NCBI GenBank assembly: GCA_028718635.1
Contig: JAQULK010000001.1
Span: 152,626-216,625 of the forward strand
DNA from: Minisyncoccota bacterium
GTDB taxonomy: Bacteria; Patescibacteriota; Minisyncoccia; Phycocordibacterales; UBA9973
Direction of reading: 5' to 3'
Length of the DNA stretch: 64,000 bases
Shown: in pieces, positions 1 through 64,000 of the stretch
How positions within the stretch are numbered: position 1 is the first letter of the stretch
How the letters are laid out: every line of letters begins with the position of its first letter
Translations under genes and position numbers: made by a program
The notes under the pieces: model-generated
Seen by the model: the letters and a program-made list of their open reading frames with translations, nothing else
What the model was told of the DNA's origin: nothing
Database searches by the model: none

Positions 1-729
1 AAAATCGGAGACACGCTTCCAGCAATTTCTGGTCGCGCCGTTAACTTAGAGGGAAATAAAAAATGGCTGACAAAAAAAGAAATAGAAATAGAAAAGGAGC
101 TTATGGATATGATAAATAATTTTCCTGGAAACCATTCAGTATATGGAGAAAATATAAATAATGTTTTTAAACCGAATGATAATATTTGGATTATCGATTC
201 AATCAGCAATACGATAAATTTCATTAATGGAATGCCTCACTATTCAATAGTTGTAAGTCATTTATTTAAAGGAGAAATTAAATTTGCGGTAGTTTATGAT
301 CCCACCAATAAGGAACTGTTTACCGCAGAAAAAGGGAAAGGCGCATTTTTAAACAATAAACGAATTTATGTTTCTAATCGCCAGAAAGACTTTTTTCCTT
401 TAATTGGCCCATACTTAACCCCACCAAAACCTTATAGGAAAAAAGCATTAAAAATAATAGAAGCAATGTCGGAAAATGGGCATACGGTAAGAATTTTAGG
501 ATCTCTCGGAGTGCATTATGCCTATATTGCTTGCGGCAGAGCTGATGTGGCTATTTCTTTTAACGAGGACACGTTTCCAGAGTTTGCCGGGAAACTTTTA
601 GTAGAAGAGGCTGGAGGAAAATTTACCGATTTTAATGGCAAAGTCTTAAATATTAAGACCCATGGAATCATTGCTAGCAATGGATTGGTCCATAACAAAA
701 CAAAAGGTCTCATTAGTAGTATAATTTAA
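1..729 (+). CDS. Inositol monophosphatase family protein (SuhB/IMPase-like); reading frame is open to position 1, so the 5' end lies outside the window
   Basis: Motif WIIDSISNT..F..G.P.YSI matches the IMPase metal-binding motif W.iDPiDGT, and the protein is about 55 aa short at the N-terminus relative to typical IMPases. The frame upstream of the ATG at 103 is open back to position 1. An RBS aaaaggag precedes the internal ATG at 103. Confidence 0.65.
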   Translation, partial: KIGDTLPAISGRAVNLEGNKKWLTKKEIEIEKELMDMINNFPGNHSVYGENINNVFKPNDNIWIIDSISNTINFINGMPHYSIVVSHLFKGEIKFAVVYDPTNKELFTAEKGKGAFLNNKRIYVSNRQKDFFPLIGPYLTPPKPYRKKALKIIEAMSENGHTVRILGSLGVHYAYIACGRADVAISFNEDTFPEFAGKLLVEEAGGKFTDFNGKVLNIKTHGIIASNGLVHNKTKGLISSII

Positions 730-737
730 TAACAATT

Positions 738-1472
738 ATGAAAAACAAAATTAAAATTGCTTTAGTCGGTTTTGGGAAAATGGGAAAAGAAATTAATGCT
801 CTGTGTGAAGAGTCTGATGTTTTCGAAGTAGTTTCAATCAGTTTTAAAAATATAGATGATGCTTTGGATGTGGAGGGTATAGCTAAAGCAGATATCGCAA
901 TTGATTTTACATCAAAAGATGTAGTGATAAAAAACATAGAACAAGTCGCGAAGCTTGGAAAGAATTTAGTGATAGGCACTACTGGATGGTATGGTGACAT
1001 CGAAACAGTTAAAAAAATAGTTGATAAATATCAAATAGGTTTGATATACGGAGCAAATTTTTCAATCGGAGCTAATATTTTTTTTAAAATGGTAGCTTCC
1101 GCTTCTTCTCTTTTTGCCAAATTTCCTGAATATGATGTATATGGATTTGAAATTCATCATAAAATGAAAGCAGATAGCCCTTCTGGCACTGCTTTGAAAA
1201 TCGCTGGTAAAATTTTAGAAAATTTCCCAGCAAAAAAATCAATTCAAGTGGAAAAATTAGACAGAGAAATTGACCCGAGCGAGCTTCATTTTGCTTCAGT
1301 CCGCGGGGGCAGAAATCCCGGTTTCCATGAAGTTGTGTTTGATAGTAATGCTGACGGTATAACTCTTTCTCATCAAGCTTATGGAAGAGTTGGTTTTGCC
1401 AAAGGAGCATTGCTGGCAGCGGAGTTTATAAAGAGTAAAAAAGGATTTTATTCTTTTGAAGATATATTATAA
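738..1472 (+). CDS. dapB: 4-hydroxy-tetrahydrodipicolinate reductase
   Basis: N-terminal Rossmann motif KIALVGFGKMG and the DapB signature EIHHKMKADSPSGTA. Confidence 0.9.
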   Translation: MKNKIKIALVGFGKMGKEINALCEESDVFEVVSISFKNIDDALDVEGIAKADIAIDFTSKDVVIKNIEQVAKLGKNLVIGTTGWYGDIETVKKIVDKYQIGLIYGANFSIGANIFFKMVASASSLFAKFPEYDVYGFEIHHKMKADSPSGTALKIAGKILENFPAKKSIQVEKLDREIDPSELHFASVRGGRNPGFHEVVFDSNADGITLSHQAYGRVGFAKGALLAAEFIKSKKGFYSFEDIL

Positions 1473-1488
1473 ATAATTTTTTAAAAAT

Positions 1489-2418
1489 ATGAAAAACGTA
1501 AAATTTTTTGGTTCTATCCCCGCAATAGTTACGCCATTTAAAAAAAATGGAGAATTGGACTTACCTGCTTTAGAAAAAATGGTTGCTTATCAATTAGCTG
1601 GCGGAGTGGATGCGATAGTAGTGTGCGGCACAACAGGAGAGGCTTCAACTTTAAATGAGGAGGAGTATAGTATTGTTGTAAAAACAGTTGTTCAAAAGGT
1701 TTCCCTTGGCCATAGCCGTACGGGCGAGGCTAAAAAAGTTCCAGTTATCGCAGGGGCAGGCTCGAATGATACTAAAAAAGCAATCAAGCTTTCTATCTTA
1801 GCGAAAAAAGCAGGGGCTGATGCCTTGCTTCACGTAACTCCTTATTACAATAAACCAACTCCGAATGGCCTTGTGCTTCATTTTAAAGAAATTGCCAAAG
1901 CTGTAAACCTACCCATTATTATTTATAATGTTCCGGGAAGAACTGGATCAAATGTTTCTCCCGCAACCATTGTAAGAATTGCGAGAGAGGTACCAGAAGT
2001 GAAAGCAGTCAAAGAAGCTTCAGGTTCCTTCGGCCAAATGATGGAAATTATTAATGAAATAGAAAAAAATGGCCCAAAAGATTTTGTAGTGTTGTCTGGA
2101 GATGACTCTTTGGCTTTGCCGTGCATTGCTCTCGGCGGGAAAGGTTGTATTTCTGTTGTTTGCAATGAAGTTCCTAAATTATTTTCTAAAATGATTCATT
2201 TGGCTATCAAAGATAATTTAAAAGAGGCAAGGAAATTGCATTATCTTTTGTTAAAATTAATGAATATTAATTTTGTCGAATCTAATCCAATTCCAGTGAA
2301 AACAGCTTTGGCTCTGATGGGAAAGATTGAAGAAAGTTTTAGGCTACCGCTTACTCTTATTGAGGACAAGAACAGGGTTTTGATAGAGAAAACTTTAAAA
2401 GAATCAAAATTAATTTAA
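1489..2418 (+). CDS. dapA: 4-hydroxy-tetrahydrodipicolinate synthase
   Basis: IPAIVTPF...DAIVVCGTTGE, typical DapA/DHDPS family; directly follows dapB. Confidence 0.9.
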   Translation: MKNVKFFGSIPAIVTPFKKNGELDLPALEKMVAYQLAGGVDAIVVCGTTGEASTLNEEEYSIVVKTVVQKVSLGHSRTGEAKKVPVIAGAGSNDTKKAIKLSILAKKAGADALLHVTPYYNKPTPNGLVLHFKEIAKAVNLPIIIYNVPGRTGSNVSPATIVRIAREVPEVKAVKEASGSFGQMMEIINEIEKNGPKDFVVLSGDDSLALPCIALGGKGCISVVCNEVPKLFSKMIHLAIKDNLKEARKLHYLLLKLMNINFVESNPIPVKTALALMGKIEESFRLPLTLIEDKNRVLIEKTLKESKLI

Positions 2419-2428
2419 AATAATATTT

Positions 2429-3661
2429 ATGGCCACTATAAATAAAAATTTTGATAAATTACAGAGAGGATATTTGTTCGGTGAGATTGCAAGACGCACA
2501 AAAGAATTCATTGAAAAAAACCCAGGCGTCGAAGTAATGCGTCTCGGAGTTGGCGACACTACAGAACCATTGTCCCCGACAATTATTAAAGGATTGAAAA
2601 AAGGAGTTGAGAAACTCGCCAATGTTAAAACATATACAGGGTATCAAGACGCAGAAGGCAAAGAAGGGAATCAAGAATTATTGAACGCTTTAGTGAATTT
2701 TTATAAAGAAAAAAATATTAGTTTTAGCAAACAAGAAATTTTTGTTAATGATGGGGCCAAGCCAGATTTGGCCAATATTCAATCAATTTTTGGCTCAGAC
2801 AATGTTGTAGCGATTTCAGATCCTGTATATCCAGCATATTTAGATGCCACAGTTATTTCTGGCCGGACTGGTGAATATGTTGATGGAAAATATAAAGGTC
2901 TGGTGTATATGAAATGCAATGAACAAAATGGTTTTGTTCCTTTTCCTCCAAAGCAAAAAGTGGATATAATTTATCTTTGCAATCCAAACAATCCTACGGG
3001 TTCGGTGGCTACCAAAAAGCAATTAAAAGCTTTTGTTGATTATGCGATAAAAAACAAAGCGGTAATTATTTTTGATGCTGCCTACGCGGAATATATTTCT
3101 GATAAATCCTTGCCTAAAAGTATTTATGAAATAAAAGGAGCAAAAAAATGCGCCATTGAAATTAATAGTTTTTCAAAATGGTCAGGATTTACCGGTGTTC
3201 GTCTTGGTTGGACCGTTGTGCCGATGGACTTAGTTATTGAAAATACTTCCAAGGGAAAAGTTAATAGTTTGTGGAGCAGGCGCCAAGGAACTATGTTTAA
3301 CGGAGCTTCAAATATTGCTCAAGAAGGCGCCGTGGCGGCTTTATCTTCTCAAGGCAGAAAAGAAAGTAAAAAAATGGTTGCATATTATATGAATAATGCT
3401 TCAATAATAAAAAAGAATTTATTGAAACTTGGTTTAAAAGTTTTTGGCGGTCAAAATGCTCCATACCTTTGGATAAAAAATCCGAAGAATTTAAGCTCCT
3501 GGGAATTTTTCGACAAGCTTTTGAATGAAGCGCATGTTGTTGGAACCCCTGGTGTTGGTTTTGGAATGGAAGGAGAAGGCTATTTGCGATTGAGTTCCTA
3601 TGGACACACGAAGGATATCGAAAAAGCGGTGAAAAGTATTCGAGATAATTTTAAATTATAA
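2429..3661 (+). CDS. dapL: LL-diaminopimelate aminotransferase
   Basis: N-terminus INKNF..L..YLF.EI......NP...V..LGVGDTTEPL matches DapL; class I aminotransferase fold; lies between dapA and dapF. Confidence 0.8.
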   Translation: MATINKNFDKLQRGYLFGEIARRTKEFIEKNPGVEVMRLGVGDTTEPLSPTIIKGLKKGVEKLANVKTYTGYQDAEGKEGNQELLNALVNFYKEKNISFSKQEIFVNDGAKPDLANIQSIFGSDNVVAISDPVYPAYLDATVISGRTGEYVDGKYKGLVYMKCNEQNGFVPFPPKQKVDIIYLCNPNNPTGSVATKKQLKAFVDYAIKNKAVIIFDAAYAEYISDKSLPKSIYEIKGAKKCAIEINSFSKWSGFTGVRLGWTVVPMDLVIENTSKGKVNSLWSRRQGTMFNGASNIAQEGAVAALSSQGRKESKKMVAYYMNNASIIKKNLLKLGLKVFGGQNAPYLWIKNPKNLSSWEFFDKLLNEAHVVGTPGVGFGMEGEGYLRLSSYGHTKDIEKAVKSIRDNFKL

Positions 3662-3679
3662 TATACGTACATCATAAAT

Positions 3680-4501
3680 ATGATTGAATTTTACAAATAT
3701 CACGGCGCTGGGAATGATTTTATTATGATAGACAATATCAATAAAAATATTTCTATGCCAAAGGAGCAAATTGCTTTTTTGTGCGATCGGCACATGGGCA
3801 TAGGGGCGGATGGATTAATTTTCCTTGAGCTGTCCCCGAAGGCAGATTGTTTTATGAATTATTACAATGCGGATGGAAGCTTGGCAGAAATGTGCGGTAA
3901 TGGTATCAGGTGTACAGCCAAATTTTTCTTAGAATTAACAAAATCAAAAAAGAAAGAATTATTTATAGACACCAGGGCTGGAATAAAAAAAGTAACATGC
4001 AATAAAGACGGAAGTTTTTCTGTGAATATGGGAATTCCAGTTTTTTCTCATAAGGATTTCCCAAAAGAACCTCTTGTGTTGGAAAACATTAAATTTAATT
4101 TCGTTTCGATGGGTAATCCGCATGCTGTTGGTTTTATAAAAAATATTTCTGAAATTGATATATCTAAAATCGGCCCCAAAATAGAATCGGATTCTAATTT
4201 TCCAAATAAAATAAATGCAGAGTTCGTGGAAAAAGTTAATGATACTTATTTTAAAGTAAGAGTTTGGGAACGCGGATGTGGGGAGACTCTAGCTTGCGGC
4301 ACAGGGGCTTGTGCTGTGTTTGCCTGCGTTAGGCCTTGCCTAACGCAGGCAAAGAGTACAAAAGAAATAACATTAGAATTTCCTGGCGGGAATCTTTTTT
4401 TATCAGAGAATAAAGAAGGAGAAATTATTCTTCGCGGGGAAGCGCAATTTGTTTTTAAGGGAGAAATAAATAATATACAAGGCAAAACTTTGTATATTTA
4501 A
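3680..4501 (+). CDS. dapF: Diaminopimelate epimerase
   Basis: YHGAGNDFIMID N-terminal motif and the two catalytic Cys-containing segments (MCGNGIRC, ACGTGACA). Confidence 0.9.
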   Translation: MIEFYKYHGAGNDFIMIDNINKNISMPKEQIAFLCDRHMGIGADGLIFLELSPKADCFMNYYNADGSLAEMCGNGIRCTAKFFLELTKSKKKELFIDTRAGIKKVTCNKDGSFSVNMGIPVFSHKDFPKEPLVLENIKFNFVSMGNPHAVGFIKNISEIDISKIGPKIESDSNFPNKINAEFVEKVNDTYFKVRVWERGCGETLACGTGACAVFACVRPCLTQAKSTKEITLEFPGGNLFLSENKEGEIILRGEAQFVFKGEINNIQGKTLYI

Positions 4502-4505
4502 ATTT

Positions 4506-6206
4506 TTATTCCTCTTTTAGGTCTACTACGCTTTGCACTTCTTCAAAAGAAGTAATGCCATTTAACATTTTTACCAGACCATCTTGGCGCATTGAAAGTA
4601 TTCCTTGCGTGCTTGCCACTTTTTTGATTTCTCTTTCGCTTGGATTTTCAGGTATAATTTTTTCGATAGCCTCATCAGTTTTTATCGCTTCGAATATTCC
4701 TATCCTGCCCTTATATCCGATCATATTGCATTTGTCACAACCTACTGCTCCAAATAATTTTATTGGCGCATCGGGATTTATATTATAATTTGAAAGATTT
4801 TTACCTTCATTTTTTATACTGTCCATGACTAATTTTACGGTTTTCAATTCTTCTTCACTAGGTATTTTTTCTTTCTTGCAAAAAATACATAATTTGCGGA
4901 CCAATCGTTGAGCAATGGAAAGGGAGAGGGCGGAAACTAATATTTTAGGGTTTACTCCCAGGTCGATCAAACGGGGAATGACACCAGCTGCGTTGTTTGT
5001 GTGCAGAGTAGAGAAGACGATATGGCCAGTAAGCGATGATTGGACTGCCGTCTCAGCGGTTTCTTTATCACGAATTTCTCCAACCATCACTACATCTGGA
5101 TCTTGGCGAAGCGCTGAACGCAAGCCCTCCACGAAAGTATAACCTTTTTCATCATTGGTTTGGGTTTGGGTTACGCCTATTAAATGGTATTCTACTGGGT
5201 CTTCTATGGTTATTATTTTTATTTCTGGAGAATAAATTTTTTGAAGAAAGGCGTAAAGAGTGGTGGTTTTTCCAGAACCAGTCGGTCCTGTAACCAAGAT
5301 GAGTCCATTTGGTTTTATAATTTCCTTTTGGATTATAGAGAAAAGAAAAGGCTCTATTCCCAGCTCCTCGAGTTTTACTTGGATAGACTTCGGGTCCAAA
5401 ATACGCATTACGATTGATTCACCATAAGCGCCGGGAATAAGAGAAGTACGAATATTTATCTCATCTTTTTCTTCAATAATACTAAAACGCCCGTCTTGGG
5501 CTATTTTAGAAGTGAGTTTCATACCAGAAAGTAATTTAATACGAGAATTAAGTAGGCGATATACGTCTAATCCAAAAAAGTTTGTATCTTGTAATACTCC
5601 ATCTAGTCGAAGCCTTAGCCTGCTTCTTTCTTGTTCTGGTTCGATGTGAATATCAGAAGCTTTAATCGCGATCGCGCCAGCTAAAATTATTTCAAGTAAA
5701 TGAGAAATTTTATGAATTTTTTTTCCTTCTAATGCCTCGGCAACCATTTTTTGGATATCTTGCATTTTTTCTATTTTTTTTGATGTTTCCCTTAAAACTT
5801 CTCCAGAAATATCTATCCCACCAATTAGAGAGTTTTCTGCCATGGAAATTTCTTTATATCTATCCCAAACCTTGTTTATACTTGCAGTAGATACCATATA
5901 AAAAGTTGGTACTAGGTTTTTTCTTTCCAGATCGTCTTTTAACTTTTTTATAAGATCGTCGGAGGGGGAGTGTAGTGCTATAAAAATATTTTTCCCAAAA
6001 AGCTTAAAAGGCGCGATGTTTAATTCTCTCGAATCTTTTTCAGATATTGCGCGAAGTGCTTCGTTGTCTATTCCAATGCGGGCAAGATTAATATAAGGCA
6101 GGTTATATTTTGATTCTGCCAGTGTCGCCACCAATTGTTCTTCTTCTTGTTTATGCAATTCGTCTAATTGTTTATTTTGTTTTTCCTCATCAAAAACTGT
6201 TGCCAT
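4506..6206 (-). CDS. pilB: Type II/IV secretion system ATPase (PilB/GspE family)
   Basis: Walker A LVTGPTGSGKTTTL, N-terminal T2SSE_N-like region, and a C-terminal CxxC...CxxC zinc-binding cluster. Confidence 0.85.
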   Translation of the reverse strand: MATVFDEEKQNKQLDELHKQEEEQLVATLAESKYNLPYINLARIGIDNEALRAISEKDSRELNIAPFKLFGKNIFIALHSPSDDLIKKLKDDLERKNLVPTFYMVSTASINKVWDRYKEISMAENSLIGGIDISGEVLRETSKKIEKMQDIQKMVAEALEGKKIHKISHLLEIILAGAIAIKASDIHIEPEQERSRLRLRLDGVLQDTNFFGLDVYRLLNSRIKLLSGMKLTSKIAQDGRFSIIEEKDEINIRTSLIPGAYGESIVMRILDPKSIQVKLEELGIEPFLFSIIQKEIIKPNGLILVTGPTGSGKTTTLYAFLQKIYSPEIKIITIEDPVEYHLIGVTQTQTNDEKGYTFVEGLRSALRQDPDVVMVGEIRDKETAETAVQSSLTGHIVFSTLHTNNAAGVIPRLIDLGVNPKILVSALSLSIAQRLVRKLCIFCKKEKIPSEEELKTVKLVMDSIKNEGKNLSNYNINPDAPIKLFGAVGCDKCNMIGYKGRIGIFEAIKTDEAIEKIIPENPSEREIKKVASTQGILSMRQDGLVKMLNGITSFEEVQSVVDLKEE

Positions 6207-6275
6207 ATGTAAAGTATACTGTATTTTCTTTAGTTCCCCAAGTCATCCCTTTAGATAAATGTTATAATTTATATA

Positions 6276-8789
6276 ATGCTAAAACAGAAAACAGATAATA
6301 GTAAAACATTAGTATTACTAGATGCTCATGCGATAATCCACCGCGCTTATCATGCCTTGCCGGAATTTTTGTCTTCCAAAGGCGAGCCGACGGGGGCGCT
6401 TTATGGGCTTTCCACTATGCTGATGAAAATAATTACTGAGTTAAAGCCGGATTATATTGTGGCCTGTTATGACTTGCCCCAAAAAACTTTTAGGCACGAA
6501 GCGCATGATGGATATAAGGCAGGCCGAGCGAAAACCGAAGATGCCTTGATAATGCAATTAAAAAATTCTCGCCAGATTTTTGACGCTTTTGATATACCTA
6601 TTTATGATGCGCCTGGTTTCGAAGCGGATGATGTTTTGGGGACTATCGTGGAGAAATATAAAAAAGATAAAAATTTGAAAATCATTATTGCATCAGGAGA
6701 TATGGATACTATGCAATTGGTGGATGATAAAAAAGTGCAAGTTTACACTTTGAAAAAAGGCATCAATGATACTATTTTGTACGATGAAGATGCGGTTGTA
6801 AATCGATTTCATTTTAAACCAAAATTCCTTCCTGATTTTAAAGGATTGCGCGGCGACCCTTCAGATAATATCATCGGCATTAAAGGCGTCGGCGAAAAAA
6901 CTGCTGAAATCTTAATCTCAAAATTTGGAACCATTGAAGAAATTTATAAAAAAATTAAACAAGACGAAGAAGTTTTTAAAAAAGCAGGCATCAGTCCTAG
7001 GATGATTGAGTTGCTCAAAAATAACGAGGAAGAGGCTTTATTTTCAAAAATTCTAGCGACGATCAGAACTGACACGCCGATAGATTTTGTTTTGCCTGAA
7101 AAGACTTTTTGGGAAAAGGTGGATTTTAAAAGAATTGAACAAATTTTTTCAACTTTTGAATTTAGAAGCTTAGTAACGCGTTTAAAAAACTTTTTTGAGA
7201 ATAATGGGAATAAGAATAAACAAGAGCCCCCAGAGGATTATGCTCGCCGTCATTCGCACTCCGTCTTGGAAGGGCAAGATCCATCTGGTCGCAGCGAAGA
7301 TTCCTCTGAGCATAATCCTCTGGGGGCTGAACCCATAGATTCGCAAAAACTTCAAGAAGCCAGTATCGCCCTTTGGCTTGTCAATTCTGATATACCGAAT
7401 CCCAGCTTGGAAGATATCTTATTTTTTACCCATACGAACTCTTTTGAAAAAGCTTATGAACATATTTTCAAAAAACTGAAAGAAAATAATTTGGAGAAAG
7501 TGTATGAAGAAATAGAAAAACCCATTATCCCGATAGTGAAAAAAATGGAGGATTATGGGATTTTGATAGATAAAAAATATTTTGAAAAATTGTCTGCTGA
7601 ATACCATAAAGAATTGGATATTTTAACTAAAAAAATATATGCGCAAGCTGGTGTTGAATTTAATATAAATTCACCCAAACAATTGGGAGAAATACTTTTT
7701 GGTAAAATGGGCATAAAATCACCAGGTAAAAATGGAGCAAAAAAAAGTGCAAACGGCGGATTTTCTACTAAGGTTTCAATTTTAGAAGAACTGGAAGAAG
7801 AAAATCCGATTATAAAAGAAATATTATTTTATCGAGAATTGCAGAAATTGCTTTCTACATATATTGATGTCATTCCTAAAATGGTGGATGCTAACGGCCG
7901 TTTACACACAAAGTTTTTGCAAAATGGTACCACGACGGGAAGATTTTCTTCTCAGAATCCTAATTTGCAAAATTTACCTATCAAAACAGAACTTGGTAGA
8001 AGGATCCGAGGCGGTTTTATTGCGCCCAAAGGTTGCAAACTAGTTGCTTTTGACTATAGTCAGATCGAATTACGCATGGCTGCAATGCTTTCTGGAGATG
8101 AAAAAATGACCCAAGTTTTCCGAGATAAAAAAGATATTCATGCGGGAGTTGCTTCTTTTGTTTTTGGTGTGCCAATAGAAAAAGTAGATAGTGAAATGCG
8201 CCGAAAAGCAAAAGTGATAAATTTCGGAATTATTTATGGTATGGGGGTTTCTGCTCTGCGAAAGAATCTCGTCCGACCAAAATCGGACTCCGACACAAGG
8301 TCGGAGGTGGTAACTCGCGAGGAGGCGCAAAGATTTTATGACAATTACTTCAATCAATTTTCTGGCGTGCGGGATTATTTAGAAAAAGTAAAAAAGTTTG
8401 TGCGAGAAAACGCTTATACCGAAACTTTATTCGGCAGACGCAGGAATTTTCCAAACATAAACTCCAGAATTCCATTTTTGAAAAATATGGCGGAGCGTAC
8501 CGCGACCAATGCTCCGCTCCAGGGAACAGCCGCCGATATTATCAAATTAGCCATACGATATGCGGAAGAAGATTTGAAAAAAGCCGGCTTGTCAGAAAGC
8601 ACTCATCTGATACTTCAAATTCATGATGAACTCGTTTACGAAGTGGAAGAAAGTGTACTCTCAAAAGCTGAAAAAATAATAATGGGTGCGATGGAAGGGG
8701 TGCTTCAAAGATCATATATACATTATAAAACGGATATTCCGCTCGAAGCGCACTTTGGTTTTGGGGACAATCTCAGGGAAGTCAAATAG
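6276..8789 (+). CDS. polA: DNA polymerase I (5'-3' exonuclease plus polymerase domains; no recognisable 3'-5' exonuclease domain)
   Basis: N-terminal 5' nuclease domain (LLDAHAIIHRAYHAL..., GIKGVGEKTA), C-terminal family A polymerase motifs (DYSQIELR, KAKVINFGIIYGM, ILQIHDELVYE). Two GC-rich in-frame insertions noted. Confidence 0.9.
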   Translation: MLKQKTDNSKTLVLLDAHAIIHRAYHALPEFLSSKGEPTGALYGLSTMLMKIITELKPDYIVACYDLPQKTFRHEAHDGYKAGRAKTEDALIMQLKNSRQIFDAFDIPIYDAPGFEADDVLGTIVEKYKKDKNLKIIIASGDMDTMQLVDDKKVQVYTLKKGINDTILYDEDAVVNRFHFKPKFLPDFKGLRGDPSDNIIGIKGVGEKTAEILISKFGTIEEIYKKIKQDEEVFKKAGISPRMIELLKNNEEEALFSKILATIRTDTPIDFVLPEKTFWEKVDFKRIEQIFSTFEFRSLVTRLKNFFENNGNKNKQEPPEDYARRHSHSVLEGQDPSGRSEDSSEHNPLGAEPIDSQKLQEASIALWLVNSDIPNPSLEDILFFTHTNSFEKAYEHIFKKLKENNLEKVYEEIEKPIIPIVKKMEDYGILIDKKYFEKLSAEYHKELDILTKKIYAQAGVEFNINSPKQLGEILFGKMGIKSPGKNGAKKSANGGFSTKVSILEELEEENPIIKEILFYRELQKLLSTYIDVIPKMVDANGRLHTKFLQNGTTTGRFSSQNPNLQNLPIKTELGRRIRGGFIAPKGCKLVAFDYSQIELRMAAMLSGDEKMTQVFRDKKDIHAGVASFVFGVPIEKVDSEMRRKAKVINFGIIYGMGVSALRKNLVRPKSDSDTRSEVVTREEAQRFYDNYFNQFSGVRDYLEKVKKFVRENAYTETLFGRRRNFPNINSRIPFLKNMAERTATNAPLQGTAADIIKLAIRYAEEDLKKAGLSESTHLILQIHDELVYEVEESVLSKAEKIIMGAMEGVLQRSYIHYKTDIPLEAHFGFGDNLREVK
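7225..7328 (+). repeat. 104-bp element with perfect 21-bp terminal inverted repeats inserted in-frame in the polA inter-domain linker
   Basis: AGCCCCCAGAGGATTATGCTC (7225..7245) and its exact reverse complement GAGCATAATCCTCTGGGGGCT (7308..7328); GC-rich relative to its surroundings. Confidence 0.75.
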
Positions 8790-8811
8790 TGTTTTGTGCT
8801 ATACTTATGGC

Positions 8812-9291
8812 ATGGAAATAGAAAATAATAACAAAAACACGCAAATACAAAAGGAGGGCGTACACAAGCTTTTGGCGCATTCGCACGCGATGCAGTTTGT
8901 TTTGTTTATATTCGGTTTTTGCCTTGATTTGATATTCGGGGTTAAATTTTTTACCGGTCCTGCTTTTTTGTGGACAGGATTGCTATTTTTAGTTCTTGGC
9001 ACCATTTTGATATTTTGGGCGCAATATACTTCGCATCATTTAAATAGAGAAAACATCACTAAAGAATCTTTTAGTAAAGGGCCGTATCGTTATATTAAAA
9101 ATCCTACCAATTGGGGAATATTTTTTATGATAGTGGGTTTTGGGGTCATCACTAATTCTTTTTTTGTTATTTTGTTTGGGATAATTTCTTCTCTGATTGC
9201 AAAGTTTGTTTTTCTAAATAAAGAGGAGAAAATTTTGACGGCAAAATACGGTGATCCATATTTGGAATATAGAAAATCCGTCAGGTTTTGA
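8812..9291 (+). CDS. Isoprenylcysteine carboxyl methyltransferase (ICMT)/phospholipid methyltransferase family membrane protein
   Basis: Multi-TM protein with a GPYRYIKNPTNWG motif resembling the ICMT family G.Y...RHP.Y. Start moved to the in-frame ATG at 8812 (MEIENN) to avoid overlap with polA. Confidence 0.55.
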   Translation: MEIENNNKNTQIQKEGVHKLLAHSHAMQFVLFIFGFCLDLIFGVKFFTGPAFLWTGLLFLVLGTILIFWAQYTSHHLNRENITKESFSKGPYRYIKNPTNWGIFFMIVGFGVITNSFFVILFGIISSLIAKFVFLNKEEKILTAKYGDPYLEYRKSVRF

Positions 9292-9312
9292 TTAATTTTT
9301 TAAAAAAAATTT

Positions 9313-9984
9313 ATGCTCTATCTTTTTTCTGGAGATGACTCTAAAAATAAAATTTTAAATTATGAAAAATTCATAAAATCTTTGTCTGAAAAAAAAGGGG
9401 TACCCCCTTCTGATATTTTTTTCATAAATAGAAATGACTTTGATCCCGTCCAAATTGAAAGTTTTTATTCTGGAGCCAGTCTTTTTTCAACCTTGTCGGT
9501 GATAGTTTTTCAGAATATTTTTGAGTATGAGGAAACAAGGGATTTTGTTTTAGATAAATTAAAACAGATGGGGGAGTCGGATAATATTTTCATATTTTCA
9601 GAGGGAAAACTCAAAAAACCGATACTCGATGCTTTTAAAAAAATCGGGGAAAAAAGAGTTCAGATTAATATTTTTGAGTTGCCAAAGCAAAAGCTGGAAA
9701 AGTTTGATAATTTTTTGGTGGCAAATGCTTTTGCTAATAAAGATAAGTTAAACACCTGGATTTATTTCAGGCAGGCGATGGACGCCGGAGTGATAATGGA
9801 AGAAATAATCGGAGTTCTTTTTTGGAAAATTAAAGACATGCTTTTGAAAAATAATTTTAATAAATTTTCTCCCGAACAGCTCAAAACTTTTGCTTCTAAA
9901 ATTTCCTATCTCCTGCCCGAGGCCCGCAAAGAAGGACGCGATGCCGAGTCTGCTTTTGAGCAGTTTTTACTTGAAGCTTTCTAA
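9313..9984 (+). CDS. Hypothetical protein (weak resemblance to DNA polymerase III delta subunit N-terminal region)
   Basis: 223-aa ORF with good codon usage and no strong motif; call is tentative. Confidence 0.3.
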   Translation: MLYLFSGDDSKNKILNYEKFIKSLSEKKGVPPSDIFFINRNDFDPVQIESFYSGASLFSTLSVIVFQNIFEYEETRDFVLDKLKQMGESDNIFIFSEGKLKKPILDAFKKIGEKRVQINIFELPKQKLEKFDNFLVANAFANKDKLNTWIYFRQAMDAGVIMEEIIGVLFWKIKDMLLKNNFNKFSPEQLKTFASKISYLLPEARKEGRDAESAFEQFLLEAF

Positions 9985-9987
9985 ATG

Positions 9988-10060
9988 TGCGCCCTGTTGG
10001 GATCGAACCAACGACCTTATCCTTAAAAGGGATCTGCTCTACCAGCTGAGCTAAGGGCGC
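9988..10060 (-). tRNA. tRNA-Lys (anticodon UUU)
   Basis: Reverse complement folds as a cloverleaf: acceptor GCGCCCT/AGGGCGC, D arm GCTCAGCTGGTAGAGC, anticodon loop CTTTTAA, T arm GTTGGTTCGATCCCAAC. Confidence 0.8.
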
Positions 10061-10082
10061 ATCATATGATAGTATAAGAAAT

Positions 10083-12329
10083 ATGTTGAAAAATCAACCT
10101 GCCCGCCCTCCTAAGTCAGGAGCAGGCGGGGGAAGTATCTTTAAATTACATAAACCTTTTGAGCCAGCGGGGGATCAGCCAGTGGCTATCAGAGCGCTTG
10201 TGCAAGGTCTGTCTAAGGGAATGAAAAAGCAAACATTACTAGGAGCCACCGGCACAGGCAAGACTTTTACTATGGCAAATGTCATAGCTCAATATAACAA
10301 ACCAACTTTGGTAATAGCTCACAACAAAACCCTTGCCGCCCAGTTGGCCCAAGAATTTCGTGAATTTTTTCCAGATTCCGCAGTGCATTATTTTGTTTCT
10401 TATTATGATTATTATCAACCAGAAGCCTACATGCCTGCATCGGATACTTATATTGAAAAAGATGCCTCTATCAATAAAGAAATAGACATACTTCGCCATG
10501 CTTCCACGCAAGCGCTTTTAACAAGACGAGATGTGATTATAGTTGCCTCGGTTTCTTGTATTTATGGTTTGGGTTCTCCGGAAGAATATGAAAAAGTTAA
10601 TTTAAAACTTGAAATTGGTATGACGATGGACAGATTGACCTTAATGAAGAAATTAATTCAAATTCATTTTGAACGTACCAATGCAGATCTTACTCCTGGA
10701 ACTTTTCGTTCCATCGGTTCGCGGGTGGAATTTATGCCAGTTTCGGAAAGTATAATGTACCAAGTTGAAATGCAGGGCGGGAGAATTTCCAAAATAACAA
10801 AAGTTGATCCAGTTTCTTCTATTATAATTTCTGAAGAAAAGAATATTTTTATTTTCCCAGCAAAACATTTTATTACTGAAGATGCAAAAAAGAAAAAAGC
10901 GCTTATAGAAATTAAAAAAGAGCTAGCACAACAGCTAAAAAAATTTGAAAAAGAAGGGAAACTTTTAGAGGCTGAACGTATAAAAAGAAGAACTAATTAT
11001 GATTTGGCGATGATAAAAGAAGCTGGTTATTGCAACGGCATAGAAAATTATTCTAGGCACTTATCAGGGAAAAAAGAAGGCGAACCGCCAGAAACATTGC
11101 TTTCCTATTTCCCTAAGACTGGTTTTCTTACGATTATTGATGAATCGCATGTCACAATTCCACAACTACAAGGAATGTACGCAGGAGATGCTTCAAGAAA
11201 AAACACTTTAGTAGAATATGGATTTAGACTACCCTCCGCAAAAGATAACAGACCTTTAAAATTCAATGAGTTTGAAAATAGAATATATAATTCTATTTAT
11301 ACTTCCGCTACACCTGCAAAATTTGAGAAATCAGAAAGTAATCAAATAGTGGAACAAATTATTCGTCCGACAGGGCTTGTGGACCCAGAGACAATAGTGC
11401 GACCAGTTTCCGAAGGCGCATTTCCTCCCCTCCTTAACAAGGAGGGGAATGAGGGGAGGTTCTTAATTAATTCACCTCACCCCAACCCTCTCCTTAGTAA
11501 GGAGAGGGGGAATAACTACCCTGGCCAGATTCAAGATTTTATTCAAGAAACAGAAAAAACAATTGCAAAAGGTTTCAGGGTTCTAGCGACGACGTTGACA
11601 AAAAAAATGGCAGAGGATCTTTCTGTTTATTTAAAGGACAAAAAGATCAAAGCAGAATATCTACACAGTGATGTAAAAACGATAGACAGGATAAAAATTT
11701 TAACCCAATTCCGCAAAGGCGAATTTGATGTTTTAGTTGGCGTAAATTTACTTCGTGAAGGGTTGGATTTGCCAGAAGTTGCTCTGATTGGAATTCTAGA
11801 TGCCGACAAGGCAGGTTTTTTACGATCTGAAACATCTTTAATTCAAACGATTGGCCGTGCGGCTCGCAATAGTGAGGGTAAGGTTATTCTTTATGCCGAC
11901 ATTATGACTCCCGCGATGGATTATGCCCTAAAAGAAACTGCTCGTCGCAGAAATATTCAGCTTGCTTACAACAAAAAACATGGCATTACCCCAAAAACAA
12001 TTATGAAAAAGATAAAGGATATCACCGAAGAAATGGAAAGCGAACATGGGAAAGTTGTAAACGCCGAGCTCCAGCTTGATTTGGAAGTTTTTAAGCGCGC
12101 TTATGCGAAAGAATTTAAAAAAGAAAAGAAACAAAATCGGAAAATACCGAACACCAGCTTGGGGCAGTCTTATTTGTCTGATGAAGAGATAGGCAATTTA
12201 ATCTATGAAAAAATAATAAAAATGAAAGAAAAAGAAATGAACAAGGCAGTCAAAGAGTTAGATTTCGAGACTGCGGCGATACTAAGAGACGAGATCGGAG
12301 TTTTGCGAATGCGTACAGAAAAAAAATAG
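10083..12329 (+). CDS. uvrB: Excinuclease ABC subunit B
   Basis: GATGTGKTFTMA Walker A, helicase motifs, beta-hairpin region and a C-terminal UVR domain. Contains an in-frame insertion of about 32 aa between IVRP and GQIQDF. Confidence 0.95.
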   Translation: MLKNQPARPPKSGAGGGSIFKLHKPFEPAGDQPVAIRALVQGLSKGMKKQTLLGATGTGKTFTMANVIAQYNKPTLVIAHNKTLAAQLAQEFREFFPDSAVHYFVSYYDYYQPEAYMPASDTYIEKDASINKEIDILRHASTQALLTRRDVIIVASVSCIYGLGSPEEYEKVNLKLEIGMTMDRLTLMKKLIQIHFERTNADLTPGTFRSIGSRVEFMPVSESIMYQVEMQGGRISKITKVDPVSSIIISEEKNIFIFPAKHFITEDAKKKKALIEIKKELAQQLKKFEKEGKLLEAERIKRRTNYDLAMIKEAGYCNGIENYSRHLSGKKEGEPPETLLSYFPKTGFLTIIDESHVTIPQLQGMYAGDASRKNTLVEYGFRLPSAKDNRPLKFNEFENRIYNSIYTSATPAKFEKSESNQIVEQIIRPTGLVDPETIVRPVSEGAFPPLLNKEGNEGRFLINSPHPNPLLSKERGNNYPGQIQDFIQETEKTIAKGFRVLATTLTKKMAEDLSVYLKDKKIKAEYLHSDVKTIDRIKILTQFRKGEFDVLVGVNLLREGLDLPEVALIGILDADKAGFLRSETSLIQTIGRAARNSEGKVILYADIMTPAMDYALKETARRRNIQLAYNKKHGITPKTIMKKIKDITEEMESEHGKVVNAELQLDLEVFKRAYAKEFKKEKKQNRKIPNTSLGQSYLSDEEIGNLIYEKIIKMKEKEMNKAVKELDFETAAILRDEIGVLRMRTEKK
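11420..11515 (+). repeat. Two tandem GC-rich palindromic mini-elements (CCCCTCCTTAACAAGGAGGGG and CCTCACCCCAACCCTCTCCTTAGTAAGGAGAGGGGG) inserted in-frame in uvrB
   Basis: Perfect hairpin palindromes; they encode VSEGAFPPLLNKEGNEGRFLINSPHPNPLLSKERGNNYP, which is absent from canonical UvrB between RP and GQI. Confidence 0.8.
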
Positions 12330-12487
12330 ACTTTTTAGTTTTTTGTTGTATACTGTTTCTAATTTAATATTAAAAGAAAGTCATTGACACCCCCTATGAG
12401 TAACGGCGGGTGTATTGGATATTTTATACAAAAAAAATGAAAAATGACCCCGAAGGAAAGAGTACTTCCTACGGGGCAGGAAAAAAT

Positions 12488-15148
12488 ATGAAAAAAGATT
12501 TTCAAGACAAAATAATAGTAAAAGGCGCACGAACCCATAATTTAAAGAATATAAATGTGGAAATGCCTCGTAATAAAATGATAGCCATTACTGGTGTTTC
12601 TGGTTCTGGAAAATCATCTTTGGCTTTTGATACCATTTTTGCCGAAGGACAACGCCGATACGTGGAGTCTCTTTCTTCTTATGCGCGACAATTTTTAAAC
12701 CAAATGCCTAAACCTGATGTGGATGAGATCACGGGTCTTTCTCCTGCAATATCTATTGATCAAAAATCTCGTTCAAATAATCCGCGCTCGACTGTGGCGA
12801 CGATTACAGAGATCTATGATTACTTGCGAGTGATGTATGCGCGCATTGGGCATCCACATTGTCCTTTGTGTGGCGAAGAAATTAAAAAACTTTCCAATGA
12901 AGAAATTTTAAATTTTGTTTTGGAAAAGTTGAAAACACCCTCCTTGATTAAGGAGGGTGTAGGGGGTGGTAATTCCAAGAAATCACCACCTCGCCCTTCG
13001 GGCACTCCTCCTCAAAAAGGAGGAGATAAAATTCGTAAGGTTATGGGAGTCGAATGGGATGAAACAGAAATCAGTATTTTTTCACCAGTAATCAGGGGAA
13101 GAAAAGGGGAATATTATCAACTGCTTTATGATTTGCTTGGAAAAGGTTTTGCCGAAATTCGTCTTGATGGGATGATGAAAAAACTTCGCGAGCAAATAAC
13201 TCTTTCTAAAAACAAAGCACACAATATTGATATTCTAGTGGATCATTTTGCTCTACATGAGTTTACGGATGATAAGGACGGTAGTAGAATGCGTCTTTCT
13301 GAGGCTCTAGAACGTGCGCTTCTCGAGTCTGATGGTTTAGTAACTATAAAAATCGGCGATGAGGAATTTATTATGTCTGCAAAATTCGCTTGTAAGAATG
13401 ACGGTTTTTCTTTTCCAGAAGTGGAGCCGAGATTATTTTCTTTCAATTCTCCTTATGGTGCCTGTCCAGCTTGTAATGGCCTTGGTTCAAAATATTTTAT
13501 GGGAGATGAACCTTGTGAAACTTGCCATGGCGCGCGTTTACGCTCTGAAGCCTTAAATGTTTTTTTAGAGGCTTCCAAGAAGAAGGTAAACATATTAGAT
13601 CTTGCTTCTCTTTCTATAAAAGACGCATATACTTTTTTCAAAAACTTAAAACTCTCAGAACAAGAGAAGGAAATATCGGTGCCAGTCGTTCGGGAGATAG
13701 AAGCCAGACTTCAATTTATGCTGGACGTAGGTTTGGATTATTTGCAGTTGTCTCGCAAGGCGAACACTCTCTCTGGCGGAGAAGCGCAGCGTATCCGCTT
13801 GGCTTCTCAGCTTGGTTCGAGGCTCGTCGGCGCGCTTTATGTGCTCGATGAACCCACGATCGGACTTCACCAGCGAGACAACGATCGTTTGATAAAAACA
13901 CTTCAAAATTTACGTGATTTAGGCAATACAATTTTAATTGTAGAACATGATGAGGATACTATATATGCTTCGGATTATATCGTAGATATAGGACCGAAGG
14001 CCGGGGTGCACGGCGGGGAAGTGGTTGTTTCCGGTTATTTAGAAGATCTATTAACTGCAAAAAAGAACACAAATAATTCTCGAACACTTAGTTATTTGCG
14101 CGGAGAAACAAAAATAGAAATTCCTAAAAAACGGCGCCATCCTAAAGGCGCGCTTCGAATTGCCGGAGGAAATATTTTTAATATTAACAACCTTAATGTA
14201 GAAGTGCCTCTCGGAGTAATGACATCTATCACTGGTGTTTCTGGTTCCGGAAAAAGTTCTTTTATGTATGAGATTCTTTATAAAAATCTTCAAGCCCGCT
14301 TTGAGCGAAAGTATCGCACAGCCAAGATTTTTAATTGTTCCTCATTTTCTGGGACTGAATATCTATCCAGAGTTATTTTGATTGATCAATCGCCCATAGG
14401 CAGGACTCCGCGTTCAAATATTGTTACTTATACAGGAGCCTTCACGCATATCCGAGATCTTTTTGCTTCGACCGAAGAAGCGCGCTTGCGAGGATGGAAA
14501 GCAAATCGTTTTTCTTTCAATGTGAAAGGTGGTCGTTGTGAGGCCTGCGAAGGCAATGGTGAGATAGCTGTCGAAATGCATTTTTTGCCGACGGTTTATG
14601 TCACTTGCGATGTATGTGATGGAAAACGTTTTGATAAAGAGACGCTTACTGTAAAATACAAGAAAAAAAATATTTACGAAGTCCTGCATATGACTGTAGA
14701 AAATGGCCTTACTTTTTTCAAAGATATTCCGGCGATTTCCGATAGACTGCAGACCCTCTTTGATGTAGGGCTTGGTTACTTGGAACTCGGCCAATCAGCT
14801 ACAACGCTCTCTGGCGGGGAAGCGCAACGAGTAAAAATAAGTAGCGAGCTTTATCGTCCGCATTTGGAAAAAACTATTTATCTTTTAGATGAACCGACTG
14901 TGGGGCTTCATTATGATGACGTGCAGAAACTTTTGGAGGTTTTAAATAAATTGGTATCTCATGGCAATACGGTTGTCCTAATTGAACACAACCTTGATAT
15001 TGTGAAAAGTTCAGATTACATTATAGATATTGGTCCAGAAGGAGGAGTAGACGGAGGTAAAATTGTTGCCAAAGGCACGCCGGAAGAAGTGGCTGGAAAC
15101 AGCAAATCACACACTGGCAAATACTTAAGAAGAGTTTTGAGAAAATAA
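12488..15148 (+). CDS. uvrA: Excinuclease ABC subunit A
   Basis: Two ABC ATPase modules ([12 protein letters not shown] and [10 protein letters not shown]), zinc fingers, and ABC signature LSGGE twice. Start set at the ATG at 12488 ([21 protein letters not shown]) by alignment to the UvrA N-terminus. The ORF-track start at 12410 is a GTG. Confidence 0.9.
12935..13026 (+). repeat. Three small GC-rich palindromes inserted in-frame in uvrA
   Basis: CACCCTCCTTGATTAAGGAGGGTG, GGTGGTAATTCCAAGAAATCACCACC and CCTCCTCAAAAAGGAGGAG; the encoded segment [30 protein letters not shown] is absent from canonical UvrA. Confidence 0.75.
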
Positions 15149-15226
15149 AATTACATTTGTCCCGTACTAAATTTTTGATTACGGGGTATAAAGATAAGCA
15201 TTAATAATTAAAATTTTAGTACTGGG

Positions 15227-16519
15227 ATGACGAATGAAACTCTAAAAAAATTAAAACTGCCAGATAAGCCCGGTGTATATTTTTTCTTAAAAAATAAGAA
15301 AATTTTATACATCGGAAAAGCGACCTCTCTTCGAGACCGCACCAAAAGCTATTTCAGCAAGGACTTGATAAATACCCGAGGTCCGCTTGTTTTAGATATG
15401 GTTTTTAAATCGGACAATATAAAATGGGAAGCCACCGATTCTGTTTTAGAAGCTCTTATTTTAGAAGCTAATTTAATAAAAAAATATCAGCCTTATTACA
15501 ATACAAGAGAAAAAGATGATAAGAGTTTCAATTATGTCTGCATCACAAGGGAGAAATTGCCAAGAGTATTAGTAGTTAGAGGCCGAGTTTTAAAAAATTA
15601 TAAAGGAAGTATCTTTGGCCCGTATACTAGCGGTACCCAATTGCATGAGGCGTTAAAAATCTTACGCAGAATTTTTCCTTTTATTGATGACAAATCGAGT
15701 AAAAAACAAAACTATGAATTTTATAAACAGCTTGGACTGACTCCAGACGCATCATCTCCGAGTGAAATTTATTTGGATAATATAAAATATTTGAAACTTT
15801 TCTTTAAAGGCAAAAAGAAAGATATCATCCGAGATTTGAAAAAAAAGATGATGCAAAAAGCCAAAGAGGGAGAATTTGAAAAGGCCGGAGAAGTTAAAAG
15901 GCAAATTTTTGCGCTGAAACACATCAATGATATTGCGCTTATAAAAAATAGCTTCGCAGATAATAAAATTTTTGGTCCTGCGCCCTCCTTTGGGCGCATT
16001 TCTGGGAGCAAAGCGGGACCCTCGGACACAAAAATTTTATTATCTGCTTTGCTATTTCGCATTGAGGCTTATGACATAGCGCACATGGGAGGCAAAAATA
16101 TGGTTGGGGTGATGACAGTTTTGGAAAACGACGAAGCAGTAAAGAGTGAGTACAGAAAATTCAAAATTAAGACTCAGAATAATGTAAATGATACCGGCGC
16201 ACTCGCGGAAGTTTTAGAAAGAAGGTTGATGCATAAAGAATGGGCATTTCCAGATTTAATTGTGGTGGATGGCGGTATGGCGCAAATTAATGCCGCCAAA
16301 AGTGTTTTAAAAAAAATGGGTTTAAACATACCCGTAGTTTCTGTTGTTAAAGATGAACACCATAAACCGAAAGCCATAATGGGGGACAATCCACGCCACG
16401 GCAGGGCAAGAGATTTTGGATTAAAATATAAAAGAGAAATTCTACTAGCGAACAGCGAAGCACACCGATTTGCCATCAGTTATCATAAAAATATGAGGAA
16501 TAAGAATTTCTTGATTTAG
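15227..16519 (+). CDS. uvrC: Excinuclease ABC subunit C (short form, about 430 aa, lacking C-terminal HhH region)
   Basis: N-terminal GIY-YIG domain (PGVYFFLKNKKILYIGKATSLRDR) and a C-terminal RNase H-like endonuclease domain (VVDGGMAQINAA...). Confidence 0.85.
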   Translation: MTNETLKKLKLPDKPGVYFFLKNKKILYIGKATSLRDRTKSYFSKDLINTRGPLVLDMVFKSDNIKWEATDSVLEALILEANLIKKYQPYYNTREKDDKSFNYVCITREKLPRVLVVRGRVLKNYKGSIFGPYTSGTQLHEALKILRRIFPFIDDKSSKKQNYEFYKQLGLTPDASSPSEIYLDNIKYLKLFFKGKKKDIIRDLKKKMMQKAKEGEFEKAGEVKRQIFALKHINDIALIKNSFADNKIFGPAPSFGRISGSKAGPSDTKILLSALLFRIEAYDIAHMGGKNMVGVMTVLENDEAVKSEYRKFKIKTQNNVNDTGALAEVLERRLMHKEWAFPDLIVVDGGMAQINAAKSVLKKMGLNIPVVSVVKDEHHKPKAIMGDNPRHGRARDFGLKYKREILLANSEAHRFAISYHKNMRNKNFLI

Positions 16520-16544
16520 CGCGTAAAAAGCATAATATGTAAAT

Positions 16545-18293
16545 ATGAATTCCGAAACGCGGGTCTGCCAAAATTGCAAAAAAGATTTCACGATAGAACC
16601 AGAAGATTTTTCTTTTTATGAGAAACTAAAAGTGCCAGCGCCCACTTGGTGTCCGGACTGCAGATTTGTACGCAAACTCACTTTTATTAATGAACGATCT
16701 TTATATAAAGAAACTTGCGGTAATTGCAAAAAATCAATAATTTCAATGTATAGTCCAGAGAGCGGTATTTCTTCTTGGTGTATCAAATGCCACTTGAGCG
16801 ATGTCTGGGATGCGCGCGATTATGGCAGGGAATATGATTTTTCGAAGACATTTTTTGAGCAGTTTAAAGAATTAAAATACAATATTCCTCACAGAGCGCT
16901 TGATCAAAATGAACGCAACGGAGAAGGCTGTGAATATTCAAATTTATGCTTTGCGAACAAAGATGTCTATTTATCTTTTAATATTGTGGGTTCTGAGCAT
17001 ATAAAATATTCTAATAATGTTTTAAAACGAAATAAAAATTGTTTGGATTCTATGATTATTAAAGCCAACGATAGAGGATACGAGCTGGTACAAGCCAGCA
17101 ACAATTACAACTCGACTTTTTTAATAGAAAGTGATCAGTGTGTGGATTCACATTTCCTTTATGATTGTTCAAATTGCGTAAAATGTTGTTTATCATGTAA
17201 TCTTCGCAATAAAAGTAATGTTTTTAAAAATCAACAATTATCTAAAGAGAAATATGAAGAAGCAGTTACAAATTTGAAATTAGAAACATATTCAGGACAA
17301 ATAAAGGCTAAGGATATTTTTAGGGATTTAGCAAAAAATGCTATTCATAAACATGCGCACATTAAAAATTCAGTAAATGTAGTTGGGGATTTTGTGGAAA
17401 ATTCAAAAAATGTTTATCACTGCTATTGTGTGGCTGATGCGGAAAATGTTAAATATGTTTTTTTTAGTGCCAATGCTATGAAAGATAGCCAAGATGTTGT
17501 GTCATGTGGAAAGATTGAAGAATGTTATGAATTTACTTTAGGAGGAAGAGGTTCCAATCGAGTAGTTTTATGTCTTAGTTGTGGAGGAGGGAATAATAAT
17601 TTGTTTTATTGTGATAATGTTAGAAGTAGTTCTAATTGCTTTGGTTGTGTGAATTTAATTAAGAAACAATATTGTATATTTAATAAGCAATATTCAAAAG
17701 AAGAATATTTCGAATTGTTGTCGAAAATTATGAAACATATGAATGAGATGCCGTATGTGGATGCGCTTGGAAGGGAATATGTTTTTGGTGAATTTTTTCC
17801 TACAGAGATTTCTCCTTTTGCTTATAATGAAACTCGAGCATTTGAAGAATGTCCACTTTCAAAAGAAGAAGTGCTTGCTTTTGGTTATAAATGGAAGGAA
17901 ATAGAAGCCAAAGCCTATGTTCCAACAATAAAAGGAGATGCTATTCCTGATAGCATTAAAGATGTTGAGGATACAATTTGCGACGAAGTTATCGAGTGTC
18001 CCAATAAAGGTAAAGTAGAGACGCGATGCACTTCAGCCTATAAAATATTACCGGATGAGCTTTCTTTTTATCGACAAATGAATCTGCCGATACCTAGATA
18101 TTGTCCGAATTGTAGATACCACCAGCGTTTAGCTTGGAAAAATCCTTTTCATTTTTATAAACGAGAGTGTATGTGTGAATTGCAGAATCATCAACACAAA
18201 GGAAAGTGTCTAAATAAATTTGAAACTATGTATGCTTCTGATCGACCAGAGATAATTTATTGCAAAGAATGTTATCAGGCAGAAATATATTAG
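16545..18293 (+). CDS. Cys-rich protein of unknown function (paralogue 1 of a two-member family in this window)
   Basis: 582 aa. N-terminal CQNCKKDFTIEPEDFSFYEKLKVPAPTWCPDCR and C-terminal MNLPIPRYCPNCR zinc-ribbon-like modules, plus internal C.GC.NL...YCI.NKQYSKEEY repeats. Full-length homology to the ORF at 51882..53585. Confidence 0.7.
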   Translation: MNSETRVCQNCKKDFTIEPEDFSFYEKLKVPAPTWCPDCRFVRKLTFINERSLYKETCGNCKKSIISMYSPESGISSWCIKCHLSDVWDARDYGREYDFSKTFFEQFKELKYNIPHRALDQNERNGEGCEYSNLCFANKDVYLSFNIVGSEHIKYSNNVLKRNKNCLDSMIIKANDRGYELVQASNNYNSTFLIESDQCVDSHFLYDCSNCVKCCLSCNLRNKSNVFKNQQLSKEKYEEAVTNLKLETYSGQIKAKDIFRDLAKNAIHKHAHIKNSVNVVGDFVENSKNVYHCYCVADAENVKYVFFSANAMKDSQDVVSCGKIEECYEFTLGGRGSNRVVLCLSCGGGNNNLFYCDNVRSSSNCFGCVNLIKKQYCIFNKQYSKEEYFELLSKIMKHMNEMPYVDALGREYVFGEFFPTEISPFAYNETRAFEECPLSKEEVLAFGYKWKEIEAKAYVPTIKGDAIPDSIKDVEDTICDEVIECPNKGKVETRCTSAYKILPDELSFYRQMNLPIPRYCPNCRYHQRLAWKNPFHFYKRECMCELQNHQHKGKCLNKFETMYASDRPEIIYCKECYQAEIY

Positions 18294-18332
18294 GTGTTAT
18301 CAAACTTGACGACCGTCATAAACTGATAATAT

Positions 18333-18818
18333 ATGAAAAAGGAAAATCAACAAGAAAATATTTTAATATTACACAATATCCGAAGCGTGGAAAACGTCGG
18401 GGCGATGTTTCGCACGGCTGATGCGGCGGGAATAAACAAAATTTATTTGTCGGGCTACACCCCAACTCCGCTTGATCGTTTTGGCAGAAAGAGAAGGGAT
18501 TTAGCTAAGTCTGCGCTCGGAGCGGAAGAATATATAACTTGGGAATATAAAAAAAGCTTGCCCGCCATTTTGCGAAGCTTAAGGCGGGAGAAATATTTAA
18601 TTATTGGAATAGAGCAGGATAAAAAATCGGTTGATTATAAAAAGGTAAAATTACATAATAAAAATGTTTTTATCGTAGGAACGGAAGTGACAGGCATACC
18701 TAAAAGTATTTTAAAAAAATGTGATGTAATTGCTGAAATTCCAATGCGAGGCAAAAAAGAATCGTTAAATGTTTCCGTGGCACTAGGAATAGCGCTCTTC
18801 GGGATTCTAAAATTATAG
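18333..18818 (+). CDS. SpoU/TrmH-family RNA 2'-O-methyltransferase
   Basis: ILILHNIRSVENVGAMFRTADAAGI... typical SPOUT methyltransferase motifs. Confidence 0.8.
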   Translation: MKKENQQENILILHNIRSVENVGAMFRTADAAGINKIYLSGYTPTPLDRFGRKRRDLAKSALGAEEYITWEYKKSLPAILRSLRREKYLIIGIEQDKKSVDYKKVKLHNKNVFIVGTEVTGIPKSILKKCDVIAEIPMRGKKESLNVSVALGIALFGILKL

Positions 18819-18857
18819 AATCAAAATTTTTGCCGGTACGGATTTTTTGAAGCTTAA

Positions 18858-18925
18858 AAAATCCTGAAGTTGGCTCGCCGTCGCTCGCCAAACCCCTTAA
18901 AAACTTTATTCTCTAATTTTAGAAT
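18858..18925 (+). repeat. Intergenic repeat family R1 (CGGTACGGATTTTTTGAAGCTTAAAAAATCCTGAAGTT...GGCTCGCC...AAACCCCT), copy 1; copy 2 at 41197..41265
   Basis: 38-bp identical core containing a perfect 9-bp-stem hairpin GGATTTTTT-GAAGCTT-AAAAAATCC, with similar flanks; both copies lie immediately 3' of genes. Confidence 0.7.
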
Positions 18926-18954
18926 CCAGAAATAAAATAAATATAAAATTTAGA

Positions 18955-19020
18955 AAGCCTTGCGCAGGCTGACGAGCCGAGCAGTTCGCTGGCGCACCAG
19001 CGCCAGATAGATTGCTTTAT
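18955..19020 (+). repeat. Intergenic repeat family R2 (CCTTGCGCAGG...GACGAGC.GAGCAGTTCGCTGGC-hairpin-CCAGATAGATTGCTTT), copy 1; inverted copy at 20869..20960
   Basis: Collinear similarity after reverse complement. The central hairpin differs in sequence (CTGGCGCACCAGCGCCAG vs CTGGCAAAGCTTTGCCAG) but remains a palindrome in both copies. Confidence 0.65.
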
Positions 19021-19037
19021 AAGTTTTGATATTTATT

Positions 19038-19943
19038 TTATTTCTGATGCACGGAGCAAAAATGCGCGCTGCGGCCGTTTATTATTTTTCTAATTATTGT
19101 GCCTTTACAACCTTTTTTTCTGCATTTTTCTCCTGTGCGTCTATAAGCTTCATGATGCAGTTGGAATTTTCCGGGCAGGCCATAAATATTTTTGTAATCT
19201 GACATTGAGTCTCCGCCGAAATCTATGCCTTTCGCGAGTGTTTCTTTGATGGCTTTGAATATCAATTTAATTTCTGGCTTTTTGAGCGTGGAAACTTTTC
19301 TCTCCGGATGCACTCCGGCGCGCCAAAGTATTTCATCTGAATAAATATTACCAATGCCGGCAATAATTCTTTGATCCATCAAGACTGTCTTAATTTTCCC
19401 ATTTTGTTTTTTAAAAATTTGTAATTCGAAATTCGTAATTGTAAATTGTTTCTCTAACGGTTCCGGTCCGATATTATTCAGATGTTTACTACCTGCCCCG
19501 TAGGAAGTAATCTTTCCTTCGGGGTCGTGGGCAACGTTAGTATCTAATAAAGTAATTTTTCCGAATTTACGCATATCTGAAAAAATTAAATAATGTTTGC
19601 TTGTCCCGCCATGGCGTGGGTTAGATAAAGTGAAAACCACATGCGCAAATTTAATTTTTGGATCTTTGCCGTAAAATAAATAACCGGTCATCTTCATATG
19701 AACCAAGATGGTTTTACCTTCGGACAAGTTTATCAGGATATTTTTTGCACGTCTTTCGGCTGATATAATTTTCTTATTTAAAACTTCCTTTTTAAAATTT
19801 CTGAAAAATTTTGGATTTGCCACGCTGTCTCTTTTGCGCTTGTCTTTCGTCGCCAAATCAGTCCAAACGTCCTTTATTACAAGGCCTAGGACAGTCTTTT
19901 TGAGACCTCTTGTAGTTGTTTCTACTTCTGGTAATTCAGGCAT
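19038..19943 (-). CDS. mutM: Formamidopyrimidine-DNA glycosylase
   Basis: N-terminal MPELPEVE catalytic motif, H2TH region, and a C-terminal CxxC...CxxC zinc finger. Contains a 29-bp GC-rich palindrome in-frame (PEGKITSYGAG). Confidence 0.9.
   Translation of the reverse strand: MPELPEVETTTRGLKKTVLGLVIKDVWTDLATKDKRKRDSVANPKFFRNFKKEVLNKKIISAERRAKNILINLSEGKTILVHMKMTGYLFYGKDPKIKFAHVVFTLSNPRHGGTSKHYLIFSDMRKFGKITLLDTNVAHDPEGKITSYGAGSKHLNNIGPEPLEKQFTITNFELQIFKKQNGKIKTVLMDQRIIAGIGNIYSDEILWRAGVHPERKVSTLKKPEIKLIFKAIKETLAKGIDFGGDSMSDYKNIYGLPGKFQLHHEAYRRTGEKCRKKGCKGTIIRKIINGRSAHFCSVHQK
19496..19524 (+). repeat. 29-bp palindromic element (CCCCGTAGGAAGTAATCTTTCCTTCGGGG) in-frame in mutM; a near-identical inverted copy lies at 12448..12476 just upstream of uvrA
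   Basis: The two copies differ at 2 of 29 positions after reverse-complementing one; each forms an 11-bp stem hairpin. Confidence 0.75.
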
Positions 19944-19947
19944 GGTT

Positions 19948-20514
19948 TTATTTGCCTCCTAAAATTTTTAAAGCTTCACGGATTTTAGTATTAGTATTCG
20001 CATCAGGAGACACTTTTTTCAATGCTTCGCGCGCTTCATTTTGAGAATATCCTAGGGATTTAAGTGCTTCTAAAACATCCAGCTCTTCCTGTAGAGAACT
20101 TCCTTCCAGTTCAGTTCCTATTTTGTCGCGCAATTCAATCACGATTCTTTCCGCAGTCTTTTTGCCGATGCCGGATATTTTTGTGAGGTAGGAAGTGTCA
20201 TTCATGCCTATGGCTTTCCGCAATGTTTCGATCGAAGCAATTCCTAAAATAGCTAAAGCCGACTTTGGCCCTATGCCCGATACTCCAATGAGCATTTCGA
20301 AAAATTCTAATTCTGAACGTTCTAAAAATCCATACAAATCCAAAGCATCTTCTCGCACGTGCGTATGTGTCCAGAGTGTCATCTCGTCGCCTACTTTTTT
20401 TGTTTTAGACAATACATCTGGGGAGACATTTATTTTATATCCAACCCCGCCCGTTTCCACGATTAAAAATTTATCCGCTTTAAATATAATTTTTCCTTTA
20501 ATGCTTCCGATCAT
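19948..20514 (-). CDS. ruvA: Holliday junction branch migration protein RuvA
   Basis: MIGSIKGKI...VETGGVGY N-terminal OB domain, HhH motifs and a C-terminal domain. Confidence 0.9.
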   Translation of the reverse strand: MIGSIKGKIIFKADKFLIVETGGVGYKINVSPDVLSKTKKVGDEMTLWTHTHVREDALDLYGFLERSELEFFEMLIGVSGIGPKSALAILGIASIETLRKAIGMNDTSYLTKISGIGKKTAERIVIELRDKIGTELEGSSLQEELDVLEALKSLGYSQNEAREALKKVSPDANTNTKIREALKILGGK

Positions 20515-20587
20515 AGATTAATCATATCATATTTGCTCTGACGCAGCAGGGATTGCATCTATGCCTTTTTTTTGCTATATTAGCTTT

Positions 20588-20851
20588 ATGCCAATAACAC
20601 AATCAGCTAAAAAAGCAATTCGCGGTTCTCTTCGAAAGAAGGCTTTCAATGACCAACGCAAGAAGGCAATGAAAGAAATAATCAAGAAAATCGAGAAAGT
20701 TGTAAAAACAAACAAGGAAACAGGCAAGGCTGAAGCTAAAAAAATGCTCTCACTTGCTTTTCAAGCGATCGACAAATCCGCGCAAAAAGGGGTGATCAAA
20801 AAGAACAACGCAGCTCGCAAGAAATCTCGGTTATCAAAGTTGGTTAAATAG
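20588..20851 (+). CDS. rpsT: 30S ribosomal protein S20
   Basis: MPITQSAKKAIRGSLRKK... typical S20 N-terminus. Start set at the internal ATG at 20588. Confidence 0.9.
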   Translation: MPITQSAKKAIRGSLRKKAFNDQRKKAMKEIIKKIEKVVKTNKETGKAEAKKMLSLAFQAIDKSAQKGVIKKNNAARKKSRLSKLVK

Positions 20852-21008
20852 TTCATCAAAAATTTATATTTTAAAAAGCAATCTATCTGGCAAAGCTTTG
20901 CCAGCGAACTGCTCGTCGATCAAGAAAATAATAGAAAGAGTACTTTCTTTATTTTCTAATCTCCTGCGCAAGGCTTTTAAAAATACAAATTTTTGACCAC
21001 CATATATT

Positions 21009-21290
21009 ATGTCATCACATCTGTTAGAATTTTATGGAACTGAATGCCCGCATTGTGTAAATATGCACGAGCTGGTGGAGCGTTTGGAAAAGGAAGAGGG
21101 GATAAAAATCGAAAGCTTGGAAGTTTGGCATAATAAAGAAAACGAAAAGAAATTACTCGAAATTGATAATGGAGAATTATGCGGCGGGGTTCCTTTTTTC
21201 TACAATACCCAAACAAAAAAATTTATTTGCGGGGATGCAGGCTATGATATACTAAAAAAGTGGGCAAAAGGGGAAGAATTCACTCAGTAA
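21009..21290 (+). CDS. Thioredoxin-fold protein (glutaredoxin/thioredoxin-like, CPHC active site)
   Basis: YGTECPHC motif near the N-terminus, about 93 aa. Confidence 0.6.
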   Translation: MSSHLLEFYGTECPHCVNMHELVERLEKEEGIKIESLEVWHNKENEKKLLEIDNGELCGGVPFFYNTQTKKFICGDAGYDILKKWAKGEEFTQ

Positions 21291-21297
21291 AAAAATT

Positions 21298-22095
21298 ATG
21301 TCTATTATAGAAGTAAAAAACTTAACAAAGAAATTTGGAGATTTTACAGCCGTAAATGATATTTCTTTTACGGTTGAAAAGGGCGAAATTTTTGCATTTT
21401 TAGGACCTAATGGAGCAGGCAAAACCACCACGATAAAAATGTTGACGACACTTCTAGAGCCGACAGAAGGAGAGGCAAAAGTTAATGATTTTAATTTAAG
21501 GCGAGAGCGGGATAAAGTCAGGCGTTCTTTTGGAATTGTCTTTCAAGATCCTTCGCTAGATGATGATTTGACTGCTTATGAAAATATGGAATTTCATGCG
21601 GTGCTTTATTCTGTCGATAAAGCCACTCGTATAAAAAGAATTGAAGAACTTTTAAAATTAGTGGATCTATGGGACAGAAGAAAAGAGCTCGTAAAGAATT
21701 TTTCTGGAGGAATGAAGCGCAGACTTGAAATAGCTCGTTCTTTAATCCACACACCCAAGGTCATTTTCTTAGATGAGCCCACTGTGGGTCTCGATCCGCA
21801 AACTCGCAATCATATTTGGTCTTATGTTGTCGATCTTTCTAAAAAAGAAGGGGTAACGGTTTTCCTTACCACTCATTATATGGAGGAGGCGGAGAAGATG
21901 GCAGATAAAGTAGTCATTATCGATCAAGGGAAAATAATAGGTTCTGGGACTCCGCAAGAGCTAAAAAATTCAACTGCCACAAATTCACTAGAAGAAGCCT
22001 TTTTGAAATTAACAGGCGAGGCTATTAGAAGCGATGAGGCAAGCGATGTAGACAAGCTTCGTTCTCATGCGAGAGCCTGGGGTAGAAGAAGATAA
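21298..22095 (+). CDS. ABC transporter ATP-binding protein (ABC-2 type exporter)
   Basis: Walker A GPNGAGKTT, signature FSGGMKRRL, Walker B IFLDEPT. Confidence 0.9.
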   Translation: MSIIEVKNLTKKFGDFTAVNDISFTVEKGEIFAFLGPNGAGKTTTIKMLTTLLEPTEGEAKVNDFNLRRERDKVRRSFGIVFQDPSLDDDLTAYENMEFHAVLYSVDKATRIKRIEELLKLVDLWDRRKELVKNFSGGMKRRLEIARSLIHTPKVIFLDEPTVGLDPQTRNHIWSYVVDLSKKEGVTVFLTTHYMEEAEKMADKVVIIDQGKIIGSGTPQELKNSTATNSLEEAFLKLTGEAIRSDEASDVDKLRSHARAWGRRR

Positions 22096-22099
22096 CAAT

Positions 22100-22846
22100 A
22101 TGAACACAATATATATTCTTTGGTTAAGACAATTAAAAAAATACAGCAGATCTATTCCGAGAATCATCGGAAGCTTGGGCCAGCCGATTCTTTTTCTTTT
22201 GGTTTTTGGCTTCGGTTTCGGTTCGATCTTTTCCAAGGCGGGCGGTGGAAATTATATCCAATTCCTCGTGCCCGGCATTGTGGCGATGGCCGTTGTTTTT
22301 ACCGCCATTTTCGGAGGCATTGAACTTATTTGGGATAGACAATTTGGTTTTCTAAAGGAAACGATGGTGGCGCCTGTTTCTCGTTTTAATATTATGCTGG
22401 GCAGAACTTTTGGCGGAGCGACGGTGTCAGTCATCCAAGGGATCGCTGTTCTGATTATTTCTTTTTTTGTCGGTTTTAAATTGTCCAACCCTTTGATGAT
22501 TTTCCCTGCACTTCTTTTTATGTTTTTAACGGCATTTTTCTTTACCGCTTTAGGCACGGCGATAGCCTCCCAGCTTACCGACATGCAAGCTTTTCCAATT
22601 ATTATGAATTTTTTGGTGATGCCTTTATTTTTCCTTTCTGGTTCGATTTTTCCACTTACCACCGCGCCTAAAGCCCTGCAAATAATAGGGAAGCTCGATC
22701 CTCTTTCTTATGGGATAGACGGCTTGCGTTATGTTTTTGAAGGCATCTCGATTTATAATCCATGGATTGATTTATTTGTACTCATTGGTTTTTCTGTGGT
22801 TGTTGTTTTGATCGGCAGATATTTGTTTGAGAAAATGGAAGCTTGA
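22100..22846 (+). CDS. ABC-2 family transporter permease
   Basis: Six predicted TM helices, immediately downstream of the ABC ATPase. Start set at the in-frame ATG at 22100. Confidence 0.75.
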   Translation: MNTIYILWLRQLKKYSRSIPRIIGSLGQPILFLLVFGFGFGSIFSKAGGGNYIQFLVPGIVAMAVVFTAIFGGIELIWDRQFGFLKETMVAPVSRFNIMLGRTFGGATVSVIQGIAVLIISFFVGFKLSNPLMIFPALLFMFLTAFFFTALGTAIASQLTDMQAFPIIMNFLVMPLFFLSGSIFPLTTAPKALQIIGKLDPLSYGIDGLRYVFEGISIYNPWIDLFVLIGFSVVVVLIGRYLFEKMEA

Positions 22847-22861
22847 TACGCTTCAAAAAGA

Positions 22862-22918
22862 AATAAAAAAAACTCTGCTTACTCCAGCCAAGCTGGAACC
22901 TTCCGCAGAGTTTTTTTA
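22862..22918. terminator. Bidirectional rho-independent terminator between the ABC-2 permease gene and cspA
   Basis: AAAAAAACTCTGC...GCAGAGTTTTTTT long stem with an inner CCAGC-CAA-GCTGG hairpin, with A/T runs on both sides. Confidence 0.7.
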
Positions 22919-22932
22919 TTTCTTTTTTGAAA

Positions 22933-23133
22933 CTACGCGCGTTGTACGTTTGTAGCATTCAATCCTTTTGGTGATTCTTCTGTTTCAAAAGAAAGAGTGT
23001 CTCCTTCTTTCAATTCATCGAAGGTTACGCCTACAAGAGAATTGCTGTGGAAGAATAAATCCTTCTGTAGTCCTTCTGCTGTTATAAAGCCGAAACCTTT
23101 TTCACTTACTAGTTTTTTTATTGTACCAGTCAT
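22933..23133 (-). CDS. cspA: Cold-shock protein (CspA family)
   Basis: MTGTIKKLVSEKGFGFI... RNP motifs; about 100-nt 5' leader. Confidence 0.85.
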   Translation of the reverse strand: MTGTIKKLVSEKGFGFITAEGLQKDLFFHSNSLVGVTFDELKEGDTLSFETEESPKGLNATNVQRA

Positions 23134-23237
23134 TGATTTTTTGGTTAAAATTATTAAATACAAAGATATACTTTAGAAATCGACTCTTTAAACTCTCTTC
23201 GCACCTACTTTGTTTCTTTAGTATGTCACAAAACAGC

Positions 23238-23951
23238 CTAATTTGTCAAGCTTAATGAGTTTAGGAAAATAGCCAATTCTTCTCCCTTTATTTCTCTTAA
23301 AGTATTTGGTTTTAAGTTGTTCAATTTGATATTCATAATTCTTTCACGTTTTAAGTCGGCTACTTCTTGAAAAAGATTCGAGCACATCCGGCGGATTTGG
23401 TGTTTTTTCCCTTCAGTCAAAATTACTTTAAAAGTATTTTCACTCATTGTTTTTACTTTGCATGGTTTGGTGACATAGCCTTCAATATTTACTCCTGCTT
23501 CCATTTTTTGTTTGAAGTTGGAGCGGAGTTTTTCTTTGGTGCGGACGATGTATTCTTTTTCGTGAAAATATTTTGGGTTTAGGAGCTGGTCAGTGATGCG
23601 CCCGTCATTTGTTAGGATCATTAGTCCGTGGCTAGCCTTATCTAGTCTTCCTAAAGGAAACAAGCCTTCTTTGGGAGAACTGGTTTCTGTGCCTTTTGGC
23701 TTATAGTATGCATAATATTTATATGCCGTTGGTTTTGCGCCCTTCACTTCCACTATGTCATTTTCATTTACCTGACTGCCTAGGACCGCTAATTTTTTAT
23801 TGATATATACTTTTTTTTCTTTTATTAAAAGATCCGCTCCTCGTCTGGTAGAGATTTTTTTTAAAGCTAGGTATTTATTTATCCGTACACCAACTTTGGT
23901 ATTGCTTTTTTTGTTCTGCTCTGAATTTATTGACTGATTATTATTTTTCAT
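23238..23951 (-). CDS. rsuA: rRNA pseudouridine synthase (RsuA/RluB family)
   Basis: S4 RNA-binding domain followed by a GRLDKASHGLMILTNDG catalytic motif. Confidence 0.8.
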   Translation of the reverse strand: MKNNNQSINSEQNKKSNTKVGVRINKYLALKKISTRRGADLLIKEKKVYINKKLAVLGSQVNENDIVEVKGAKPTAYKYYAYYKPKGTETSSPKEGLFPLGRLDKASHGLMILTNDGRITDQLLNPKYFHEKEYIVRTKEKLRSNFKQKMEAGVNIEGYVTKPCKVKTMSENTFKVILTEGKKHQIRRMCSNLFQEVADLKRERIMNIKLNNLKPNTLREIKGEELAIFLNSLSLTN

Positions 23952-24088
23952 AAAATGATATATTTAGTAATTAAAAATATTGAAAAAGCAGAACAATACC
24001 AAAGTTGGTGTTGGGATTTATCCGCATGGCTGTCAGTATAGCATATTATGCATTTGCAGATAATGAGTTATTGAGATAAAGTGGTTGT

Positions 24089-24835
24089 ATGCGCATAGTA
24101 ATAAAGGTAGGCACTCAAGTAATTTCTGATAAAAAAGGATTAAATAAGAGGAGAATTAGGCAAATCATTAAAGAAATTGATGAGCTTTTTAAACTTGGGC
24201 ATGAAGTTGTGTTGGTGACTTCTGGCGCCATAGGCACAGGATTGCCCTTGGTTAATTTTTCAAGCTTGCTTCGGAAGAAAATTGCCGCAGCTGTTGGTCA
24301 ACCTATGTTGATGCACAACTATATTAATGAGGCAAAAAAATATAAAATTGTTGTTGGTCAAATTCTAATATTGAGTGATGACTTTACGAACCATGAACGT
24401 TTTAAGAATTTTGTTTTAAATATAAAGGCGATGCTTGCTCATAAAATTCTTCCAATCATAAATGAGAATGATGTGATGAAAAGAGAAGATTTAAGAATTA
24501 ATGACAATGATATGCTAAGCGCGATGGTGGCGGTAGGGTTAAAGGCAGACAAACTTTTGATTTTAACTAATCAAGACGGACTTTTTACAGATAATCCTGA
24601 CCACAATAAAAACGCAGAATTAATAAAAAATGTATGTAAAATTGATGCTAAAATAAAAGCATTATGTTCAGTTGGAAAGTCTGACCTTGGATTTGGTGGA
24701 ATGTGCGCAAAGATTTCATCTGTCGATTATGCAACCAAAAGAGGGATAGAAACATTTATAGGTAACGGGGAAAAATCTGGGACGATAGTAAAAGCTTTTA
24801 GTAAAAATTTTCCAGGTACAAGATTTTTAGCTTAA
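24089..24835 (+). CDS. proB: Glutamate 5-kinase (short form without PUA domain)
   Basis: Amino-acid kinase fold RIVIKVGTQVI...VVLVTSGAIGTG; followed by proC and proA. Confidence 0.8.
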   Translation: MRIVIKVGTQVISDKKGLNKRRIRQIIKEIDELFKLGHEVVLVTSGAIGTGLPLVNFSSLLRKKIAAAVGQPMLMHNYINEAKKYKIVVGQILILSDDFTNHERFKNFVLNIKAMLAHKILPIINENDVMKREDLRINDNDMLSAMVAVGLKADKLLILTNQDGLFTDNPDHNKNAELIKNVCKIDAKIKALCSVGKSDLGFGGMCAKISSVDYATKRGIETFIGNGEKSGTIVKAFSKNFPGTRFLA

Positions 24836-24843
24836 AAACAATA

Positions 24844-25602
24844 ATGAAAACTCAAGTTACAATTATTGGTTTCGGCACGATGGGTAAAGCTATTGCAAAA
24901 GCAATTCTCAAAAAAGATAAAAAAATCTCCGTTTTCGGTATAGATAAAGATAAACCTGATAAAAATAATTTTATTCGGAAAGTAGAAAAATCTGATTTTG
25001 TAATATTAGCTACAAAACCGCAAGATGCAAAAGAGGCAATCCTTGAAATTAAGAATTATTTAAATAAAAAAATAATACTGATATCTATCATGGCTGGCAC
25101 TTCGATAAAAAAGATTGAAAATCTTTCCGGGCATAAAAAAATAATAAGAATGATGCCAAACTTAGGACTTTCTGTGGGTTGTGGTATAGCTGTTTGGAAG
25201 GGTGTGGGAATATCTACATTAGAAAAAAAGAAAGTTAAAAATTTTATAAATAAAATCACAGAAAATTTTGAAGTCAAAAATGAAGATACTATAAATAAAG
25301 TAACAGCGATATCTGGCAGCGGACCAGCCTATTTTTTTCTTTTAGCAGATTGTTTGATTAAAGCTTGCGCTAGTCTTGGATTTAATAAAAATGAAAGCAG
25401 ACAGCTTGTAGAGAAAACATTTTCAGCTGCCGCTATTTTAAGCAGAGAAGAAGATTATTCTTCCCTTATAAAAAAAGTTGCTTCCAAAGGTGGCACCACA
25501 GAAGCGGCACTCGATGTTTTTCAAAAAGAAAATTTCAACGGAATTGTATTAAAAGCTATTCGTTCTGCATATAAAAGAGCGCAAGAATTAAATCAAGGCT
25601 GA
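24844..25602 (+). CDS. proC: Pyrroline-5-carboxylate reductase
   Basis: N-terminal Rossmann IIGFGTMGKAI and P5CR C-terminal region; operon context. Confidence 0.8.
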   Translation: MKTQVTIIGFGTMGKAIAKAILKKDKKISVFGIDKDKPDKNNFIRKVEKSDFVILATKPQDAKEAILEIKNYLNKKIILISIMAGTSIKKIENLSGHKKIIRMMPNLGLSVGCGIAVWKGVGISTLEKKKVKNFINKITENFEVKNEDTINKVTAISGSGPAYFFLLADCLIKACASLGFNKNESRQLVEKTFSAAAILSREEDYSSLIKKVASKGGTTEAALDVFQKENFNGIVLKAIRSAYKRAQELNQG

Positions 25603-25603
25603 A

Positions 25604-26869
25604 ATGGATAAAAAAATATTAAAACAATTAAATAAAGCGAAAGAAGCCTCTAGAGAATTTGCCCTTTTGCCTCATTCAAAAAGAATTTTAATTTTAAAAA
25701 ATATTGTAAAAGAATTGCGTAAAAATAAAAAAACAATTATTACAGCAAATGCTAAAGATCTAAAAAAATTTCCATTAAATGATCCCATGCGTGATCGCAT
25801 GCTTTTAAATGAAACACGGATTGAGGGCATGGCAAAAGAAATAGAAAGTTTGATAAAAATGCCGGATCCTATAGGTGAAATTTTTGATTGCCGAAATAGT
25901 AAAGGGAATAAAGAACTTAAAATTTGCAAAAAAAGAGTGCCTTTCGGGGTGATCGGTGTTATTTATGAATCACGACCAAATGTAACCACAGATGTGGCTG
26001 CGATATGTATTAAGTCGGGCAATGCGGTTATTCTTAAGGGAGGGAAGGAGGCAAGAGAAAGTTATATTATTCTCCACAAAATTATTAAAAAGGCGTTGGT
26101 TTCATCCGGAGCTAGTTTCGAAGCGGTTCAGTTTATAGATCCAAAAACAAAAGATGCTGTTTTGAATATAATTTCGGCAAACGGTTTAGTGGATGTAATT
26201 ATCCCAAGAGGAAGCTCCAATTTAATAAATTTTGTACGAGAGAATGCTACTGTGCCAGTAATCGAAACGGGGGCCGGGGTTTGTCATACTTTCGTGGACG
26301 TTTCTACCAAGCTTGATTCTTCTGCTCGGATTATTTTTAATGCTAAAACACAGCGACCAAGTGTTTGCAACGCCTTAGATACCTTGTTAGTGCACCAAAA
26401 AATAGCGGAAAAATTTCTTCCAATGATCGCTCAATTGTTAATTCAAAAAGAAGTAGAAATTTTTGCCGATTCTCCAAGCTTTAAAATATTACAAAAATAT
26501 TATAGAACTGATCTTTTAAAAAAGGCCACAGAAAAAGATTTTGGACGAGAATTCCTAAGCCAGAAAATGTCTGTGAAAATTGTTTCAGATATTAATGAAG
26601 CGATAAAGCATATCAATAAATATTCCTCCAAACATTCTGAGGCTATTCTCTCAGAAAATAAACAAAACTCCCAGAAGTTCTTGGATAAAGTTGATGCGGC
26701 GGTGGTTTATGTGAATGCCTCGACTCGATTTTCTGATGGCGCAGTATTCGGACTCGGTTCAGAGATCGGTATTTCCACTTCTAAGCTTCACGCTCGTGGT
26801 CCTATGGGTGCGAAAGAAATGACTACTTATAAATGGATAGCGACTGGTAACTATTCTGTCAGAAAATAA
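25604..26869 (+). CDS. proA: Gamma-glutamyl phosphate reductase (glutamate-5-semialdehyde dehydrogenase)
   Basis: ALDH-like fold with IIPRGSSNLINFV...ETGAGVCHTFVD matching the ProA catalytic region. Confidence 0.85.
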   Translation: MDKKILKQLNKAKEASREFALLPHSKRILILKNIVKELRKNKKTIITANAKDLKKFPLNDPMRDRMLLNETRIEGMAKEIESLIKMPDPIGEIFDCRNSKGNKELKICKKRVPFGVIGVIYESRPNVTTDVAAICIKSGNAVILKGGKEARESYIILHKIIKKALVSSGASFEAVQFIDPKTKDAVLNIISANGLVDVIIPRGSSNLINFVRENATVPVIETGAGVCHTFVDVSTKLDSSARIIFNAKTQRPSVCNALDTLLVHQKIAEKFLPMIAQLLIQKEVEIFADSPSFKILQKYYRTDLLKKATEKDFGREFLSQKMSVKIVSDINEAIKHINKYSSKHSEAILSENKQNSQKFLDKVDAAVVYVNASTRFSDGAVFGLGSEIGISTSKLHARGPMGAKEMTTYKWIATGNYSVRK

Positions 26870-26945
26870 TTCTTTGTCTATAATAAGTTTTTGTGTGGAT
26901 AACTTTATTTGTTAAATATGCACAAGGAGAGATATACTAGAGTAT

Positions 26946-29201
26946 ATGAAAAAATATATGTCGGTTTTGTTTGTTTTTGCTTTATTCTTAACTTTATTAT
27001 TAAGTTTTAACGCTAAACCTGTGAGTGCAGCTAATTGTGCGTCTGGCGATTTATTTAATTCGGTAACTGGCCAAGCTTGTATTAGCACAAGTTTAGTTGT
27101 TTCTTGTCCAACTGGTGATATATTTAGTACAACAACAGGCAAGCGTTGTAATACATGGACAGAAAATACAGGAAATAATTCTATCCTAGATACTTTATTT
27201 AAACGACAACTTGCAATGGGCTCAAAAGGAGAAGATGTTAAAGTCGTCCAACAGATTTTAAAAGATGCTAATTTTCTTTCTGGAAAAGTTGATGGTATTT
27301 ATGGTCCCATAACTAAAAGCGCAGTGATGAAATATCAAGCAGAAAATAGTATTACTACAACAGGAGTAGTGGGTTCTGATACTTTAGAAAAAATAAAACT
27401 TACACCATGGCAAAAGATGTGTCCTTTGATTAATAGTACTTATGGAGTTTCTTATTCTTGTTCTTCAGTTGCGCCTGCTTGTGTATCTGAGGGTGGAAGT
27501 TTGGGCGCGGTAGTACCGGGAAATATTCCGCCTCCATCTTGCTGTCCAGGATTAATGGCTTATGCTCCTCGTGATATTGCAGGAACTTTTGGTACTTGTG
27601 TGAAATCTACCAACCAAACTCTAATAATTTCTGGAATAAGCGGACCAACTGTTTTAGATGTTGGGCAAACTGGCACTTGGACTGTAATGGCGAATGATTC
27701 AGAGCAAGGAGTTTTGTCTTATAATGTGAGTTGGGGAGACATAGCAAGTAGTGCTAGTGCTATGAGCGCGAACTTTGTTTCAACAGCCACCTTTTCTCAT
27801 ATTTATAATAATGTAGGAATTTACACGGCTAAATTTACCGTAAAGAATAGTCAAGGGCTTACTGCTGAAACAACCATTAACGTGAATGTGGTTGATTCTA
27901 CTTCCCCTGTTCTGTCTAAATATAAATGTTCAGAAACTGGTTGTGTTCAAGATGATGCTAACGGAACTTTTACATCTTCTACTTGTGATAATTCTTGTAA
28001 TGTCGGGGTAGTTCCAAAGTACAAGTGTGCTAATACCGGTTGTGTCCAAGATAATGTTAACGGAACTTTTACATCTTCTACTTGTAATAATATGTGTTCA
28101 CCATCTTGTGTTAAAGCAACATCATGCCCTCAGGGAATAATTTGTGGAGCTTGGACTGATGGGTGTGGGGGGTATATAGGTTGTGGAAACTGCAATTTTG
28201 GATATTATTGCGGCGAGCATCAAAAAGTATGTGAACGTCAATTTCCTTCTGGTCCACGCACTATAAGCACTTCAGGAGGTTCAAATTTAAAAGTTGTAAG
28301 TAATCTAGCGGGGATAAATTGTGGACAAGGAGGGACTCAATGTAGAGCAACTTTTAATGAATCTGATACTGTTATATTGACAGCAACACCTAGTACGGGC
28401 TATTCATTTATGGGATGGTCTGGGTATACGAATGCTCAATACCCATTACTTCCAGGGTTTGGAAGTGATTGTGCCACTAAAAGTGGAACATGCACAATTA
28501 CAATGTCGACATTAATGACTGATGTGAATGTTGGAGCGTCAGTAGAACTGACACCCGGAACTACTTATTATGATTTGGTTGTAAAAAATGGGTGGGGAAA
28601 GATTACCGGTAATAAAGGAACGATAGAGTGCGAAGGTGCCGGAAATAATAAAATATGCAGACAGAGATATAATGTTGGGGATTTGGTAACTCTTATAGCT
28701 CAAGTAACAGATCCAATTTATACATTTAAAAGGTGGACTGCCGGATGTAGTTGCGAGAATGGTTGTTCTCAGGAGCCGTCTGGATGTTCTACAAACGGCA
28801 CTTGTTCTTTAACTATTCCTCAATCAACACAAAGTGATCTAATAGCCGGAATCGATGCTTGTTTTGTCGCGCCGGCGAATTATAAAAAAATAACCGTTAG
28901 CGCGCAGTTTGTTGGGGGGTATGTATCTGATAGTATTGGGAAAATGCAATGCGGGGTAAAAGCAGGTTCAAGTATGTGGGCATGCGGTTATGATTATTCT
29001 CCAACAAGTGTGATAAAATTTACCGCTCATCCAGAAGCCGGTTATAAATTCAATGGGTGGTCGGGATATAGGAATAGTCAGGGTTTGGTCGGAGGGTTTG
29101 GAAGTGATTGTGCAGACTTGTCGGCAGGTACTTGCACGGTAAATATGAGCGCGATGACTATTTCTAGTGTTAATATAGGTTGGTCTTTCGCAAGACAATA
29201 A
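26946..29201 (+). CDS. Secreted Cys-rich repeat protein with peptidoglycan-binding domain and Listeria-Bacteroides (InlB B-repeat-like) repeats
   Basis: Signal peptide MKKYMSVLFVFALFLTLLLSFNAKPVSA; PG_binding_1-like segment (KGEDVKVVQQILK...VDGIYGPITKSAVMKYQ); tandem 35-aa Cys repeats (KYKC..TGCVQD..NGTFTSSTC.N.C); two GY.F.GWSGY...GFGSDCA...GTCT modules. Confidence 0.7.
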   Translation: MKKYMSVLFVFALFLTLLLSFNAKPVSAANCASGDLFNSVTGQACISTSLVVSCPTGDIFSTTTGKRCNTWTENTGNNSILDTLFKRQLAMGSKGEDVKVVQQILKDANFLSGKVDGIYGPITKSAVMKYQAENSITTTGVVGSDTLEKIKLTPWQKMCPLINSTYGVSYSCSSVAPACVSEGGSLGAVVPGNIPPPSCCPGLMAYAPRDIAGTFGTCVKSTNQTLIISGISGPTVLDVGQTGTWTVMANDSEQGVLSYNVSWGDIASSASAMSANFVSTATFSHIYNNVGIYTAKFTVKNSQGLTAETTINVNVVDSTSPVLSKYKCSETGCVQDDANGTFTSSTCDNSCNVGVVPKYKCANTGCVQDNVNGTFTSSTCNNMCSPSCVKATSCPQGIICGAWTDGCGGYIGCGNCNFGYYCGEHQKVCERQFPSGPRTISTSGGSNLKVVSNLAGINCGQGGTQCRATFNESDTVILTATPSTGYSFMGWSGYTNAQYPLLPGFGSDCATKSGTCTITMSTLMTDVNVGASVELTPGTTYYDLVVKNGWGKITGNKGTIECEGAGNNKICRQRYNVGDLVTLIAQVTDPIYTFKRWTAGCSCENGCSQEPSGCSTNGTCSLTIPQSTQSDLIAGIDACFVAPANYKKITVSAQFVGGYVSDSIGKMQCGVKAGSSMWACGYDYSPTSVIKFTAHPEAGYKFNGWSGYRNSQGLVGGFGSDCADLSAGTCTVNMSAMTISSVNIGWSFARQ

Positions 29202-29225
29202 ACAGATCATTCGTTTGATTGTTTC

Positions 29226-31310
29226 TTAATGCTCTATTTTAGTGGTGATAGTTTTCTTCGTAAATGGTTCGGTATAACCAAACAAATATCGTGCCAAGAA
29301 GATGAGAACGAGGATCAGAACGATTAGCAAGAGCCAGCCGAATAGATTTGTCGGGAAGAATCCAGCCCAGAAAGCGTTTGCTCCGAGGGGTACAACAATT
29401 TCATTTTCTGGATTACTCCAAACTTGTGCGGAAACATTTGCGCTTACTGATTGGTTTTGACCGGAAGGATCAGTGTAGTTCAAAGTTGCAGGGAAATTTA
29501 AGTTCGTTCCAGCAGGAATATTTTCTCGCACTCGAGTCCTGATGGTTACTGTCCCTTTGCCATTTGCTTTGAGTGTTCCTAGATTGAAGATTAAGGTATT
29601 GCCAGAGATAATCGGATTATTTGGATTAGAAGACAGATAATCTACTTCAAAAGGAAGATTTATTTGCAGATTAAGATTGGTAATTGACCCTGTGCCAATA
29701 TTTTGATAACTCACAGTGTAATTAATCTCATCTCCTGGGCGCGGTCTGGTGTTGTCTATGGTAGGAACTATTGGTTGATTGCGATCGATAGAAGAAGTGA
29801 TAAGCACGAGCGAAGTCGGAGTAGGTTTTGGACCAACGGGATTTCGAACACTTATTGTTTCTGAATCAGTAGCAGATCCAAAACTATTGCTACAGGTAAG
29901 GGTATAAGATTTACTACTCGTTAGTGATCCAGTGAAAAAACTTCCCGGACCAATACTTTTTGCTCCTGCCCAGCCGACAGATCCACCGCTTGCATAACAA
30001 GAAGTTGCATTGGTGGTAATCCAGCGAACAGTGGCAGTTCCATTATAAGGAACACTCACTTTATCTGAATAGACTGTTACCGTAGGTTGGTTATTTACAG
30101 CCCTATAGATACAAGGCAATACCCCTCTGTAATTTATAGCGTTAGGGTCTTGGCATACCTGAATATAATTATTGTAGGTACAAGGCAATACTCCCCCATA
30201 ATTATTAGCATTTCTGTCTAAGCAAGTTTGCTGTACTTGATTCACATATACCGTCGCAGAAGCGGTGGCACTCAAGCCGTTCGTTCCGTAACAAGTAATG
30301 CTGTAGGTGGTAGTGACATTTGGCACGACAATTCCAGAACCGGAAGTGGCATTACTGTTCATCCAGTAACCGGAACAGGAAGTAGCATTGGTAGAATACC
30401 AGGTCAAGGTAGAGTTTTGTCCAGATTGGATACTTGAAGGGCTAGCGTACAGAGTAACGGTAGGATTTGCGTTTTGGTATCTGCAAGGCAATGAACCACC
30501 GTAGTTTATCGCATTCGGATCTTGGCAAGTCTGTTGTGCTTGATTCACGTACACAGTAGCTTGTGCTGTAGCGCTCAAGCCGCTGGCGCCGTAACAAGTG
30601 ATACTGTATGTGGTGGTAATATTTGGTACGACAATACCGAAACCATTCGTAGCGGTACTTGAAGTCCAGTATGCGGAACAGGAAGTTGCGTTTGTGGAAT
30701 TCCAGGTCAAATTAGAGTTTTGTCCAGATTGGATAGTCGTCGGATTAGCATTCAAGGTAACAGTGGGTTGCTGAACTGGGCAAGGTGCAGTTGTATATGA
30801 TTGACTAGATGGTCCAGAACAATAGGCTCCTCCGTTAGCTGGAGCTGGATTAGTACAAGTGCGAGTTTGAGTGCCGGTGTATCCACATTGAGTAGACTGA
30901 GGACTCCAATCACTCCAGCCTCCGTTTATGGGAGTTGGGGTTGGGGTACAAGCGGGAGTGGTAATAGATTTAATACCACCAGTGTTAGTGCCGTAATTAT
31001 TTGTTACTATGAGTTCGAAATAATAGGTGGTACTTGGAGACAGGTTAGCGACAAATTGTTCAATTGGAAAAGTTCCTTCTGTATAAAAATATTTTGTCTC
31101 AGTTACCATTCCTCCACCGTTTTGCACGGTAGTAAAATCTGGACTGTATATAAACCTAGCATAGGCAGGAGGGGTGCCGGTAGTTACGTCACCAACAAAG
31201 GTTGCACTATTGCAAGTCAAAGCGGAAGCCTTAGATGGAATTATAAAAAAGCTAAAGAGTGCAAAGACACTCAATATCAACCCGATCGACAATTTTATTT
31301 TTTTATTCAT
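29226..31310 (-). CDS. Surface protein with signal peptide, Ig-like tandem repeats, DUF11-like domain and C-terminal TM anchor
   Basis: Signal peptide MNKKIKLSIGLILSVFALFSFFIIPSKASA; three copies of an 80-aa repeat (QPTVT..A.P..IQSGQNS.LTW.STNATSC..YW...); DUF11-like segment; C-terminal hydrophobic helix. Tandem DNA repeats of about 250 bp lie inside the gene. Confidence 0.7.
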   Translation of the reverse strand: MNKKIKLSIGLILSVFALFSFFIIPSKASALTCNSATFVGDVTTGTPPAYARFIYSPDFTTVQNGGGMVTETKYFYTEGTFPIEQFVANLSPSTTYYFELIVTNNYGTNTGGIKSITTPACTPTPTPINGGWSDWSPQSTQCGYTGTQTRTCTNPAPANGGAYCSGPSSQSYTTAPCPVQQPTVTLNANPTTIQSGQNSNLTWNSTNATSCSAYWTSSTATNGFGIVVPNITTTYSITCYGASGLSATAQATVYVNQAQQTCQDPNAINYGGSLPCRYQNANPTVTLYASPSSIQSGQNSTLTWYSTNATSCSGYWMNSNATSGSGIVVPNVTTTYSITCYGTNGLSATASATVYVNQVQQTCLDRNANNYGGVLPCTYNNYIQVCQDPNAINYRGVLPCIYRAVNNQPTVTVYSDKVSVPYNGTATVRWITTNATSCYASGGSVGWAGAKSIGPGSFFTGSLTSSKSYTLTCSNSFGSATDSETISVRNPVGPKPTPTSLVLITSSIDRNQPIVPTIDNTRPRPGDEINYTVSYQNIGTGSITNLNLQINLPFEVDYLSSNPNNPIISGNTLIFNLGTLKANGKGTVTIRTRVRENIPAGTNLNFPATLNYTDPSGQNQSVSANVSAQVWSNPENEIVVPLGANAFWAGFFPTNLFGWLLLIVLILVLIFLARYLFGYTEPFTKKTITTKIEH
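29880..30700. repeat. Tandem ~250-bp direct repeats (2 full plus 1 partial) within the surface protein gene 29226..31310
   Basis: Long near-identical DNA blocks (e.g. ...CAAGGCAATGAACCACCGTAGTTTATCGCATTCGGATCTTGGCAAGTCTG... vs ...CAAGGCAATACTCCCCCATAATTATTAGCATTTCTGTCTAAGCAAGTTTG...) encoding the repeated QPTVT...TW.STNATSC module. Confidence 0.6.
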
Positions 31311-31509
31311 GTTGTTTTTGCCTCTTTAGAGGTAGTTATTTTTTTAATTTTAAAGTAAAAATTCGACATTTTTACTTTCCGGAATTATGAATCTTAAACT
31401 AGCACTAATTCATAACTTTGGAAAGTAGTGGAGTTTCGTGTGTAAACAAACGAAACTCCACTATGATGTTAGCATTCCCAGAAATATAACTTAAGGAATG
31501 CCTAGAAAT

Positions 31510-32325
31510 TTAGCGACCACCGATGGTGTTGGCACCGGGGCCGACTCCTCCTCCGCGGTGTCCGCCACCACCACCTCGGTTGCCACCGCGTTGACCACCG
31601 TTGTTGAAGTTGTTGTTTATAACAACTCTTCCCCCCCTACCTCCTCTTCCGCTTTCTGTGGGGTAGTATACTGGACCGTTGCCCGGATAGTATACTGAAC
31701 CACTATAAGAAGGGGGATTACAGATGGGTCCAGCTGTAAAGCCGATGAACCCAAAAGGTCCTACGTCGACCCCAACACCATGCCTTGCGCATGGGTCCTC
31801 ATACTGTTGAGGTTGTGTTGCCGGTGCCGGTTGTTGTGCCGGCACGTTTACCATGATCACGGTCGGGGTGGTAGACGCTGGCTGGGTCACCACCTGCGAC
31901 TGGGTCATGTTTTGCGCCAGCTTTTGTGCTGGCTGCGAGGTGGGGGTAGCCGGGGGGCCGTAGGAAATCCCGTCTATAGGATTTCCGCAGTCGTCACGGG
32001 CGATGGGTCTTATAAGGACCCCATCTTTGGCTTCCCAGCGCAGGACTGTCCCAATTTCTTGCCCTACCCACTGCCAGCCGGCCGTAGTCAGCATGTGTGC
32101 GCAGAGATCCCTCTCTGTCGGAGCGGCGACTATTGTCGTCCCATTGACAGGATTTTTTCCCTTGAGACCGAAATATTTCGGCTCGTAGGAAGTGAAATCC
32201 TTTGTCGGCAATGAGTTTTCACACTTTGCCTTATCATTTCCGAAAAACCTCTGCTTTTCCGCGTTAGCAAACGCGGAATACAACAGTACGGTAGCCACTA
32301 GTGTGGCTAGGAATAGCTTTTTCAT
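31510..32325 (-). CDS. Secreted protein with Gly/Arg-rich C-terminal tail (unknown function)
   Basis: Start set at MKKLFLATLVATVLLYSAFA (signal peptide) with a strong SD AAGGAGG. C-terminus is GRGGRGGR...GGQRGGNRGGGGGHRGGG. A strong promoter lies upstream. Confidence 0.6.
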   Translation of the reverse strand: MKKLFLATLVATVLLYSAFANAEKQRFFGNDKAKCENSLPTKDFTSYEPKYFGLKGKNPVNGTTIVAAPTERDLCAHMLTTAGWQWVGQEIGTVLRWEAKDGVLIRPIARDDCGNPIDGISYGPPATPTSQPAQKLAQNMTQSQVVTQPASTTPTVIMVNVPAQQPAPATQPQQYEDPCARHGVGVDVGPFGFIGFTAGPICNPPSYSGSVYYPGNGPVYYPTESGRGGRGGRVVINNNFNNGGQRGGNRGGGGGHRGGGVGPGANTIGGR

Positions 32326-32398
32326 GGCTATTACCTCCTTTTTTATTAAAAAATTTATAGAACTTGTGAGGGAAATCCCCACTCCTTTTCCACCTAGG

Positions 32399-32431
32399 AT
32401 TGTATCATACCTTGACAAAAATGTCAATCTG
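32399..32431 (-). promoter_or_regulatory. Near-consensus sigma70-type promoter (TTGACA-17-TACAAT) for the Gly/Arg-rich secreted protein gene, with a palindromic -35 region TTGACAAAAATGTCAA
   Basis: Minus strand reads GATTGACATTTTTGTCAAGGTATGATACAAT about 65 nt upstream of the ATG at 32325. Confidence 0.6.
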
Positions 32432-32641
32432 TGAAAACTATCCCAAAACTCCTCTTCATTTTTATAAAAAATTATTAAATTCCTGATTAAGTTTGAATTT
32501 TAAGTAAAAAATACATTTGTGCCCTCGGCAGGGTAATCTTTCCTTACAGGAACAGTATACCTTTTACATTTTTTATAAATAAAAAATAAGTAAAAGCCTT
32601 TCGCTTCCTGCAAGAAGCCAAGAAGTTGGCTTCACTCGTGC

Positions 32642-32716
32642 TGGTGCCCTCGGCAGGAATCGAACCTGCATCACAACTTCCGCAAAGTTGCGTCCTATCC
32701 ATTGAACGACGAAGGC
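32642..32716 (-). tRNA. tRNA-Arg (anticodon reads GCG as parsed; CCA encoded)
   Basis: Cloverleaf on the minus strand: acceptor GCCTTCG/CGAGGGC, anticodon stem CAACT/AGTTG with loop TTGCGGA, T arm GCAGGTTCGATTCCTGC. Confidence 0.7.
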
Positions 32717-32849
32717 ATAATTTCTTTGGTAGTTTTAGATTAACAGTTTTTTGTTTTAAGGTAAAGATGCAACCCCCTAAATCCCCCTTGTCAGGGGGAC
32801 TATAAGAATTTTCCCTCCTTGATAAGGGAGGGCAGGGAGGGTTGTATTT

Positions 32850-33344
32850 CTAAAACCCCAAGGCCTCCATTATTTTTTCTGAAGCATGTTCTTTCATTTC
32901 CACTTCTGGAATATTTTTTGAAAGCATTATGGAGTGAATATCTTCTGCTATTGCTTCAGCTATTGGGATAGAGAGAATAGGCATAAAAGCTCTTTCTGAA
33001 TGAATGAAAAGGATTGGTTTAATACCTGCTTCAGGATGTTCTCCTAATTGAACCCAAAAGGATTTTATATTTTCAAAAGGATAAAGGCGGTTTCTAATGA
33101 TCAAGCCCTTTTGATTTAATTCATAGGTGATCGTATCTGGTTTTTTAATGGCAAAAAATCCGAGCAGGATTCCAGCAAGAATAATTAAAGCTGCAAAAAA
33201 ATAATTTTCAAAAATAATAGAAGCGATGGAGCTTGTCACCACAATGATGCCGAGCGCCCAAAACCAATCCGAGGTTCGATCTTTCTCTTCGTATTCCAAG
33301 GCAGACCAAACTAATTTTTCATCTGATCTTTCGATTATTTCCAT
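32850..33344 (-). CDS. Hypothetical membrane protein (2 TM)
   Basis: ORF with two hydrophobic helices. Its ATG is provided by the end of a MITE-like repeat. Confidence 0.5.
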   Translation of the reverse strand: MEIIERSDEKLVWSALEYEEKDRTSDWFWALGIIVVTSSIASIIFENYFFAALIILAGILLGFFAIKKPDTITYELNQKGLIIRNRLYPFENIKSFWVQLGEHPEAGIKPILFIHSERAFMPILSIPIAEAIAEDIHSIMLSKNIPEVEMKEHASEKIMEALGF

Positions 33345-33466
33345 CCCGTTAGAAGCAGATCGCGATCAACTCGCGTATCTGATATATTAGGTTATTAATT
33401 TTCTCAATACTTGGTTTCATGTTTTTGTTTGTTTTAAAATTGCGATCGCGGCTTCTAACGGGATCC
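33342..33466 (-). mobile_element. MITE-like ~125-bp element, copy A, with ~22-bp terminal inverted repeats (ATCCCGTTAGAAGC.GATCGCGATC)
   Basis: About 85% identical over its full length to the reverse complement of 59112..59236; termini CATCCCGTTAGAAGC...GCTTCTAACGGGATCC. Confidence 0.7.
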
Positions 33467-33530
33467 ATAAAGTAATTGTAACATATTTTCGAAAAGTTGT
33501 GTTTTGTCATTCGCAGTATATAATGAAACG

Positions 33531-34973
33531 ATGCAAATCAACACAATTTTAATGAGAATAAGGGCGTTTTTTACCAAAAAGAAGATTATTTGGACAATCG
33601 TTATATTAGTCCTATTGTTTTTGGGCTACCTTATTTTTGGCAAAAAATCTAACACCAGCAACATTCAAACCGTTTTGGTTAAACAGCAAGATATCCAAAA
33701 AACAGTTCTAGCCACCGGACAAGTCGTCAGTTCTACGGATTTAGATTTGAGCTGGCAATCAAGCGGAGTAGTGAAAAAAGTTTTGGTAAAAGAAGGAGAT
33801 GTGGTGCACGCCGGAGAAGTACTAGCAGAACAAGACACGAGCGATCTTGTAGCTCAATTGCACAATGCGCAAGCTGGTTTGGTTTTAGCACAAGAGCGTG
33901 CGTCTTCTTCAAAAAGTAATCTCGCAAACGTAACTGCTGAGCAAAACATCCTCGTCCAAAACGCCCACCGCACTCTCCTAAACTCCACCCTTTCTGTTCT
34001 AACAGTCGGAGACTATAGCGGTTCGGATGCTCCAACAGTTTCCGGAACCTACAGCTGTGATCAAGAAGGAACTTATGACTTAAAAACTTATGGTTCAGCA
34101 GGCGGTGTTTCTGTAAACTACTCTGGGCTAGAACAAGGATCTCTGTTGTTAACCGATATTCCAAGACCTATGGGAAACTGTGGACTCTTTCTATCTTTTG
34201 ATAAAACCAAGACTTTACAATCTGGAGTTGAATTTAAGATAAACATTCCGAACAAAACTGCTACCAATTACAATACCAACTACAATGCTTACCAACTCGC
34301 TTTACAGAATCGAGATACTGCTATTGCGGGGGCGGAGGCAAATGTGGGAGTCACTGATTCTGTAGCTGAAGCGCAAATTGCTCAAGCGCAAGCCAGCGTG
34401 GATAGTATTTTAATAAAAATTCAGAATGCTAAAATTATTGCTCCTACGAGCGGTACGATTACCCAGGTGGATATAAAAGTTGGGGAATTGGCGCAGGCCT
34501 CAAAAGAAGCGCTAAAATTATTAAATGTCGGAGAATTGCATGCCGAAGCTTTGGTTAGTGAAGCTGACATTGCCTCTGTCGCCGTAGGTCAATCAATCGA
34601 CAATACTTTTGATGCGCTTGGTCCGGATAAACATTTTACAACCAAAGTGCTTACAGTGAATCCTGCCTCCACTGTTATTTCTGGCGTAGTCAATTACAAA
34701 GTGACTGGTAGTTTGGAAAAAATTCCTGAGATCAAGCCTGGCATGACCGACAACATGACGATAACCGTGGCGGAAAAGAAAAATGTATTAGTGATTCCAA
34801 ACAGCGCGATCATAAACAAAGACAACAAGCGCATTGTAAGAGTGATCAATGATCCGAAAACGAAAACTTACACCGAAGTGCCGGTGGAAACAGGACTCGA
34901 AGCAGATGGTGGGCTGACAGAGATTATGTCTGGGCTCAGCCTAGGGCAGGAGGTGGTAACTTTTATTAAATAG
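33531..34973 (+). CDS. HlyD-family membrane fusion protein (efflux periplasmic adaptor)
   Basis: N-terminal TM anchor, coiled-coil and beta-barrel/lipoyl-like regions typical of MFP. First gene of an MFP-ABC-permease-permease module. TATAAT lies 8 nt upstream of the ATG at 33531. Confidence 0.75.
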   Translation: MQINTILMRIRAFFTKKKIIWTIVILVLLFLGYLIFGKKSNTSNIQTVLVKQQDIQKTVLATGQVVSSTDLDLSWQSSGVVKKVLVKEGDVVHAGEVLAEQDTSDLVAQLHNAQAGLVLAQERASSSKSNLANVTAEQNILVQNAHRTLLNSTLSVLTVGDYSGSDAPTVSGTYSCDQEGTYDLKTYGSAGGVSVNYSGLEQGSLLLTDIPRPMGNCGLFLSFDKTKTLQSGVEFKINIPNKTATNYNTNYNAYQLALQNRDTAIAGAEANVGVTDSVAEAQIAQAQASVDSILIKIQNAKIIAPTSGTITQVDIKVGELAQASKEALKLLNVGELHAEALVSEADIASVAVGQSIDNTFDALGPDKHFTTKVLTVNPASTVISGVVNYKVTGSLEKIPEIKPGMTDNMTITVAEKKNVLVIPNSAIINKDNKRIVRVINDPKTKTYTEVPVETGLEADGGLTEIMSGLSLGQEVVTFIK

Positions 34974-35006
34974 AATTTTGATTCTTATAATGTTTTTTGC
35001 TTTGTT

Positions 35007-35723
35007 ATGCCTCTGATAAAAATAGAAAATTTAACTAAAGATTATGAGAGCGGAGGAATTGTCACTTCTGTTTTACGAGGAGTGGATTTTGTCATGGAGC
35101 AAGGAGAATTTGTGGCTATTATGGGGCCGTCCGGGTCTGGGAAGTCGACCTTGATGCACATATTGAGTTTTTTAGACAAGCCGACTGCTGGGTCGTACGA
35201 GTTTGAAGGACAGGATACGAAAGATTTTGATAAGGATTATCTCGCCAAACTCCGAAACGAGCGCATTGGATTCGTCTTTCAATCATTCAATCTGCTCGCG
35301 CGCACTACAGTGCTAGATAACGTGAAGTTGCCACTATCCTACAGCAATAAAAAAGATCACGATAGTTTGGCTAAAAAGGCTTTAGCAGACGTGGGTCTTT
35401 CTCATCGTCTTGATTATTTTACTAACCAAATTTCCGGAGGAGAAAAACAGCGTGTCGCCATAGCGAGAGCTTTAGTCTGCGACCCGGCAGTTATTTTTGC
35501 CGATGAGCCGACCGGCAACCTTGATTCAAAATCAGGCAATGCAGTTTTGGAAATTTTACAAAAATTAAATGATAAGGGGCACACTATTATCTTGGTAACT
35601 CACGAGATGGACACGGCGAATCATGCCAAAAGAATAATCTACATCAAAGACGGCATGATTATCGGAGATGAAAAAGTATTAAAGCGAACGATGGCCACTT
35701 CGGACGGAGAATTAAAGAAGTAG
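35007..35723 (+). CDS. ABC transporter ATP-binding protein (MacB/LolD type)
   Basis: Walker [10 protein letters not shown], signature ISGGEKQRV, Walker B IFADEPT. Confidence 0.9.
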
Positions 35724-35735
35724 CATAAATTTTAC

Positions 35736-37007
35736 ATGAGTTTTTTCCTGACAATTAAAATGACCGTGCGCAGTTTGCTCAGTAGAAAAGGAAGATCTTT
35801 TCTTACTATGCTTGGCATTGTGATCGGAGTGGCGGGGGTGATCATCATCATCTCTCTCGGCGCGGGAGCGCAATCATTAGTGCTTGGCCAAATCAATAAG
35901 CTCGGTTCCAATCTGCTCTCTATCCAACCGGGGAAAAGCGATCCCAAAGGACCGCCAGCGCAAGTTTTTGGCGTTGTCGTTACCACTTTAGTTGAATCTG
36001 ACGCCGAAGCTCTGCGTTCTCCTTCCCAAGTTCCGCATGCGATAGCTATCAATGCTATGGTCCGCGGAGCTGGCACGGTAACTTGGCAAAATAGAAGTAC
36101 GGATACGAGTTTTTTGGGTACAGATTATGGATATGATAAGGTGGTTAATTTTTCAATGAGTTCCGGAGAATTTATTAGTGAGACGGCAAACAAAGCAGGA
36201 ACAAAAGTGGTAGTGCTGGGTTCTAAAGTTGCCGATGCTTTATTTGGAGGTACGGGAGTAGATCCTATTGACCAAGTCATTAAAATTAGAAGTACTTCTC
36301 AGGCGGATGCCGGCGGAGTACCCTTGCGCATAGTTGGAGTTGTCGAAAAAAGAGGCAGTGCTTTTTTTCAAGATCAAGATGATCAGATATTTATCCCGCT
36401 TTCCGTGGCGCAGAGTGAGCTTCTTGGGATTCATTACTTACAAGCGATAAATGTAAAAGTAGATTCGGCAGACAATATCGATCAGACGATAAGCGATATA
36501 ACTTATACTTTAAAACAAAGACATCACATATTGTCAGATGATAATATTGATTTTACTATCAGGGACCAGGCGGCGGCTGCCGATATTTTAAAAACCATTA
36601 CCAGCGCATTGTCTTTATTCCTTACTTCTATGGCGGCTGTTGCTTTGGTCGTGGGTGGTATTGGAATTTTAAACATAATGCTTGCCACAGTGGCGGAGAG
36701 AACTCGCGAGATAGGGTTGCGCAAAGCAGTGGGTGCCACAAACTCAATGGTCATGAGGCAATTTTTACTTGAAGCGGGAACGTTGACTTTGATCGGCGGA
36801 GTGATCGGCATTATTGTCGGCGTTTTAGTGTCTTACCTGATGGCGCTTTTAATGAAGTATTTGGGTTTTGATTGGGATTTTGTTATTTCGATTACATCTG
36901 TTCTCTTGGCTGTCGGAGTGTCTGTTTTGACTGGAGTTATTTTCGGTTTATATCCATCATTAAAAGCTTCGAGATTAAATCCAATAGATGCATTAAGATA
37001 TGAATAA
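35736..37007 (+). CDS. ABC transporter permease (MacB-like periplasmic domain plus FtsX domain)
   Basis: N-terminal TM, large periplasmic domain, C-terminal FtsX-type four-helix region ending PIDALRYE. Confidence 0.85.
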   Translation: MSFFLTIKMTVRSLLSRKGRSFLTMLGIVIGVAGVIIIISLGAGAQSLVLGQINKLGSNLLSIQPGKSDPKGPPAQVFGVVVTTLVESDAEALRSPSQVPHAIAINAMVRGAGTVTWQNRSTDTSFLGTDYGYDKVVNFSMSSGEFISETANKAGTKVVVLGSKVADALFGGTGVDPIDQVIKIRSTSQADAGGVPLRIVGVVEKRGSAFFQDQDDQIFIPLSVAQSELLGIHYLQAINVKVDSADNIDQTISDITYTLKQRHHILSDDNIDFTIRDQAAAADILKTITSALSLFLTSMAAVALVVGGIGILNIMLATVAERTREIGLRKAVGATNSMVMRQFLLEAGTLTLIGGVIGIIVGVLVSYLMALLMKYLGFDWDFVISITSVLLAVGVSVLTGVIFGLYPSLKASRLNPIDALRYE

Positions 37008-37122
37008 TCCCGAACGAAATCGCGGACGCATAAAGTAAACAAAATTATGAAATTGATAAAATATATTATAAATAATAAAAAGGACAAACAAGCGTAAGCG
37101 TACGCGTCCTATTTCGTACGGG

Positions 37123-38367
37123 ATGAATAAAGCATTAAGACAATCTATTAAAGCGCTACGAGCCAATAAAGGAAGAACTTTTTTGACGATGCTTGGAATT
37201 ATTATTGGCATTGGAACGGTTGTTTTGGTGCTTTCTGCCGGGGCAGGCTTTCGTTCGTTGATTGATTCCCAAGTCGCAGTGTATGGAAGCAACACTTTGT
37301 TTGTCCAAACCCACATTCCTTCTGCCACAAAACAAAGAAGCGATGCAACGGATGGTCCCGGAGGCGCAATCGTCGGAGTTGTTATTACTAGTTTTAAGCA
37401 AAGAGACTTAGATACTATTAATAAATTGCACAATGTGGCTGGAAGTTATGGTTTTATCACCGGACAAGCCGTTGCGCAATATAGAGACAATAAAAAAAGT
37501 TCTATCTATTATGGAGTCGGGGCGGACAGATTTAATTTTGATAAAACAAAACTTTCTTCCGGAAGATTTTTTTCTAAAGTAGAAGATGCGAGCGGAGCGC
37601 AAGTAGCGATCCTCGGGGCTACCGTCGCCGAAGATCTTTTTGGACAAGATGATCCAATCGGAAAATCTTTTAAACTCGGCGGTTTAAATTTTCAGGCGAT
37701 CGGAGTCTATGCTCCGCAAGGAGCGCTCTCTGAGAGCGATGGTATAGTTTTTATTCCGCTTAATACAGCGCAGAAAAAATTACTTGGTGTAAATTATATC
37801 ACTATCGCAGTGGTGGCTTTGAACGATATGAATGAAGCGGATGCTACCGCCGAGCAAATAAAAATTGCGCTTAGAAACAATCACAATATTACTGATCCAG
37901 CCAAAGATGATTTCATTGTTCAGACACAAGCGCAAGCCTTGGAAACTTTCAACGTTATTTTCGATGGCATAACTTATCTGCTTATCGCTATCGCCGCTAT
38001 CTCTCTTTTGGTGGGAGGCGTTGGTATTATGAACATTATGTACGTCGTGGTCACAGAACGAACAGCAGAAATCGGGCTCAAGAAAGCTCTTGGCGCGCGC
38101 GAGTCGGATATTTTAAAAGAGTTTCTAGTAGAAGCGGTGCTGGTCACTATTGCGGGAGGTCTGATAGGGATAGGCCTCGGATCATTTTTGGGTTTTATTA
38201 TTTCTCTCATTGCCAAAGGAGCAAACCTCGCTTGGACATTTTCCGTGCCGGTCTATGCCATTGTGCTTGCGTTTAGCGTCTCGGCAATAATCGGAATATC
38301 CTTCGGGGTTTTTCCAGCCAAATCAGCCGCCCAAATGGATCCCGTGGAGGCCATGCGATATGAATAA
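37123..38367 (+). CDS. ABC transporter permease (MacB/FtsX family, second copy)
   Basis: Same architecture as the preceding permease; ends PVEAMRYE. Confidence 0.85.
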   Translation: MNKALRQSIKALRANKGRTFLTMLGIIIGIGTVVLVLSAGAGFRSLIDSQVAVYGSNTLFVQTHIPSATKQRSDATDGPGGAIVGVVITSFKQRDLDTINKLHNVAGSYGFITGQAVAQYRDNKKSSIYYGVGADRFNFDKTKLSSGRFFSKVEDASGAQVAILGATVAEDLFGQDDPIGKSFKLGGLNFQAIGVYAPQGALSESDGIVFIPLNTAQKKLLGVNYITIAVVALNDMNEADATAEQIKIALRNNHNITDPAKDDFIVQTQAQALETFNVIFDGITYLLIAIAAISLLVGGVGIMNIMYVVVTERTAEIGLKKALGARESDILKEFLVEAVLVTIAGGLIGIGLGSFLGFIISLIAKGANLAWTFSVPVYAIVLAFSVSAIIGISFGVFPAKSAAQMDPVEAMRYE

Positions 38368-38376
38368 GTTAGTGAT

Positions 38377-38640
38377 TTAGATTTCTTTATTCAAGCGAGC
38401 GTTGCGATAGAAGAGCAAAATATCTATCGAGACCATTATGCTATTTAGTATGTAAAGATAAATTACTAGATCAAAATTATAAAAAATTTTGTGTAATATT
38501 CCAAATATATAGCCCAAAAGAAGTATAAATAAAAACGTCACACTTTTTCCGTTATTTTTCCTAGAAGTATAGGAACGATAAATAGAAAAAGGCCAAGCAG
38601 AACCAAAACACACCAACATTCCAATTTCAAATATAGACAT
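38377..38640 (-). CDS. Small 3-TM membrane protein (possible PQ-loop/SemiSWEET-like)
   Basis: 87 aa, three hydrophobic helices; weak resemblance only. Confidence 0.35.
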   Translation of the reverse strand: MSIFEIGMLVCFGSAWPFSIYRSYTSRKNNGKSVTFLFILLLGYIFGILHKIFYNFDLVIYLYILNSIMVSIDILLFYRNARLNKEI

Positions 38641-38659
38641 AGGGTGTATTATAGCATGT

Positions 38660-39628
38660 CTATCTCAGAATCAAATTAAATAAATACCCAGTGAACATAA
38701 TTCCCACTCCCACAATTCCGGCAAATATAAAAATAAGTTTCGTTTTCATAACTTTCTTCAAGATCATAAATTCCGGCAAGGATAGGCCCGTAACAGACAT
38801 CATAAATGCCAGAGTTGTGCCGATGGACACTCCTTTTTCAGTCAAAGTAGACACAAGGGGAATAACTCCGGCTGCGTTTGAATATAAAGGAATGCCTATG
38901 AGTACAGCGAGCGGTACAGCGTACCATTTATCACTTCCTGCATATTGAGCCAAGAAATCAGCGGGAACATAACCGTGTATCCAAGCGCCAATCCCGATAC
39001 CTATTAAAATATAAACCCAAACTTTTCTTAAAATATCTAAAGTGTAATCTCTCGCGTAAAGGATTCTTTCTTTTTTGGTCATTATTGGCAGGCTTCCATT
39101 TTTATTTATTATGTTCTCGTAAACAAACGGTTCAACTAAATTTTCCACTTTCATTTTGCTAATAATAATTCCTGAAAGAATTGAAATAACGAGTCCGCTC
39201 ACTACATACATCAAGGCAATCTTCCAGCCGAACATTCCTAAAAGCAACACGAGAGCCACTTCGTTTATCATCGGGGAGGCTACTAAAAAAGAAAACGTTG
39301 TCCCGAGCGGAACTCCTGCTTGAATAAAACCCAAGAACAATGGAATAGCGGAACAAGAGCAAAAAGGCGTAATTATTCCCAAAAGCGAAGCAATGACATT
39401 TCCCATATATTTACTTTCGCGGGAAAGAATAGTCCTTATCTTTTCTGGCGGTAAATAAGAACGGATTATTGAAACGATAAAAATAATAACTGAAAGCAGG
39501 ATAATTATTTTTAAAGTGTCATAAATAAAAAAATTAACTGCGCTGGCTTTTAATGTGCTGGGAATTATTTTAAAAACAGAATATGTAAACCAATCAGCTA
39601 ATAATTGTATGGGATAAAATATATTCAT
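38660..39628 (-). CDS. Permease of the DUF318/ArsP family
   Basis: Multi-TM protein with the conserved TPFCSCSAIP motif characteristic of DUF318 (ArsP-like) permeases. Confidence 0.65.
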   Translation of the reverse strand: MNIFYPIQLLADWFTYSVFKIIPSTLKASAVNFFIYDTLKIIILLSVIIFIVSIIRSYLPPEKIRTILSRESKYMGNVIASLLGIITPFCSCSAIPLFLGFIQAGVPLGTTFSFLVASPMINEVALVLLLGMFGWKIALMYVVSGLVISILSGIIISKMKVENLVEPFVYENIINKNGSLPIMTKKERILYARDYTLDILRKVWVYILIGIGIGAWIHGYVPADFLAQYAGSDKWYAVPLAVLIGIPLYSNAAGVIPLVSTLTEKGVSIGTTLAFMMSVTGLSLPEFMILKKVMKTKLIFIFAGIVGVGIMFTGYLFNLILR

Positions 39629-39666
39629 AAATCTGTGAAACTTCTTTATTTAATTTAATTCGTTTG

Positions 39667-39751
39667 CGGAAACGGTGAGATTCGAACTCACGGTGCCTTG
39701 CGGCACTCTTGTTTTCAAGACAAGTGCGTTAGACCACTCCGCCACGTTTCC
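39667..39751 (-). tRNA. tRNA-Ser (anticodon UGA)
   Basis: Minus-strand cloverleaf with long variable arm; acceptor GGAAACG/CGTTTCC; anticodon loop CTTGAAA. Confidence 0.8.
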
Positions 39752-39762
39752 GTCTTTTATGA

Positions 39763-40275
39763 CTAGTTCAGTATAGCTATTTCAGGTTTTTTCTCAAGTT
39801 TATTTTTTAACCAGCTGTTTTTTAAAAAATGTTCTTCATAATGACAATTTGGGCAAATAAGCTCTAAATTTTTGAGTTCATTATTATTTCTATCTCTGTT
39901 TTTATGATGAACTTGCAATATTTCATATTTATCATAATCACATTTCTCGCATTTTTTACCTCTTACTTTTAGCAATCTAAGTTTCAAAAGTTGTTGAGAC
40001 TTTACTTTGCTTTTTGAAGGTCTTCCGATTTTATATTTTATGCCTGTTCTGTATTTATTTGCACAACTTCTGCTACAAGTTTTTTTATTTAGGCCAGTCA
40101 AAATTAATTTTCCACACATTGAGCAGGGGATTTCTTTTCTAAGAGAAATACCATAACAAGCAGGACTACAAAAGACTCGACCCTTATTTGCTGCTATCTC
40201 AGAAGGTCTTCTATAAATTTCTTTTTTACAAATACTGCAATTAGTATTTGGATTTCTTTTATATGCCTCAGCCAC
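39763..40275 (-). CDS. HNH endonuclease with N-terminal zinc-ribbon repeats
   Basis: CEKCDYDKYEILQVHHKNRDRNNNELKNLELICPNCH HNH motif; GTG start; 12 nt from tRNA-Ser. Confidence 0.8.
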   Translation of the reverse strand: MAEAYKRNPNTNCSICKKEIYRRPSEIAANKGRVFCSPACYGISLRKEIPCSMCGKLILTGLNKKTCSRSCANKYRTGIKYKIGRPSKSKVKSQQLLKLRLLKVRGKKCEKCDYDKYEILQVHHKNRDRNNNELKNLELICPNCHYEEHFLKNSWLKNKLEKKPEIAILN

Positions 40276-40341
40276 TCATCCAGTATACCACAAAATTTGC
40301 ATCAAAAAATACCCCAGTTGGCTGGGGTATTTTTTGATTAT

Positions 40342-40599
40342 TTATTTAATTTCAGTTTTGTTGGCGGTTAGAATTTCTTTTATATCTGCCCATTTCTTTT
40401 TAGAAACGTAAAAGATATAAATAATTTCTAAGATACCGACGGTGTTCAATACAAGAAGCGCAAGAAACCACCCTTTTTGATTATTTTTGGAGGCTGTCCA
40501 CAAAGCGCAACCTTTCCAAAATAGAGACCATATTAAAATTGGTAATAATAGACCCCAACCCCAACCGCTATTCATAAACAATGGATTAAATTGATTCAT
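40342..40599 (-). CDS. Small membrane protein (2 TM), hypothetical
   Basis: 85 aa, Trp-rich N-terminus and two TM helices. Confidence 0.4.
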   Translation of the reverse strand: MNQFNPLFMNSGWGWGLLLPILIWSLFWKGCALWTASKNNQKGWFLALLVLNTVGILEIIYIFYVSKKKWADIKEILTANKTEIK

Positions 40600-40720
40600 G
40601 CGGTATATTATAACAGATAATTATTTTTGTGCTACCCCGACACTTATTTTTGCAAGGTGCCAAGGGCACGCAACAAAGTTGCATTGCAAAGATAAGTGTG
40701 GGGGTGCTAGTATTCTCAAT

Positions 40721-41179
40721 ATGAATACAGGGAGATTTTTGGGAATTGATTTTGGGACAAAAAGGATAGGAGTGGCTATTTCAGACGAAAATCACACCTT
40801 GGCTTTTCCAAAAGAAATCGTTTTGAATAACCCAAATACTTTTAAAAAGCTCGGCGAGATAATAAAAAAAGAAAAAGTGGCAGAAATCGTGGTCGGAGAA
40901 TCTGTGGATTTTTCAGGGAAATTAAATGCTTTATCCGGTAGGATTGAAGTTTTTATTTTGGAATTGAAAGAGCATTTCAAATTGCCGGTGCATAAGCAAA
41001 AAGAATTCTTAACTTCAGTGGAGGCTCGCCGATATGAAGATCTTGGCGGGCAAGCTAGAAAATCTAATGCTCATAGCAGATTGAAGCAAATAAAGTCTGG
41101 CCGAATAGATGCCTCCGCGGCGGCTCTCATCTTACAGCGATATTTAGATAAAATAAATATCGTAAATCATGAAACATAA
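40721..41179 (+). CDS. ruvX: Putative pre-16S rRNA nuclease / Holliday junction resolvase-like protein YqgF (RuvX)
   Basis: FLGIDFGTKRIGVAISDE N-terminal RNase H-like motif. Start set at the ATG at 40721 rather than the ORF-track start at 40598. Confidence 0.8.
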   Translation: MNTGRFLGIDFGTKRIGVAISDENHTLAFPKEIVLNNPNTFKKLGEIIKKEKVAEIVVGESVDFSGKLNALSGRIEVFILELKEHFKLPVHKQKEFLTSVEARRYEDLGGQARKSNAHSRLKQIKSGRIDASAAALILQRYLDKINIVNHET

Positions 41180-41302
41180 ACTTTTCTTCGGTACGGATTT
41201 TTTGAAGCTTAAAAAATCCTGAAGTTCTCGGCTCGCCAGCCTCGAAACCCCTGCGAAAAGTTATGTTTCGTGATTTAGAGACAAATAGGTTATAATATTT
41301 GT

Positions 41303-42400
41303 ATGTCTGGTAATTTATTTAATAAATTCCTTCTAAGATTTTTTCCTTTGCCTAAATTTCTTTCTGAACCTTTTTTTGGTTTAGATATTTCAGATGAATC
41401 CATAAAATTCGTAGAGCTTGTTTCCACTAAAAATGGTATTCGAGTGGGGAAGTATGGAGAGCGAAGTATCCCCCAAGGAGTCATCGAGTCGGGGAAAATA
41501 AAAGACTCAAGAAAAATGGAGGAAATTCTCTCAGCGCTCCGAAAAGAAGAAAAAATAAAATACGTTCGGGTTTCCTTGCCGGAAGAACAAGCGTACCTTT
41601 TTCCGCTTAAATTAGAAAAAAACGGTTTGAAAAATGTCCGAGAGGGAATCGAGCTTGCCCTTGAAGACCATATCCCGATTTCGGCCCAGGATACAATTTT
41701 TGATTACGAAATAGTTAGTGAAAATGTTAAAAATCTGGAAGTTCAAGTCACCGCAGTTCCTCAAAATATAATTAAAAATTACTTATTGATTTTTAAACAG
41801 TCTAATATATCAGTCAAATCATTTGAACTCGAAGCACAGGCAGTTTCGAGAGCGGTTGTAAAAAAGGGAGATATGGATACTTATATGATCGTGGATTTTG
41901 GCAAAAGACGAACCGGTATTTTTATTGTTTCCAGAGGTATCGTGGTATTCACATCCACTCTCGATTTGGGAGGAATGACGCTGACCCAGATGATTCAGAA
42001 AAATTTCAACATTAGTTTCGAAGAAGCGGAAGAAAAAAAGGAAAAGTACGGGTTGGAGCGAAATGCGGACAATAAAGAAATATTCTCAGTGCTTTTAAAC
42101 AGTGTTTCCATTTTGCGGGACGAAATAGTAAAACACTTTTTATATTGGCAGACGCATAAAGACGAGGAGGGGAAAAATAATCCACTGATAAAAAAGATAA
42201 TTTTTTGCGGAGGAGATGCCAATTTAAAAGGGTTGGCTGATTACATTTCTATCAGCATGAAAAGTACTGTGGAGATGGCAAACGTCTGGACTAATATATC
42301 AAATACAGAAAATTATATTCCGGAAATGAGTTTCAAGCAGTCGCTTTCATTTGCTACAGCTTTAGGGTTGGCGCTCGGGGATTTTGATAAGAATAATTAG
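41303..42400 (+). CDS. pilM: Type IV pilus assembly protein PilM
   Basis: Actin-like ATPase fold: FFGLDISDESIKFVEL..., about 350 aa, followed by PilN/PilO-like genes. Confidence 0.8.
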   Translation: MSGNLFNKFLLRFFPLPKFLSEPFFGLDISDESIKFVELVSTKNGIRVGKYGERSIPQGVIESGKIKDSRKMEEILSALRKEEKIKYVRVSLPEEQAYLFPLKLEKNGLKNVREGIELALEDHIPISAQDTIFDYEIVSENVKNLEVQVTAVPQNIIKNYLLIFKQSNISVKSFELEAQAVSRAVVKKGDMDTYMIVDFGKRRTGIFIVSRGIVVFTSTLDLGGMTLTQMIQKNFNISFEEAEEKKEKYGLERNADNKEIFSVLLNSVSILRDEIVKHFLYWQTHKDEEGKNNPLIKKIIFCGGDANLKGLADYISISMKSTVEMANVWTNISNTENYIPEMSFKQSLSFATALGLALGDFDKNN

Positions 42401-42947
42401 TTATATGATTAATTTAATTCCAAAAGAAGAAAAAAAGGAGAAAGTCATAGATTTCTATTTTAGGCTTGTGATTTTATTTATAGCCATGCTGGATTTTTGT
42501 ATTTTGGTCGCCTTTTTCTCTTTGCTCCCATCCTATTTTATTTCTTCTGTAAAACATTCCTTGACCAGCGCAAGGTTGGAAAATCAAAAATTAGAACCAC
42601 TGCCTCTTCAAGGAGAGGATTCCTTGGTTTTATTAAAAGACATAAACAATAAAATTACCCTAGTCGAAAAATTTGAAAAAAATAAATTTCCCCTCTCTGT
42701 CAAAGTGATCAATGCTATTCTCTTAAACAAAAGACCCGATATTAAAATCACGGAAATTTCATATGAAAACAACGGGACAAGCGAGAAAAAAATAAGCATT
42801 ACCGGCGTCGCGCCGTCTCGCGAAGTCTTGCTTTTATTCCGCGAGGCATTGGAAAACAGTTCGTCTTTCAAGAATGTCAATTTGCCGATTTCAAATTTTG
42901 TGAAAGGATCCAATATCAATTTCAATTTGAGCTTAACCCCTTCATAA
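42384..42947 (+). CDS. pilN: Type IV pilus assembly protein PilN-like (single N-terminal TM)
   Basis: Size, single TM near the N-terminus, position after pilM. Confidence 0.5.
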   Translation: MIRIISYMINLIPKEEKKEKVIDFYFRLVILFIAMLDFCILVAFFSLLPSYFISSVKHSLTSARLENQKLEPLPLQGEDSLVLLKDINNKITLVEKFEKNKFPLSVKVINAILLNKRPDIKITEISYENNGTSEKKISITGVAPSREVLLLFREALENSSSFKNVNLPISNFVKGSNINFNLSLTPS

Positions 42948-42960
42948 TCACAATAGAACC

Positions 42961-43500
42961 ATGAAAAATAATTTTCAAAAAATATTAATACTCATTTCCA
43001 TAATACTTTTGTTTTTGCTTTCTTTTGCTTTTGTATTTACTTATCAAAAGATTAATGACAATAATCAAAAAACAGAGCAAGATACGATAAATTTAAAAAC
43101 AGAGACGCTCCGACGCGACAACATCGCCTCTCTTGATCAGTCTCTTCAAAAAATCGCCCCCGATAGGATTTCGCTTGAAAACCATTTTATCAAAAGTTCG
43201 GATATTGTCCCTTTTTTGAATATGATCGAAAGGTTGGGAGAGGAATCAGGGGTTTCGACTGAAATCAATTCAATCAGTACCAAGACGGACAACACAGAAC
43301 TGACGGTTGAGTTAAGGGCAGCAGGCAGGTTTGAAGGAATCTATAAATTTCTAACGCTCTTAGAAAATTCTCCATACGAACTTGATTTTACCTCAATGAA
43401 CATCCATAAAGCCGGCTCCTCCAGCGCAACTGATAAAAATGCCAAAGGTCCGAATTGGGAGGCCGTTTTTAAAATTAAACTTTTAAGCTTTATTCCATGA
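42961..43500 (+). CDS. pilO: Type IV pilus assembly protein PilO-like
   Basis: N-terminal TM, predicted coiled coil, position after pilN. Confidence 0.45.
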   Translation: MKNNFQKILILISIILLFLLSFAFVFTYQKINDNNQKTEQDTINLKTETLRRDNIASLDQSLQKIAPDRISLENHFIKSSDIVPFLNMIERLGEESGVSTEINSISTKTDNTELTVELRAAGRFEGIYKFLTLLENSPYELDFTSMNIHKAGSSSATDKNAKGPNWEAVFKIKLLSFIP

Positions 43501-43808
43501 ATAAAATAAATTTATTTAAAAAAGAGAAAAGTTTTAAGAAAAAAGATTTAACTTTCCATTCCAGTTTGTATTGGAGAATTATTCTTTTCGTTGCAGCTAT
43601 TATAATTCTTTTGTCTTTTATTTTCGGTTACCGTCTTTTCCTCCAAATAAATCAAGATCCTGCTTTGCCAATTGGAGACAATAGCGGACAACTTCCTTTG
43701 GTTAATAAAGACCGCATTGACAAGGCGTTGAATTATTTTTCCGAGAGAGAAAGCAAGTCGACAGAAATATTAAATTCTCCTGCGCCTATCGTTGACCCTT
43801 CGTTGTAA
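43497..43808 (+). CDS. Hypothetical small membrane protein (possibly pilus-associated)
   Basis: 103 aa with one TM; translationally coupled to the preceding gene. Confidence 0.35.
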   Translation: MNKINLFKKEKSFKKKDLTFHSSLYWRIILFVAAIIILLSFIFGYRLFLQINQDPALPIGDNSGQLPLVNKDRIDKALNYFSERESKSTEILNSPAPIVDPSL

Positions 43809-43924
43809 AAATGGTAATTTGAATAGGTGTTGAGAGGTAAGATTAATATTTGCGCGGTTAGCTGTTTTGGTAGGTCGTTAACTTAGAGTTAGTTATTAGG
43901 TAATTTTTTTGACAGTATAAATAT

Positions 43925-44000
43925 GCGCGGTTAGCTCAGTTGGTAGAGCAACTCATTTACACTGAGAAGGTCGGGGGTTCAAGTCCCTCACCGCGCACCA
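43925..44000 (+). tRNA. tRNA-Val (anticodon UAC), CCA encoded
   Basis: Acceptor GCGCGGT/ACCGCGC, D arm GCTCAGTTGGTAGAGC, anticodon loop TTTACAC, T arm GGGGGTTCAAGTCCCTC, 3' ACCA. Confidence 0.8.
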
Positions 44001-44011
44001 GAATAGAACTT

Positions 44012-44419
44012 ATGGAAAAATATCACAAAGAAAAAAGTAAAATAGAAAGGTGGTCGCCACAGGCAGAGGAAATAGAAAATTCAAAAAGAGAAATAAAAAT
44101 TCTTGCAAATAAATTAGTTGTTTTAGAAGATGAAATTAAAGTTTTGGAAGATAAAATGGTTGGAGTGAAAAATAAACTGAAAGGAATTATGCCTATGTCT
44201 AAAACCGGTAAAGAAAAAGAATTTAAAACTTTTAACTGTCATTTGAGGGAGCGGGAGGACTTTATCCAAAAAGAAATAGATAACAAAACGGAATTAATGA
44301 CGCTCTATAATATGGAGATGGAGGCTTTAGGGGTGTGGATTAATGGATTGCGAATGGATGAAAGAGTGGAAGATATTTTGTTTTCCGCCCAAGAAAGCCC
44401 ATCTAATCTTGAGAACTAA
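44012..44419 (+). CDS. Hypothetical coiled-coil protein
   Basis: ORF starts MEKYHKEKSKIERW. The ORF-track N-terminal extension overlaps tRNA-Val and was rejected. Confidence 0.4.
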   Translation: MEKYHKEKSKIERWSPQAEEIENSKREIKILANKLVVLEDEIKVLEDKMVGVKNKLKGIMPMSKTGKEKEFKTFNCHLREREDFIQKEIDNKTELMTLYNMEMEALGVWINGLRMDERVEDILFSAQESPSNLEN

Positions 44420-44648
44420 TATTTTATAATTTCGGTCCTGACAAATTCCGTTCAGCTTGATGGCTATATAAAAGATATGCGTCGACGTGATAAGGAACTT
44501 TCTAAAGGGTGGGGGCAAATTGCCACCCCCCTTTCGGTAGAGACAAAAGGTGGTAAACAAATGCTAAATTGCGCAAATTTGCAGGGTGTTTTCCGTATCA
44601 TTTGCGAATAGTGTCAGTGTGGGGATAAAAATGTAGTATAATAGATTT

Positions 44649-45476
44649 ATGGACAACGAAATCAAAATAGCCATTTTCAAAGGCAAGGAAATCAGAAAAA
44701 TCATTTATAATAATGAATGGTGGTTTTCGGTTGTGGATGTTATTGAAGTTTTGACGGATAGCGTCAATCCTCGAGATTATTGGTATAGAATGAAAGCAAG
44801 AGTTAAAGATGAGGATGGGGTTGAGTTGTCGACAATTTGTCGACAACTGAAACTGCAATCTTCCGACGGGAAATTTTATGAAACCGACTGTGCCAACACC
44901 GAAGGCTTATTTCGAATTATTCAGTCCATTCCTTCTCCTAAAGCCGAGCCACTAAAAAGATGGCTTGCCAAAGTGGGCTATGAACGAATTCAGGAAATTG
45001 AAGATCCTGAATTAGCCACCAAAAGAACACGAATTTTATACAAACTCAAAGGCTATCCCGACAACTGGATCGAAAAAAGAATGCGAGGCATCGCTATCCG
45101 CGAAGAATTGACAGACGAATGGAAAAAACGAGGAGCCAAAGAGCAACGGGAATACGAAATTTTGACAGCGGAAATTTCCAAAGCGAGTTTCGGTGTTACT
45201 CCGAGCGAATACAAAAAACTAAAAGGATTAAAAAGGGAAAACCTGCGTGACCATATGGACGATTTTGAACTTATCTTTAATATGCTCGGCGAAAGAGCTA
45301 CAACTGAAATACACAGAACTGAAAATTCCCAAGGTGTGGTAAAATTAAAAGCTGATGCTAAAGCTGGTGGCAGTATTGCCGGTGGGGCCAGGAAAAAACT
45401 TGAAAAACGATTAGGCCGGTCCATTGTTTCTAAAAACAATTTTAAGTTGTTAAAAAATAGGAAAAGGTTAAAATAA
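44649..45476 (+). CDS. Bro-N domain protein / DNA-damage-inducible protein D (DinD)-like
   Basis: N-terminal Bro-N-like segment (IKIAIFKGKEIRKIIYNNEWWFSVVDVIEVL) and a C-terminal DinD-like region (LRDHMDDFELIFNMLGERATTEIH...GGSIAGGARKKLE). TATAAT lies 7 nt upstream of the ATG. Confidence 0.65.
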   Translation: MDNEIKIAIFKGKEIRKIIYNNEWWFSVVDVIEVLTDSVNPRDYWYRMKARVKDEDGVELSTICRQLKLQSSDGKFYETDCANTEGLFRIIQSIPSPKAEPLKRWLAKVGYERIQEIEDPELATKRTRILYKLKGYPDNWIEKRMRGIAIREELTDEWKKRGAKEQREYEILTAEISKASFGVTPSEYKKLKGLKRENLRDHMDDFELIFNMLGERATTEIHRTENSQGVVKLKADAKAGGSIAGGARKKLEKRLGRSIVSKNNFKLLKNRKRLK

Positions 45477-45509
45477 AATCAAACTATGCCTTACACAAAC
45501 TTCAAAATC

Positions 45510-45524
45510 GAGAGAGAGAGAGAG
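45510..45524 (+). repeat. (GA)7 dinucleotide microsatellite abutting the GTG start of the beta-helix surface protein gene
   Basis: GAGAGAGAGAGAGAG immediately followed by GTGAATGAC. Confidence 0.8.
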
Positions 45525-48142
45525 TGAATGACGCTCGCCAATTTTGTCATCCTGAACTTGTTTCAGGATCTAATGCGTTTGCCAAAATAATAAAACTTTT
45601 CCGTTTCATTTTTTTCTTCTCGATATTTCTGGGAAGCTTTTTTGTTTTGGCAAACGAAGCAAGCGCGGCGACGTATTATGTGGATGCGACTCTTGGAAAG
45701 GATACATATAATGGTATAACCACAACTATAAATGATGGAGCAAGTGAAGGTCCATGGAAAACACTAACTAAAGTAAATGCCGCGCTGAATGCCGCTTCTA
45801 TTCATGCTGGTGATAGTGTTTTATTTAAAGCAGGGGAGACTTTCTTTGGCTATTTGTATGTTAAGGTAACGGGAACGGTAGGAAATATATTAACATTTGA
45901 TTCCTATGGAAGTGGAAATAAACCTATAATCGACGCTACTGGAAATAATAGCGGTATCGATCTTCGTGGAATAAATTATGTTACGTTTAATAATTTGGAT
46001 GTTAGAAATGCAACATTCCAAGGATACTTTTTTCTCAATGGAAATGACCACATAACAATAAATAATGGAAGTATATCTTCTTCTGCAAAGGCTATCCATC
46101 TCTATAACAATACAATTTCAAATCTAACAATTTCAAATCTAAATGCCAGTAATAATACATATGGTATTTATGGATTTGCCGGGGTTACTGTTAACACATT
46201 GTCCATATCCAATAGCCATTTCGACGACAACACATCAGAAGGTTTTTTCACCGATGGCACTGCGAACGGGAGTAATTTTACGATAACAGATACCACCATG
46301 TCCCGTAATGGGATCGGATCTGATAAAAATGGATTTTTACTACAAGGGACCGGCAGTACAGTTATCCTTACCAGGGTAACATCAGCCAACAACGGAGGGG
46401 ATGGATTTGGTGTCCATAACACTTGGATTGGTGTTATTTTTGATTATTGTACGGCGGATACTAACGGAACAGACGGGATAGGATCAGATGGAGACGGATT
46501 CAGTTTCCATGAGACTTCTTCTGGAATAATCAGGTATTCAATCAGCAAAAATAATTTAAAAACTGCGATTGCTCACGTTAATAGCTCCGCTGTTGAAATG
46601 TATTATGATCTTTTTTATCATGCAACCAATGGCACCTTGCCGCTTGTTTTATTACAAAATACTGGAAATCATAAATTATATAATAATATTATTTACAGTG
46701 GAAGTCAGACTGGTGATGCAGTAAGCGTTGAAGGGACCGTTGATATGCAAAACAATATAATAGATGGTTTCAATCGTGGCCTTATAAAAACTGGAGGAAC
46801 AATATCCAATGACCATGATATTATTTATGGAGTATTAACTTCTAATTATGTTGGTATTTCTGCCGGTGCTTATTCAATTATACAGGATCCAAAATTTTTT
46901 AATTCCAGTATTTATAACTTTTCCCTTCTCCCCACTTCCCCCGCCATCGACTCTGGCACCGATGTCTCATTAACCACCGACTACGCCGGCAATTCCATCT
47001 ACGGTACGCCCGACATCGGCGCTTATGAATACCAGCCGCCATATACCATGGGCACGGATGCAGTAAACACTTCCACCAGTGTCAGAATGTACGGAGACGA
47101 AAAGTTCAGAAACAAAACCGCCACCACCACGGAAACCACGGCTGATCTCTCAATTACCATTCCCGACTCGGATAAAACCAAGTGGCTGGACATAGCAGTT
47201 TCCACCTGGGACAACTCCGGAACTTATCACAAAACCTGGACGGAAAACACTACCAGCACCATTACCAACACCCTCCATACCATCGGAGACCTGGAACCCA
47301 ACAAATACTACAATGTGTCCGTGGATTCCGTTCTGGGAAACAACATTACCGGCGATAACTGTTCAAACGGCCTCTGTCTTTCCAACGCGGAAGGTAAAAT
47401 ATCTTTTACCTATACTGGTTCATATTCCGAACACACCTTTGACGTGGAAGAAGGAGATAATACCGCCCCCATCCGTTCCGCCGGTTTGCCTTCCGGCAGT
47501 CAACCTGCTGGCACAACGCAAGTAACAATGTCTTTGACCACCGACGAAAACGCCACCTGCAAATACTCCACCTCTGCCGACACCGCTTACGCTTCCATGA
47601 CCGATACCTTTACCACAACTGGCACCCAATCCCATTCCACCACCATTTCCGGTCTCTCCAACGGCAATACATACAATTACTATGTCCGCTGCACTGACGG
47701 CTCAAATGCTAACAGCAACGATTACCCTATTTCTTTTTCCATTACTAACCCTACCGCGCATTCTTCAGGCAACAGTGCTCAGAGTCGAATCAACAATCTG
47801 CTCTCCATGGGCAACTACACCCAAGCGCAACAATTGGCTAATCAATACAATATTTCAATTCCAGTAATTACCACCCCGCCTACAGCACCCCTCCTGAATC
47901 AAGGAGGGGAAAGAAGTGTTAATGCTTACAACTTTGGTCTCTCTGTTCTCAAAAAAGGAAGCAAAGGTGAAGCTGTCAAAGAACTCCAGAAGTTCTTAAA
48001 CCAAGATCTGAAACTAAACTTGAAAATAGATGGCATCTTGGGATCAAAAACAACTATGGCTATCAAACAATACCAAAAAGCGCATAATCTAAAAGTGGAT
48101 GGGGTAGTGGGGGAGAAGACGAAGGGGAGGATGGGGGTGTGA
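45524..48142 (+). CDS. Secreted right-handed beta-helix (pectate-lyase-like repeat) protein with C-terminal peptidoglycan-binding domain
   Basis: Hydrophobic signal-like segment then cleavage-like ANEASAA; many N.T.S..N..I/..N repeats typical of parallel beta-helix; C-terminal PG_binding_1-like segment (KGEAVKELQKFLNQ...IDGILGSKTTMAIKQYQ). GTG start preceded by a (GA)7 repeat. Confidence 0.7.
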   Translation: MNDARQFCHPELVSGSNAFAKIIKLFRFIFFFSIFLGSFFVLANEASAATYYVDATLGKDTYNGITTTINDGASEGPWKTLTKVNAALNAASIHAGDSVLFKAGETFFGYLYVKVTGTVGNILTFDSYGSGNKPIIDATGNNSGIDLRGINYVTFNNLDVRNATFQGYFFLNGNDHITINNGSISSSAKAIHLYNNTISNLTISNLNASNNTYGIYGFAGVTVNTLSISNSHFDDNTSEGFFTDGTANGSNFTITDTTMSRNGIGSDKNGFLLQGTGSTVILTRVTSANNGGDGFGVHNTWIGVIFDYCTADTNGTDGIGSDGDGFSFHETSSGIIRYSISKNNLKTAIAHVNSSAVEMYYDLFYHATNGTLPLVLLQNTGNHKLYNNIIYSGSQTGDAVSVEGTVDMQNNIIDGFNRGLIKTGGTISNDHDIIYGVLTSNYVGISAGAYSIIQDPKFFNSSIYNFSLLPTSPAIDSGTDVSLTTDYAGNSIYGTPDIGAYEYQPPYTMGTDAVNTSTSVRMYGDEKFRNKTATTTETTADLSITIPDSDKTKWLDIAVSTWDNSGTYHKTWTENTTSTITNTLHTIGDLEPNKYYNVSVDSVLGNNITGDNCSNGLCLSNAEGKISFTYTGSYSEHTFDVEEGDNTAPIRSAGLPSGSQPAGTTQVTMSLTTDENATCKYSTSADTAYASMTDTFTTTGTQSHSTTISGLSNGNTYNYYVRCTDGSNANSNDYPISFSITNPTAHSSGNSAQSRINNLLSMGNYTQAQQLANQYNISIPVITTPPTAPLLNQGGERSVNAYNFGLSVLKKGSKGEAVKELQKFLNQDLKLNLKIDGILGSKTTMAIKQYQKAHNLKVDGVVGEKTKGRMGV

Positions 48143-48244
48143 ATTCCTTTTTAAAATAATACAAAAATAGCAAGGGTGGTCTTGATATTTTTTGGCTAAA
48201 TATATACATTTGTGGTAGATTTGATAAAGTAGGATTTATAATAT

Positions 48245-48316
48245 GCCCTTGTAGTTCAATGGATAGAACAGAGCTCTTCTAAGGCTTCGATGTAGGTTCG
48301 ATTCCTACCAAGGGCA
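48245..48316 (+). tRNA. tRNA-Arg (anticodon UCU)
   Basis: Acceptor GCCCTTG/CAAGGGC, D arm GTTCAATGGATAGAAC, anticodon loop CTTCTAA, T arm TAGGTTCGATTCCTA. Confidence 0.75.
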
Positions 48317-48500
48317 CATGCGTGTGAGACCGACCGAGAGGCTTATTTTGTAAGCTTTTTGGAAAGTTGAATACAAAAAAAGTATTCCTAGTGGGGTACC
48401 TCTTAAGTTATTTGGAACCCAAAAATATTTAGGTTCTATTTTGTAAATTACATTACTATTTAATAGAGCTTGATTATAGAAAAAATGATATATTTATATC

Positions 48501-49253
48501 ATGGATAAAAAATCCAACAATAGAACATTCCTATTACCGCAATTCTCGCTTTTCGATATTCAAATAGGTGTGGGCGAAGAAGAATTCAAAAAAGGGTACA
48601 AATTATTTAATGACGGCAAGGTTGGGAAAATAAAGTCAGATATTCGTGGTTTTAGTGCCGCTGTTGCTGGTGCGCATCCTTATGAAGTATTTGTTGAAGC
48701 TAATGATTTTGACCAAGGGTCTTGCAGTTGCTACCTAGGGCAAAAAGACATTCTTTGTAAACATATGATTGCACTCGCTATTGCTGCAATCTTCAAATAT
48801 AATCCTGAAAACTTCAAGCTCATCACAAGTCCGCTTGATCGAGCAGTATGTTCTGGACAAATACGAGATATCACAAAAGAAGAATTAGTTGCTATCAAAA
48901 AAGAATTGAAACACGGATTATCATATATAAAATATTATGACGGACCGTCTTCAAAATGGTTTACGTATCAAGATACTTTGTTAAAAGGCGGGCGACTTAT
49001 GCGGTACGCACTTTCAAAACTTCCCATATGCGAAGAGTCGGCAAAGATATGTATTGATTTTCTTGTGAAGCTGGATAAAAAAGTTTGCAATGGGGTTGAT
49101 GATTCTGATGGAACAGTGGGTGAGCTTATGACAGATATAGTTGAAGTGCTAAATTTATTTGTAAGCAATAAACCTGACCTTCGTAATTTTATTAGTGAGC
49201 ACTTGCCAAAAGAAACCTCCTTTGGCTGGGAGAGGATGTTTGGTGTAATTTAA
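48501..49253 (+). CDS. SWIM zinc-finger domain protein
   Basis: CSCYLGQKDILCKHMIALAI matches the CxCxnCxH SWIM signature. Confidence 0.6.
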   Translation: MDKKSNNRTFLLPQFSLFDIQIGVGEEEFKKGYKLFNDGKVGKIKSDIRGFSAAVAGAHPYEVFVEANDFDQGSCSCYLGQKDILCKHMIALAIAAIFKYNPENFKLITSPLDRAVCSGQIRDITKEELVAIKKELKHGLSYIKYYDGPSSKWFTYQDTLLKGGRLMRYALSKLPICEESAKICIDFLVKLDKKVCNGVDDSDGTVGELMTDIVEVLNLFVSNKPDLRNFISEHLPKETSFGWERMFGVI

Positions 49254-49254
49254 T

Positions 49255-50304
49255 TTACTTCTTTCTATACCTCGTCGTCCTCCCTTGTCCGATGCGTTCC
49301 ACTTTTTTCAAACGCAAAAGAGTGTCGATTGCTTGTGATACAGTTGGTCTCGCTACTTTTGTGTTCTTTGAAATTTCTCCCGGGGTTGCTTCAGAAACTT
49401 TTTCAAGATATTCCCAAACCAAAAGCTGTTTTGGAGATAAAAGTTTTTCAATATTTTCTTTTGACAATAATTCAATTGCTTGCTTTGCCTGAGTGAGTAG
49501 AACATTAAAAAAGAATTCAAGCCATGGCTCAATATTTGCATTGTTAGATTTTAAAGTTTTCTGACTTTTGCGAAGAGCGATATAGTACTCAGCTTTGTTG
49601 TCTTCAATTAATTTCTCATGCGAGACATAAGGCATATACGCGTAGCCAGCCTGAAGCATCATTAAATTTGTTAGTACTCTGGAAAGTCTGCCGTTGCCAT
49701 CTTGGAATGGGTGAATATTTAAAAATTCAATTAAAAAATTAGCAACAATAAGCAGTGGGTGGATTTCTTTTTGAATAAAAGATTCTTTTGTCCATTCCAC
49801 TAACTCCTGCATTTCCTTTGGCGTAAGCCAAGCAGGCGTAGTATCAAATAACACGCCGACGGATTCACCAGCCTCGTTTATCATTTCAACCCTATTCTCT
49901 GTTTTTTTGTATTCGCCTCTGTGAAGCTTATCCTTCTCTACATACTTCAAAAGTTCTTTATGCAGATGCTGAATACTACTTTCCGAAAATGGTATTTTGT
50001 TATAAGAATTGAAAACATTATTCAGCAGTTCGTAATATCCTTGCACCTCCTGCTTGTCCCGATCAGCGAATTTTTGCATAGAAAGTCCGCGCATCATTTT
50101 TTCAACATCTTCGTCTGAAAGTTTTGCTCCTTCAATACGAGTTGATGCGCCAGCCGAAGTAATTAAAACCGAGCGTTTCAATCTTCCGAGCGCCTGCGGA
50201 TTTATCTCCGCTCCACCAATCCATCTTCCTTTTAACTCATCAATTTGGTTGATGATTGTCCATAGACTTTGTGGTATATTTTGAATACGTTTATTGTAAT
50301 TCAT
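49255..50304 (-). CDS. Fic family protein with C-terminal winged-helix domain
   Basis: Canonical Fic motif HPFQDGNGRLSRV; C-terminal HTH-like tail. Confidence 0.85.
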   Translation of the reverse strand: MNYNKRIQNIPQSLWTIINQIDELKGRWIGGAEINPQALGRLKRSVLITSAGASTRIEGAKLSDEDVEKMMRGLSMQKFADRDKQEVQGYYELLNNVFNSYNKIPFSESSIQHLHKELLKYVEKDKLHRGEYKKTENRVEMINEAGESVGVLFDTTPAWLTPKEMQELVEWTKESFIQKEIHPLLIVANFLIEFLNIHPFQDGNGRLSRVLTNLMMLQAGYAYMPYVSHEKLIEDNKAEYYIALRKSQKTLKSNNANIEPWLEFFFNVLLTQAKQAIELLSKENIEKLLSPKQLLVWEYLEKVSEATPGEISKNTKVARPTVSQAIDTLLRLKKVERIGQGRTTRYRKK

Positions 50305-50391
50305 ATATTAATTAATCTAATGTATTAACTATATGAGATTATATTAGATTAGTTTAATAAAAGCAAGTTTTTTATAATTTTTTAGCACAAT

Positions 50392-51033
50392 ATGAAAATC
50401 AGAAAAATAACTCAAATACTCATCGTGGTGTCGGTTATCGCTATTATTTTTATCCTTTTTCGTTTGGATTTGTCGGGAGTAGAAACTCCTGGTTATTTGA
50501 TCTGGAATCTTTTTTTAGCTTGGATACCTTACATAATTTCTTCGTATTTTATTAAAAAGGAAACATCAATAAGTATTTTTATACCATTGTTTATTTTCTG
50601 GCTTTTGTTTTTCCCAAATGCTCCATATTTAGTGACTGATGTTACGCACATAGTCTCGAGTCCTGCGTCCTTCGTGTGGTATGACAGCTTGCTCTTCTTT
50701 TTCTTCGGATGGGTCGGTTTGCTTTTGGGAATGGTTTCTCTTTATCGTATTCATCAATATTTCAAAAATCATTTAAGCAATTTTATTTCTGAACTGATAA
50801 TTTTTGTTATTTGTTTTGTTTCGAGTTTCGGAGTGTATTTGGGAAGATTCGAAAGATGGAATAGCTGGGATCTTTTTTTAAACCCATTTAATTTAATTAA
50901 GCAGTCAGTTAATATTTCAGCTGACCTCATTAATGCAGGCGCCCCATTAATTTTTGTCGGCATATTTACTATATTCATGTACTCAGTTTATAAAACAGTA
51001 TATATTCTGATTGCAGATAACTCTGAATTATAA
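50392..51033 (+). CDS. DUF1361-like integral membrane protein
   Basis: WNLFLAWIPY and FFPNAPYLVTD motifs in a 5-6 TM protein. Confidence 0.5.
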   Translation: MKIRKITQILIVVSVIAIIFILFRLDLSGVETPGYLIWNLFLAWIPYIISSYFIKKETSISIFIPLFIFWLLFFPNAPYLVTDVTHIVSSPASFVWYDSLLFFFFGWVGLLLGMVSLYRIHQYFKNHLSNFISELIIFVICFVSSFGVYLGRFERWNSWDLFLNPFNLIKQSVNISADLINAGAPLIFVGIFTIFMYSVYKTVYILIADNSEL

Positions 51034-51797
51034 TGCCAGCAATAACAAATTCAAAAATAAAAGTTTTATACGAGGATGCAAATATCCTGGCCATAGACAA
51101 ACCGTCTGGAATTTTGGTGCACCCTGACGAAAGAAGTAAAGAGAAAACAATTTTAGATTTATTTATAAAAAAATATCTGAAATTAGAGATAGTGCATAGA
51201 CTTGATAGAGAGACTTCCGGAGTTCTCTTGTTGGCTAAAAATAAAAAAGCTCACGAATTTCTAAAAAAACAATTTCAAAATCGGGAGATAAAAAAAGTTT
51301 ATCATGCTATCGTTTCCGGCAATGTAAAAAATGAGAGGGGGATAATAAATAAGCCAATCGGGCGAAGCCCGAAAGATTTTCGCCGTTATTCGGCTGGCAG
51401 AGGAGCCCGGGGAGAGATGCGAGAAGCGATAACCCAGTATAGGGTTTTGAAACGTTTTGTTGCTAAGGCGAAGCTTCAAGAAATTTTACATCCCCGAGGG
51501 TCCCACTCCGCAGGAGAAGGGCGCAGGGGTGGAAAATTACTTGAAGCGAAGCCACAAAGATTTACCTATCTGGAAATAAGACCAAAAACTGGCCGGACGC
51601 ATCAGATCAGGGTGCATATGAAATATTTGAATCATCCCATTGTGTGCGATTCGCTTTATAATCCTGATAATCCTTGCCCGAAAGGCATTTTTCGAGTGGC
51701 CCTGCATGCCAAATCCATAGAATTTAAGAACTTAAAAGGGGAAACTATAAAAGTGGAATCCGCAATTCCAAAAGAGTTTGAGAAGGTGGTAAAATGA
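51033..51797 (+). CDS. RluA-family pseudouridine synthase
   Basis: HRLDRETSGVLLLAKN catalytic motif and TGRTHQIRVH. Contains a GC-rich, roughly 30-aa in-frame insertion. Confidence 0.85.
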   Translation: MPAITNSKIKVLYEDANILAIDKPSGILVHPDERSKEKTILDLFIKKYLKLEIVHRLDRETSGVLLLAKNKKAHEFLKKQFQNREIKKVYHAIVSGNVKNERGIINKPIGRSPKDFRRYSAGRGARGEMREAITQYRVLKRFVAKAKLQEILHPRGSHSAGEGRRGGKLLEAKPQRFTYLEIRPKTGRTHQIRVHMKYLNHPIVCDSLYNPDNPCPKGIFRVALHAKSIEFKNLKGETIKVESAIPKEFEKVVK

Positions 51798-51881
51798 ATC
51801 TAAGAAATACTTTCTCACCCCAACCCCTCTCCATAAATTGATTTATGGAGAGGGGAAAGCAAGGGGAGAGGTGAATTAATT

Positions 51882-53585
51882 ATGAATCAAGAAACTAAAT
51901 CCTGCCAAAATTGCCAAAAAGATTTCACGATAGAGCCAGAAGATTTTAATTTCTATGGAAAGATAAAAGTTCCATCGCCCTCTTGGTGTCCAGAATGCCG
52001 AATAGTACGTAGATTTGCTATTCACAATACTTGGAGTTTGTTTTGGCGAAATTGTGAAAAGTGTGGGATTAAAACTCTATCAACTTTTGAACCGGAAACA
52101 AAAATCACAACTTACTGCCAACCTTGCTGGTGGGGAGATTCTTGGGATGGCACAGAGTATGCTATGGACTACGATCCATCGCGTCCGTTTTTGGAACAAT
52201 TAAAAGAGTTGAGTAACAAAACGCCGTATGCTGCGCTTGAAACAGCTTATTTAACATTAAAAAATTCTGATTATTCAAATGATATTGCCTGGAGTAAAGA
52301 TTGTTATTTAGTTTTCTGGGCTGATTATTGTGATACAGTTTTTTACTCTTCTTTATTAAATGGTTTGAAATATAGTGCAGATTGTATTAGGGGATATGAA
52401 TCAGAATTATGTTATGAGTCTATAGGTTTTACGAAAAATTATAGAACTTTTTTTTCCGATGAATGTGATACCTGTGTGGATGTATGGTTTTCGCGTAATT
52501 GTTACGGTTGCACCAATTGCATCGGATGTGTGAACCTTCGTGGAGCTTCTAATTATATTTTTAATGTAAAATATTCTAAAGAAGAATATGCGGAAAAATT
52601 AAAAGAACTCAGTCTAGATTCTTGGAGTAAATTACGCGAGCTTGAAAAAAGAGCGCATGAATTTTGGCTGACTTTACCATATAGAGAATATGATGGCCAT
52701 TCTTTAAATTTAAATGTAACAGGAGAACATGTGTATACATCTAAAAATTCTAAAGAGGTATATGTTGTAAATGGTGCAGAAAATTGTAAATGGACTCAGT
52801 TTATAACAGTTCCTACTGCAAAAGATTGCATGGACTACTCTGGCTGGGGTAACAATTCTTCTCTTATTTATGAATCTGCCACTGTAGGAGAGAACGCGAA
52901 TTCAATTTATTTTTGTTATGGCTGTTGGCCGGATTCTCTTAATCTTCAATATTGTTCTTGGAATATATCCGGCAAAAATAATTTTGGCTGTTTTAATCTA
53001 AAGAGAAAGCAATATTGCATCCTAAATAAACAATATTCCAAAGAAGAATACGAGAAACTGAAAAATGAAATTATCGCAGATATGAAAATAAATCCGTATA
53101 TAGATAAACTGGGACGCAAATATTATTATGGAGAATTTTTTCCATCCGAGTTAAGTAAATTTTCTTATAATAAATCAAATGCCATACGTTTTTTCCCAAA
53201 GACAAAAGAGCAAGCGACCCGTGAAGGGTTTAACTGGAGTGATAGAGAAAATATCGTATATAATATTTCTAAACCAGCAAATTCTTTACCGGAAAAAATT
53301 GCGAATACAGGAGAAGATATCTTAAACGAAGTTATTGAATGTGAAAATTGTGGGAATGGATATAGGGTAGTTCAGGGTGAATATGATTTATTGCGTAAAA
53401 TGAATTTACCTATCCCGCATGAATGTCCCAAATGCCGTGAAATTAAACGATTTGCCAGAATGAATAAACCAAAGTTGCATCACCGAAATTGTATGAAATG
53501 CGGTGTAAATATTTATACCCCTTATTCTCCCGAAAGTCCTAATATTGTGTATTGCGTGAAGTGTTATCAGCAAGAATTTGCTTAA
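51882..53585 (+). CDS. Cys-rich protein of unknown function (paralogue 2)
   Basis: 567 aa. N-terminus CQNCQKDFTIEPEDFNFYGKIKVPSPSWCPECR, C-terminus MNLPIPHECPKCR, internal C.GC.NL...YCILNKQYSKEEYEKL repeats. Collinear homology to 16545..18293. Confidence 0.7.
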   Translation: MNQETKSCQNCQKDFTIEPEDFNFYGKIKVPSPSWCPECRIVRRFAIHNTWSLFWRNCEKCGIKTLSTFEPETKITTYCQPCWWGDSWDGTEYAMDYDPSRPFLEQLKELSNKTPYAALETAYLTLKNSDYSNDIAWSKDCYLVFWADYCDTVFYSSLLNGLKYSADCIRGYESELCYESIGFTKNYRTFFSDECDTCVDVWFSRNCYGCTNCIGCVNLRGASNYIFNVKYSKEEYAEKLKELSLDSWSKLRELEKRAHEFWLTLPYREYDGHSLNLNVTGEHVYTSKNSKEVYVVNGAENCKWTQFITVPTAKDCMDYSGWGNNSSLIYESATVGENANSIYFCYGCWPDSLNLQYCSWNISGKNNFGCFNLKRKQYCILNKQYSKEEYEKLKNEIIADMKINPYIDKLGRKYYYGEFFPSELSKFSYNKSNAIRFFPKTKEQATREGFNWSDRENIVYNISKPANSLPEKIANTGEDILNEVIECENCGNGYRVVQGEYDLLRKMNLPIPHECPKCREIKRFARMNKPKLHHRNCMKCGVNIYTPYSPESPNIVYCVKCYQQEFA

Positions 53586-53684
53586 AGAGGTTGTTTATGT
53601 TAGATTAAATCGACTACTTGTCCCGTTAGAAAATCAGCGGACTGGTAAGAAGTAGTAAGTTTATTATTTAAATTTTTTAATGGG

Positions 53685-54095
53685 ATGGCAGGAAATAAAA
53701 TCAATAAAATAAAATTCACTCCGGTAGATATCGAAGAGCGAAAGAAGCTTAATTTCAAGGCTGGAGATACTGTTTCTGTTTCGTCAAAGATTATAGATGA
53801 AAAAGGCAAGTCTCGTTTTCAAGTTTTTGAGGGTATCGTGCTTGCTAGAAAACATGGCACTGAAGCGGGTGCTACTTTTACCGTCAGAAAGGTTTCTTCT
53901 GGTGTTGGAGTAGAAAGAATTTTTCCGTTATATTCTCCAATGATAGGGGAAATCAAAATAACTAAAAGGTCTCGCGCTCGCAGGTCAAAACTTTACTATA
54001 TCCGTACCAAGGCAGTCAAAGATGTTCGCAAAAAAATGCGTTCCATCGCTCATTCAGAGGAAGCAAACGATGCAGTAGAAAAAGTTGCAGAATAA
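53685..54095 (+). CDS. rplS: 50S ribosomal protein L19
   Basis: Typical L19 core (FKAGDTVSV...RFQVFEGIV...) with a basic C-terminal extension. Confidence 0.9.
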   Translation: MAGNKINKIKFTPVDIEERKKLNFKAGDTVSVSSKIIDEKGKSRFQVFEGIVLARKHGTEAGATFTVRKVSSGVGVERIFPLYSPMIGEIKITKRSRARRSKLYYIRTKAVKDVRKKMRSIAHSEEANDAVEKVAE

Positions 54096-54139
54096 ATTTT
54101 TGTTTAATTTTTATTAATCTATTGTTATACTCATAATAT

Positions 54140-54223
54140 GCCCAGGTGGCGAAACTGGTAGACGTACTACCTTGAGGTGGTAGCGCCCGCAAGGGCATGG
54201 GAGTTCAAATCTCCCCCTGGGCA
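54140..54223 (+). tRNA. tRNA-Leu (anticodon GAG)
   Basis: Acceptor GCCCAGG/CCTGGGC, long variable arm, anticodon loop TTGAGGT. Confidence 0.8.
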
Positions 54224-54327
54224 CAAAAGAAATATTAAAGAATCTCTTTAAGTGGCAAGAACACTTGTGAAAAATATCCACAAGTGTTCTTGTTTACCTT
54301 GTCTTTCTTTTTTGGTATAATGTACTT

Positions 54328-54849
54328 ATGCCAATAGTTAAATGCAAATTATGTTCAAAAGAATTTTATGGTAAACCATTTTTTCTAAAGAATGGTTGGG
54401 CTAAGTATTGTTCTACCGCATGTCAGTACAAAGCTAGACGAAGTGGAAAATTTTTACCCTGCGAGATTTGTGGAGAAAAGACCTATAAACAGTTAAAAAG
54501 ACTAAAAAAATCTAAAAGTGGTAAATTCTTTTGTAGCAAGTCTTGCCAAACAGTGTGGAGAAATCAAGAATTCATAGGAATTAAACATCATAATTGGAAA
54601 ACTGGGTTATCTGCTTACAGAAGCGTATTGGCGAGAAATAAGATTCCTAAATTTTGCAATTTATGTAGAACAAAAGATGAAAGAGTTCTTTCTACCCATC
54701 ATATTGATAAGAATAGAAACAATAATCATGTATCAAATCTTGCATGGCTTTGTAACAATTGTCATTTTTTAGTTCACCATTATAAAGATGAATCCTTGAA
54801 ATTTAAAAAAAATCTGTCAGTATATAGAATACGAGGTAAATCCTCATAA
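54328..54849 (+). CDS. HNH endonuclease with N-terminal zinc-ribbon repeats (paralogue of 39763..40275)
   Basis: CRTKDERVLSTHHIDKNRNNNHVSNLAWLCNNCH HNH motif; flanked by tRNA-Leu (105 nt upstream) and tRNA-His (4 nt downstream). Confidence 0.8.
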   Translation: MPIVKCKLCSKEFYGKPFFLKNGWAKYCSTACQYKARRSGKFLPCEICGEKTYKQLKRLKKSKSGKFFCSKSCQTVWRNQEFIGIKHHNWKTGLSAYRSVLARNKIPKFCNLCRTKDERVLSTHHIDKNRNNNHVSNLAWLCNNCHFLVHHYKDESLKFKKNLSVYRIRGKSS

Positions 54850-54852
54850 CAT

Positions 54853-54925
54853 GGTGCCCGTAGTTTAGTGGTAAAACTTCGGCTTGTGGAGCCGATATCG
54901 AGAGTTCAATTCTCTCCGGGCACCC
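54853..54925 (+). tRNA. tRNA-His (anticodon GUG) with extra 5' G(-1)
   Basis: G-1 plus acceptor GTGCCCG/CGGGCAC, anticodon loop TTGTGGA, T arm GAGTTCAATTCTC. Confidence 0.8.
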
Positions 54926-54929
54926 ATTA

Positions 54930-56204
54930 ATGAAAAATAAAATCAGAAATACCTTTCTTTCGCTTAGAATAAGAAATTACAGATTGTATTTTATTGGTCA
55001 GGCAATTTCTTTGTCTGGTACATGGATACAGACAATCGCTCAGGGTTGGCTTGTATTACAACTAACACATTCAGGTACTCAGCTTGGAATTGTGTACACT
55101 TTTCAATTTTTACCGATTCTTATTTTGGGTCCCTGGGGCGGGTTGGTTGCTGATAGATTTTCAAAAAGAAAGATTCTCTATTTAACCCAAGGTATTTTTG
55201 GTGTTTTGGCTTTAGTATTAGGTATTCTTGTTTTGACTCATAGTATCCAAATTTATATGGTTTATATATTCGCCTTAATCCTTGGATTAGTCAATGTTAT
55301 AAACAGCCCAACATTACATACCTTTATTCCAGAGATGGTAGGAAAGGAGAATTTACAAAATGCAGTTTCTTTAAATGTAATGGAGTCTAATTTAGCTCGT
55401 GCTATTGGGCCAGCCTTAGCTGGAATTTTAATTTTATCTGTTGGAATCGGTTGGTGTTTCATTTTTAATGCAATCTCCTTCATTGCCGTAATTATTGCTT
55501 TTTCCATTATGAAGGAAAAGGAGTTACATTTAACTTTTAGAGCTCAAAATAAAAGTGGGCAATTAATGGAGGGTTTGCGTTATGTGCGATCTAACCCAAT
55601 TCTTTTTAACACACTTCTAATGATGGCGATTATTGGTACTTTGTCGTATGAATTTGCCACTTCGCTGCCATTAATCGCTCAATATACTTTTCATGGCGAT
55701 GCTGGAAGTTATGCATTTTTGCAAACTTTTATAGGAATTGGATCTGCTGTAGGTGGCTTGCTGGCAGCCAGCAGAAAAAAAATATCCTCTAATATGATTG
55801 TTGTGTCGGCCATGGGGTTAGGCGTATCTTTAACAATTGCCGCATTTATGCCAAATATTTTTCTTATGATTTTAGTTATGTTTATTGTCGGCATATTTTC
55901 TATTAATTATATTTCTTTAAGTAATACAACTTTACAAACGGAAAGCAGACCAGAAATGCGGGGTCGAGTAATGGCACTTTGGACAGTGGCCTTTCTTGGA
56001 TCCACGTCAATCGGTGGACCAATCATTGGTTGGATTGGAGAACACATAGGTCCACGTTACGGGTTAGCCGTAGGAGGAGTAGCCGCAATTATCGCTGCTT
56101 TTATTGGAAAAATTAAAATTGCACGCAATAATGAAACACATATTGTTTCTAGTGAAACAAAAATATTAGAAGAAGAAGTCGGCGAACAAATGAACTTAAA
56201 ATAA
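54930..56204 (+). CDS. MFS transporter
   Basis: 12 TM with MFS loop motifs (G.LVADRFSKRK). Confidence 0.8.
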   Translation: MKNKIRNTFLSLRIRNYRLYFIGQAISLSGTWIQTIAQGWLVLQLTHSGTQLGIVYTFQFLPILILGPWGGLVADRFSKRKILYLTQGIFGVLALVLGILVLTHSIQIYMVYIFALILGLVNVINSPTLHTFIPEMVGKENLQNAVSLNVMESNLARAIGPALAGILILSVGIGWCFIFNAISFIAVIIAFSIMKEKELHLTFRAQNKSGQLMEGLRYVRSNPILFNTLLMMAIIGTLSYEFATSLPLIAQYTFHGDAGSYAFLQTFIGIGSAVGGLLAASRKKISSNMIVVSAMGLGVSLTIAAFMPNIFLMILVMFIVGIFSINYISLSNTTLQTESRPEMRGRVMALWTVAFLGSTSIGGPIIGWIGEHIGPRYGLAVGGVAAIIAAFIGKIKIARNNETHIVSSETKILEEEVGEQMNLK

Positions 56205-56209
56205 TTAAA

Positions 56210-56596
56210 ATGAAAAAAATTCTTTCAATATTTGCTTCTGCTTTTATTCTGAATGTAATTTGGGAGAATTTGCATTCTGTTTTTTATGCAAATTATATGG
56301 GTGGAAAAATCACGGAGATTATACTTTTGCGAGCCAGTTTAGCTGATGCCCTTATTGTCGCAATCATTACCTTGCCATTTATTTTTTATTCTCCACTCAA
56401 AAATAAAAGTTGGCTGATAATTTTTATCGGAATAATAATTTCCATTTTTATAGAATATTGGGGACTTGGAACAGGCAGGTGGGCGTACAATTCCCTCATG
56501 CCTATTATTCCTGTTTTAGGAACGGGATTAACTCCGACCGTTCAGCTTGGCTTGCTTGGGTACGTTTCATTCAAAATAGCAGAGTATCTTAATTAA
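56210..56596 (+). CDS. Hypothetical small membrane protein
   Basis: 128 aa, 4 predicted TM. Confidence 0.35.
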   Translation: MKKILSIFASAFILNVIWENLHSVFYANYMGGKITEIILLRASLADALIVAIITLPFIFYSPLKNKSWLIIFIGIIISIFIEYWGLGTGRWAYNSLMPIIPVLGTGLTPTVQLGLLGYVSFKIAEYLN

Positions 56597-57005
56597 TTTT
56601 TTTTTTCACTTCACCATCTATATGGTCCAGCTTTTTCTCTAATCTAGAGAGTGTATTTTGTAAGTTTTTGAGCTGAACTTCTTCTGTTTGAATTTCTTTT
56701 TCTTCCTTTTTAATTTCACCCTCTTCTTTTTTTGTAATTTTTTCTTCACCGATAAGGCCGGAGATGATAAGACGGTTTCCGATGAATTCATAGACAAGCA
56801 AGCCTGTTACTAAAAGAATAATAATTCCCAAAAGAAGAGAAAGAGTGCTGCTCATGCTCATGTCGTCTGCAGTGTGCCAGATTCCGCGCCAAAGAAGTAC
56901 TACGCCGATACTTCCAATAAACGCATAAATAATGGGATAACGACTCAAAAATGCCCTTATTTTATTTTCTGTATTTTCGCAAAAATCTAAAAATCTTTTT
57001 ATCAT
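56589..57005 (-). CDS. Hypothetical membrane protein with C-terminal coiled coil
   Basis: Two TM helices then EEKITKKEEGEIKKEEKEIQTEE... Start set at the internal MIKRFLDF to avoid overlap with the divergent tsaC. Confidence 0.4.
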   Translation of the reverse strand: MIKRFLDFCENTENKIRAFLSRYPIIYAFIGSIGVVLLWRGIWHTADDMSMSSTLSLLLGIIILLVTGLLVYEFIGNRLIISGLIGEEKITKKEEGEIKKEEKEIQTEEVQLKNLQNTLSRLEKKLDHIDGEVKKKIN

Positions 57006-57048
57006 TGTATTGTATAAATAATACACTAAGAGTAGAATTATTTCCATA

Positions 57049-57627
57049 ATGATTTGGAATAACCCTAATTTAATAAAAGTTCTAAAAGATGGTGGGGTGG
57101 CAGTGATGCCGACTGATACTATATATGGAATAGTCGGAAGGGCGCAAAACCTCGCGACAGTTGAGCATATTTACGCCTTGCGCAAAAGAAGCCCCAATAA
57201 GCCTTGCATTATATTAATTGGAAATATTAACGAACTGGAAAAGTTTTCCATTTCTTTATCACAACAGCAACAAAGCAAACTAAAAGAAAGTTTGTTTAAT
57301 TTAAGCGGAATCGAAGGATCCGAACCTTTGAGTATTGTTTTAGATTGCCCGGATGATGCTTTTGCATTTTTGCATCGAGGAACGAATACTCTTGCATTTA
57401 GAGTTCCTCTTAATGAAGAACTTAGAAATTTGTTGATCCAAACAGGTCCACTTATCGCTCCCTCGGCAAACATAGAAGATATGCCTCCTGTGCAAAATAT
57501 CGATGAAGCAAAAAAATATTTTGGCAACTCAGTTAATCTGTATGTGGATGGAGGCGCTATTGCAGGCAAAGCATCCAAGGTGATCAGATTAAATAAAGAT
57601 GGAACAGTGACTGTTGTCAGAGAATGA
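57049..57627 (+). CDS. tsaC: L-threonylcarbamoyladenylate synthase (YrdC/TsaC family)
   Basis: VAVMPTDTIYGIVGRAQN and ALRKRSPNKP motifs of the YrdC domain. Confidence 0.8.
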   Translation: MIWNNPNLIKVLKDGGVAVMPTDTIYGIVGRAQNLATVEHIYALRKRSPNKPCIILIGNINELEKFSISLSQQQQSKLKESLFNLSGIEGSEPLSIVLDCPDDAFAFLHRGTNTLAFRVPLNEELRNLLIQTGPLIAPSANIEDMPPVQNIDEAKKYFGNSVNLYVDGGAIAGKASKVIRLNKDGTVTVVRE

Positions 57628-57664
57628 CAACAACTCCATGGCAAGACCTATGGGGTAGAGTAAA

Positions 57665-59023
57665 TTATAAAAACGAAACGAGTAGCGCTATGGCAAATAC
57701 GCCCATTAATACAAAAGCGGCCCAGAGTCCAAGCTTTGAGGCTAGACCGCTTTTATGCTCGCCCATTACATCATTTCGGCTAGAAAGTCTTGTAATAAAA
57801 TAAATTAGAGGGACTGCTGCGACTCCGTTGAATACGGCGGTAAAGATAAGCGCCTTGATAGGATCAAAACCTATAAAATTAAAAACCAGACCAATCAAGG
57901 TGCCGACAATAATCACAAAATAAAAATTGCGCGATTGTTTGAATTTGCGGAACAGTCCTTCTCGCCAGCTAAAGGTCTCAGCCACTGCGTAGGCAGAACT
58001 TCCCGCCAACACCGGTATGCTCTGAAGACCGATGCCAATTATTCCGATGGAAAAAATAAGCTTCGCCAGAAAGCCAGCGTTTGGAAATGTGTGTACTAAT
58101 GGTTCAAGAGCGCGGGCGGCATCAGCAGCCGTATTAATATTCGTCACTCCATTTTGATTGAGCACGAGAGCTCCCACTACGATGATAAACCATGCAGTGA
58201 CGTTGGAAAAAAGCATACCTACGGCATTATCAATACGCAGATTTTTTAAATAAGATTTTGTTAATTTAGGAATGCCACCGCTTTGGGGCATTTTATGTTT
58301 AGCGATACTGTCCTCGACAACGTTGCTCGTCTGCCAGAAGAATAAATAAGGCGAGATAGTTGTGCCAAAAATTCCGACTATGATGTACAGAAAAGATCTA
58401 TTGAATTGGACCTGGGGGATGAGAGTAGATTTTAATACATCAACCCAAGGTACGGCAATTAAAAATGCTGTAATGAAATAGGCAAATAATGCCATTGCCA
58501 GCCATTTTAAAATACGAATATACGTGCGATAAGGAATAAGCACTTCTAATAATATTATAAGGATAGCAAAACCAACCGCTAAAACAGAAAATGGAATAAT
58601 CGGAATAATAAGCCGAGTGCTGGCTGCCATTGCTCCGATGTCTGAACCGATATTGAGAGTATTAGCGCACACCACGAGCAATACGATCGGATACAATACT
58701 ATTTTGGGATAACGTTCACGGACCACGGCCGCCAATCCTTTGCCGGTGACGGCTCCTATGCGCATGCAAGCTTCTTGCACGGCGGTCATAAGCGGAAGAG
58801 TGAAAAGCATAGTCCAGGGCAAGGAGAACCCGAATTGCGCTCCCGCTTGGGAATATGTAGCGATTCCAGACGGATCGTCATCGGCTGCTCCTGTGACAAT
58901 CCCTGGACCGAGGATTCTTAAAAATCTCCCGAATGGTTTCGGAGTTTTTCTTTTTTTCCTTGTTTTATCTGGTACGGCACTTTGTTCTGTGTCAGCGATT
59001 AATTCATCAGGAAATTTAACCAT
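57665..59023 (-). CDS. mntH: NRAMP-family divalent metal transporter
   Basis: GPGIVTGAADDDPSGIATYSQAGAQFGF motif, 11 TM. Start set at the ATG at 59023. The longer GTG-initiated ORF overlaps an upstream hairpin. Confidence 0.85.
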   Translation of the reverse strand: MVKFPDELIADTEQSAVPDKTRKKRKTPKPFGRFLRILGPGIVTGAADDDPSGIATYSQAGAQFGFSLPWTMLFTLPLMTAVQEACMRIGAVTGKGLAAVVRERYPKIVLYPIVLLVVCANTLNIGSDIGAMAASTRLIIPIIPFSVLAVGFAILIILLEVLIPYRTYIRILKWLAMALFAYFITAFLIAVPWVDVLKSTLIPQVQFNRSFLYIIVGIFGTTISPYLFFWQTSNVVEDSIAKHKMPQSGGIPKLTKSYLKNLRIDNAVGMLFSNVTAWFIIVVGALVLNQNGVTNINTAADAARALEPLVHTFPNAGFLAKLIFSIGIIGIGLQSIPVLAGSSAYAVAETFSWREGLFRKFKQSRNFYFVIIVGTLIGLVFNFIGFDPIKALIFTAVFNGVAAVPLIYFITRLSSRNDVMGEHKSGLASKLGLWAAFVLMGVFAIALLVSFL

Positions 59024-59055
59024 ATATGAAGTATAGCGAATTTTTTTCTTTTGGT

Positions 59056-59092
59056 ATACCCCCACACTTATTGTTGATTTAATAAGTGTGGG
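59056..59092. repeat. Perfect 17-bp-stem hairpin ATACCCCCACACTTATT-gttgattt-AATAAGTGTGGGGGTAT; a longer interrupted relative lies at 40626..40709
   Basis: Both copies lie in divergent promoter regions; the 40626 copy has arms TGCTACCCCGACACTTATT / AATAAGTGTGGGGGTGCTAG with a structured 45-nt insert between them. Confidence 0.65.
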
Positions 59093-59111
59093 GGTATAGC
59101 ATAGAAGTGAT

Positions 59112-59236
59112 GGATCCCGTTAGAAGCCGCGATCGCAATTTAAAAACAAACAAAATATGAAATCAAATATTTGGGAAATTAATAATATAAAACATAAGAT
59201 ACGTGAGTTGATCGCGATCTGCTTCTAACGGGATGG
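59112..59236 (+). mobile_element. MITE-like ~125-bp element, copy B
   Basis: GGATCCCGTTAGAAGCCGCGATCGC...GATCGCGATCTGCTTCTAACGGGATGG; its 3' terminus supplies the murB ATG. Confidence 0.7.
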
Positions 59237-60246
59237 AAATTTTAAAGAACTACAATCTTTCTAAGTTAAACACCCTCGGTATCAACGTCGAGGCGAAATT
59301 TTTCGTCGAAGTGCAATCTGAAAAAGATCTGAAAGAACTTTTTGTTTTGCCCGAATTTAAAAATAATAAGAAAATGTTCCTCGGGGGAGGGAGCAATGTT
59401 TTATTTACCAAAGATTTTGACGGAATGGTGGTTTTAAATAAATTAAGAGGCATAGAAATCACGGAAGAAGATTCTGAAAATGTTTATATTCGCGGAGCGG
59501 GCGGAGAACTTTGGCATGATTTGGTAATGTTTGCTGTCAATCATGGATATTGGGGCATAGAAAATTTATCATTCATTCCTGGGACTGTCGGTGCTGCGCC
59601 GGTACAAAACATAGGAGCATATGGACTAGAGCTCAAGGATGTGCTTTTTAACGTTGAAACTTTTGAAATTGAAACAGGAATAAAAAGGATTTTTAGCAAA
59701 GAAGAGTGCAAGTTGGGATACCGGGACAGTGTTTTTAAAAATAAATTAAAAAATAAATATTTTATTTCAGCTATTACTTTAAAATTAAGCAAAAAAGAAA
59801 AGCGAAACATAAAATATAAAATTTTGTCAGATTTTTTAGAAAAAAATAAAATAGAAATTAAGAGCCCAAAAGATATTAGCGATGCTGTGATGTGTATACG
59901 CCAAAGCAAATTACCAGACCCAAAAATTATAGGCAATGCCGGGAGTTTTTTTAAAAATGTTTTTGTGGGGAAAGAACAGCTGCAAGTTTTGCAAATAAGT
60001 TATCCGGAAATCCCTCATTTTGAAAATAATGGAATTATAAAAATTCCTGCTGCTTGGTTGGTTGAACAGTGCGGATGGAAAGGACACAGAGTGGGGAATG
60101 TCGGGGTGCATGAAAAGCAAGCACTAGTTTTAGTAAATTACGGAGAGGTGAAAGGTTTAGAGATTTTGGAGTTAGCAAACAAAATAATTGCATCCGTAAA
60201 AGAAAAATTCGGACTGGATTTAGTGCCCGAAGTTAATATTGTGTAA
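59233..60246 (+). CDS. murB: UDP-N-acetylenolpyruvoylglucosamine reductase
   Basis: FAD-binding domain with FLGGGSNVLF and a C-terminal MurB domain. Start codon is embedded in the terminal repeat of a MITE-like element. Confidence 0.85.
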   Translation: MEILKNYNLSKLNTLGINVEAKFFVEVQSEKDLKELFVLPEFKNNKKMFLGGGSNVLFTKDFDGMVVLNKLRGIEITEEDSENVYIRGAGGELWHDLVMFAVNHGYWGIENLSFIPGTVGAAPVQNIGAYGLELKDVLFNVETFEIETGIKRIFSKEECKLGYRDSVFKNKLKNKYFISAITLKLSKKEKRNIKYKILSDFLEKNKIEIKSPKDISDAVMCIRQSKLPDPKIIGNAGSFFKNVFVGKEQLQVLQISYPEIPHFENNGIIKIPAAWLVEQCGWKGHRVGNVGVHEKQALVLVNYGEVKGLEILELANKIIASVKEKFGLDLVPEVNIV

Positions 60247-60301
60247 GTGGCGCTATTTTGAAAACAGTTGCCTTTTTATATAATTGTATTATACTGTACA
60301 T

Positions 60302-60904
60302 ATGAGTACAGGTAAAAATGATAAAGTTGCAAGAAAAAGCGGTTATTTAGGTCGTTTTGCGCAATTAGCCGGGTTGGGTATGGTAATTTTTCACGCTGGC
60401 GATCTGGCTAATTTATGGCAGATAAAGAACAAAAATACTTTGCATACCACTTTAAAACGTTACACCCGGGCCGGATTATTGACGCGAGTTTATCGAGGCC
60501 TGTATTCCTTAAAGCCGGTTGAGAAACTGGAGCCAGCGCTTTTGGGCGCAAAGGCTTTGCATAGATATGCATACATGAGTGCGGAAACGGTCTTGGCACA
60601 AGAAGGGATTATCCAGCAAAAAATCAATCGGATTACCCTTGTGAGTTCAGTGTCAAAGAAATTTTCCATAAACGGACAGAATTTCCATTCCCGGAAATTA
60701 GCTGACCGGTTTCTATATAATCCGGCCGGCATAATTGAAAAAGATGGAGTGAAAAGGGCGATGGCAGAAAGAGCGGTGGCGGATATGCTATATTTCAATC
60801 CCAAGACTCATTTCGACGCGGAAGGTTTGATAAATTGGCGCAAGGTCAAGGAGATACAGGAGACTATCGGCTATTCGCCAACCTTTAAGCATTACCGGAA
60901 ATAA
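60302..60904 (+). CDS. AbiEi-like antitoxin/transcriptional regulator (type IV TA system)
   Basis: About 200 aa, wHTH-like N-terminus, immediately upstream of (4-nt gap from) an AbiEii-type nucleotidyltransferase gene. An inverted repeat spans its start codon. Confidence 0.65.
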   Translation: MSTGKNDKVARKSGYLGRFAQLAGLGMVIFHAGDLANLWQIKNKNTLHTTLKRYTRAGLLTRVYRGLYSLKPVEKLEPALLGAKALHRYAYMSAETVLAQEGIIQQKINRITLVSSVSKKFSINGQNFHSRKLADRFLYNPAGIIEKDGVKRAMAERAVADMLYFNPKTHFDAEGLINWRKVKEIQETIGYSPTFKHYRK

Positions 60905-60907
60905 TTT

Positions 60908-61645
60908 ATGATTTTACCCAATACCAAAGACACCATCCACAAAGCCTGGCTTTACAGGTTGCTTTCGGGAATTTACGACGAGCCTCAACTCGCTGGGTTT
61001 TTGTATTTCAAGGGCGGAACTTGTGCGGCGATGCTCGGGTATCTTGATCGTTTTTCGGTGGATTTGGATTTTGATTTTACCGGTAAAAAGGAAGATGTTC
61101 CGATGGTTCAAAAAAAACTGGAAAAAGTTTTCAGAAAGCTCGGCATGGAAATAAAAGACCGAAGCAAAAACGTTCCGCAATATTTTTTGAAATATCCCGC
61201 TAAAGATCATGAGCGAAACACGATAAAATTGGATGTTACTTTTCCTCCGCCCTTGGCCAACAAATATGAACCCAAGGAATTTGCTGATATTGACAGGATC
61301 ATTACTTGCCAGACTATCGAAACGATGTTTGCCAATAAATTGGTGGCGCTTATCGACCGTTATGAGAAAAACGAGTCCATCGCCGGGCGCGACCTGTATG
61401 ACATCCATCATTTTTTCTTTCAAGGCTTCACTTATGACAAGGAAGTGATTGAGGAAAGAAGGAAAAAGTCTGTCGCGGAGTTTTTTAGGGAGCTAGCGGA
61501 TTTTATCGAGAAAAACATCACTGAAACGATTATCAACCAGGACTTGAATTCTTTGCTCGCACCTGATCAATTCCAAAAAATTAGAAAGATATTGAAGCGG
61601 GAAACACTGATGTTTCTGCGGGACGAAATAAAAAGGAGTAGTTGA
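60908..61645 (+). CDS. AbiEii/AbiGii-family nucleotidyltransferase toxin (DUF1814)
   Basis: FKGGTCAAMLGYLDRFSVDLDFDF matches the GGTa...RfSeDlDF nucleotidyltransferase motif. Confidence 0.75.
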   Translation: MILPNTKDTIHKAWLYRLLSGIYDEPQLAGFLYFKGGTCAAMLGYLDRFSVDLDFDFTGKKEDVPMVQKKLEKVFRKLGMEIKDRSKNVPQYFLKYPAKDHERNTIKLDVTFPPPLANKYEPKEFADIDRIITCQTIETMFANKLVALIDRYEKNESIAGRDLYDIHHFFFQGFTYDKEVIEERRKKSVAEFFRELADFIEKNITETIINQDLNSLLAPDQFQKIRKILKRETLMFLRDEIKRSS

Positions 61646-62039
61646 TTATTTTTTAGTGGAGCGGGTTGAGCGTGATATAATATCTGCAAGGAGTTCCTTC
61701 TACATTGCATTATGTTTGTACAAATAGTTTTACACATTGCACATTATGACTTCCGACTCGGAGTCATGATATTATTAAAATATGAAAACCCGACCCAACC
61801 CGCGACCCCACTTCATTGTATTTCTTTTACATGGCATCAAGAGATTAACTACCTCGCTAAACAATCCCAACATTTTCAAACCAGCCCTATTGTTACTTTG
61901 CTCGGATGGGGTAGTGGGGGAGAAGACGAAGGGGAGGATGAATGGGGATATTTAAAGTGCGTTGGACAAGACTCTAACTTGCTTAGCTTGATTACTTGTT
62001 GTTATAATTAAATTATTAAAAATCTAATTAATCTTAATT
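61646..62039 (+). other. GC-richer non-coding or degraded region downstream of the AbiE pair, holding a displaced 36-bp fragment of the PG-binding domain gene tail and a strong hairpin
   Basis: GATGGGGTAGTGGGGGAGAAGACGAAGGGGAGGATG at 61906..61941 is identical to 48104..48139 (3' end of the CDS 45524..48142) but in a different frame. The ORF 61712..62011 has low-complexity translation. Hairpin ATGACTTCCGACTCGGAGTCAT at 61748..61773. Confidence 0.5.
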
Positions 62040-62534
62040 ATGAATACAGAGAAAAAAAATATGAATATAGTTTTGGCAGTGGTGATTTGTTTAGCTTTGG
62101 TGGGAGTTTTAATTTTTATCAGCCTTAAAAATAAAGAAAATATGCCTTTGAATAATGACGTAAACAATATTGTTAATGATGTTTCTGACAATACTACTCC
62201 AACTATTCCATCTGAGGATTCTGTTTCAGTGGGAGAAGTAGCGAAAAATGGAGACACAGTTTCTGTAAATTATACCGGCCGTTTAGAAAACGGTACAGTT
62301 TTTGATTCAAATGTCGATCCGAAATTTAACCACGTACAGTCTTTCAATTTCACTTTGGGTTCCGGACAAGTTATCCCTGGTTGGGAAAAAGGAATTGTCG
62401 GAATGAAAGTGGGAGAGAAAAAAATCCTTACTATACCTCCAGCGGATGCTTATGGGGCAACTGGTGTCGGAGGAGTTATCCCGCCGAATGCGACCCTTAT
62501 TTTTGATGTCGAATTACTAGCGATTAAAAAATAA
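62040..62534 (+). CDS. FKBP-type peptidyl-prolyl cis-trans isomerase with N-terminal membrane anchor
   Basis: GDTVSVNYTGRLENGTVFDSN...GWEKGIVGMKVGEKKILTIPP...LIFDVELLAIK. Confidence 0.85.
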   Translation: MNTEKKNMNIVLAVVICLALVGVLIFISLKNKENMPLNNDVNNIVNDVSDNTTPTIPSEDSVSVGEVAKNGDTVSVNYTGRLENGTVFDSNVDPKFNHVQSFNFTLGSGQVIPGWEKGIVGMKVGEKKILTIPPADAYGATGVGGVIPPNATLIFDVELLAIKK

Positions 62535-62538
62535 ATAT

Positions 62539-63372
62539 ATGGAAATATCGCCAGAACAAAAAGTAAAATTATATAACGGATTAAAGATCGCGCTTATTGT
62601 TTTCTTGGCTGTTGTGGTCGCAAATGCTTTGTTTGATTGTAGAGGCGATAGAGACGAAGATAAAACACCTAACACTATATCTTTTTCTGGGCACGGGGAA
62701 GTCACAGCGGTGCCTGATATAGCGAATATTTATTTTACGATTAGCCAAGATGCAAAAACAGTGAAAGATGCTCAAACGGCAGTGGCAACCATAGAGAAAA
62801 AAGCCTTAGATTTATTGAAAGCAAAAGGGGTGGCAGACAAAGATATTCAGACCGCGAATGCATCCTTTAATCCTAAGTATCAATATCAAAATGCTGTTTG
62901 CCCTCCTGTTCCTGTGGGTGCCGGCACAGCCGGGATTGCAGTTGGCTCAACTTCTCCTTCTTATTGTCCTCCTGGCAGGCAAGTGCTTGTCGGCTATACA
63001 GCAAACGAAAGTATTACGGTAAAAATTAGAAATATCGATTCTGTCGGTGATATTATGCAAGGACTAGGGACAACAGGCGTTTCTGATTTGAACGGCCCTA
63101 ATTTCGCAATTGATAAAGAAGATTCTTTAAAAGCAGAAGCAAGGAAAAAAGCTATTGATGACGCCAAAGCAAAAGCAAAAGTGTTGGCAAAAGATTTAGG
63201 AGTACGTTTGGGAAAAATTACTTCTTTCAGTGAAAATGGAAATACTCCGATTATGTATACCGCGAGCGCTATGATGAAAGATAGTGCGGGGGCAGCTCCG
63301 GCACCGGCAGTGATTCCAAAAGGGGAGAACACCATCAGCTCGGATGTGACTATAACTTACGAAATAAGGTAG
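62539..63372 (+). CDS. SIMPL domain (DUF541, YggE-like) periplasmic protein
   Basis: ISFSGHGEVTAVPDIANIYF...ITVKIRNIDSVGDIM pattern of the SIMPL family. Confidence 0.7.
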   Translation: MEISPEQKVKLYNGLKIALIVFLAVVVANALFDCRGDRDEDKTPNTISFSGHGEVTAVPDIANIYFTISQDAKTVKDAQTAVATIEKKALDLLKAKGVADKDIQTANASFNPKYQYQNAVCPPVPVGAGTAGIAVGSTSPSYCPPGRQVLVGYTANESITVKIRNIDSVGDIMQGLGTTGVSDLNGPNFAIDKEDSLKAEARKKAIDDAKAKAKVLAKDLGVRLGKITSFSENGNTPIMYTASAMMKDSAGAAPAPAVIPKGENTISSDVTITYEIR

Positions 63373-63441
63373 AAAGACCTCACCCCAGCCCTCTCCTTGT
63401 TAAGGAGAGGGGGGTTCATTTGACTATTTGAGCAAAAAGAG

Positions 63442-63472
63442 TATTATTAAGAAAGCCCTTGAAAGGGGGCTT
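63442..63472 (+). terminator. Rho-independent terminator downstream of the SIMPL gene
   Basis: AAAGCCCTTGAAAGGGGGCTTTTTTAAAA: GC-rich stem-loop followed by a T run. Confidence 0.6.
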
Positions 63473-63513
63473 TTTTAAAATAATTTAAAAATCCGCTATA
63501 GGCGGGGAAGTAT

Positions 63514-63699
63514 ATGTCAAAAATCACTGAATACTTAGAAGAAACAAAAACAGAATTAAAACATGTTATCTGGCCATCTAGGAATCAAACTTTATATTAT
63601 ACGCTCTTAGTTATTGTTTTATCCGTGGTGATTGCCTATTATTTAGGTTTTTTTGATTTTATTTTCTCCCAAGTCTTACAAAAAATAATTACCCCTTAA
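63514..63699 (+). CDS. secE: Preprotein translocase subunit SecE
   Basis: 61 aa, ELKHVIWPSRNQ followed by a single TM; lies upstream of nusG as in the conserved secE-nusG arrangement. Confidence 0.75.
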   Translation: MSKITEYLEETKTELKHVIWPSRNQTLYYTLLVIVLSVVIAYYLGFFDFIFSQVLQKIITP

Positions 63700-63773
63700 G
63701 AACACTTGTCCCGTAGTAAATTCAGCAAATGGGACATAGTCGATAAATATTATTAATTAAAATTTTACTACTG

Positions 63774-64000
63774 GGATGGCTAAACAAGAAACGCTAGGAA
63801 CAAGAAATTGGTACGCAATACATACTTATGCCGGATACGAGAACGTTGTTCTTCGTAATTTGAAACAGCGCATAGACTCTCTCGGGATGAATGATAAAAT
63901 TTTTAACGTGATTGTCCCAGTTGAAAAGAAAATAAAAATCAAAGCCGGCAAGCGAGTAGAAGTGGAAGAAAAAATTTATCCCGGATATGTGTTGGTGGAT
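63774..64000 (+). CDS. nusG: Transcription termination/antitermination factor NusG (5' partial; continues beyond window)
   Basis: MAKQETLGTRNWYAIHTYAGYENVV... NGN domain N-terminus. Confidence 0.8.

Follow-up and report, generated by a model that had tools for sequence, protein, structure and literature searches.

A dispersed, low-copy family of GC-rich hairpins, probably selfish, inserted in frame in polA and other genes of Patescibacteria

To our knowledge, selfish palindromes that insert in frame are represented by essentially one textbook case, the Rickettsia palindromic elements (RPEs). Families RPE-1 to RPE-10 are hairpin repeats of about 100–150 bp in a small, AT-rich genome (Ogata et al. 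2000, via PMC10969869); they have consensus sequences that hold across each family, and 44 copies were described initially in R. conorii. They sit in frame in unrelated housekeeping genes, where the ORF is kept and the extra peptide is thought to be structurally tolerated, and they are not known to have an associated transposase (PMC10969869). The hairpin family reported here is previously undescribed, and is analogous to RPEs but differently built. Its members fall in the same size class (96–114 nt in copies with intact arms, 104 nt in the window, the whole 64-kb stretch of DNA that was analysed), and they are in-frame inserts in unrelated genes, with the ORF kept; the PolA insert lies at a location that the fold tolerates according to AlphaFold2. 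Unlike RPEs, they occur in one or two detected copies per genome and only their core is conserved; each locus has arms of its own, derived in part from the native flanks, a single site can carry the core in either orientation, the same sites are contested by several unrelated families, and the hosts, in the phylum Patescibacteria, are biased to DNA-repair genes. The family is filed here as RPE-like by behaviour, a likeness of description, and not as RPE. A literature search found no published report of such elements in CPR bacteria.

MITEs are defined by conserved terminal inverted repeats together with direct target duplications, and REPs and REPINs are extragenic, conserved palindromes linked to RAYT transposases. 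Like these, the hairpin family is short, non-coding, hairpin-forming and dispersed, but it has neither the conserved terminal repeats nor the direct duplications of MITEs, and it differs from REPs and REPINs in that 8 of its 10 sites are intragenic, its arms are unconserved and the window is without a Y1/HUH transposase. The GC clusters of yeast mtDNA are mobile GC-rich palindromes with in-frame copies in var1; they too are GC-rich hairpins spread in an AT-rich reduced genome, sometimes in frame in coding sequence, but they are organellar, whereas the present family is bacterial. Coding palindromes were also described in the mitochondrial genes of Nematomorpha (PMC6649704), again GC-rich, in an AT-rich reduced genome and with the frame kept; unlike the hairpins here they are organellar, both of their arms encode conserved protein, and they have no conserved mobile core. 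Inverted repeats attributed to template switching in coding DNA (Abraham & Hazkani-Covo 2021, PMC8604942; Monttinen & Loytynoja 2022, PMC8794818; PMC13100816) share with the family the homogenisation of arms, simultaneous compensatory changes, arm expansion into the flank and spacer inversion. They are, however, local events with spacers of a few nt, and leave unexplained a 68-nt core at many unlinked loci and species.

A preliminary description of this DNA had proposed a MITE-like element with 21-bp terminal inverted repeats in the polA linker. The inverted repeat is exact, with a spacer of 62 nt between the arms and 104 nt for the whole hairpin (Table 1), and the hairpin is followed by GAACCCATAG. 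At up to 3 mismatches the 21-nt arm occurs in the window only at its two known places, and 0 of 100 dinucleotide shuffles match it. The local GC content is about 0.50, against 0.26–0.39 in the surroundings, and a 124-nt stretch folded as RNA reaches −56.7 kcal/mol, compared with −33.6 ± 3.8 for shuffles (z = −6.1; 0 of 200 as good); the complementary strand reaches −54.5 kcal/mol (z = −4.5). The element in polA is indeed small, palindromic and foreign-looking. Positions 6900–7700 contain no intrinsic terminator in a terminator scan, and promoter-like sites in the same interval are at chance level. Rfam 15 returned tRNAs only for the whole window at the gathering threshold, and zero matches for region 7150–7400 at E ≤ 10. 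A bulge-helix-bulge motif was ruled out because the stem in the window is perfect, with zero bulges.

Table 1. Features of the polA locus (window positions)
Feature	Position	Strand	Basis or remark
Hairpin left arm, AGCCCCCAGAGGATTATGCTC	7225..7245	+	Perfect 21-nt inverted repeat
Left arm, parts	7225..7245	+	Locus-specific except the inner ~6 nt; CTC 7243-7245 belongs to the core
Hairpin right arm	7308..7328	+	Matches the reverse complement of the left arm exactly; its inner GAG (7308-7310) is part of the core
Conserved 68-nt core, CTCGCCGTCATTCGCACTCCGTCTTGGAAGGGCAAGATCCATCTGGTCGCAGCGAAGATTCCTCTGAG	7243..7310	+	Common to all family members
polA, Taq-like DNA polymerase I, 837 aa	6276..8789	+	ORF, Pfam, Taq alignment
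Encoded 36-aa peptide, EPPEDYARRHSHSVLEGQDPSGRSEDSSEHNPLGAE	7224..7331	+	Translation; predicted disordered tether

The PolA of the window, which comes from a Ca. Paceibacterota genome, is 100% identical to protein P0001, annotated as the DNA polymerase of a Ca. Pacebacteria MAG. It carries the Pfam domains 5_3_exonuc_N/5_3_exonuc at aa 11–275 and DNA_pol_A at aa 434–834, aligns with Taq Pol I (1TAQ/1BGX) over aa 12–301 and 392–832, and has no recognisable 3'-5' exonuclease domain. The element corresponds to aa 317–352, behind the 5'-nuclease domain; since Pfam and Taq-aligned regions flank these residues, it sits in the inter-domain tether, as had been proposed, and the peptide previously assigned to it is indeed encoded in frame by the polA ORF. 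In an AlphaFold2 model, residues 311–350 have pLDDT <50 (10-residue block means 28–36) and are flanked by confident helices at 297–311 and 356–369. The insert peptide is thus predicted to be a disordered loop, placed where the PolA fold tolerates it, and translation of the insert would give peptides such as HSHSVLEGQDPSGR. The observation that 104 is not a multiple of three had been raised as a concern for frame continuity. It is resolved by other copies for which empty alleles are available: relative to these, the occupied alleles gain 87 or 96 nt, the stem is partly native sequence, and the length of the hairpin is no frame problem.

The core recurs in a family of 53 copies (35 distinct), every one in Patescibacteria, and all 50 copies from the collections come from Patescibacteria MAGs or metagenomes. 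Identity to the window core is 48–64 of 68 nt in the 21 genome-collection copies and 50–64 of 68 nt in the 29 metagenome copies. Loci L001, L024 and L036 trace back to Hainich groundwater samples. Chance matches in GC-rich phyla agree with the fixed pattern bases only (29–41 of 68), so that true copies are clearly separable from them. Since the search patterns required 20–24 fixed bases, they may have overlooked copies that have diverged as well as further host genes, and some of the conservation seen in the core stems from the search itself. The core occupies ten sites, namely polA, uvrA, two sites in uvrB (uvrB1 and uvrB2), uvrC, recJ, leuS, rsmA and two that are apparently non-coding, with presence/absence polymorphism, which bears out the earlier suggestion of a dispersed family. 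Six of the eight coding sites are in DNA-repair genes. Local hopping was rejected as the only cause of this bias, because recJ, leuS and rsmA lie outside the 64-kb window.

At most two copies were detected per genome (L003; L008 with L011). The window holds no second copy by arm search at ≤3 mismatches, by BLAST with the element and its interior, or by an nhmmer core profile, and the same profile found zero extra copies in the collected loci. The host census was drawn from DNA scans only, because protein searches yielded no usable matches: phmmer with the 36-aa peptide gave 0 hits at E ≤ 0.001 against 1.84 billion representatives, an uninformative null given that the query is too short for power, and a 14-sequence protein profile gave 13 candidates, none of them at E ≤ 1. 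Viral contigs gave 0 hits with two core patterns, and hence no sign of phage origin.

Conservation of the core is exerted at the nucleotide level. Orthologues that agree at just 51–65% of polA third codon positions have cores that are 85–94% identical, and the conservation of the core at codon positions 1, 2 and 3 is 0.84, 0.83 and 0.81, or 0.757, 0.748 and 0.744 on the 48 core positions that the search pattern does not fix. Equal conservation of the codon positions, together with the predicted disorder of the peptide, argues against selection on the peptide. All coding copies (polA, uvrA, the two uvrB sites, uvrC, recJ, leuS and rsmA) are in one phase, keep the ORF and contain zero stop codons, and they use just 2 of 4 open frames, which points to selection for read-through; on the same grounds, an intron, an intein or other RNA-level excision is unlikely. 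The forward orientation encodes RRHSHSVLEGQ..SGRSEDSSE and the reversed orientation AQRSLRNDQ..LALPGQSANDGE. Both orientations of the core are found at polA and uvrB2, the recJ copy is reversed, and one main orientation prevails at seven of the eight coding sites. The inner-core helices that single-sequence folding predicts have zero covariation support, since their bases do not vary and some of them were prescribed by the search pattern.

The arms behave in a different manner from the core: they change at every locus, with pairing kept perfect or near-perfect. Arm identity between copies is 0.39–0.40, compared with 0.29 for random flank, and only about 3–6 nt, adjoining the core, are common to the copies. 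In the arms, 20 of 21 outer pairs change on both sides, and the outer helix was also predicted independently by RNAalifold (22 copies). Paired cells amount to 88.3%; shuffles give 68.9%, with none of 500 as high as the real arms, and slid controls 35–43%. Compensated arm changes number 235 versus 102 single ones. Even the window and its closest orthologue, L001, whose arms are clearly homologous, differ by 3 compensated double changes and 1 single change. Read on the core strand, arm mismatches comprise 25 A.C and 7 G.T; many of the A.C mismatches are one recurrent mismatch at arm position 3–4.

Locus-specific arms of 14–20 nt surround the core, and part of them is native host sequence. The arms of the uvrB copies hold inverted copies of native codons (10–13 native nt), and at uvrB1, where the native P-D-F-L codons vary synonymously between species, the opposite arm tracks the changes. 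In the L022 insert, a run of 16 nt repeats in inverted form 'tac' together with 13 native nt. Native sequence makes up the right side in L022 and L009 and the left side in L004 and L010. Comparison of occupied with empty alleles indicates that the flank is duplicated inverted, not directly.

Several observations suggest movement of cores between sites and show turnover of inserts at them. Depending on the species, the polA, uvrB1 and uvrB2 sites are empty, carry this element or carry unrelated hairpin inserts; in PolA, accordingly, the linker comparison that the preliminary description had called for gave a mixed answer, with a linker of this type, identically placed, in many orthologues and empty or unrelated linkers in others. 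The other core families comprise types B–G, a 'PLLNKEG' insert at uvrB2, the I3 insert of uvrC and a non-coding family, I6/I7; type C has the same build as the present family, in two copies inside one genome. Cores do not group by site: the polA core of L001 equals the uvrB2 core of L009 (0 differences), the uvrB2 core of L022 differs from the polA core of L031 by 3, and the leuS core of L023 differs from the uvrC core of L029 by 5. L008 and L011, two copies of one genome, have derived variants in common. PolAs that are just 4–7% divergent outside the linker hold different hairpin families, the linker type is the same in only 42 of 120 PolA nearest neighbours, with types scattered over the PolA tree, and composite PolA linkers also exist. 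We infer mobility from this distribution only, because no mobilising enzyme was found in the window and no direct target duplication at the copies.

Taken together, these results show that the polA hairpin belongs to a dispersed family of GC-rich hairpin insertions that is present in few copies in Paceibacteria/Nomurabacteria (CPR). The family is probably selfish, and it is likely that it behaves in an RPE-like way, being tolerated in frame and having its arms built by template switching. The spreading unit would be an asymmetric core of about 68–74 nt, which at each locus may gain 14–20 nt of unique arms, some with an inverted copy of the native neighbour. Copies would persist only where they are harmless: they would have to keep the reading frame, use one of the two frames that give a hydrophilic product, and lie in a flexible loop or tether of a large protein, the insert then being translated into a disordered peptide. 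When template switching takes place between the arms of an inverted repeat, it makes them more alike, can lengthen them and can invert the spacer (PMC8604942, PMC13100816, PMC8794818). Its hallmarks are present here (arm homogenisation, multi-site compensatory change, arm expansion and spacer inversion), from which we infer the process itself: polymerase switching between the arms at replication would create and extend them and keep them complementary. The same switching could flip the core in place, and would thereby account for both orientations at one site. The spacers whose inversion has been published for coding DNA are just a few nt long (PMC8604942), and against this the spacers here are 62–68 nt. 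Set against the selfish reading are also the limit of two detected copies per genome, unlike typical selfish repeats, the strong conservation of the core at orthologous sites, which could mean a host function, and the bias to DNA-repair genes, which a purely selfish model does not predict.

If the element were a conventional MITE, an insertion sequence shortened by deletion whose ends are recognised by a transposase acting in trans, this would account for the small size, for the terminal inverted repeat at the polA copy and for a dispersed family with presence/absence polymorphism. The resemblance holds to that extent, the element being palindromic, dispersed and polymorphic, but two defining features of MITEs are contradicted. 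The arms are not conserved terminal repeats, as it is the interior that is conserved instead and the arms contain native host codons, and target-site duplications, which the preliminary description had proposed to look for, do not go beyond chance: among 36 distinct copies the longest flanking direct repeat is 3 nt, with a distribution like that of shuffled flanks. In addition, the 60 ORFs of the window (50 domain-scanned, polA by Pfam, the others recognised from sequence) include no transposase, HUH, integrase or reverse-transcriptase domain, and the copy number, 1 in the 64-kb window, is very low. A MITE in the conventional sense is thus very improbable. That description had also held that a terminal repeat without other copies, in a linker shared by orthologues, would speak against a transposable element. 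The DNA examined has no other copies of the 21-bp repeat and the linker is shared, yet the element is dispersed; the test misleads because the core moves and the arms do not.

A hairpin or cruciform of RNA or DNA that benefits the host and is shared by polA, uvrA, uvrB, uvrC and recJ, be it a co-regulating binding site, a processing signal or an inter-domain translational pause, seems unlikely, even though a fixed core with a stem that varies and stays paired is what functional structured elements classically show. The equal conservation of the core at all codon positions, far above the neutral divergence of the host gene, the repair-gene bias, with recJ no neighbour of polA in the window, and the prevailing orientation at most coding sites also fit it. 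However, the RNA made from the inverted copies at polA, uvrB2 and recJ would be a different one, some species lack any insert at the same sites and close relatives can have hairpins with unrelated cores there, and copies also lie in leuS, rsmA and non-coding DNA. The lack of an Rfam family and of terminator or promoter signals, the invariant inner helices without covariation, and the excess of A.C over G.T mismatches (many of them one recurrent mismatch), where a stem in the sense RNA would tolerate the reverse, argue in the same direction. An ancient, immobile polA linker, inherited vertically, whose hairpin was made in place by template switching, with the other copies due to gene conversion or chance, is hardly credible, being contradicted by the multi-gene distribution. 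It would agree with the linker type shared by many polA orthologues and with the homology of the window and L001 arms, and template switching can make hairpins from nothing (PMC8794818). It does not agree with a 68-nt core (48–68 of 68 identical) in seven other genes or sites and two apparently non-coding ones, with polA and uvrB2 cores of different organisms that can be identical, with the scatter of linker types across the PolA tree, or with chance matches that stay clearly apart from true copies.

A system analogous to RPEs in the tiny, AT-rich genomes of the CPR suggests that genome reduction repeatedly exposes housekeeping genes to such elements. With its core, locus-specific arms, in-place inversion and family swapping, the hairpin family offers a sequence-rich system in which to study the creation and maintenance of hairpins by template switching and the entry of new peptide segments into essential proteins. 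The inserts inflate and scramble polA and uvrABC linkers in CPR genomes and, if unrecognised, will mislead alignments and phylogenies as well as domain annotation and the use of indel-based markers.

A broader reading, which we offer tentatively and with some doubt, is that Paceibacteria harbour an unrecognised class of mobile hairpins, with several unrelated core families, integration of the core without the target duplication of a transposase and a preference for repair genes. If so, copy-choice or template switching would build locus-specific inverted arms from the target's own flank, and the elements would repeatedly replace each other in polA, uvrABC and recJ. The 5'-nuclease of Pol I (a FEN1/Rad27 homologue) and similar repair products normally limit hairpin-driven template switching, and a self-reinforcing relationship between such elements and their host genes would then be possible.

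The polA gene of the window holds, in frame, a hairpin whose arms are exact reverse complements of 21 nt around 62 nt, as the preliminary description had it. No further arm match was found elsewhere in the 64-kb window at ≤3 mismatches, and 0 of 100 dinucleotide shuffles gave one. The element is a GC-rich island (~0.50 GC) in an AT-rich neighbourhood, and its predicted fold is much more stable than that of shuffled controls on both the plus (−56.7 kcal/mol, z = −6.1) and the minus strand (−54.5 kcal/mol, z = −4.5). The alignment with Taq Pol I covers PolA aa 12-301 and 392-832. The insert thus lies between the domains delimited by Pfam and by this alignment, in the tether that follows the 5'-nuclease domain, in agreement with the linker position first assigned to it. 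A PolA identical to that of the window is annotated from a Ca. Pacebacteria/Paceibacterota MAG. AlphaFold2 predicts a disordered peptide, with pLDDT <50 at residues 311-350 and confident helices on either side.

Features of the window (nucleotide positions unless marked aa)
Feature	Position	Remarks
polA ORF	6276..8789	837 aa; holds the element in frame
PolA 5'-nuclease domain	aa 11-275	Pfam
PolA polymerase domain	aa 434-834	Pfam
PolA insert	aa 317-352	encoded by the element
polA element, left arm	7225-7245	AGCCCCCAGAGGATTATGCTC
polA element, core	7243-7310	68 nt
polA element, right arm	7308-7328	exact reverse complement of left arm
Insertion in polymerase domain relative to Taq Pol I	~8270-8306 (aa ~666-677)	12 aa, RPKSDSDTRSEV; local GC peak (0.50); AlphaFold2 pLDDT <50 at residues 672-675
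uvrB	10083..12329	
UvrB N-terminus	10083-10150	insert-like peptide NQPARPPKSGAGGGS; L002 and L003 lack it
uvrB hairpin	11412-11532	GAFPPLLNKEGNEGRFLINSPHPNPLLSKERGNN; in frame; −57 kcal/mol
uvrA	12410-15148	
uvrC	15227..16519	
uvrC hairpin	15946-16057	NSFADNKIFGPAPSFGRISGSKAGPSDTKILLSALL; in frame; −54 kcal/mol
Cysteine-rich protein	16545-18293	582 aa; many CxxC pairs; directly 3' of uvrC; no Pfam match
SpoU methylase ORF	18333..18818	
Hairpin	18798-18931	134 nt; begins within 3' end of SpoU methylase ORF
Hairpin	18927-19046	non-coding
fpg	19038-19943	minus strand
Hairpin	20856-20996	non-coding
Pseudouridine synthase ORF	23238..23951	minus strand
Hairpin	23881-24017	36-nt arms (81%); overlaps pseudouridine synthase ORF start and spacer before 24089
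Hairpin	33343-33464	perfect 14-nt arms; interior 94 nt
HNH endonuclease	39763-40275	sub-threshold
BRO-N domain protein	44649-45476	
Fic/DOC protein	49255-50304	
567-aa protein	51882-53585	sole match a weak treble-clef zinc finger
AbiEii toxin	60908-61645	

Comparison with orthologues, proposed earlier as a check on the linker, altered this picture: among 120 PolA proteins of 75-87% identity to the window protein the linker is hypervariable, yet with few recurring peptide types, and the window's (type A, RRHSHSVLEGQ..SGRSEDSSEH) is the commonest. Another, AQRSLRNDQKELALPGQSANDGEH, is close to what the window element's reverse complement encodes in frame. It is confirmed as the element in opposite orientation by orthologue DNA, since polA in L002 and L003, loci from other Patescibacteria, carries the same interior inverted, 85-87% identical, with its own complementary arms. 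Between these genomes, the 62-nt interior is 85-94% identical, against just 51-65% for polA third-codon positions outside the linker. In a PolA tree computed without the linker, the nearest neighbour has the same linker type for only 42 of the 120 proteins, and unrelated linker families occur in pairs differing by 4-7%: P0045 (type C) and P0053 (type E) by 4.0%, P0060 (type A) and P0118 (type D) by 4.9%, and the window's P0001 (type A) and P0007 (type B) by 7.2%. Composite linkers (A with B tail, A with C tail, D with A tail) and a truncated A were also found. The PolA of L040 has an extra insert, LTLRPLLNKERVGEKL, in its 5'-nuclease domain, similar to the window's uvrB site-2 insert family.

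The search for copies elsewhere, suggested at the outset for the terminal repeat, revealed a dispersed family, recognised through its core. BLAST detected a second L003 copy, in frame within uvrB. A degenerate core pattern, run on a single genome for each GTDB species, matched 29 times. Of these matches 21 are genuine (48-64 of 68 positions as in the window core) and come without exception from Patescibacteria MAGs; the other eight, in GC-rich phyla, agree at fixed bases only (29-41/68) and were dismissed as chance. All 29 further matches from metagenomes were genuine. Together with the window and L001-L003, the scans amount to 53 copies, 35 of them distinct, at ten sites: the polA tether, uvrB site 1 (SYFP^DFLTIIDESH), uvrB site 2 (VRPVS^YPGQIQDF), uvrA, uvrC, recJ, leuS, rsmA/ksgA and two apparently non-coding sites. 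The phase is identical in all coding copies, and orientation decides which of two peptides is read; polA and uvrB site 2 each have copies in both orientations. Profile search of ~260 kb of Patescibacteria DNA gave no diverged extra copies, so copy number is low. The core was absent from the viral contigs scanned.

When 22 distinct copies are aligned without gaps, the 68-nt core is conserved and the flanking 14-20 nt are locus-specific, with a between-copy identity of 0.39-0.40 (0.29 for random flank), even though arm positions within one copy are ~85% Watson-Crick paired. Paired cells make up 88.3% under this structure, against 68.9% after shuffling (0/500 reached the observed value) and 35-43% in slid controls. 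Changes on both sides occur in 20 of 21 pairs of the outer helix, where a single position can show as many as four standard pair types, and RNAalifold, run independently, gives the same helix; the inner helices are invariant, so that covariation says nothing on whether they pair. Conservation of the core at codon positions 1/2/3 is 0.84/0.83/0.81 over all positions, values that are inflated because the search patterns fixed 20-24 bases (diverged copies and other host genes may also escape them), and 0.757/0.748/0.744 over the 48 positions left unfixed. This equality indicates that constraint, or recency of the copies, works at the level of nucleotides rather than of the peptide.

Regarding the origin of the arms, inverted duplication was seen at sites with conserved native flanks. 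Empty alleles of uvrB site 2 read V-S-E-K-E-N-Y-x-G-Q-I. In L022 the net insert at this site is 87 nt (16 nt, core and 3 nt), the left 16 nt being an inverted copy of 'tac' together with 13 native nt (Y-P-G-Q codons). The 96-nt insert of L009 repeats 10 native nt in inverted form, and in L004 and L010 the left arm is native, with the copy on the right. At uvrB site 1 the right arm extends into native P-D-F-L codons, which vary synonymously by species (cca gat ttc, cct gac ttt or ccc gac ttt), and the left arm follows each. Compensated double changes number 235 against 102 single ones in copies with recognisably related arms, where pairs are not independent; window and L001 arms differ by three compensated double changes and one single. 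The hairpin is thus not the unit of insertion, and its stem can be partly native. This resolves the difficulty raised earlier, that a unit of 104 bp does not divide by three. In L051 a short palindrome, gaacatgttc (P-H-I-S-P-E-H-V-P-D-F-L), stands at uvrB site 1 where other species have arms and core. The core may have been lost there, leaving this footprint, or the palindrome may predate insertion.

The cores do not group by site. Those of L001 polA and L009 uvrB site 2 are identical, and three differences separate L022 (uvrB site 2) from L031 (polA), four L007 (uvrB site 1) from L015 (polA) and five L023 (leuS) from L029 (uvrC); L008 and L011, two copies in one genome, have derived variants in common. 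Some species have no insert at the polA site or at either uvrB site, and others carry unrelated, strongly folding inserts there. The window itself holds a different hairpin at exactly uvrB site 2, which is empty in L002 and L003, and another in uvrC at ALIK^FRIEAYD, the site of the polA-type core in L029, L049 and L056. The latter has a GC-rich core and AT-rich 29-nt arms, 90% complementary, whose outermost bases AAA/TTT are native K/F codons. The type C family, with two copies in one genome, is built as the polA-type element is: conserved core of ~45 nt, locus-specific arms of 24-27 nt, one of native codons.

What kind of element this is may be judged against known classes. The MITE-like reading of the preliminary description fails in two defining features. 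Terminal repeats are not conserved, since the arms are locus-specific and the core is conserved instead; nor is there a target-site duplication, as direct repeats in the flanks reach 3 nt at most, no more than in shuffled flanks. The window ORFs have no domain of a transposase, HUH/Y1, integrase or reverse transcriptase. Rfam gave no match for the polA element even at E≤10, and a signal scan led to rejection of a terminator or promoter. Unlike REP/REPIN, which are extragenic and RAYT-linked, the polA element is neither in that way; in behaviour it resembles the Rickettsia palindromic element (RPE; PMC10969869). We would regard it as a low-copy RPE-like hairpin element, probably selfish and tolerated as a disordered loop. 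Beside the observed distribution, anatomy and covariation of the family, we infer a mechanism in which template switching by polymerase between the arms would create and extend them, keep them complementary and occasionally flip the core. Template switching has been documented to homogenise arms, invert spacers and expand arms (PMC8604942, PMC13100816, PMC8794818).

The chief alternative is that DNA-repair genes have in common a structured element that benefits the host, and the nucleotide-level conservation of the core and the bias to repair genes (6/8 coding sites) support it; recJ, leuS and rsmA are not near polA within the window. It is weakened in that both core orientations occur, empty alleles exist, unrelated families replace the core in close relatives, and copies also lie in leuS, rsmA and non-coding DNA. 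The literature searched had nothing on in-frame elements of palindromic or MITE-like type from CPR/Patescibacteria. The behaviour is already known in kind, and the conserved core, target-derived inverted arms, in-place inversion, family competition for sites and repair-gene bias are new in build or distribution.

None of the four defence- or mobile-type genes of the window (HNH, BRO-N, Fic/DOC, AbiEii) is an obvious mobilising enzyme for hairpin elements. In the window a 223-aa ORF and the SpoU methylase gene flank the uvrB-uvrA-uvrC block; in L001 this block is missing from between them, and the repair cluster itself varies between close relatives (PolA 87% identical). The window UvrA has an insert-like peptide (36 residues) like a 12-residue stretch of the L004 uvrB site-1 insert, and 'DPEGK(S/I)TSYGAG' occurs in the UvrA N-terminus and in Fpg. 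The two non-coding hairpins have a common GC-rich core in opposite orientation (CGAGCAGTTCGCTGGC...GCCAGATAGATTGCTTT) and differing AT-rich arms, the same build of conserved core and local arms in intergenic DNA. The hairpin at the SpoU gene contains in its interior CTCGCCGTCGCTCGC, identical to the first 15 nt of a polA-type core variant (cf. L013), and may be a related or chimeric element. In L023, LeuRS has a NUDIX domain inserted C-terminal to the editing domain (Pfam PF00293, E = 5e-16).

Follow-up and report, generated by a model that had tools for sequence, protein, structure and literature searches.

The uvrB gene analyzed here carries a dispersed repeat in its reading frame. The insert, at positions 11415-11516 of the window (the whole 64-kb stretch of DNA analyzed, from a 672-kb contig), is best explained as a dispersed, non-autonomous hairpin repeat of the BoxC/PIT/TM kind that would be translated and tolerated in a permissive loop of UvrB, a reading to which we give a probability of roughly 0.8.

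The insert and its host gene

The host gene is, to all appearance, intact. Its product is 100% identical to the excinuclease ABC subunit UvrB of a Candidatus Pacebacteria MAG, contains all UvrB Pfam domains, matches solved UvrB with E = 1e-227, and keeps the conserved UvrB columns when aligned with relatives. It aligns to solved UvrB chains as residues 20-442 and then 480-650, with 37 extra residues where chain residues 427 and 428 are adjacent; this alignment gap gives the place of the insert. We take the point to be the junction of the two RecA-like helicase domains. An AlphaFold2 model reached a mean pLDDT of only 52 because the 40-sequence alignment behind it was too shallow. Relative to the closest CPR relatives with an empty site, the gene has gained a net 31 codons (93 nt). 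The inserted segment comprises 34 codons (residues 445-478), where the earlier note had counted roughly 32 extra residues. Its remark on composition also holds, as GC is about 0.49-0.52 across the insert region vs 0.38 for the gene.

The comparison with orthologues confirms that 11415-11516 is an insertion, as opposed to a conserved segment. Of the 120 UvrB relatives closest to the window protein (75-86% identical to it), 67 have an empty site and 53 a filled one; only about eight have the insert's own sequence family, some of them only part of it. The syntenic locus L083 provides the empty-site DNA in alignment with the window gene. The loci of close relatives were chosen singly, as the matches listed in a metagenome scan for such loci (L001-L080) are mostly distant UvrB genes. 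The source is a MAG, which could raise the suspicion of an assembly or binning artefact. However, assemblies made independently, from other samples and in different archives, also have the orthologous insert (L081 from ENA and L082 from JGI, which are identical, and also L206 and L207), and the reading frame is kept, which makes an artefact scarcely credible.

The insert is in frame with its host: the host frame is the only stop-free one of the six, the other five having 1-6 stop codons each. Translation would yield peptides covering the insert, for example FLINSPHPNPLLSK. The DNA also folds strongly, the 101-nt segment having a z-score of -5.8 as DNA and -4.4 as RNA. The features discussed here are collected in Table 1.

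Table 1. Palindromic elements of the window and their hosts (positions in the window; strand +, - or, for intergenic features,.)
Feature	Position	Strand	Remarks
polA, family-B palindrome	7225..7328	+	In-frame, interdomain linker (..YARRHSHSVLEGQDPSGRSEDSSEHNPLG..)
polA, 36-nt hairpin insert	8277..8312	+	PKSDSDTRSEVV; stem CTCCGAC/GTCGGAG at 8288-8306
uvrB CDS	10083..12329	+	748 aa; host of the insert; ORF list, protein identity, UvrB Pfam domains
UvrB N-terminal hairpin insert	10098..10133	+	Second in-frame insert (..QPARPPKSGAGGG..): CCTGCCCGCCCTCCTAAGTCAGGAGCAGGCGGGGGA
uvrB insert	11415..11516	+	34 codons (GAFPPLLNKEGNEGRFLINSPHPNPLLSKERGNN); two inverted BoxC/TM units as composite palindrome
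Hairpin H1	11426..11448	+	TCCCCTCCTT-AAC-AAGGAGGGGA; perfect 10-bp stem
Unit 1 third block	11451..11459	+	GAGGGGAGG; mirror repeat of H1 purine arm; mirror score 1.00
AT-rich spacer	11460..11474	+	TTCTTAATTAATTCA, 15 nt, between inverted units
Unit 2 third block	11475..11483	+	Complementary strand: CCTCACCCC (reverse complement GGGGTGAGG); mirror score 0.90
Hairpin H2	11486..11508	+	CCCTCTCCTT-AGT-AAGGAGAGGG; perfect 10-bp stem
uvrA in-frame pair	12932..13031	+	Hairpins 12935-12960 and 13005-13025; spacer AATTCCAAGAAA
uvrC palindrome	15956..16048	+	93 nt, in-frame (CAGATAATAAAATTTTTGG...CAAAAATTTTATTATCTG)
uvrC 21-nt insert	16388..16408	+	NPRHGRA; CCACGCCAYGGC in common with fpg insert; absent from four relatives
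fpg hairpin insert	19491..19523	-	33 nt; PEGKITSYGAG; absent from four relatives
fpg 21-nt insert	19599..19619	-	PRHGGTS; small family of the uvrC 21-nt insert
Intergenic TM-type pair	32770..32845	.	ACCCCCT-AAA-TCCCCCT..AGGGGGA and CCCTCCTT..AAGGGAGGG-CA-GGGAGGG
Single TM-type unit in ORF 45524..48142	47870..47912	+	In-frame (..PPTAPLLNQGGE..); linker preceding PG_binding_1 domain
Intergenic TM-type unit	51810..51876	.	12-bp stem; flanks CTCACCCCAA and GGGGAGAGGTG
Intergenic H2-unit copy (family D17)	63377..63413	.	92% identical to 11474-11510 over 37 nt

Architecture of the composite palindrome

The insert is a single composite palindrome, in which two inverted units surround an AT-rich spacer. 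Each unit consists of a pyrimidine arm, a short loop, a complementary purine arm, and a third, mirror-repeat block that is G-rich or C-rich. The earlier note had described two tandem in-frame palindromes, both perfect hairpins. The in-frame insertion and the 10-bp stems of H1 and H2 are borne out, whereas the two palindromes are inverted halves of one composite rather than tandem elements, and the stretch "CCTCACCCCAA", which the note had counted with the second palindrome, is a separate C-rich block outside the stem. In unit 1, the purine arm GGAGGGG is followed by GGGGAGG. Unit 2, read as its reverse complement, is CCCTCTCCTT-ACT-AAGGAGAGGG-TT-GGGGTGAGG, and its third block belongs to an 18-mer core, CTCACCCCARCCCTCTCC, that also occurs in many other bacteria, among them Proteobacteria, Cyanobacteria, Bacteroidota, Chloroflexota, Planctomycetota, and members of further phyla.

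The third block follows the arms. The arms of H1 differ from those of the L081 orthologue, in which the arm GGGGGAGA is followed by the third block AGAGGGGG; both arms and the third block change jointly, and co-variation of third block and arms is also seen in L208. The mirror rule relating the third block to the arm gives 0.826 vs 0.739 +/- 0.023 for permuted pairs, and the observed value was reached in 0/500 permutations.

Kinship with BoxC/PIT/TM motifs

BoxC/PIT/TM_ECO intrastrand triplex motifs have been described in Escherichia coli and in over 260 further genomes of bacteria (Hoyne & Maher 2000; Holder et al. 2015, Nucleic Acids Res 43:10126, PMC4666352). The uvrB insert matches the published TM_ECO sequences and is similar to their consensus (Table 1 of PMC4666352). 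It is colinear with the BoxC pair between hrpB and mrcB of E. coli K-12 (NC_000913 164539-164639), whose 16-nt spacer is matched in position by TTCTTAATTAATTCA. Judged by sequence and architecture, the insert belongs to the BoxC/PIT/TM family, which is pan-bacterial. The units of the window have the three blocks of the triplex motif (pyrimidine, purine, and G-rich mirror, with loops of 1-6 nt), in the order CCCTCTCC(C) - loop - (G)GGAGAGGG - 2-3 nt - GGGGTGAGG. Like BoxC/TM, they are dispersed and multi-copy, they form inverted pairs with a spacer of about 15 nt, and they lack an associated transposon. The earlier note had placed the element in a sequence family different from that of Rickettsia. 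This stands insofar as it is not filed with the Rickettsia elements, but the family is not new.

The window units also differ from their E. coli counterparts. Their arms have a TT/AA extension (CCTT..AAGG), several arm variants occur (CCCCTCC, TCCCCC) whose third blocks match them, and the host is a CPR genome of roughly 0.67 Mb with 37% GC. The E. coli motif was reported as "always intergenic" (PMC4666352), whereas five of the nine window units lie in-frame inside genes; intergenic location is a reported property of one species and not part of the structural definition of the motif.

The strong folding and the fact that the window and L081 keep the structure and not the peptide (PPLLNKEGNEGR in one, PLPLNKGEIERG in the other) could mean that the hairpin or triplex has a function in its own right and is maintained for it, with the peptide being incidental. 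It could act as an mRNA pause, processing, or stability signal, or as DNA that promotes recombination or variation. The position of inserts at domain junctions of UvrB, polA, and ORF 45524 would fit, as would the link between TM motifs and local genomic instability (Holder et al., PMC4666352). Yet junctions are expected equally under tolerance alone, 67 of the 120 close relatives do without any insert, and others have unrelated sequences or decayed remnants there. Furthermore, TM/PIT motifs acted neither as promoters nor as terminators, and in E. coli an in vivo triplex was looked for and not detected (PMC4666352). We consider such a function unlikely.

Copies in the window and in other genomes

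The window is rich in related elements. The core pattern has 6 matches vs 0.01 expected from shuffles, GC-rich perfect hairpins number 18 vs 3.1 +/- 1.3 in shuffles, and those with a polypyrimidine arm number 6 vs 0. TM-type units occur nine times in the 64 kb, where none would be expected, and the five in-frame ones are in uvrB, uvrA, and ORF 45524. Inverted pairs are formed in uvrB, in uvrA, and at 32770-32845. An Rfam scan of the window returned only six tRNAs, with no match at the elements. The copies listed in the earlier note were recovered with small shifts. The one given as 63378..63414 lies at 63377-63413 and starts 5 nt past the stop codon of ORF 62539..63372. The one given as 51815..51876 is part of the unit at 51810-51876, directly upstream of an ATG at 51882. 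The coding copy given as 47887..47908 lies at 47888-47909, in-frame in ORF 45524..48142. The copy at 32813..32832 is indeed within an element, which holds two units, but the unit at 32813-32832 is imperfect.

Two elements come in addition to that list, the uvrA pair and the N-terminal insert of UvrB. In uvrA, G-rich and C-rich blocks flank the spacer AATTCCAAGAAA with the same architecture as in uvrB; the pair adds 39 residues relative to solved UvrA and is absent from L084 and L085. The N-terminal insert of UvrB stands where most relatives read MxKNQGNIFKL, and its "PARP..GAGGG" peptide recurs at the N terminus of P0025 and at UvrB site 447 of P0034.

Outside the window, a unit of about 40 nt from the uvrB insert recurs in uvrC of L084 and in the ruvC-ruvB spacer of L083. 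The whole composite is present in the unrelated proteins P0121 (97% identical), P0123, and P0124. H2 is near-identical at the UvrB site of five genomes, in the L084 uvrC, and in the intergenic copies, and L084 has two copies within one gene whose cores are 100% identical. An exhaustive phmmer search with the insert peptide gave 6 matches. The element is thus not unique, and the uvrB insert is a dispersed repeat. The resemblance of the uvrA spacer to the NSKK codons of L084 had suggested that pairs arise by two single-unit insertions flanking host codons. For uvrB we rejected this idea, because the composite recurs whole in unrelated proteins.

Other palindromes in repair and replication genes

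Coding palindromes extend far beyond a single family or gene. Hairpin inserts that are clean, GC-rich, and specific to a lineage are present in polA, uvrA, uvrB, uvrC, and fpg. In relatives, the UvrB loop that holds the window insert is occupied by at least 8 unrelated palindrome families, which are also met with in another UvrB loop as well as in polA, uvrA, and uvrC. For example, the family-B palindrome of polA belongs to the same family as inserts at UvrB sites 347 and 447 of other genomes. The 36-nt polA insert is missing from 4/4 syntenic relatives, and its small hairpin is found nested in the uvrA element of L081. The site of the 93-nt uvrC palindrome has other elements in relatives, including a single TM unit in L084. 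A neighbor-joining tree requires at least 32 changes of presence or absence, and partly deleted remnants of inserts were found in L207 and in the proteins P0097 and P0062. The split polA of L209 was considered as a frame-breaking insertion and rejected, as it results from an unrelated frameshift adjoining an A-run.

The inserts range from 21 to about 102 nt, and all those examined (22/22) have a length of 3n and are stop-free in the host frame, other frames often having stops. This bears on whether they are part of the mature protein at all. A stable hairpin within a coding sequence could be skipped by the ribosome through programmed bypassing, of which T4 gene 60 and the mitochondrial "byp" elements are examples, or be cut out of the mRNA, and the GC-rich hairpins bypassed in yeast mitochondria offer a possible analogy. 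However, bypassed or spliced sequences are under no frame constraint, so that lengths of 3n free of stops argue against bypass, as does the lack of an Rfam family match in the region. We regard this explanation as very improbable.

The flanks of the inserts raise a different question: are the many families truly separate arrivals? At site 447, filled alleles read ..YPGQ, whereas most empty alleles read ..YKGQ and a few ..YPGQ. In DNA, the right junction is ..TAC CCY GGN in the filled alleles of every family and TAC AAA GGN in most empty ones. At site 347 the situation is similar, with H..PD in filled alleles and KTG in most empty ones. Such common changes are not what one would expect if insertions had occurred independently into identical empty sites; they may reflect one ancestral filled allele with turnover of its interior. 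Going further, one could see here an old, fast-evolving UvrB linker that is not mobile, its palindromy being kept by quasipalindrome correction or template switching and its "families" being diverged states of one insert. Besides the common junctions, the similar lengths of the inserts across families (about 93-102 nt) and the compensated arm changes between orthologous copies would agree with this. But such a linker does not account for near-identical units at non-homologous places (uvrC of L084, intergenic DNA in both the window and L083, P0121, and P0124), for the same families at two UvrB loops and in polA, for a family common to E. coli BoxC and many phyla, or for the L084 gene with its two identical cores. 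We hold a non-mobile linker to be decidedly improbable.

Proposed mechanism of spread and tolerance

How could a dispersed BoxC/TM repeat come to be part of a repair protein? Transcription and translation of the uvrB insert would give UvrB an additional loop of 34 residues, with a high share of Pro, Gly, Ser, Lys, and Glu, and the protein would presumably remain functional. Copies in the wrong frame or in intolerant places would be purged by selection, which would be the reason why surviving copies are concentrated in a small number of loops and linkers. The repeat itself probably spreads in a non-adaptive (selfish) manner. More generally, the many hairpin families of these Paceibacteria genomes repeatedly settle in the same permissive loops of PolA, UvrA, UvrB, UvrC, and Fpg, where they replace one another and decay.

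We know of no mechanism for the spread of BoxC/TM across bacterial phyla. A Pfam scan of about 40 window ORFs (64 kb of the 672-kb contig) showed no transposase, RAYT (Y1_Tnp), or integrase, and no target-site duplication was found at any clean pair of filled and empty sites. Outer stems differ among copies with identical cores; the stems are site-specific and fully compensated. Taken together, these observations weakly suggest copying by a single-strand or hairpin-based process rather than classic cut-and-paste. As a tentative proposal, which we think less likely than not, BoxC/TM could be actively copied and, along with at least 8 other hairpin families, colonize and remodel surface loops of CPR core proteins by targeting hairpins without target-site duplication. 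Candidate routes would be nesting within existing palindromes or fold-back copying of the flank. Cases of nesting were seen in the uvrA of L081, where a small hairpin lies within a TM unit, and in the composite of P0123, which has a nested insert. The flank changes common to the filled alleles of all families are a further hint in this direction.

Comparison with other palindromic repeats

The closest parallel in behavior is given by the Rickettsia palindromic elements (RPE) (Ogata et al. 2000 Science 290:347; 2002 Genome Res 12:808), as far as they are summarized in PMC10969869. Both are dispersed palindromic repeats of about 100 nt that lie in-frame in housekeeping genes of unrelated kinds, whose products they extend by a peptide segment, with several families side by side in a reduced genome. 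The window elements are dispersed, palindromic, in-frame in coding sequence, and compatible with translation, being free of stops, as RPE are defined to be; the parallel drawn in the earlier note is therefore apt as a description of behavior. There are also differences. The window elements come from another phylum and from other sequence families, these being filed by their likeness to BoxC/TM and not by alignment to RPE-1 to RPE-10. Window-type inserts go from 21 to about 102 nt, unrelated families alternate at the same loop of orthologous genes with turnover and decay, and one family is common to free-living bacteria, being intergenic in E. coli. Since the element was identified as BoxC/TM-like, we describe it as RPE-like in behavior and do not class it as RPE.

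Similarities with REP/BIME sequences and MITEs are more partial. These too are short, multi-copy, and hairpin-forming, and their occupancy of orthologous sites varies between relatives. For the window elements, neither a RAYT or IS gene (among about 40 window ORFs) nor target-site duplications were seen; of the hallmarks of MITEs, they have the inverted repeats, whereas no duplication and, in the 64 kb searched, no transposase was found. REPs are, moreover, extragenic by definition. Introns and inteins are poor matches as well, as is bypassing: all inserts are of length 3n, stop-free, and without an Rfam match, and they are far below the length of inteins. The GC clusters, double-hairpin elements, and "byp" elements of fungal mitochondria are GC-rich mobile hairpins of AT-rich, compact genomes that are also found in coding sequences. 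The byp elements disrupt the frame, and ribosomes skip over them, whereas the window inserts preserve the frame.

Implications

Coding palindromes have been presented as a peculiarity of Rickettsia. They are now found in an unrelated lineage with reduced genomes, the Paceibacteria of the CPR, at high density and in genes for DNA repair and replication; a search of the literature covered here found no report on coding palindromes of CPR/Patescibacteria. For the BoxC/TM family, the setting is new, as the motif is in-frame in genes here and has been described as strictly intergenic in E. coli. The many clean filled, empty, and decayed alleles provide material for studying the mechanism of insertion and loss, and if BoxC/TM is actively copied, the pairs of filled and empty sites would be a first direct handle on the movement of the motif. 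The inserts lengthen and diversify CPR proteins and can lead to errors in alignments, in domain boundaries, and in gene calling. They also constitute a natural map of the loops of UvrA, UvrB, UvrC, PolA, and Fpg in which an extra 10-35 residues are tolerated.

A palindromic insert in the coding sequence of uvrB

The uvrB product matches, at 100% identity, the excinuclease ABC subunit UvrB (NCBI name) of a Candidatus Pacebacteria MAG (671,958-bp contig). When it is aligned with solved UvrB chains (9gy7_E, 2fdc_A, and others), residues 20-442 and 480-650 of the query match whereas chain residues 427/428 are adjacent, and the window UvrB therefore has 37 extra residues. The corresponding site, here site 447, is empty in 67 of the 120 closest UvrB relatives (75-86% identical, all Paceibacteria-like), which read ..RPVSEKxxYKGQIQDF... 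The empty site was also found as DNA in the syntenic locus L083, relative to which the window has a net gain of 93 nt, i.e., 31 codons. The UvrB with the insert retains every Pfam domain and conserved column. The earlier note regarded this segment as an insertion, and we agree: orthologues lack a conserved segment of equal length, and the element is not unique. Its two hairpin palindromes are present at the location it gave, with perfect 10-bp stems. They are not the tandem elements it described, because H1 and H2 are halves of one composite palindrome rather than direct copies.

The composite consists of H1, GAGGGGAGG, a 15-nt AT-rich spacer, CCTCACCCC, and H2. Both halves are built from a pyrimidine arm, a purine arm, and a third block mirroring the purine arm; in unit 2 this third block is on the opposite strand. 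In the orthologous copy of the related locus L081 the arms differ (TCTCCCCC / GGGGGAGA) and the third block is altered along with them (AGAGGGGG); L208 has another variant (CCACCCCCTCC / CCTCCCCCT / AGGGGGAGG). Across 17 units from five loci, third blocks matched the mirror of their own arm at 0.826, against 0.739 +/- 0.023 for blocks of other units, a margin that is modest because all blocks are G-rich; none of 500 permutations reached the observed value.

In the window, where GC is 35-40% nearly everywhere, the core pattern has 6 matches for 0.01 expected. There are 18 perfect GC-rich hairpins, where block-wise dinucleotide shuffles give 3.1 +/- 1.3; for those with a polypyrimidine arm the figures are 6 and 0. 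Compared with its shuffles, the 101-nt uvrB segment folds much more stably, as DNA into three hairpins within one outer stem (-26.9 kcal/mol, z = -5.8) and as RNA into one long hairpin (-49.7 kcal/mol, z = -4.4). The hairpins, core matches, and folding are not due to chance.

Palindromic features of the window and the uvrB gene
Feature	Position	Details
Family-B palindrome, polA linker	7225-7328	
polA insert	8277-8312	hairpin CTCCGAC-loop-GTCGGAG at 8288-8306
uvrB ORF	10083..12329	748 aa
uvrB N-terminus hairpin insert	10098-10133	encodes ..PARPPKSGAGGG..
uvrB hairpin H1	11426-11448	TCCCCTCCTT-AAC-AAGGAGGGGA, perfect 10-bp stem
uvrB hairpin H2	11486-11508	CCCTCTCCTT-AGT-AAGGAGAGGG, perfect 10-bp stem
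uvrA in-frame inverted pair, uvrB-like architecture	12932-13031	hairpins 12935-12960, 13005-13025
93-nt palindrome, uvrC	15956-16048	
uvrC insert	16388-16408	
fpg insert	19491-19523	
fpg insert	19599-19619	
Intergenic TM unit pair	32770-32845	
TM unit in-frame in ORF 45524..48142	47870-47912	directly before PG_binding_1 domain
Intergenic TM unit	51810-51876	

Relation to the BoxC/TM family

We scanned the 18-mer CTCACCCCARCCCTCTCC against one genome per species and obtained at least 120 matching stretches. Those listed come from Alpha-, Beta-, and Gammaproteobacteria, Cyanobacteria, Bacteroidota, Chloroflexota, Planctomycetota, Nitrospirota, Omnitrophota, and others. The 130 matches inspected, among those listed, have in common the form CCCTCACCCCA(A/G)CCCTCTCC(C)-loop-(G)GGAGAGGG; in some of them the purine arm is imperfect. 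Judged by its sequence, the motif of the insert is that known as BoxC, PIT, or TM_ECO. E. coli K-12 has 23 copies of TM_ECO, which include five inverted pairs, and the TM motif occurs in >260 genomes; it forms a triplex in vitro that was undetected in vivo, is associated with local genomic instability, and has no transposon link (Holder et al. 2015, PMC4666352). The uvrB insert can be aligned colinearly with the hrpB-mrcB pair of K-12, and the right halves are near-identical (TTCACCCTCACCCTAACCCTCTCCC..GGGAGAGGGGA versus TTCACCTCACCCCAACCCTCTCCTT..AAGGAGAGGGGGA). Hence, the "different sequence family" proposed by the earlier note is, in sequence and architecture, a known BoxC/TM pair. However, the E. 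coli motif is described as "always intergenic" (Holder et al. 2015, PMC4666352), whereas here it serves as coding sequence.

Within the window, 63377-63413 repeats 11474-11510 with 92% identity over 37 nt. Five of the nine TM units of the window lie in coding DNA; since this makes up 92% of the window, intergenic DNA is still about eight-fold enriched per base. With its pair, the window UvrA has 39 residues that solved UvrA lacks; the AT-rich spacer of this pair (AATTCCAAGAAA) is similar to the NSKK codons in the L084 allele, which is nearly empty. Two other loci have the unit (SPHPNPLLIKERGN) as well: L084 within uvrC, and L083 in the spacer between ruvC and ruvB. When the 34-aa peptide of the insert was the query of an exhaustive phmmer search, the whole composite was recovered from three unrelated proteins: P0121 (240 aa, composite 97% identical), P0123 (292 aa, with a second insert nested inside the composite), and P0124 (122 aa). 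The search also matched two 36-aa ORFs, possibly mis-called copies that lie outside genes. The arms of the family (CCTCCTT / AAGGAGG) resemble anti-SD / SD sequences. The G-rich third block of the 51810-51876 unit (GGGGAGAGGTG, within 51862-51881) lies 8 nt 5' of the ATG at 51882 and could be the Shine-Dalgarno sequence of that gene.

Turnover of inserts in UvrB loops

Site 447 is filled in 53 of the 120 closest relatives, and the inserts represent no fewer than eight peptide families unrelated to one another. Three of the long inserts were read as DNA and are palindromes of ~93-102 nt: family A (TM type), family B (L084), and family C (L085). In other genomes the families of this site reappear at a second UvrB loop, after residue 347 and directly before helicase motif II. 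On a neighbour-joining tree, loop 447 must have changed between presence and absence at least 32 times and between families at least 45 times. Decayed copies have lost 30 nt of unit 1 (L207) or keep one unit (P0062, P0044) or the right end of family B (P0097). The peptide family of the uvrB N-terminal insert is also found at the P0025 N-terminus and in the P0034 site-447 loop.

Filled alleles of all families differ alike from empty ones in their flanks (YPGQ versus mostly YKGQ; H..PD versus KTG). L084 has two family-B copies in one gene, with 100% identical cores and outer inverted repeats that differ and are fully compensated. The 66-68-nt cores are identical or near-identical across L084 (11022-11089, 11412-11479), L210 (11040-11107, 11463-11530), and the window (7243-7310), and each site has its own, fully compensated outer stem; the stems of L210 and L209 extend into conserved host codons (CCC GAC TTC). 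Had inserts simply entered identical empty sites, the common flank changes and compensated stems would not be expected. Nesting into older hairpins, flank fold-back copying, or arm-to-arm conversion could each explain them. The uvrA element of L081 has the hairpin of the polA insert nested in its second unit (about 6990-7010), which shows that nested insertion occurs.

Inserts and repeats in other genes

Comparison of the window with four syntenic relatives revealed GC-rich hairpin inserts of 21-102 nt, clean and lineage-specific, in polA, uvrA, uvrB, uvrC, and fpg; the polA, uvrC, and fpg entries of the table are those of the window. The polA gene of L209 is split into two gene calls (3560-3700), and the frame shifts beside an A-run; no palindrome is involved at the frame change, which probably reflects a recent frameshift or an error of assembly.

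Elsewhere in the window, a strongly folding palindrome (51470-51552) lies within a pseudouridine synthase gene (ORF 51033..51797, RluA-like), whose Pfam match covers 181 residues on a profile of 152 positions, in keeping with ~30 inserted residues. The dapF gene (diaminopimelate epimerase, ORF 3680..4501) has a perfect 16-bp GC-rich hairpin at 4319-4353 (TTTGCCTGCGTTAGGC-CTT-GCCTAACGCAGGCAAA). Palindromes 40633-40707 (5' of the RuvX domain, probably ahead of the true start codon) and 59052-59101 (5' end of the Nramp gene, minus strand) have CCCC(C/G)ACACTTAT..ATAAGTGTGGGGG in common. An 87-nt direct repeat after spoU and ruvX (18823-18909 / 41178-41264, 76% identical) has its own hairpin and a CTCGCCGTCGCTCGCC stretch similar to the start of the family-B core. 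A 37-nt stretch (GGATGGGGTAGTGGGGGAGAAGACGAAGGGGAGGATG), 100% identical at 48097-48133 and 61904-61940, encodes in one copy the C terminus of the PG_binding_1 domain (ORF 45524..48142) and in the other falls within the spacer before the FKBP gene. The paralogous stretches 16540-16685 / 51877-52022 (77% identical over 146 nt) are the 5' ends of large ORFs 16545..18293 and 51882..53585, which have no or weak Pfam matches.

Probable translation and spread of the inserts

Each of the 22 inserts examined has a length divisible by three and no stop codon in the host frame, as predicted by selection on the translated sequence; the uvrB composite has 1-6 stop codons in each of the other five frames. 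A spliced or bypassed insert would need neither this length nor an open frame, yet 22/22 have both. We thus take the uvrB insert to be translated in all likelihood. About 70% of insert-encoded residues are G, S, P, L, E, R, or K, a composition that would suit a flexible loop.

No transposase was found by Pfam among about 40 window ORFs, and no target-site duplications were seen at clean filled/empty pairs. In the literature searched, we found no description of coding palindromes of this type in CPR bacteria, weak evidence given its incomplete coverage. The likeness to Rickettsia palindromic elements drawn in the earlier note (Ogata 2000, 2002; review PMC10969869) holds for behaviour. In contrast to these elements and to BoxC, the host here is a CPR genome, and many unrelated families alternate in the same protein loops. 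The element in uvrB is most likely a hairpin repeat, non-autonomous and copied around the genome, whose copies would survive only where length, frame, and protein structure permit.

Follow-up and report, generated by a model that had tools for sequence, protein, structure and literature searches.

A REPIN-like palindromic doublet, probably a non-autonomous repeat, lies in frame within uvrA of a Patescibacteria genome

Introduction

Yeast mitochondria harbour mobile GC clusters and byps, GC-rich hairpins that spread in an AT-rich genome and reach coding sequences; both are organellar, and the ribosome skips byps, which are free to break the reading frame. In bacteria, REPs tagged with GTAG or CGTC occur as singles and dimers inside ORFs (Di Nocera, De Gregorio & Rocco 2013, BMC Genomics 14:522; PMC3733652). 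The genes that host them include uvrA in Opitutus terrae and Thioalkalivibrio, uvrB in Rickettsia conorii, and polA, many of them were noted in genes for replication and repair, and the in-frame dimers encode 20–30 residues (PMC3733652). REPINs consist of two inverted REP units with a short spacer and are mobilised by RAYT (Bertels & Rainey 2011; PMC3116915, PMC3337134). As far as the account in PMC10969869 goes, the RPE of Ogata et al. (2000) are palindromic selfish DNA lying in frame in unrelated genes of a small AT-rich genome, RPE-1 is ~150 bp long and encodes a conserved peptide, and the extra peptides are thought to be fold-compatible.

Here we describe a palindromic insert in uvrA of a Patescibacteria (CPR) genome of ~0.67 Mb, a host that sets it apart from the described REPs, and compare it with its relatives in the 64-kb window (the whole stretch of DNA that was analysed) and beyond. 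Like the intragenic REPs, it is built from short palindromes of high GC content, many of them in pairs of opposite orientation, which lie in frame in ORFs. Like the REPINs, it has inverted units and a short spacer, it can fold into a single long hairpin or into several small ones, and the doublet is a recurring entity at many loci. In-frame insertion into unrelated genes, here uvrA, uvrB and ORF 45524-48142 and elsewhere FtsK, MnmA, UvrA and UvrB, recalls the RPE as they are described there. It is unlike RPE-1 in its length of 90 nt, in a peptide that is not conserved and in the bacterial group, and the two are set apart here by their descriptions and not by their sequences.

Results

Host gene and position of the insert

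The host ORF encodes a product identical (100%, 886 aa) to P0001, which is named excinuclease ABC subunit UvrA, and this product matches the solved UvrA chains 2r6f and 3uwx with E = 3e-127. The features of the locus are as follows.

12488..15148, plus strand: uvrA coding sequence (host gene), from the ORF list; ATG 12488 is the annotated start
12935..13025, plus strand: whole REPIN-like doublet, ~90 nt, in frame in uvrA, missing in 58 of 81 related uvrA loci
12935..12970, minus strand: left unit, inverted, consisting of H1 (loop GATT) and tail GGGGGTGGT (12962-12970); nhmmer E = 2.6e-5
12971..12984, no strand: AT-rich spacer AATTCCAAGAAATC, which codes NSKK and forms the loop of helix H2 between the two tails (from the fold)
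12985..13025, plus strand: right unit, forward, consisting of tail ACCACCTC, a mini-hairpin and H3, CTCCTCCT-CAAAA-AGGAGGAG (13005-13025)

An earlier note on this DNA had placed GC-rich hairpin palindromes in frame in uvrA at 12935-13026; the sequence is as described there and the ORF was confirmed, with the doublet (12935-13025) encoding ~30 residues. An alternative, longer uvrA ORF from GTG-12410 runs across an upstream palindrome. The insert falls opposite a gap at residues 159/165 of chain 2r6f_A, where solved UvrA has only ~5 residues, and even the 'empty' UvrA proteins of the clade are ~20 residues longer than Geobacillus UvrA at this loop. Judged solely by the alignment to solved UvrA, the insert would occupy a surface loop. 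An AlphaFold2 model of UvrA from 46 close homologues (mean pLDDT 36, pTM 0.26) was discarded, the alignment being too shallow. A scan of 10000-16600 for sigma-70 promoters and intrinsic terminators found no more of these signals than in shuffles, and none at the doublet.

Anatomy of the doublet

The stems are GC-rich in a host genome of 37.6% GC. H1 pairs ACACCCTCCTT (12935-12945) with AAGGAGGGTGT (12950-12960) in a perfect helix of 11 bp with a 4-nt loop, H2 pairs GGGGTGGT (12963-12970) with ACCACCTC (12985-12992) around the 14-nt loop AATTCCAAGAAATC, and H3 pairs CTCCTCCT (13005-13012) with AGGAGGAG (13018-13025). All three palindromes reported previously are thus real, but a fourth, the mini-hairpin GCCC-TTC-GGGC at 12993-13003, had been missed, and H1 to H3 are not three separate elements: they make up one REPIN-like doublet of two inverted units and a spacer, in which the middle 'hairpin' H2 is the pairing between the two unit tails. 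The reverse complement of the left unit aligns with the remaining family units. The mini-hairpin is present in the right unit only and makes the arms of this doublet non-identical, unlike those of REPINs. A 111-nt stretch folds as RNA into four adjacent hairpins at -52 kcal/mol, versus -28.5 ± 3.4 kcal/mol for dinucleotide shuffles (z = -6.9; equalled by 0 of 200 shuffles), and the DNA fold gives z = -6.95. The right arms of the doublet hairpins read AAGGAGG, which is Shine-Dalgarno-like. GTAG occurs at 12958-12961, where orthologues read GTTG, GCAG or GCTG; unlike the GTAG and CGTC superfamilies, the family has no conserved tag, both tags being missing from the right unit and from most metagenome copies. 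It further differs from the described REPs in its C-rich ACCACC/ACCTC tail and in often having two hairpins per unit.

The uvrA site among relatives

From VLEK(L) to VMGVEW the linker measures 108 nt here and 36 nt modally in relatives, a net gain of ~72 nt (24 aa), so that the ~30 extra residues proposed at first hold for what is encoded and slightly overstate what is gained. The alignment of UvrA orthologues, which the earlier note had suggested as a check, bears out the insertion: the linker is 27–45 nt in 58 of 81 related loci and 57–117 nt in 23, and all 81 linkers are a multiple of 3, in one frame and stop-free. In this constant keeping of the frame (81/81 loci) the inserts are unlike the byp elements. 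The nearest relative (locus L005) is empty at the site, and at least six unrelated palindromic insert types occupy this one UvrA loop. At this hot spot of insertion and deletion, most relatives have a short, 'empty' linker. A linker conserved among relatives had been named as the finding that would speak against an insertion. The orthologous linker is indeed borne by ~20 of the 120 closest UvrA proteins, and the insert is therefore common to several lineages; it is nevertheless not a conserved native feature, because the majority are without it and others have unrelated inserts.

The uvrA doublet is also found in 10 independent assemblies from different projects and is therefore no assembly artefact. 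The carriers of the type-I doublet are scattered on the UvrA tree (11 carriers, 9 Fitch steps), and one of them, L042 (75% identity), is placed among empties. In L095 a third unit is nested in the doublet spacer, the orthologue in L094 has two mismatches in H1, and a AGAATTCT-type repeat flanks the unrelated type-II insert of relatives. The 'empty' close relatives read ...SKNSKKNKK, with AAT TCA AAG AAG for an NSKK that stands exactly opposite the NSKK of the spacer, which is compatible with footprints of excision as well as with separate insertions of two units on either side of host codons. The apparent 'partial' inserts without H3 in P0042, P0085 and P0108 were rejected as an alignment artefact; their DNA holds the full doublet, and the host codons after it are lost.

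Conservation of the stems and of the peptide

Across 11 orthologous copies the stems have a pi of 0.056, and H2 and H3 of 0.000; pi is 0.33–0.61 in the loops and 0.43–0.52 at flanking third-codon positions, and individual stems range from 0.000 to 0.10 versus 0.43–0.52 at neighbouring synonymous sites. In these copies 96.2% of cells are paired, and three compensatory pairs are located in H1 and the mini-hairpin. The variants are related by a compensated -1/+1 frameshift (SPPRPSG versus NHLALKG). As the encoded peptide is frame-shifted between variants, it is the DNA palindrome that is conserved and not the peptide. Elsewhere, the intragenic copies use five of the six reading frames.

Further copies in the window

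The following members of the family, or hairpins of its type, lie elsewhere in the window.

11426..11508, plus strand: sister doublet in uvrB, read as PPLLNKEGNEGRFLINSPHPNPLLSKERG (unit alignment, nhmmer)
11426-11448 and 11453-11460: inverted unit of the uvrB doublet, hairpin and tail GGGGAGGT
11461-11473: spacer of the uvrB doublet, TCTTAATTAATTC
11474-11483 and 11486-11508: forward unit of the uvrB doublet, tail ACCTCACCCC and hairpin
32782..32841, minus strand: two family-type hairpins directly 3' of ORF 32850-33344 (minus strand)
47870..47909, plus strand: single family unit ACCACCCCGCCTACAGCACCCCTCCTGAATCAAGGAGGGG, in frame as TTPPTAPLLNQGGE (nhmmer)
51814..51875, plus strand: intergenic member with a long-loop hairpin (51824-51855) and complementary tails CTCACCCC / GGGGAGAGGTGA
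63377..63411, plus strand: single unit, intergenic, 5 nt past the stop of ORF 62539-63372 (nhmmer)

The kinship with palindromes in uvrB that had been claimed for the uvrA insert is borne out: the uvrB insert is real, its site (VRP..QIQDF) measuring 120 nt here versus 27 nt in 30 relatives, and the two inserts align as one unit family. The spacer of the uvrB doublet has no host counterpart at the site. In an alignment of six units (uvrA, uvrB, 47870 and 63377), each consists of a tail and a hairpin; units are 35–41 nt in size with GC-rich stems of 8–11 bp. The unit at 47870..47909 lies in the linker preceding the C-terminal PG-binding domain of ORF 45524-48142 (Pfam domains), the one at 63377..63411 stands upstream of a classical terminator hairpin (63452-63473), the member at 51814..51875 has a homologous copy in locus L016, and the hairpins of 32782..32841 are TCCCCCT-TGTC-AGGGGGA (32782-32799) and a unit at 32813-32841. 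In total, nhmmer found 8 units in the 64-kb window and further ones in relatives' loci; five of the 8 sit inside ORFs, whereas REPINs are extragenic by definition. The window holds 13 perfect GC-rich hairpins (stem >=7, GC >=60%) versus 1.5 ± 1.2 in shuffles, and arms of the type CC(C)TC(T)CC(T)T..A(A)GGAG(A)GG(G) are common to seven of them. Palindromic inserts are present here in all four of uvrA, uvrB, uvrC and polA. At gathering thresholds Rfam matched no known RNA family, only tRNAs; with permissive E-values, 11350-13100 gave only weak sub-threshold miRNA-precursor-like matches on both strands of the uvrB doublet, and these reflect a generic long hairpin.

Spread beyond this genome and searches for a mobilising function

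The pattern CCACCYCGCC-N3-8-GCACYCCTCCT was recovered from at least 120 metagenome contigs and from 12 viral ones, and the complementary arm almost always follows it (105 of 127 matches have complementary hairpin arms). Contigs ranging from 33 to 71% GC carry the unit with hardly any change in sequence, whereas the described REP families are mostly species- or genus-specific. About 20% of the metagenome copies are embedded in long ORFs, and the intragenic copies elsewhere lie in FtsK, MnmA, UvrA and UvrB. An identical doublet layout with an AATTC-type spacer was found in L107 (FtsK), L168 (the VRP site of UvrB) and L191 (MnmA), and intergenic copies of the same doublet in L144, L153, L175 and L178. 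The intergenic copies are placed immediately past stop codons, like REPs. In GC-rich genomes the doublet has symmetric two-hairpin arms.

A Pfam search of all ORFs of at least 85 aa in the 64-kb window, which covers about 10% of the genome, found no transposase and no Y1/RAYT (Y1_Tnp), so that, unlike the case of REPINs, there is no RAYT gene within this window. Apart from a SWIM zinc-finger protein at 48501-49250, all it yielded in this respect was a weak HNH match below the cutoff, at 39766-40275 (minus strand). All-versus-all BLASTP of 3,079 ORFs from 132 element-bearing loci returned orthologous neighbourhoods only, with no recurrent diverged family beside the element. The flanks of at least 15 units have no fixed target motif and no clear target-site duplication; they are AT-rich, often with AAT[TC] ahead of the tail. 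As to a likeness to MITEs, the arms of the type-I doublet are inverted repeats, but no consistent duplication lies on its flanks.

Discussion

The 90-nt stretch is probably a non-autonomous palindromic repeat of REP/REPIN type that was inserted in uvrA and would be translated as a loop extension. Its two units of ~36–41 nt stand tail to tail in inverted orientation around the 14-nt AT-rich spacer, each built on the plan of a C-rich tail of ACCACC/ACCTC type, an optional mini-hairpin and a CCYCTCCT-loop-AGGAGRGG hairpin. We assume that it moved as single-stranded hairpin DNA by a trans-acting transposase, RAYT-like or other, which would be encoded elsewhere, and that its target was AT-rich DNA, rich in lysine codons, encoding a loop of the UvrB-binding domain of UvrA. 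Because its length is a multiple of three and the GC-rich palindromes are stop-free, the insert would simply be translated, giving a Pro/Gly/Ser/Lys-rich loop extension of ~30 residues which is presumably near-neutral for UvrA, and selection would purge copies that break the frame or land in structured parts of proteins.

Two invariant stems across near-saturated lineages exceed the expectation for a neutral passenger, and host function or repeated replacement is possible; the conservation could come from a constraint on DNA or RNA structure or from homogenisation against other genomic copies. It is conceivable, if unlikely, that the host keeps the palindromes, which perhaps arrived by insertion and are now functional, as a nucleic-acid element in mRNA or DNA, be it as SD/anti-SD-like hairpins (CCUCC with GGAGG) that pause ribosomes at a domain boundary, as a transcript stabiliser, or as a protein-binding or cruciform site. 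Such a role would suit the low pi of the stems beside neighbouring synonymous sites, the compensatory changes in H1 and the mini-hairpin, the persistence of GC-rich stems at 37.6% genome GC, the near-invariance of the unit over contigs of 33–71% GC, the REP-like position of intergenic copies directly after stop codons and the Shine-Dalgarno-like right arms. On the other hand, most relatives are without the element, the loop takes at least six unrelated inserts, L094 has its two H1 mismatches, no Rfam family matches, and the conservation could equally be due to gene conversion or to new insertions out of a stock of master copies. We likewise give a small probability to the doublet having arisen from two independent single-unit insertions that flank the host codons AAT TCN AAR AAR (NSKK). 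In its favour, close 'empty' relatives have AAT TCA AAG AAG at the corresponding position, units also occur singly (47870, 63377) and one lies inside the L095 spacer; against it, unrelated genes and intergenic sites share the doublet together with an AATTC-type spacer, and the spacer in uvrB lacks a host counterpart.

That the stretch could be a native, lineage-specific flexible linker of UvrA, GC-rich by chance and with no insertion involved, is hardly credible. Although a very similar linker occurs in ~20 of the 120 closest UvrA proteins, and even the 'empty' form exceeds Geobacillus UvrA here by ~20 residues, the nearest relative has no insert and the linker is short at 58 of 81 loci, the complementary arms of 105 of 127 matches speak against chance copies, and the DNA is kept while the peptide frame-shifts between variants; the dispersal of the unit in uvrB, another ORF and intergenic DNA, and in FtsK, MnmA and UvrB elsewhere, already contradicts it. 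Next to no probability attaches to an untranslated insert, whether bypassed by the ribosome in the style of T4 gene 60 or of the byp elements of Magnusiomyces mitochondria, or removed from the RNA. GC-rich hairpins in genes of an AT-rich genome do resemble byps, and conserved stems would suit an RNA-level signal; against this, all 81 loci, whose inserts are of many types and 30 to 90 nt long, are in frame and stop-free, a constancy of frame that bypass elements would not need, and the sequence shows neither matched take-off and landing codons, nor a stop codon at the 5' edge, nor signs of a ribozyme or intron.

The insertion of a REP/REPIN-type repeat is a phenomenon already known in other bacteria, and the literature searched gives no description of it in CPR/Patescibacteria; this repeat family, its spread over many phyla and its tight intragenic conservation seem to be undescribed. 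As a REPIN-like family it has three oddities, namely the lack of GTAG/CGTC tags, the wide range of phyla and GC contents, and invariant stems beside near-saturated synonymous sites. We think it quite unlikely that the ACCACC-tailed double-hairpin unit represents a cosmopolitan family (Patescibacteria, gut and soil bacteria, phage contigs) which is under nucleotide-level selection even in coding sequences and may also favour loops of uvrA, uvrB, uvrC, polA and ftsK, as either a functional RNA/DNA structure or a selfish element. If functional, it could for example be an SD/anti-SD hairpin governing translation across domain boundaries; if selfish, its survival could be tied to altering a repair machinery to which its hairpins would otherwise be exposed.

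The genomes of Patescibacteria are streamlined, yet repeat DNA is tolerated here in core repair genes and the same loops are struck repeatedly. For annotation, this accounts for unusual low-complexity segments rich in Pro/Gly/Ser and for differences in length among CPR proteins, and such segments should not be taken for lineage-specific domains. The finding is also independent evidence for what was remarked earlier, that intragenic REPs favour excision-repair genes (PMC3733652). Furthermore, the contrast between stems and synonymous sites offers a testable handle on whether REP-type elements are neutral, self-homogenising or functional.

Architecture of the palindromic insert in uvrA

The genes uvrB, uvrA and uvrC are consecutive in the window, and the sequence at 12935-13026 within uvrA proved to be exactly as the earlier note gave it. 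Gene positions are from the ORF list, and hairpins H1 to H3 were recovered by the repeat search and by our own scan.

Features of the uvr genes and the uvrA insert
10083-12329, +: uvrB
12488-15148, +: uvrA, from its ATG
15227-16519, +: uvrC
12935-12945 / 12950-12960: H1, perfect 11-bp stem
12963-12970 / 12985-12992: H2, arms GGGGTGGT / ACCACCTC
12993-13003: fourth mini-hairpin, GCCC-TTC-GGGC, additional to the three noticed before
13005-13012 / 13018-13025: H3, perfect 8-bp stem
12935-12970: left unit, inverted
12985-13025: right unit, forward

Folded as RNA, the 111-nt uvrA region forms four side-by-side hairpins at -52 kcal/mol, compared with -28.5 +/- 3.4 kcal/mol for dinucleotide shuffles (z = -6.9), and folding it as DNA gives z = -6.95. 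Across the window, which belongs to a Patescibacteria genome and has a GC content of 37.6%, 13 perfect GC-rich hairpins were observed where 1.5 +/- 1.2 are expected, and seven of them share CCTCC..GGAGG arms. The hairpin set in uvrA is thus real and far above chance. Alignment of the uvrA stretch with its own reverse complement, the uvrB insert and the copies at 47870 and 63377 revealed a common unit, consisting of a C-rich tail (ACCACCYC / ACCTCACCCC), an occasional mini-hairpin and CCYCTCCT(T)-loop-(A)AGGAGRGG. The three palindromes of the earlier note are therefore genuine hairpins but not three separate elements: they form one doublet of inverted units around the spacer AATTCCAAGAAATC, in which the middle palindrome arises from the pairing of the two unit tails. 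The proposal that uvrA and uvrB were hit by one kind of element holds as well, since the uvrB insert (11426-11508) has the same doublet layout and shares the unit; Rfam gave only weak, sub-threshold long-hairpin matches to it on both strands. A REPIN is defined as a pair of inverted REP-like units with a spacer between them (PMC3337134), and the uvrA doublet matches this architecture.

Distribution at the uvrA and uvrB sites

Length varies between 859 and 939 aa among the 120 closest UvrA proteins (85-93% identical), and their MAFFT alignment places this variation in a few hot spots, the largest being the doublet site. In 81 DNA loci (80 species-level GTDB genomes and the window), the linker from VLEK to VMGVEW measures 27-45 nt in 58 and 57-117 nt in 23, always as a multiple of three in a single frame, and L005, whose UvrA sequence is closest to that of the window, has an empty site, which bears out an in-frame insertion. 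It is unlikely that the insert is skipped by the ribosome or removed from the RNA, since no insert of any type breaks the frame. Filled sites hold the window's doublet (type I), type II, an unrelated palindrome of about 75 nt with arms GGGAAGAAGAATTCT / AGAATTCTTCTTCCC, or one of at least four further GC-rich inserts. The 11 type I carriers are scattered, requiring nine parsimony steps on a neighbour-joining tree, a count that is indicative only; one of them, L042, is just 75% identical and is placed among empty loci on the UvrA tree. The doublet of L095 has a third unit nested inside its spacer, and that of L099 a longer hairpin in place of the mini-hairpin. At the uvrB site (VRP|..|QIQDF), 27 nt are present in 30 loci and up to 153 nt elsewhere, and the window's uvrB doublet is shared only with L099.

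Type II occupies the uvrA hot spot in L002, L004, L006, L012 and L032 (locus position ~4430-4600), flanked on each side by AGAATTCTTC, possibly as a target-site duplication; the related protein P0089 (GKKNSSSSNSNK) and similar relatives resemble an empty or excised type II site. In the type I loci L094 and L099, about 14 host codons normally 3' of the doublet are missing and the element abuts ISIFSP directly, so deletions arise beside the element. In addition, the empty close relatives L005 and L011 read AAT TCA AAG AAG (NSKK) at the place of the doublet spacer AAT TCC AAG AAA (NSKK; window 12971-12984), a match that may be due to chance, to a footprint of excision or to host codons lying between two separate insertions.

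Judging from the domain map of Pakotiprapha et al., the insertion site presumably lies in a loop near the start of the UvrB-binding domain. In a phmmer search of solved structures, the window UvrA aligns to Geobacillus UvrA (2r6f/3uwx) until residue 159 and resumes at 165, so that about 47 residues stand opposite about five of the solved chain. An AlphaFold model was not usable for loop exposure (pLDDT 36). Linkers also hold the window's other in-frame copy (47870, between domains) and the copy of locus L107 (in FtsK); these positions are consistent with survival at permissive sites only.

Conservation of DNA and peptide

Eleven orthologous type I doublets from independent assemblies were aligned. 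The four-helix structure pairs 96.2% of cells, compared with 54-71% when the partners are slid, and three stem pairs show changes on both sides, for example GCCC/GGGC to GCCT/AGGC in L093 and L098, with a C.A intermediate in L096 and L095. Pairs of copies differ on average by 0.056 in the stems (0.000 for H2 and H3); the corresponding values are 0.33-0.61 for loops and spacer and 0.43-0.52 for third-codon positions in the 270 nt of uvrA flanking the doublet. In L001, L042 and L097, NSKKNHLALKGTPP replaces the window's 14-residue peptide segment, because one base lost before the tail is offset by one gained in the mini-loop. The palindromic DNA is kept, whereas the amino acids are not. Such near-absolute stem conservation is unlike a decaying passenger, and reflects either selection on structure (a function at RNA or DNA level) or homogenisation or replacement from a genomic pool.

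Spread of the family

A search of public viral and metagenome collections with the right-unit pattern CCACCYCGCC-N3-8-GCACYCCTCCT gave matches in 12 IMG/VR contigs and in at least 120 contigs of metagenomic origin (groundwater, soil, rumen and human gut), the latter spanning 33-71% GC. The matches are true copies rather than chance, since in 105 of the 127 listed a short loop leads on to the complementary AGGAGGRG arm. About one fifth of the matches listed sit within long ORFs, where five of the six possible frames are used; the hosts identified by Pfam include FtsK (variable linker), MnmA, UvrA once more, UvrB (again at the VRP hot spot) and AAA_25 proteins. The complete doublet, including the AATTC-type AT-rich spacer, recurs at such unrelated FtsK-, MnmA- and UvrB-type sites, which argues that doublet and spacer are the moving unit. 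Linked changes, namely CCACCTCGCC together with CACTCCTCCT pairing with AGGAGGAG, mark a sub-family shared by low-GC, CPR-like contigs. Moreover, L084, L087, L090, L092 (IMG/VR), L129, L131, L149 and L162, several of them viral and several from human gut, share the same unit in an intergenic position between identical flanks (cttatctctaccta...tcccaaaaggaggggaagcctg) and apparently represent a single phage lineage.

Other palindromes and gene context

The window contains further palindromes. The small hairpins GTCCGA-CCAAAA-TCGGAC and CTCCGAC-ACAAG-GTCGGAG stand side by side at 8268-8309 in polA (ORF 6276-8789). Their in-frame translation, VRPKSDSDTRSEV, falls between LRKNL and VTREEAQRF of DNA polymerase I, and they have the look of a further palindromic insert; in the L099 uvrA doublet, this CTCCGAC/GTCGGAG stem takes the place of the mini-hairpin. 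In dapF (ORF 3680-4501), a perfect palindrome with a 16-bp stem, TTTGCCTGCGTTAGGC-CTT-GCCTAACGCAGGCAAA (4319-4353), lies inside the DAP epimerase coding sequence, reads FACVRPCLTQAK and differs in family from the uvrA unit. GC-rich imperfect palindromes of other families are found in-frame at the uvrB N-terminus (10097-10140, CCTGCCCGCCCTCCT-AAGTC-AGGAGCAGGCGGGGG, coding NQPARPPKSGAGGGS) and in uvrC (15974-16026, GGTCCTGCGCCC-TCCTTT-GGGCGCA...GGGACC, coding GPAPSFGRISGSKAGPS); with that of uvrA, all three uvr genes thus hold palindromic inserts. Just 5' of the uvrA ATG (12488), the uvrB-uvrA spacer has hairpins at 12388-12414 and 12447-12480. The latter, CCCCG-AAGGAAAGAGTACTTCCTA-CGGGG, gives NDPEGKSTSYGAGKN when read from GTG 12410, and represents a further mobile palindrome family, because the insert at the uvrA hot spot of L008 encodes a nearly identical peptide, NNPEGQSTSYGAGKK.

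Pfam analysis of every ORF of at least 85 aa showed ordinary housekeeping genes across the window and no transposase. The sole nuclease-like candidate is a 170-aa ORF (39766-40275, -) adjoining tRNA-Ser (39666-39751), with weak HNH endonuclease matches below Pfam cut-offs (E ~2e-4); no connection with the repeats was shown. A mobile/defence-flavoured cluster (44649-45476, 48501-49253, 49255-50304, 60908-61645) includes a Bro-N domain protein, a SWIM zinc-finger protein, Fic and an AbiEii toxin, with tRNA-Val 43925 and tRNA-Arg 48245 near the Bro-N, SWIM and Fic genes, and may be integrated-element remnants.

Relation to known repeats

In-frame palindromic insertion has its classic case in the Rickettsia palindromic elements (PMC10969869). 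Intragenic REPs and REP dimers are documented by Di Nocera et al. (2013; PMC3733652), with 20-30 residues encoded by the dimers. Those authors note that replication/repair genes host many of them and name uvrA (Opitutus, Thioalkalivibrio), uvrB (Rickettsia) and polA. The uvrA element fits this phenomenon. However, described REPs carry a GTAG/CGTC tag, and for this element no such tag, fixed target or target duplication was found; it also differs from REP/REPIN in being mostly intragenic in this window, from described REPs in its family's spread across phyla, and from REPINs in that no RAYT-like transposase gene is visible in the window or beside the 132 listed copies. Best supported is a non-autonomous element of REP/REPIN type that inserted into AT-rich DNA encoding a loop, where selection would sieve the copies on frame and position and the insert would be translated as a flexible loop extension. 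Mobilisation by a RAYT-like single-strand transposase is suggested only by analogy. The observation in the earlier note is confirmed and its interpretation supported, with the doublet as a refinement. In-frame palindromic inserts, including uvrA as host, are already published, and no description of such elements for Patescibacteria was found in the searchable literature. The family's cosmopolitan spread, the dynamics at the hot spots and the conservation of stems within coding sequence seem to be new, and they are testable.
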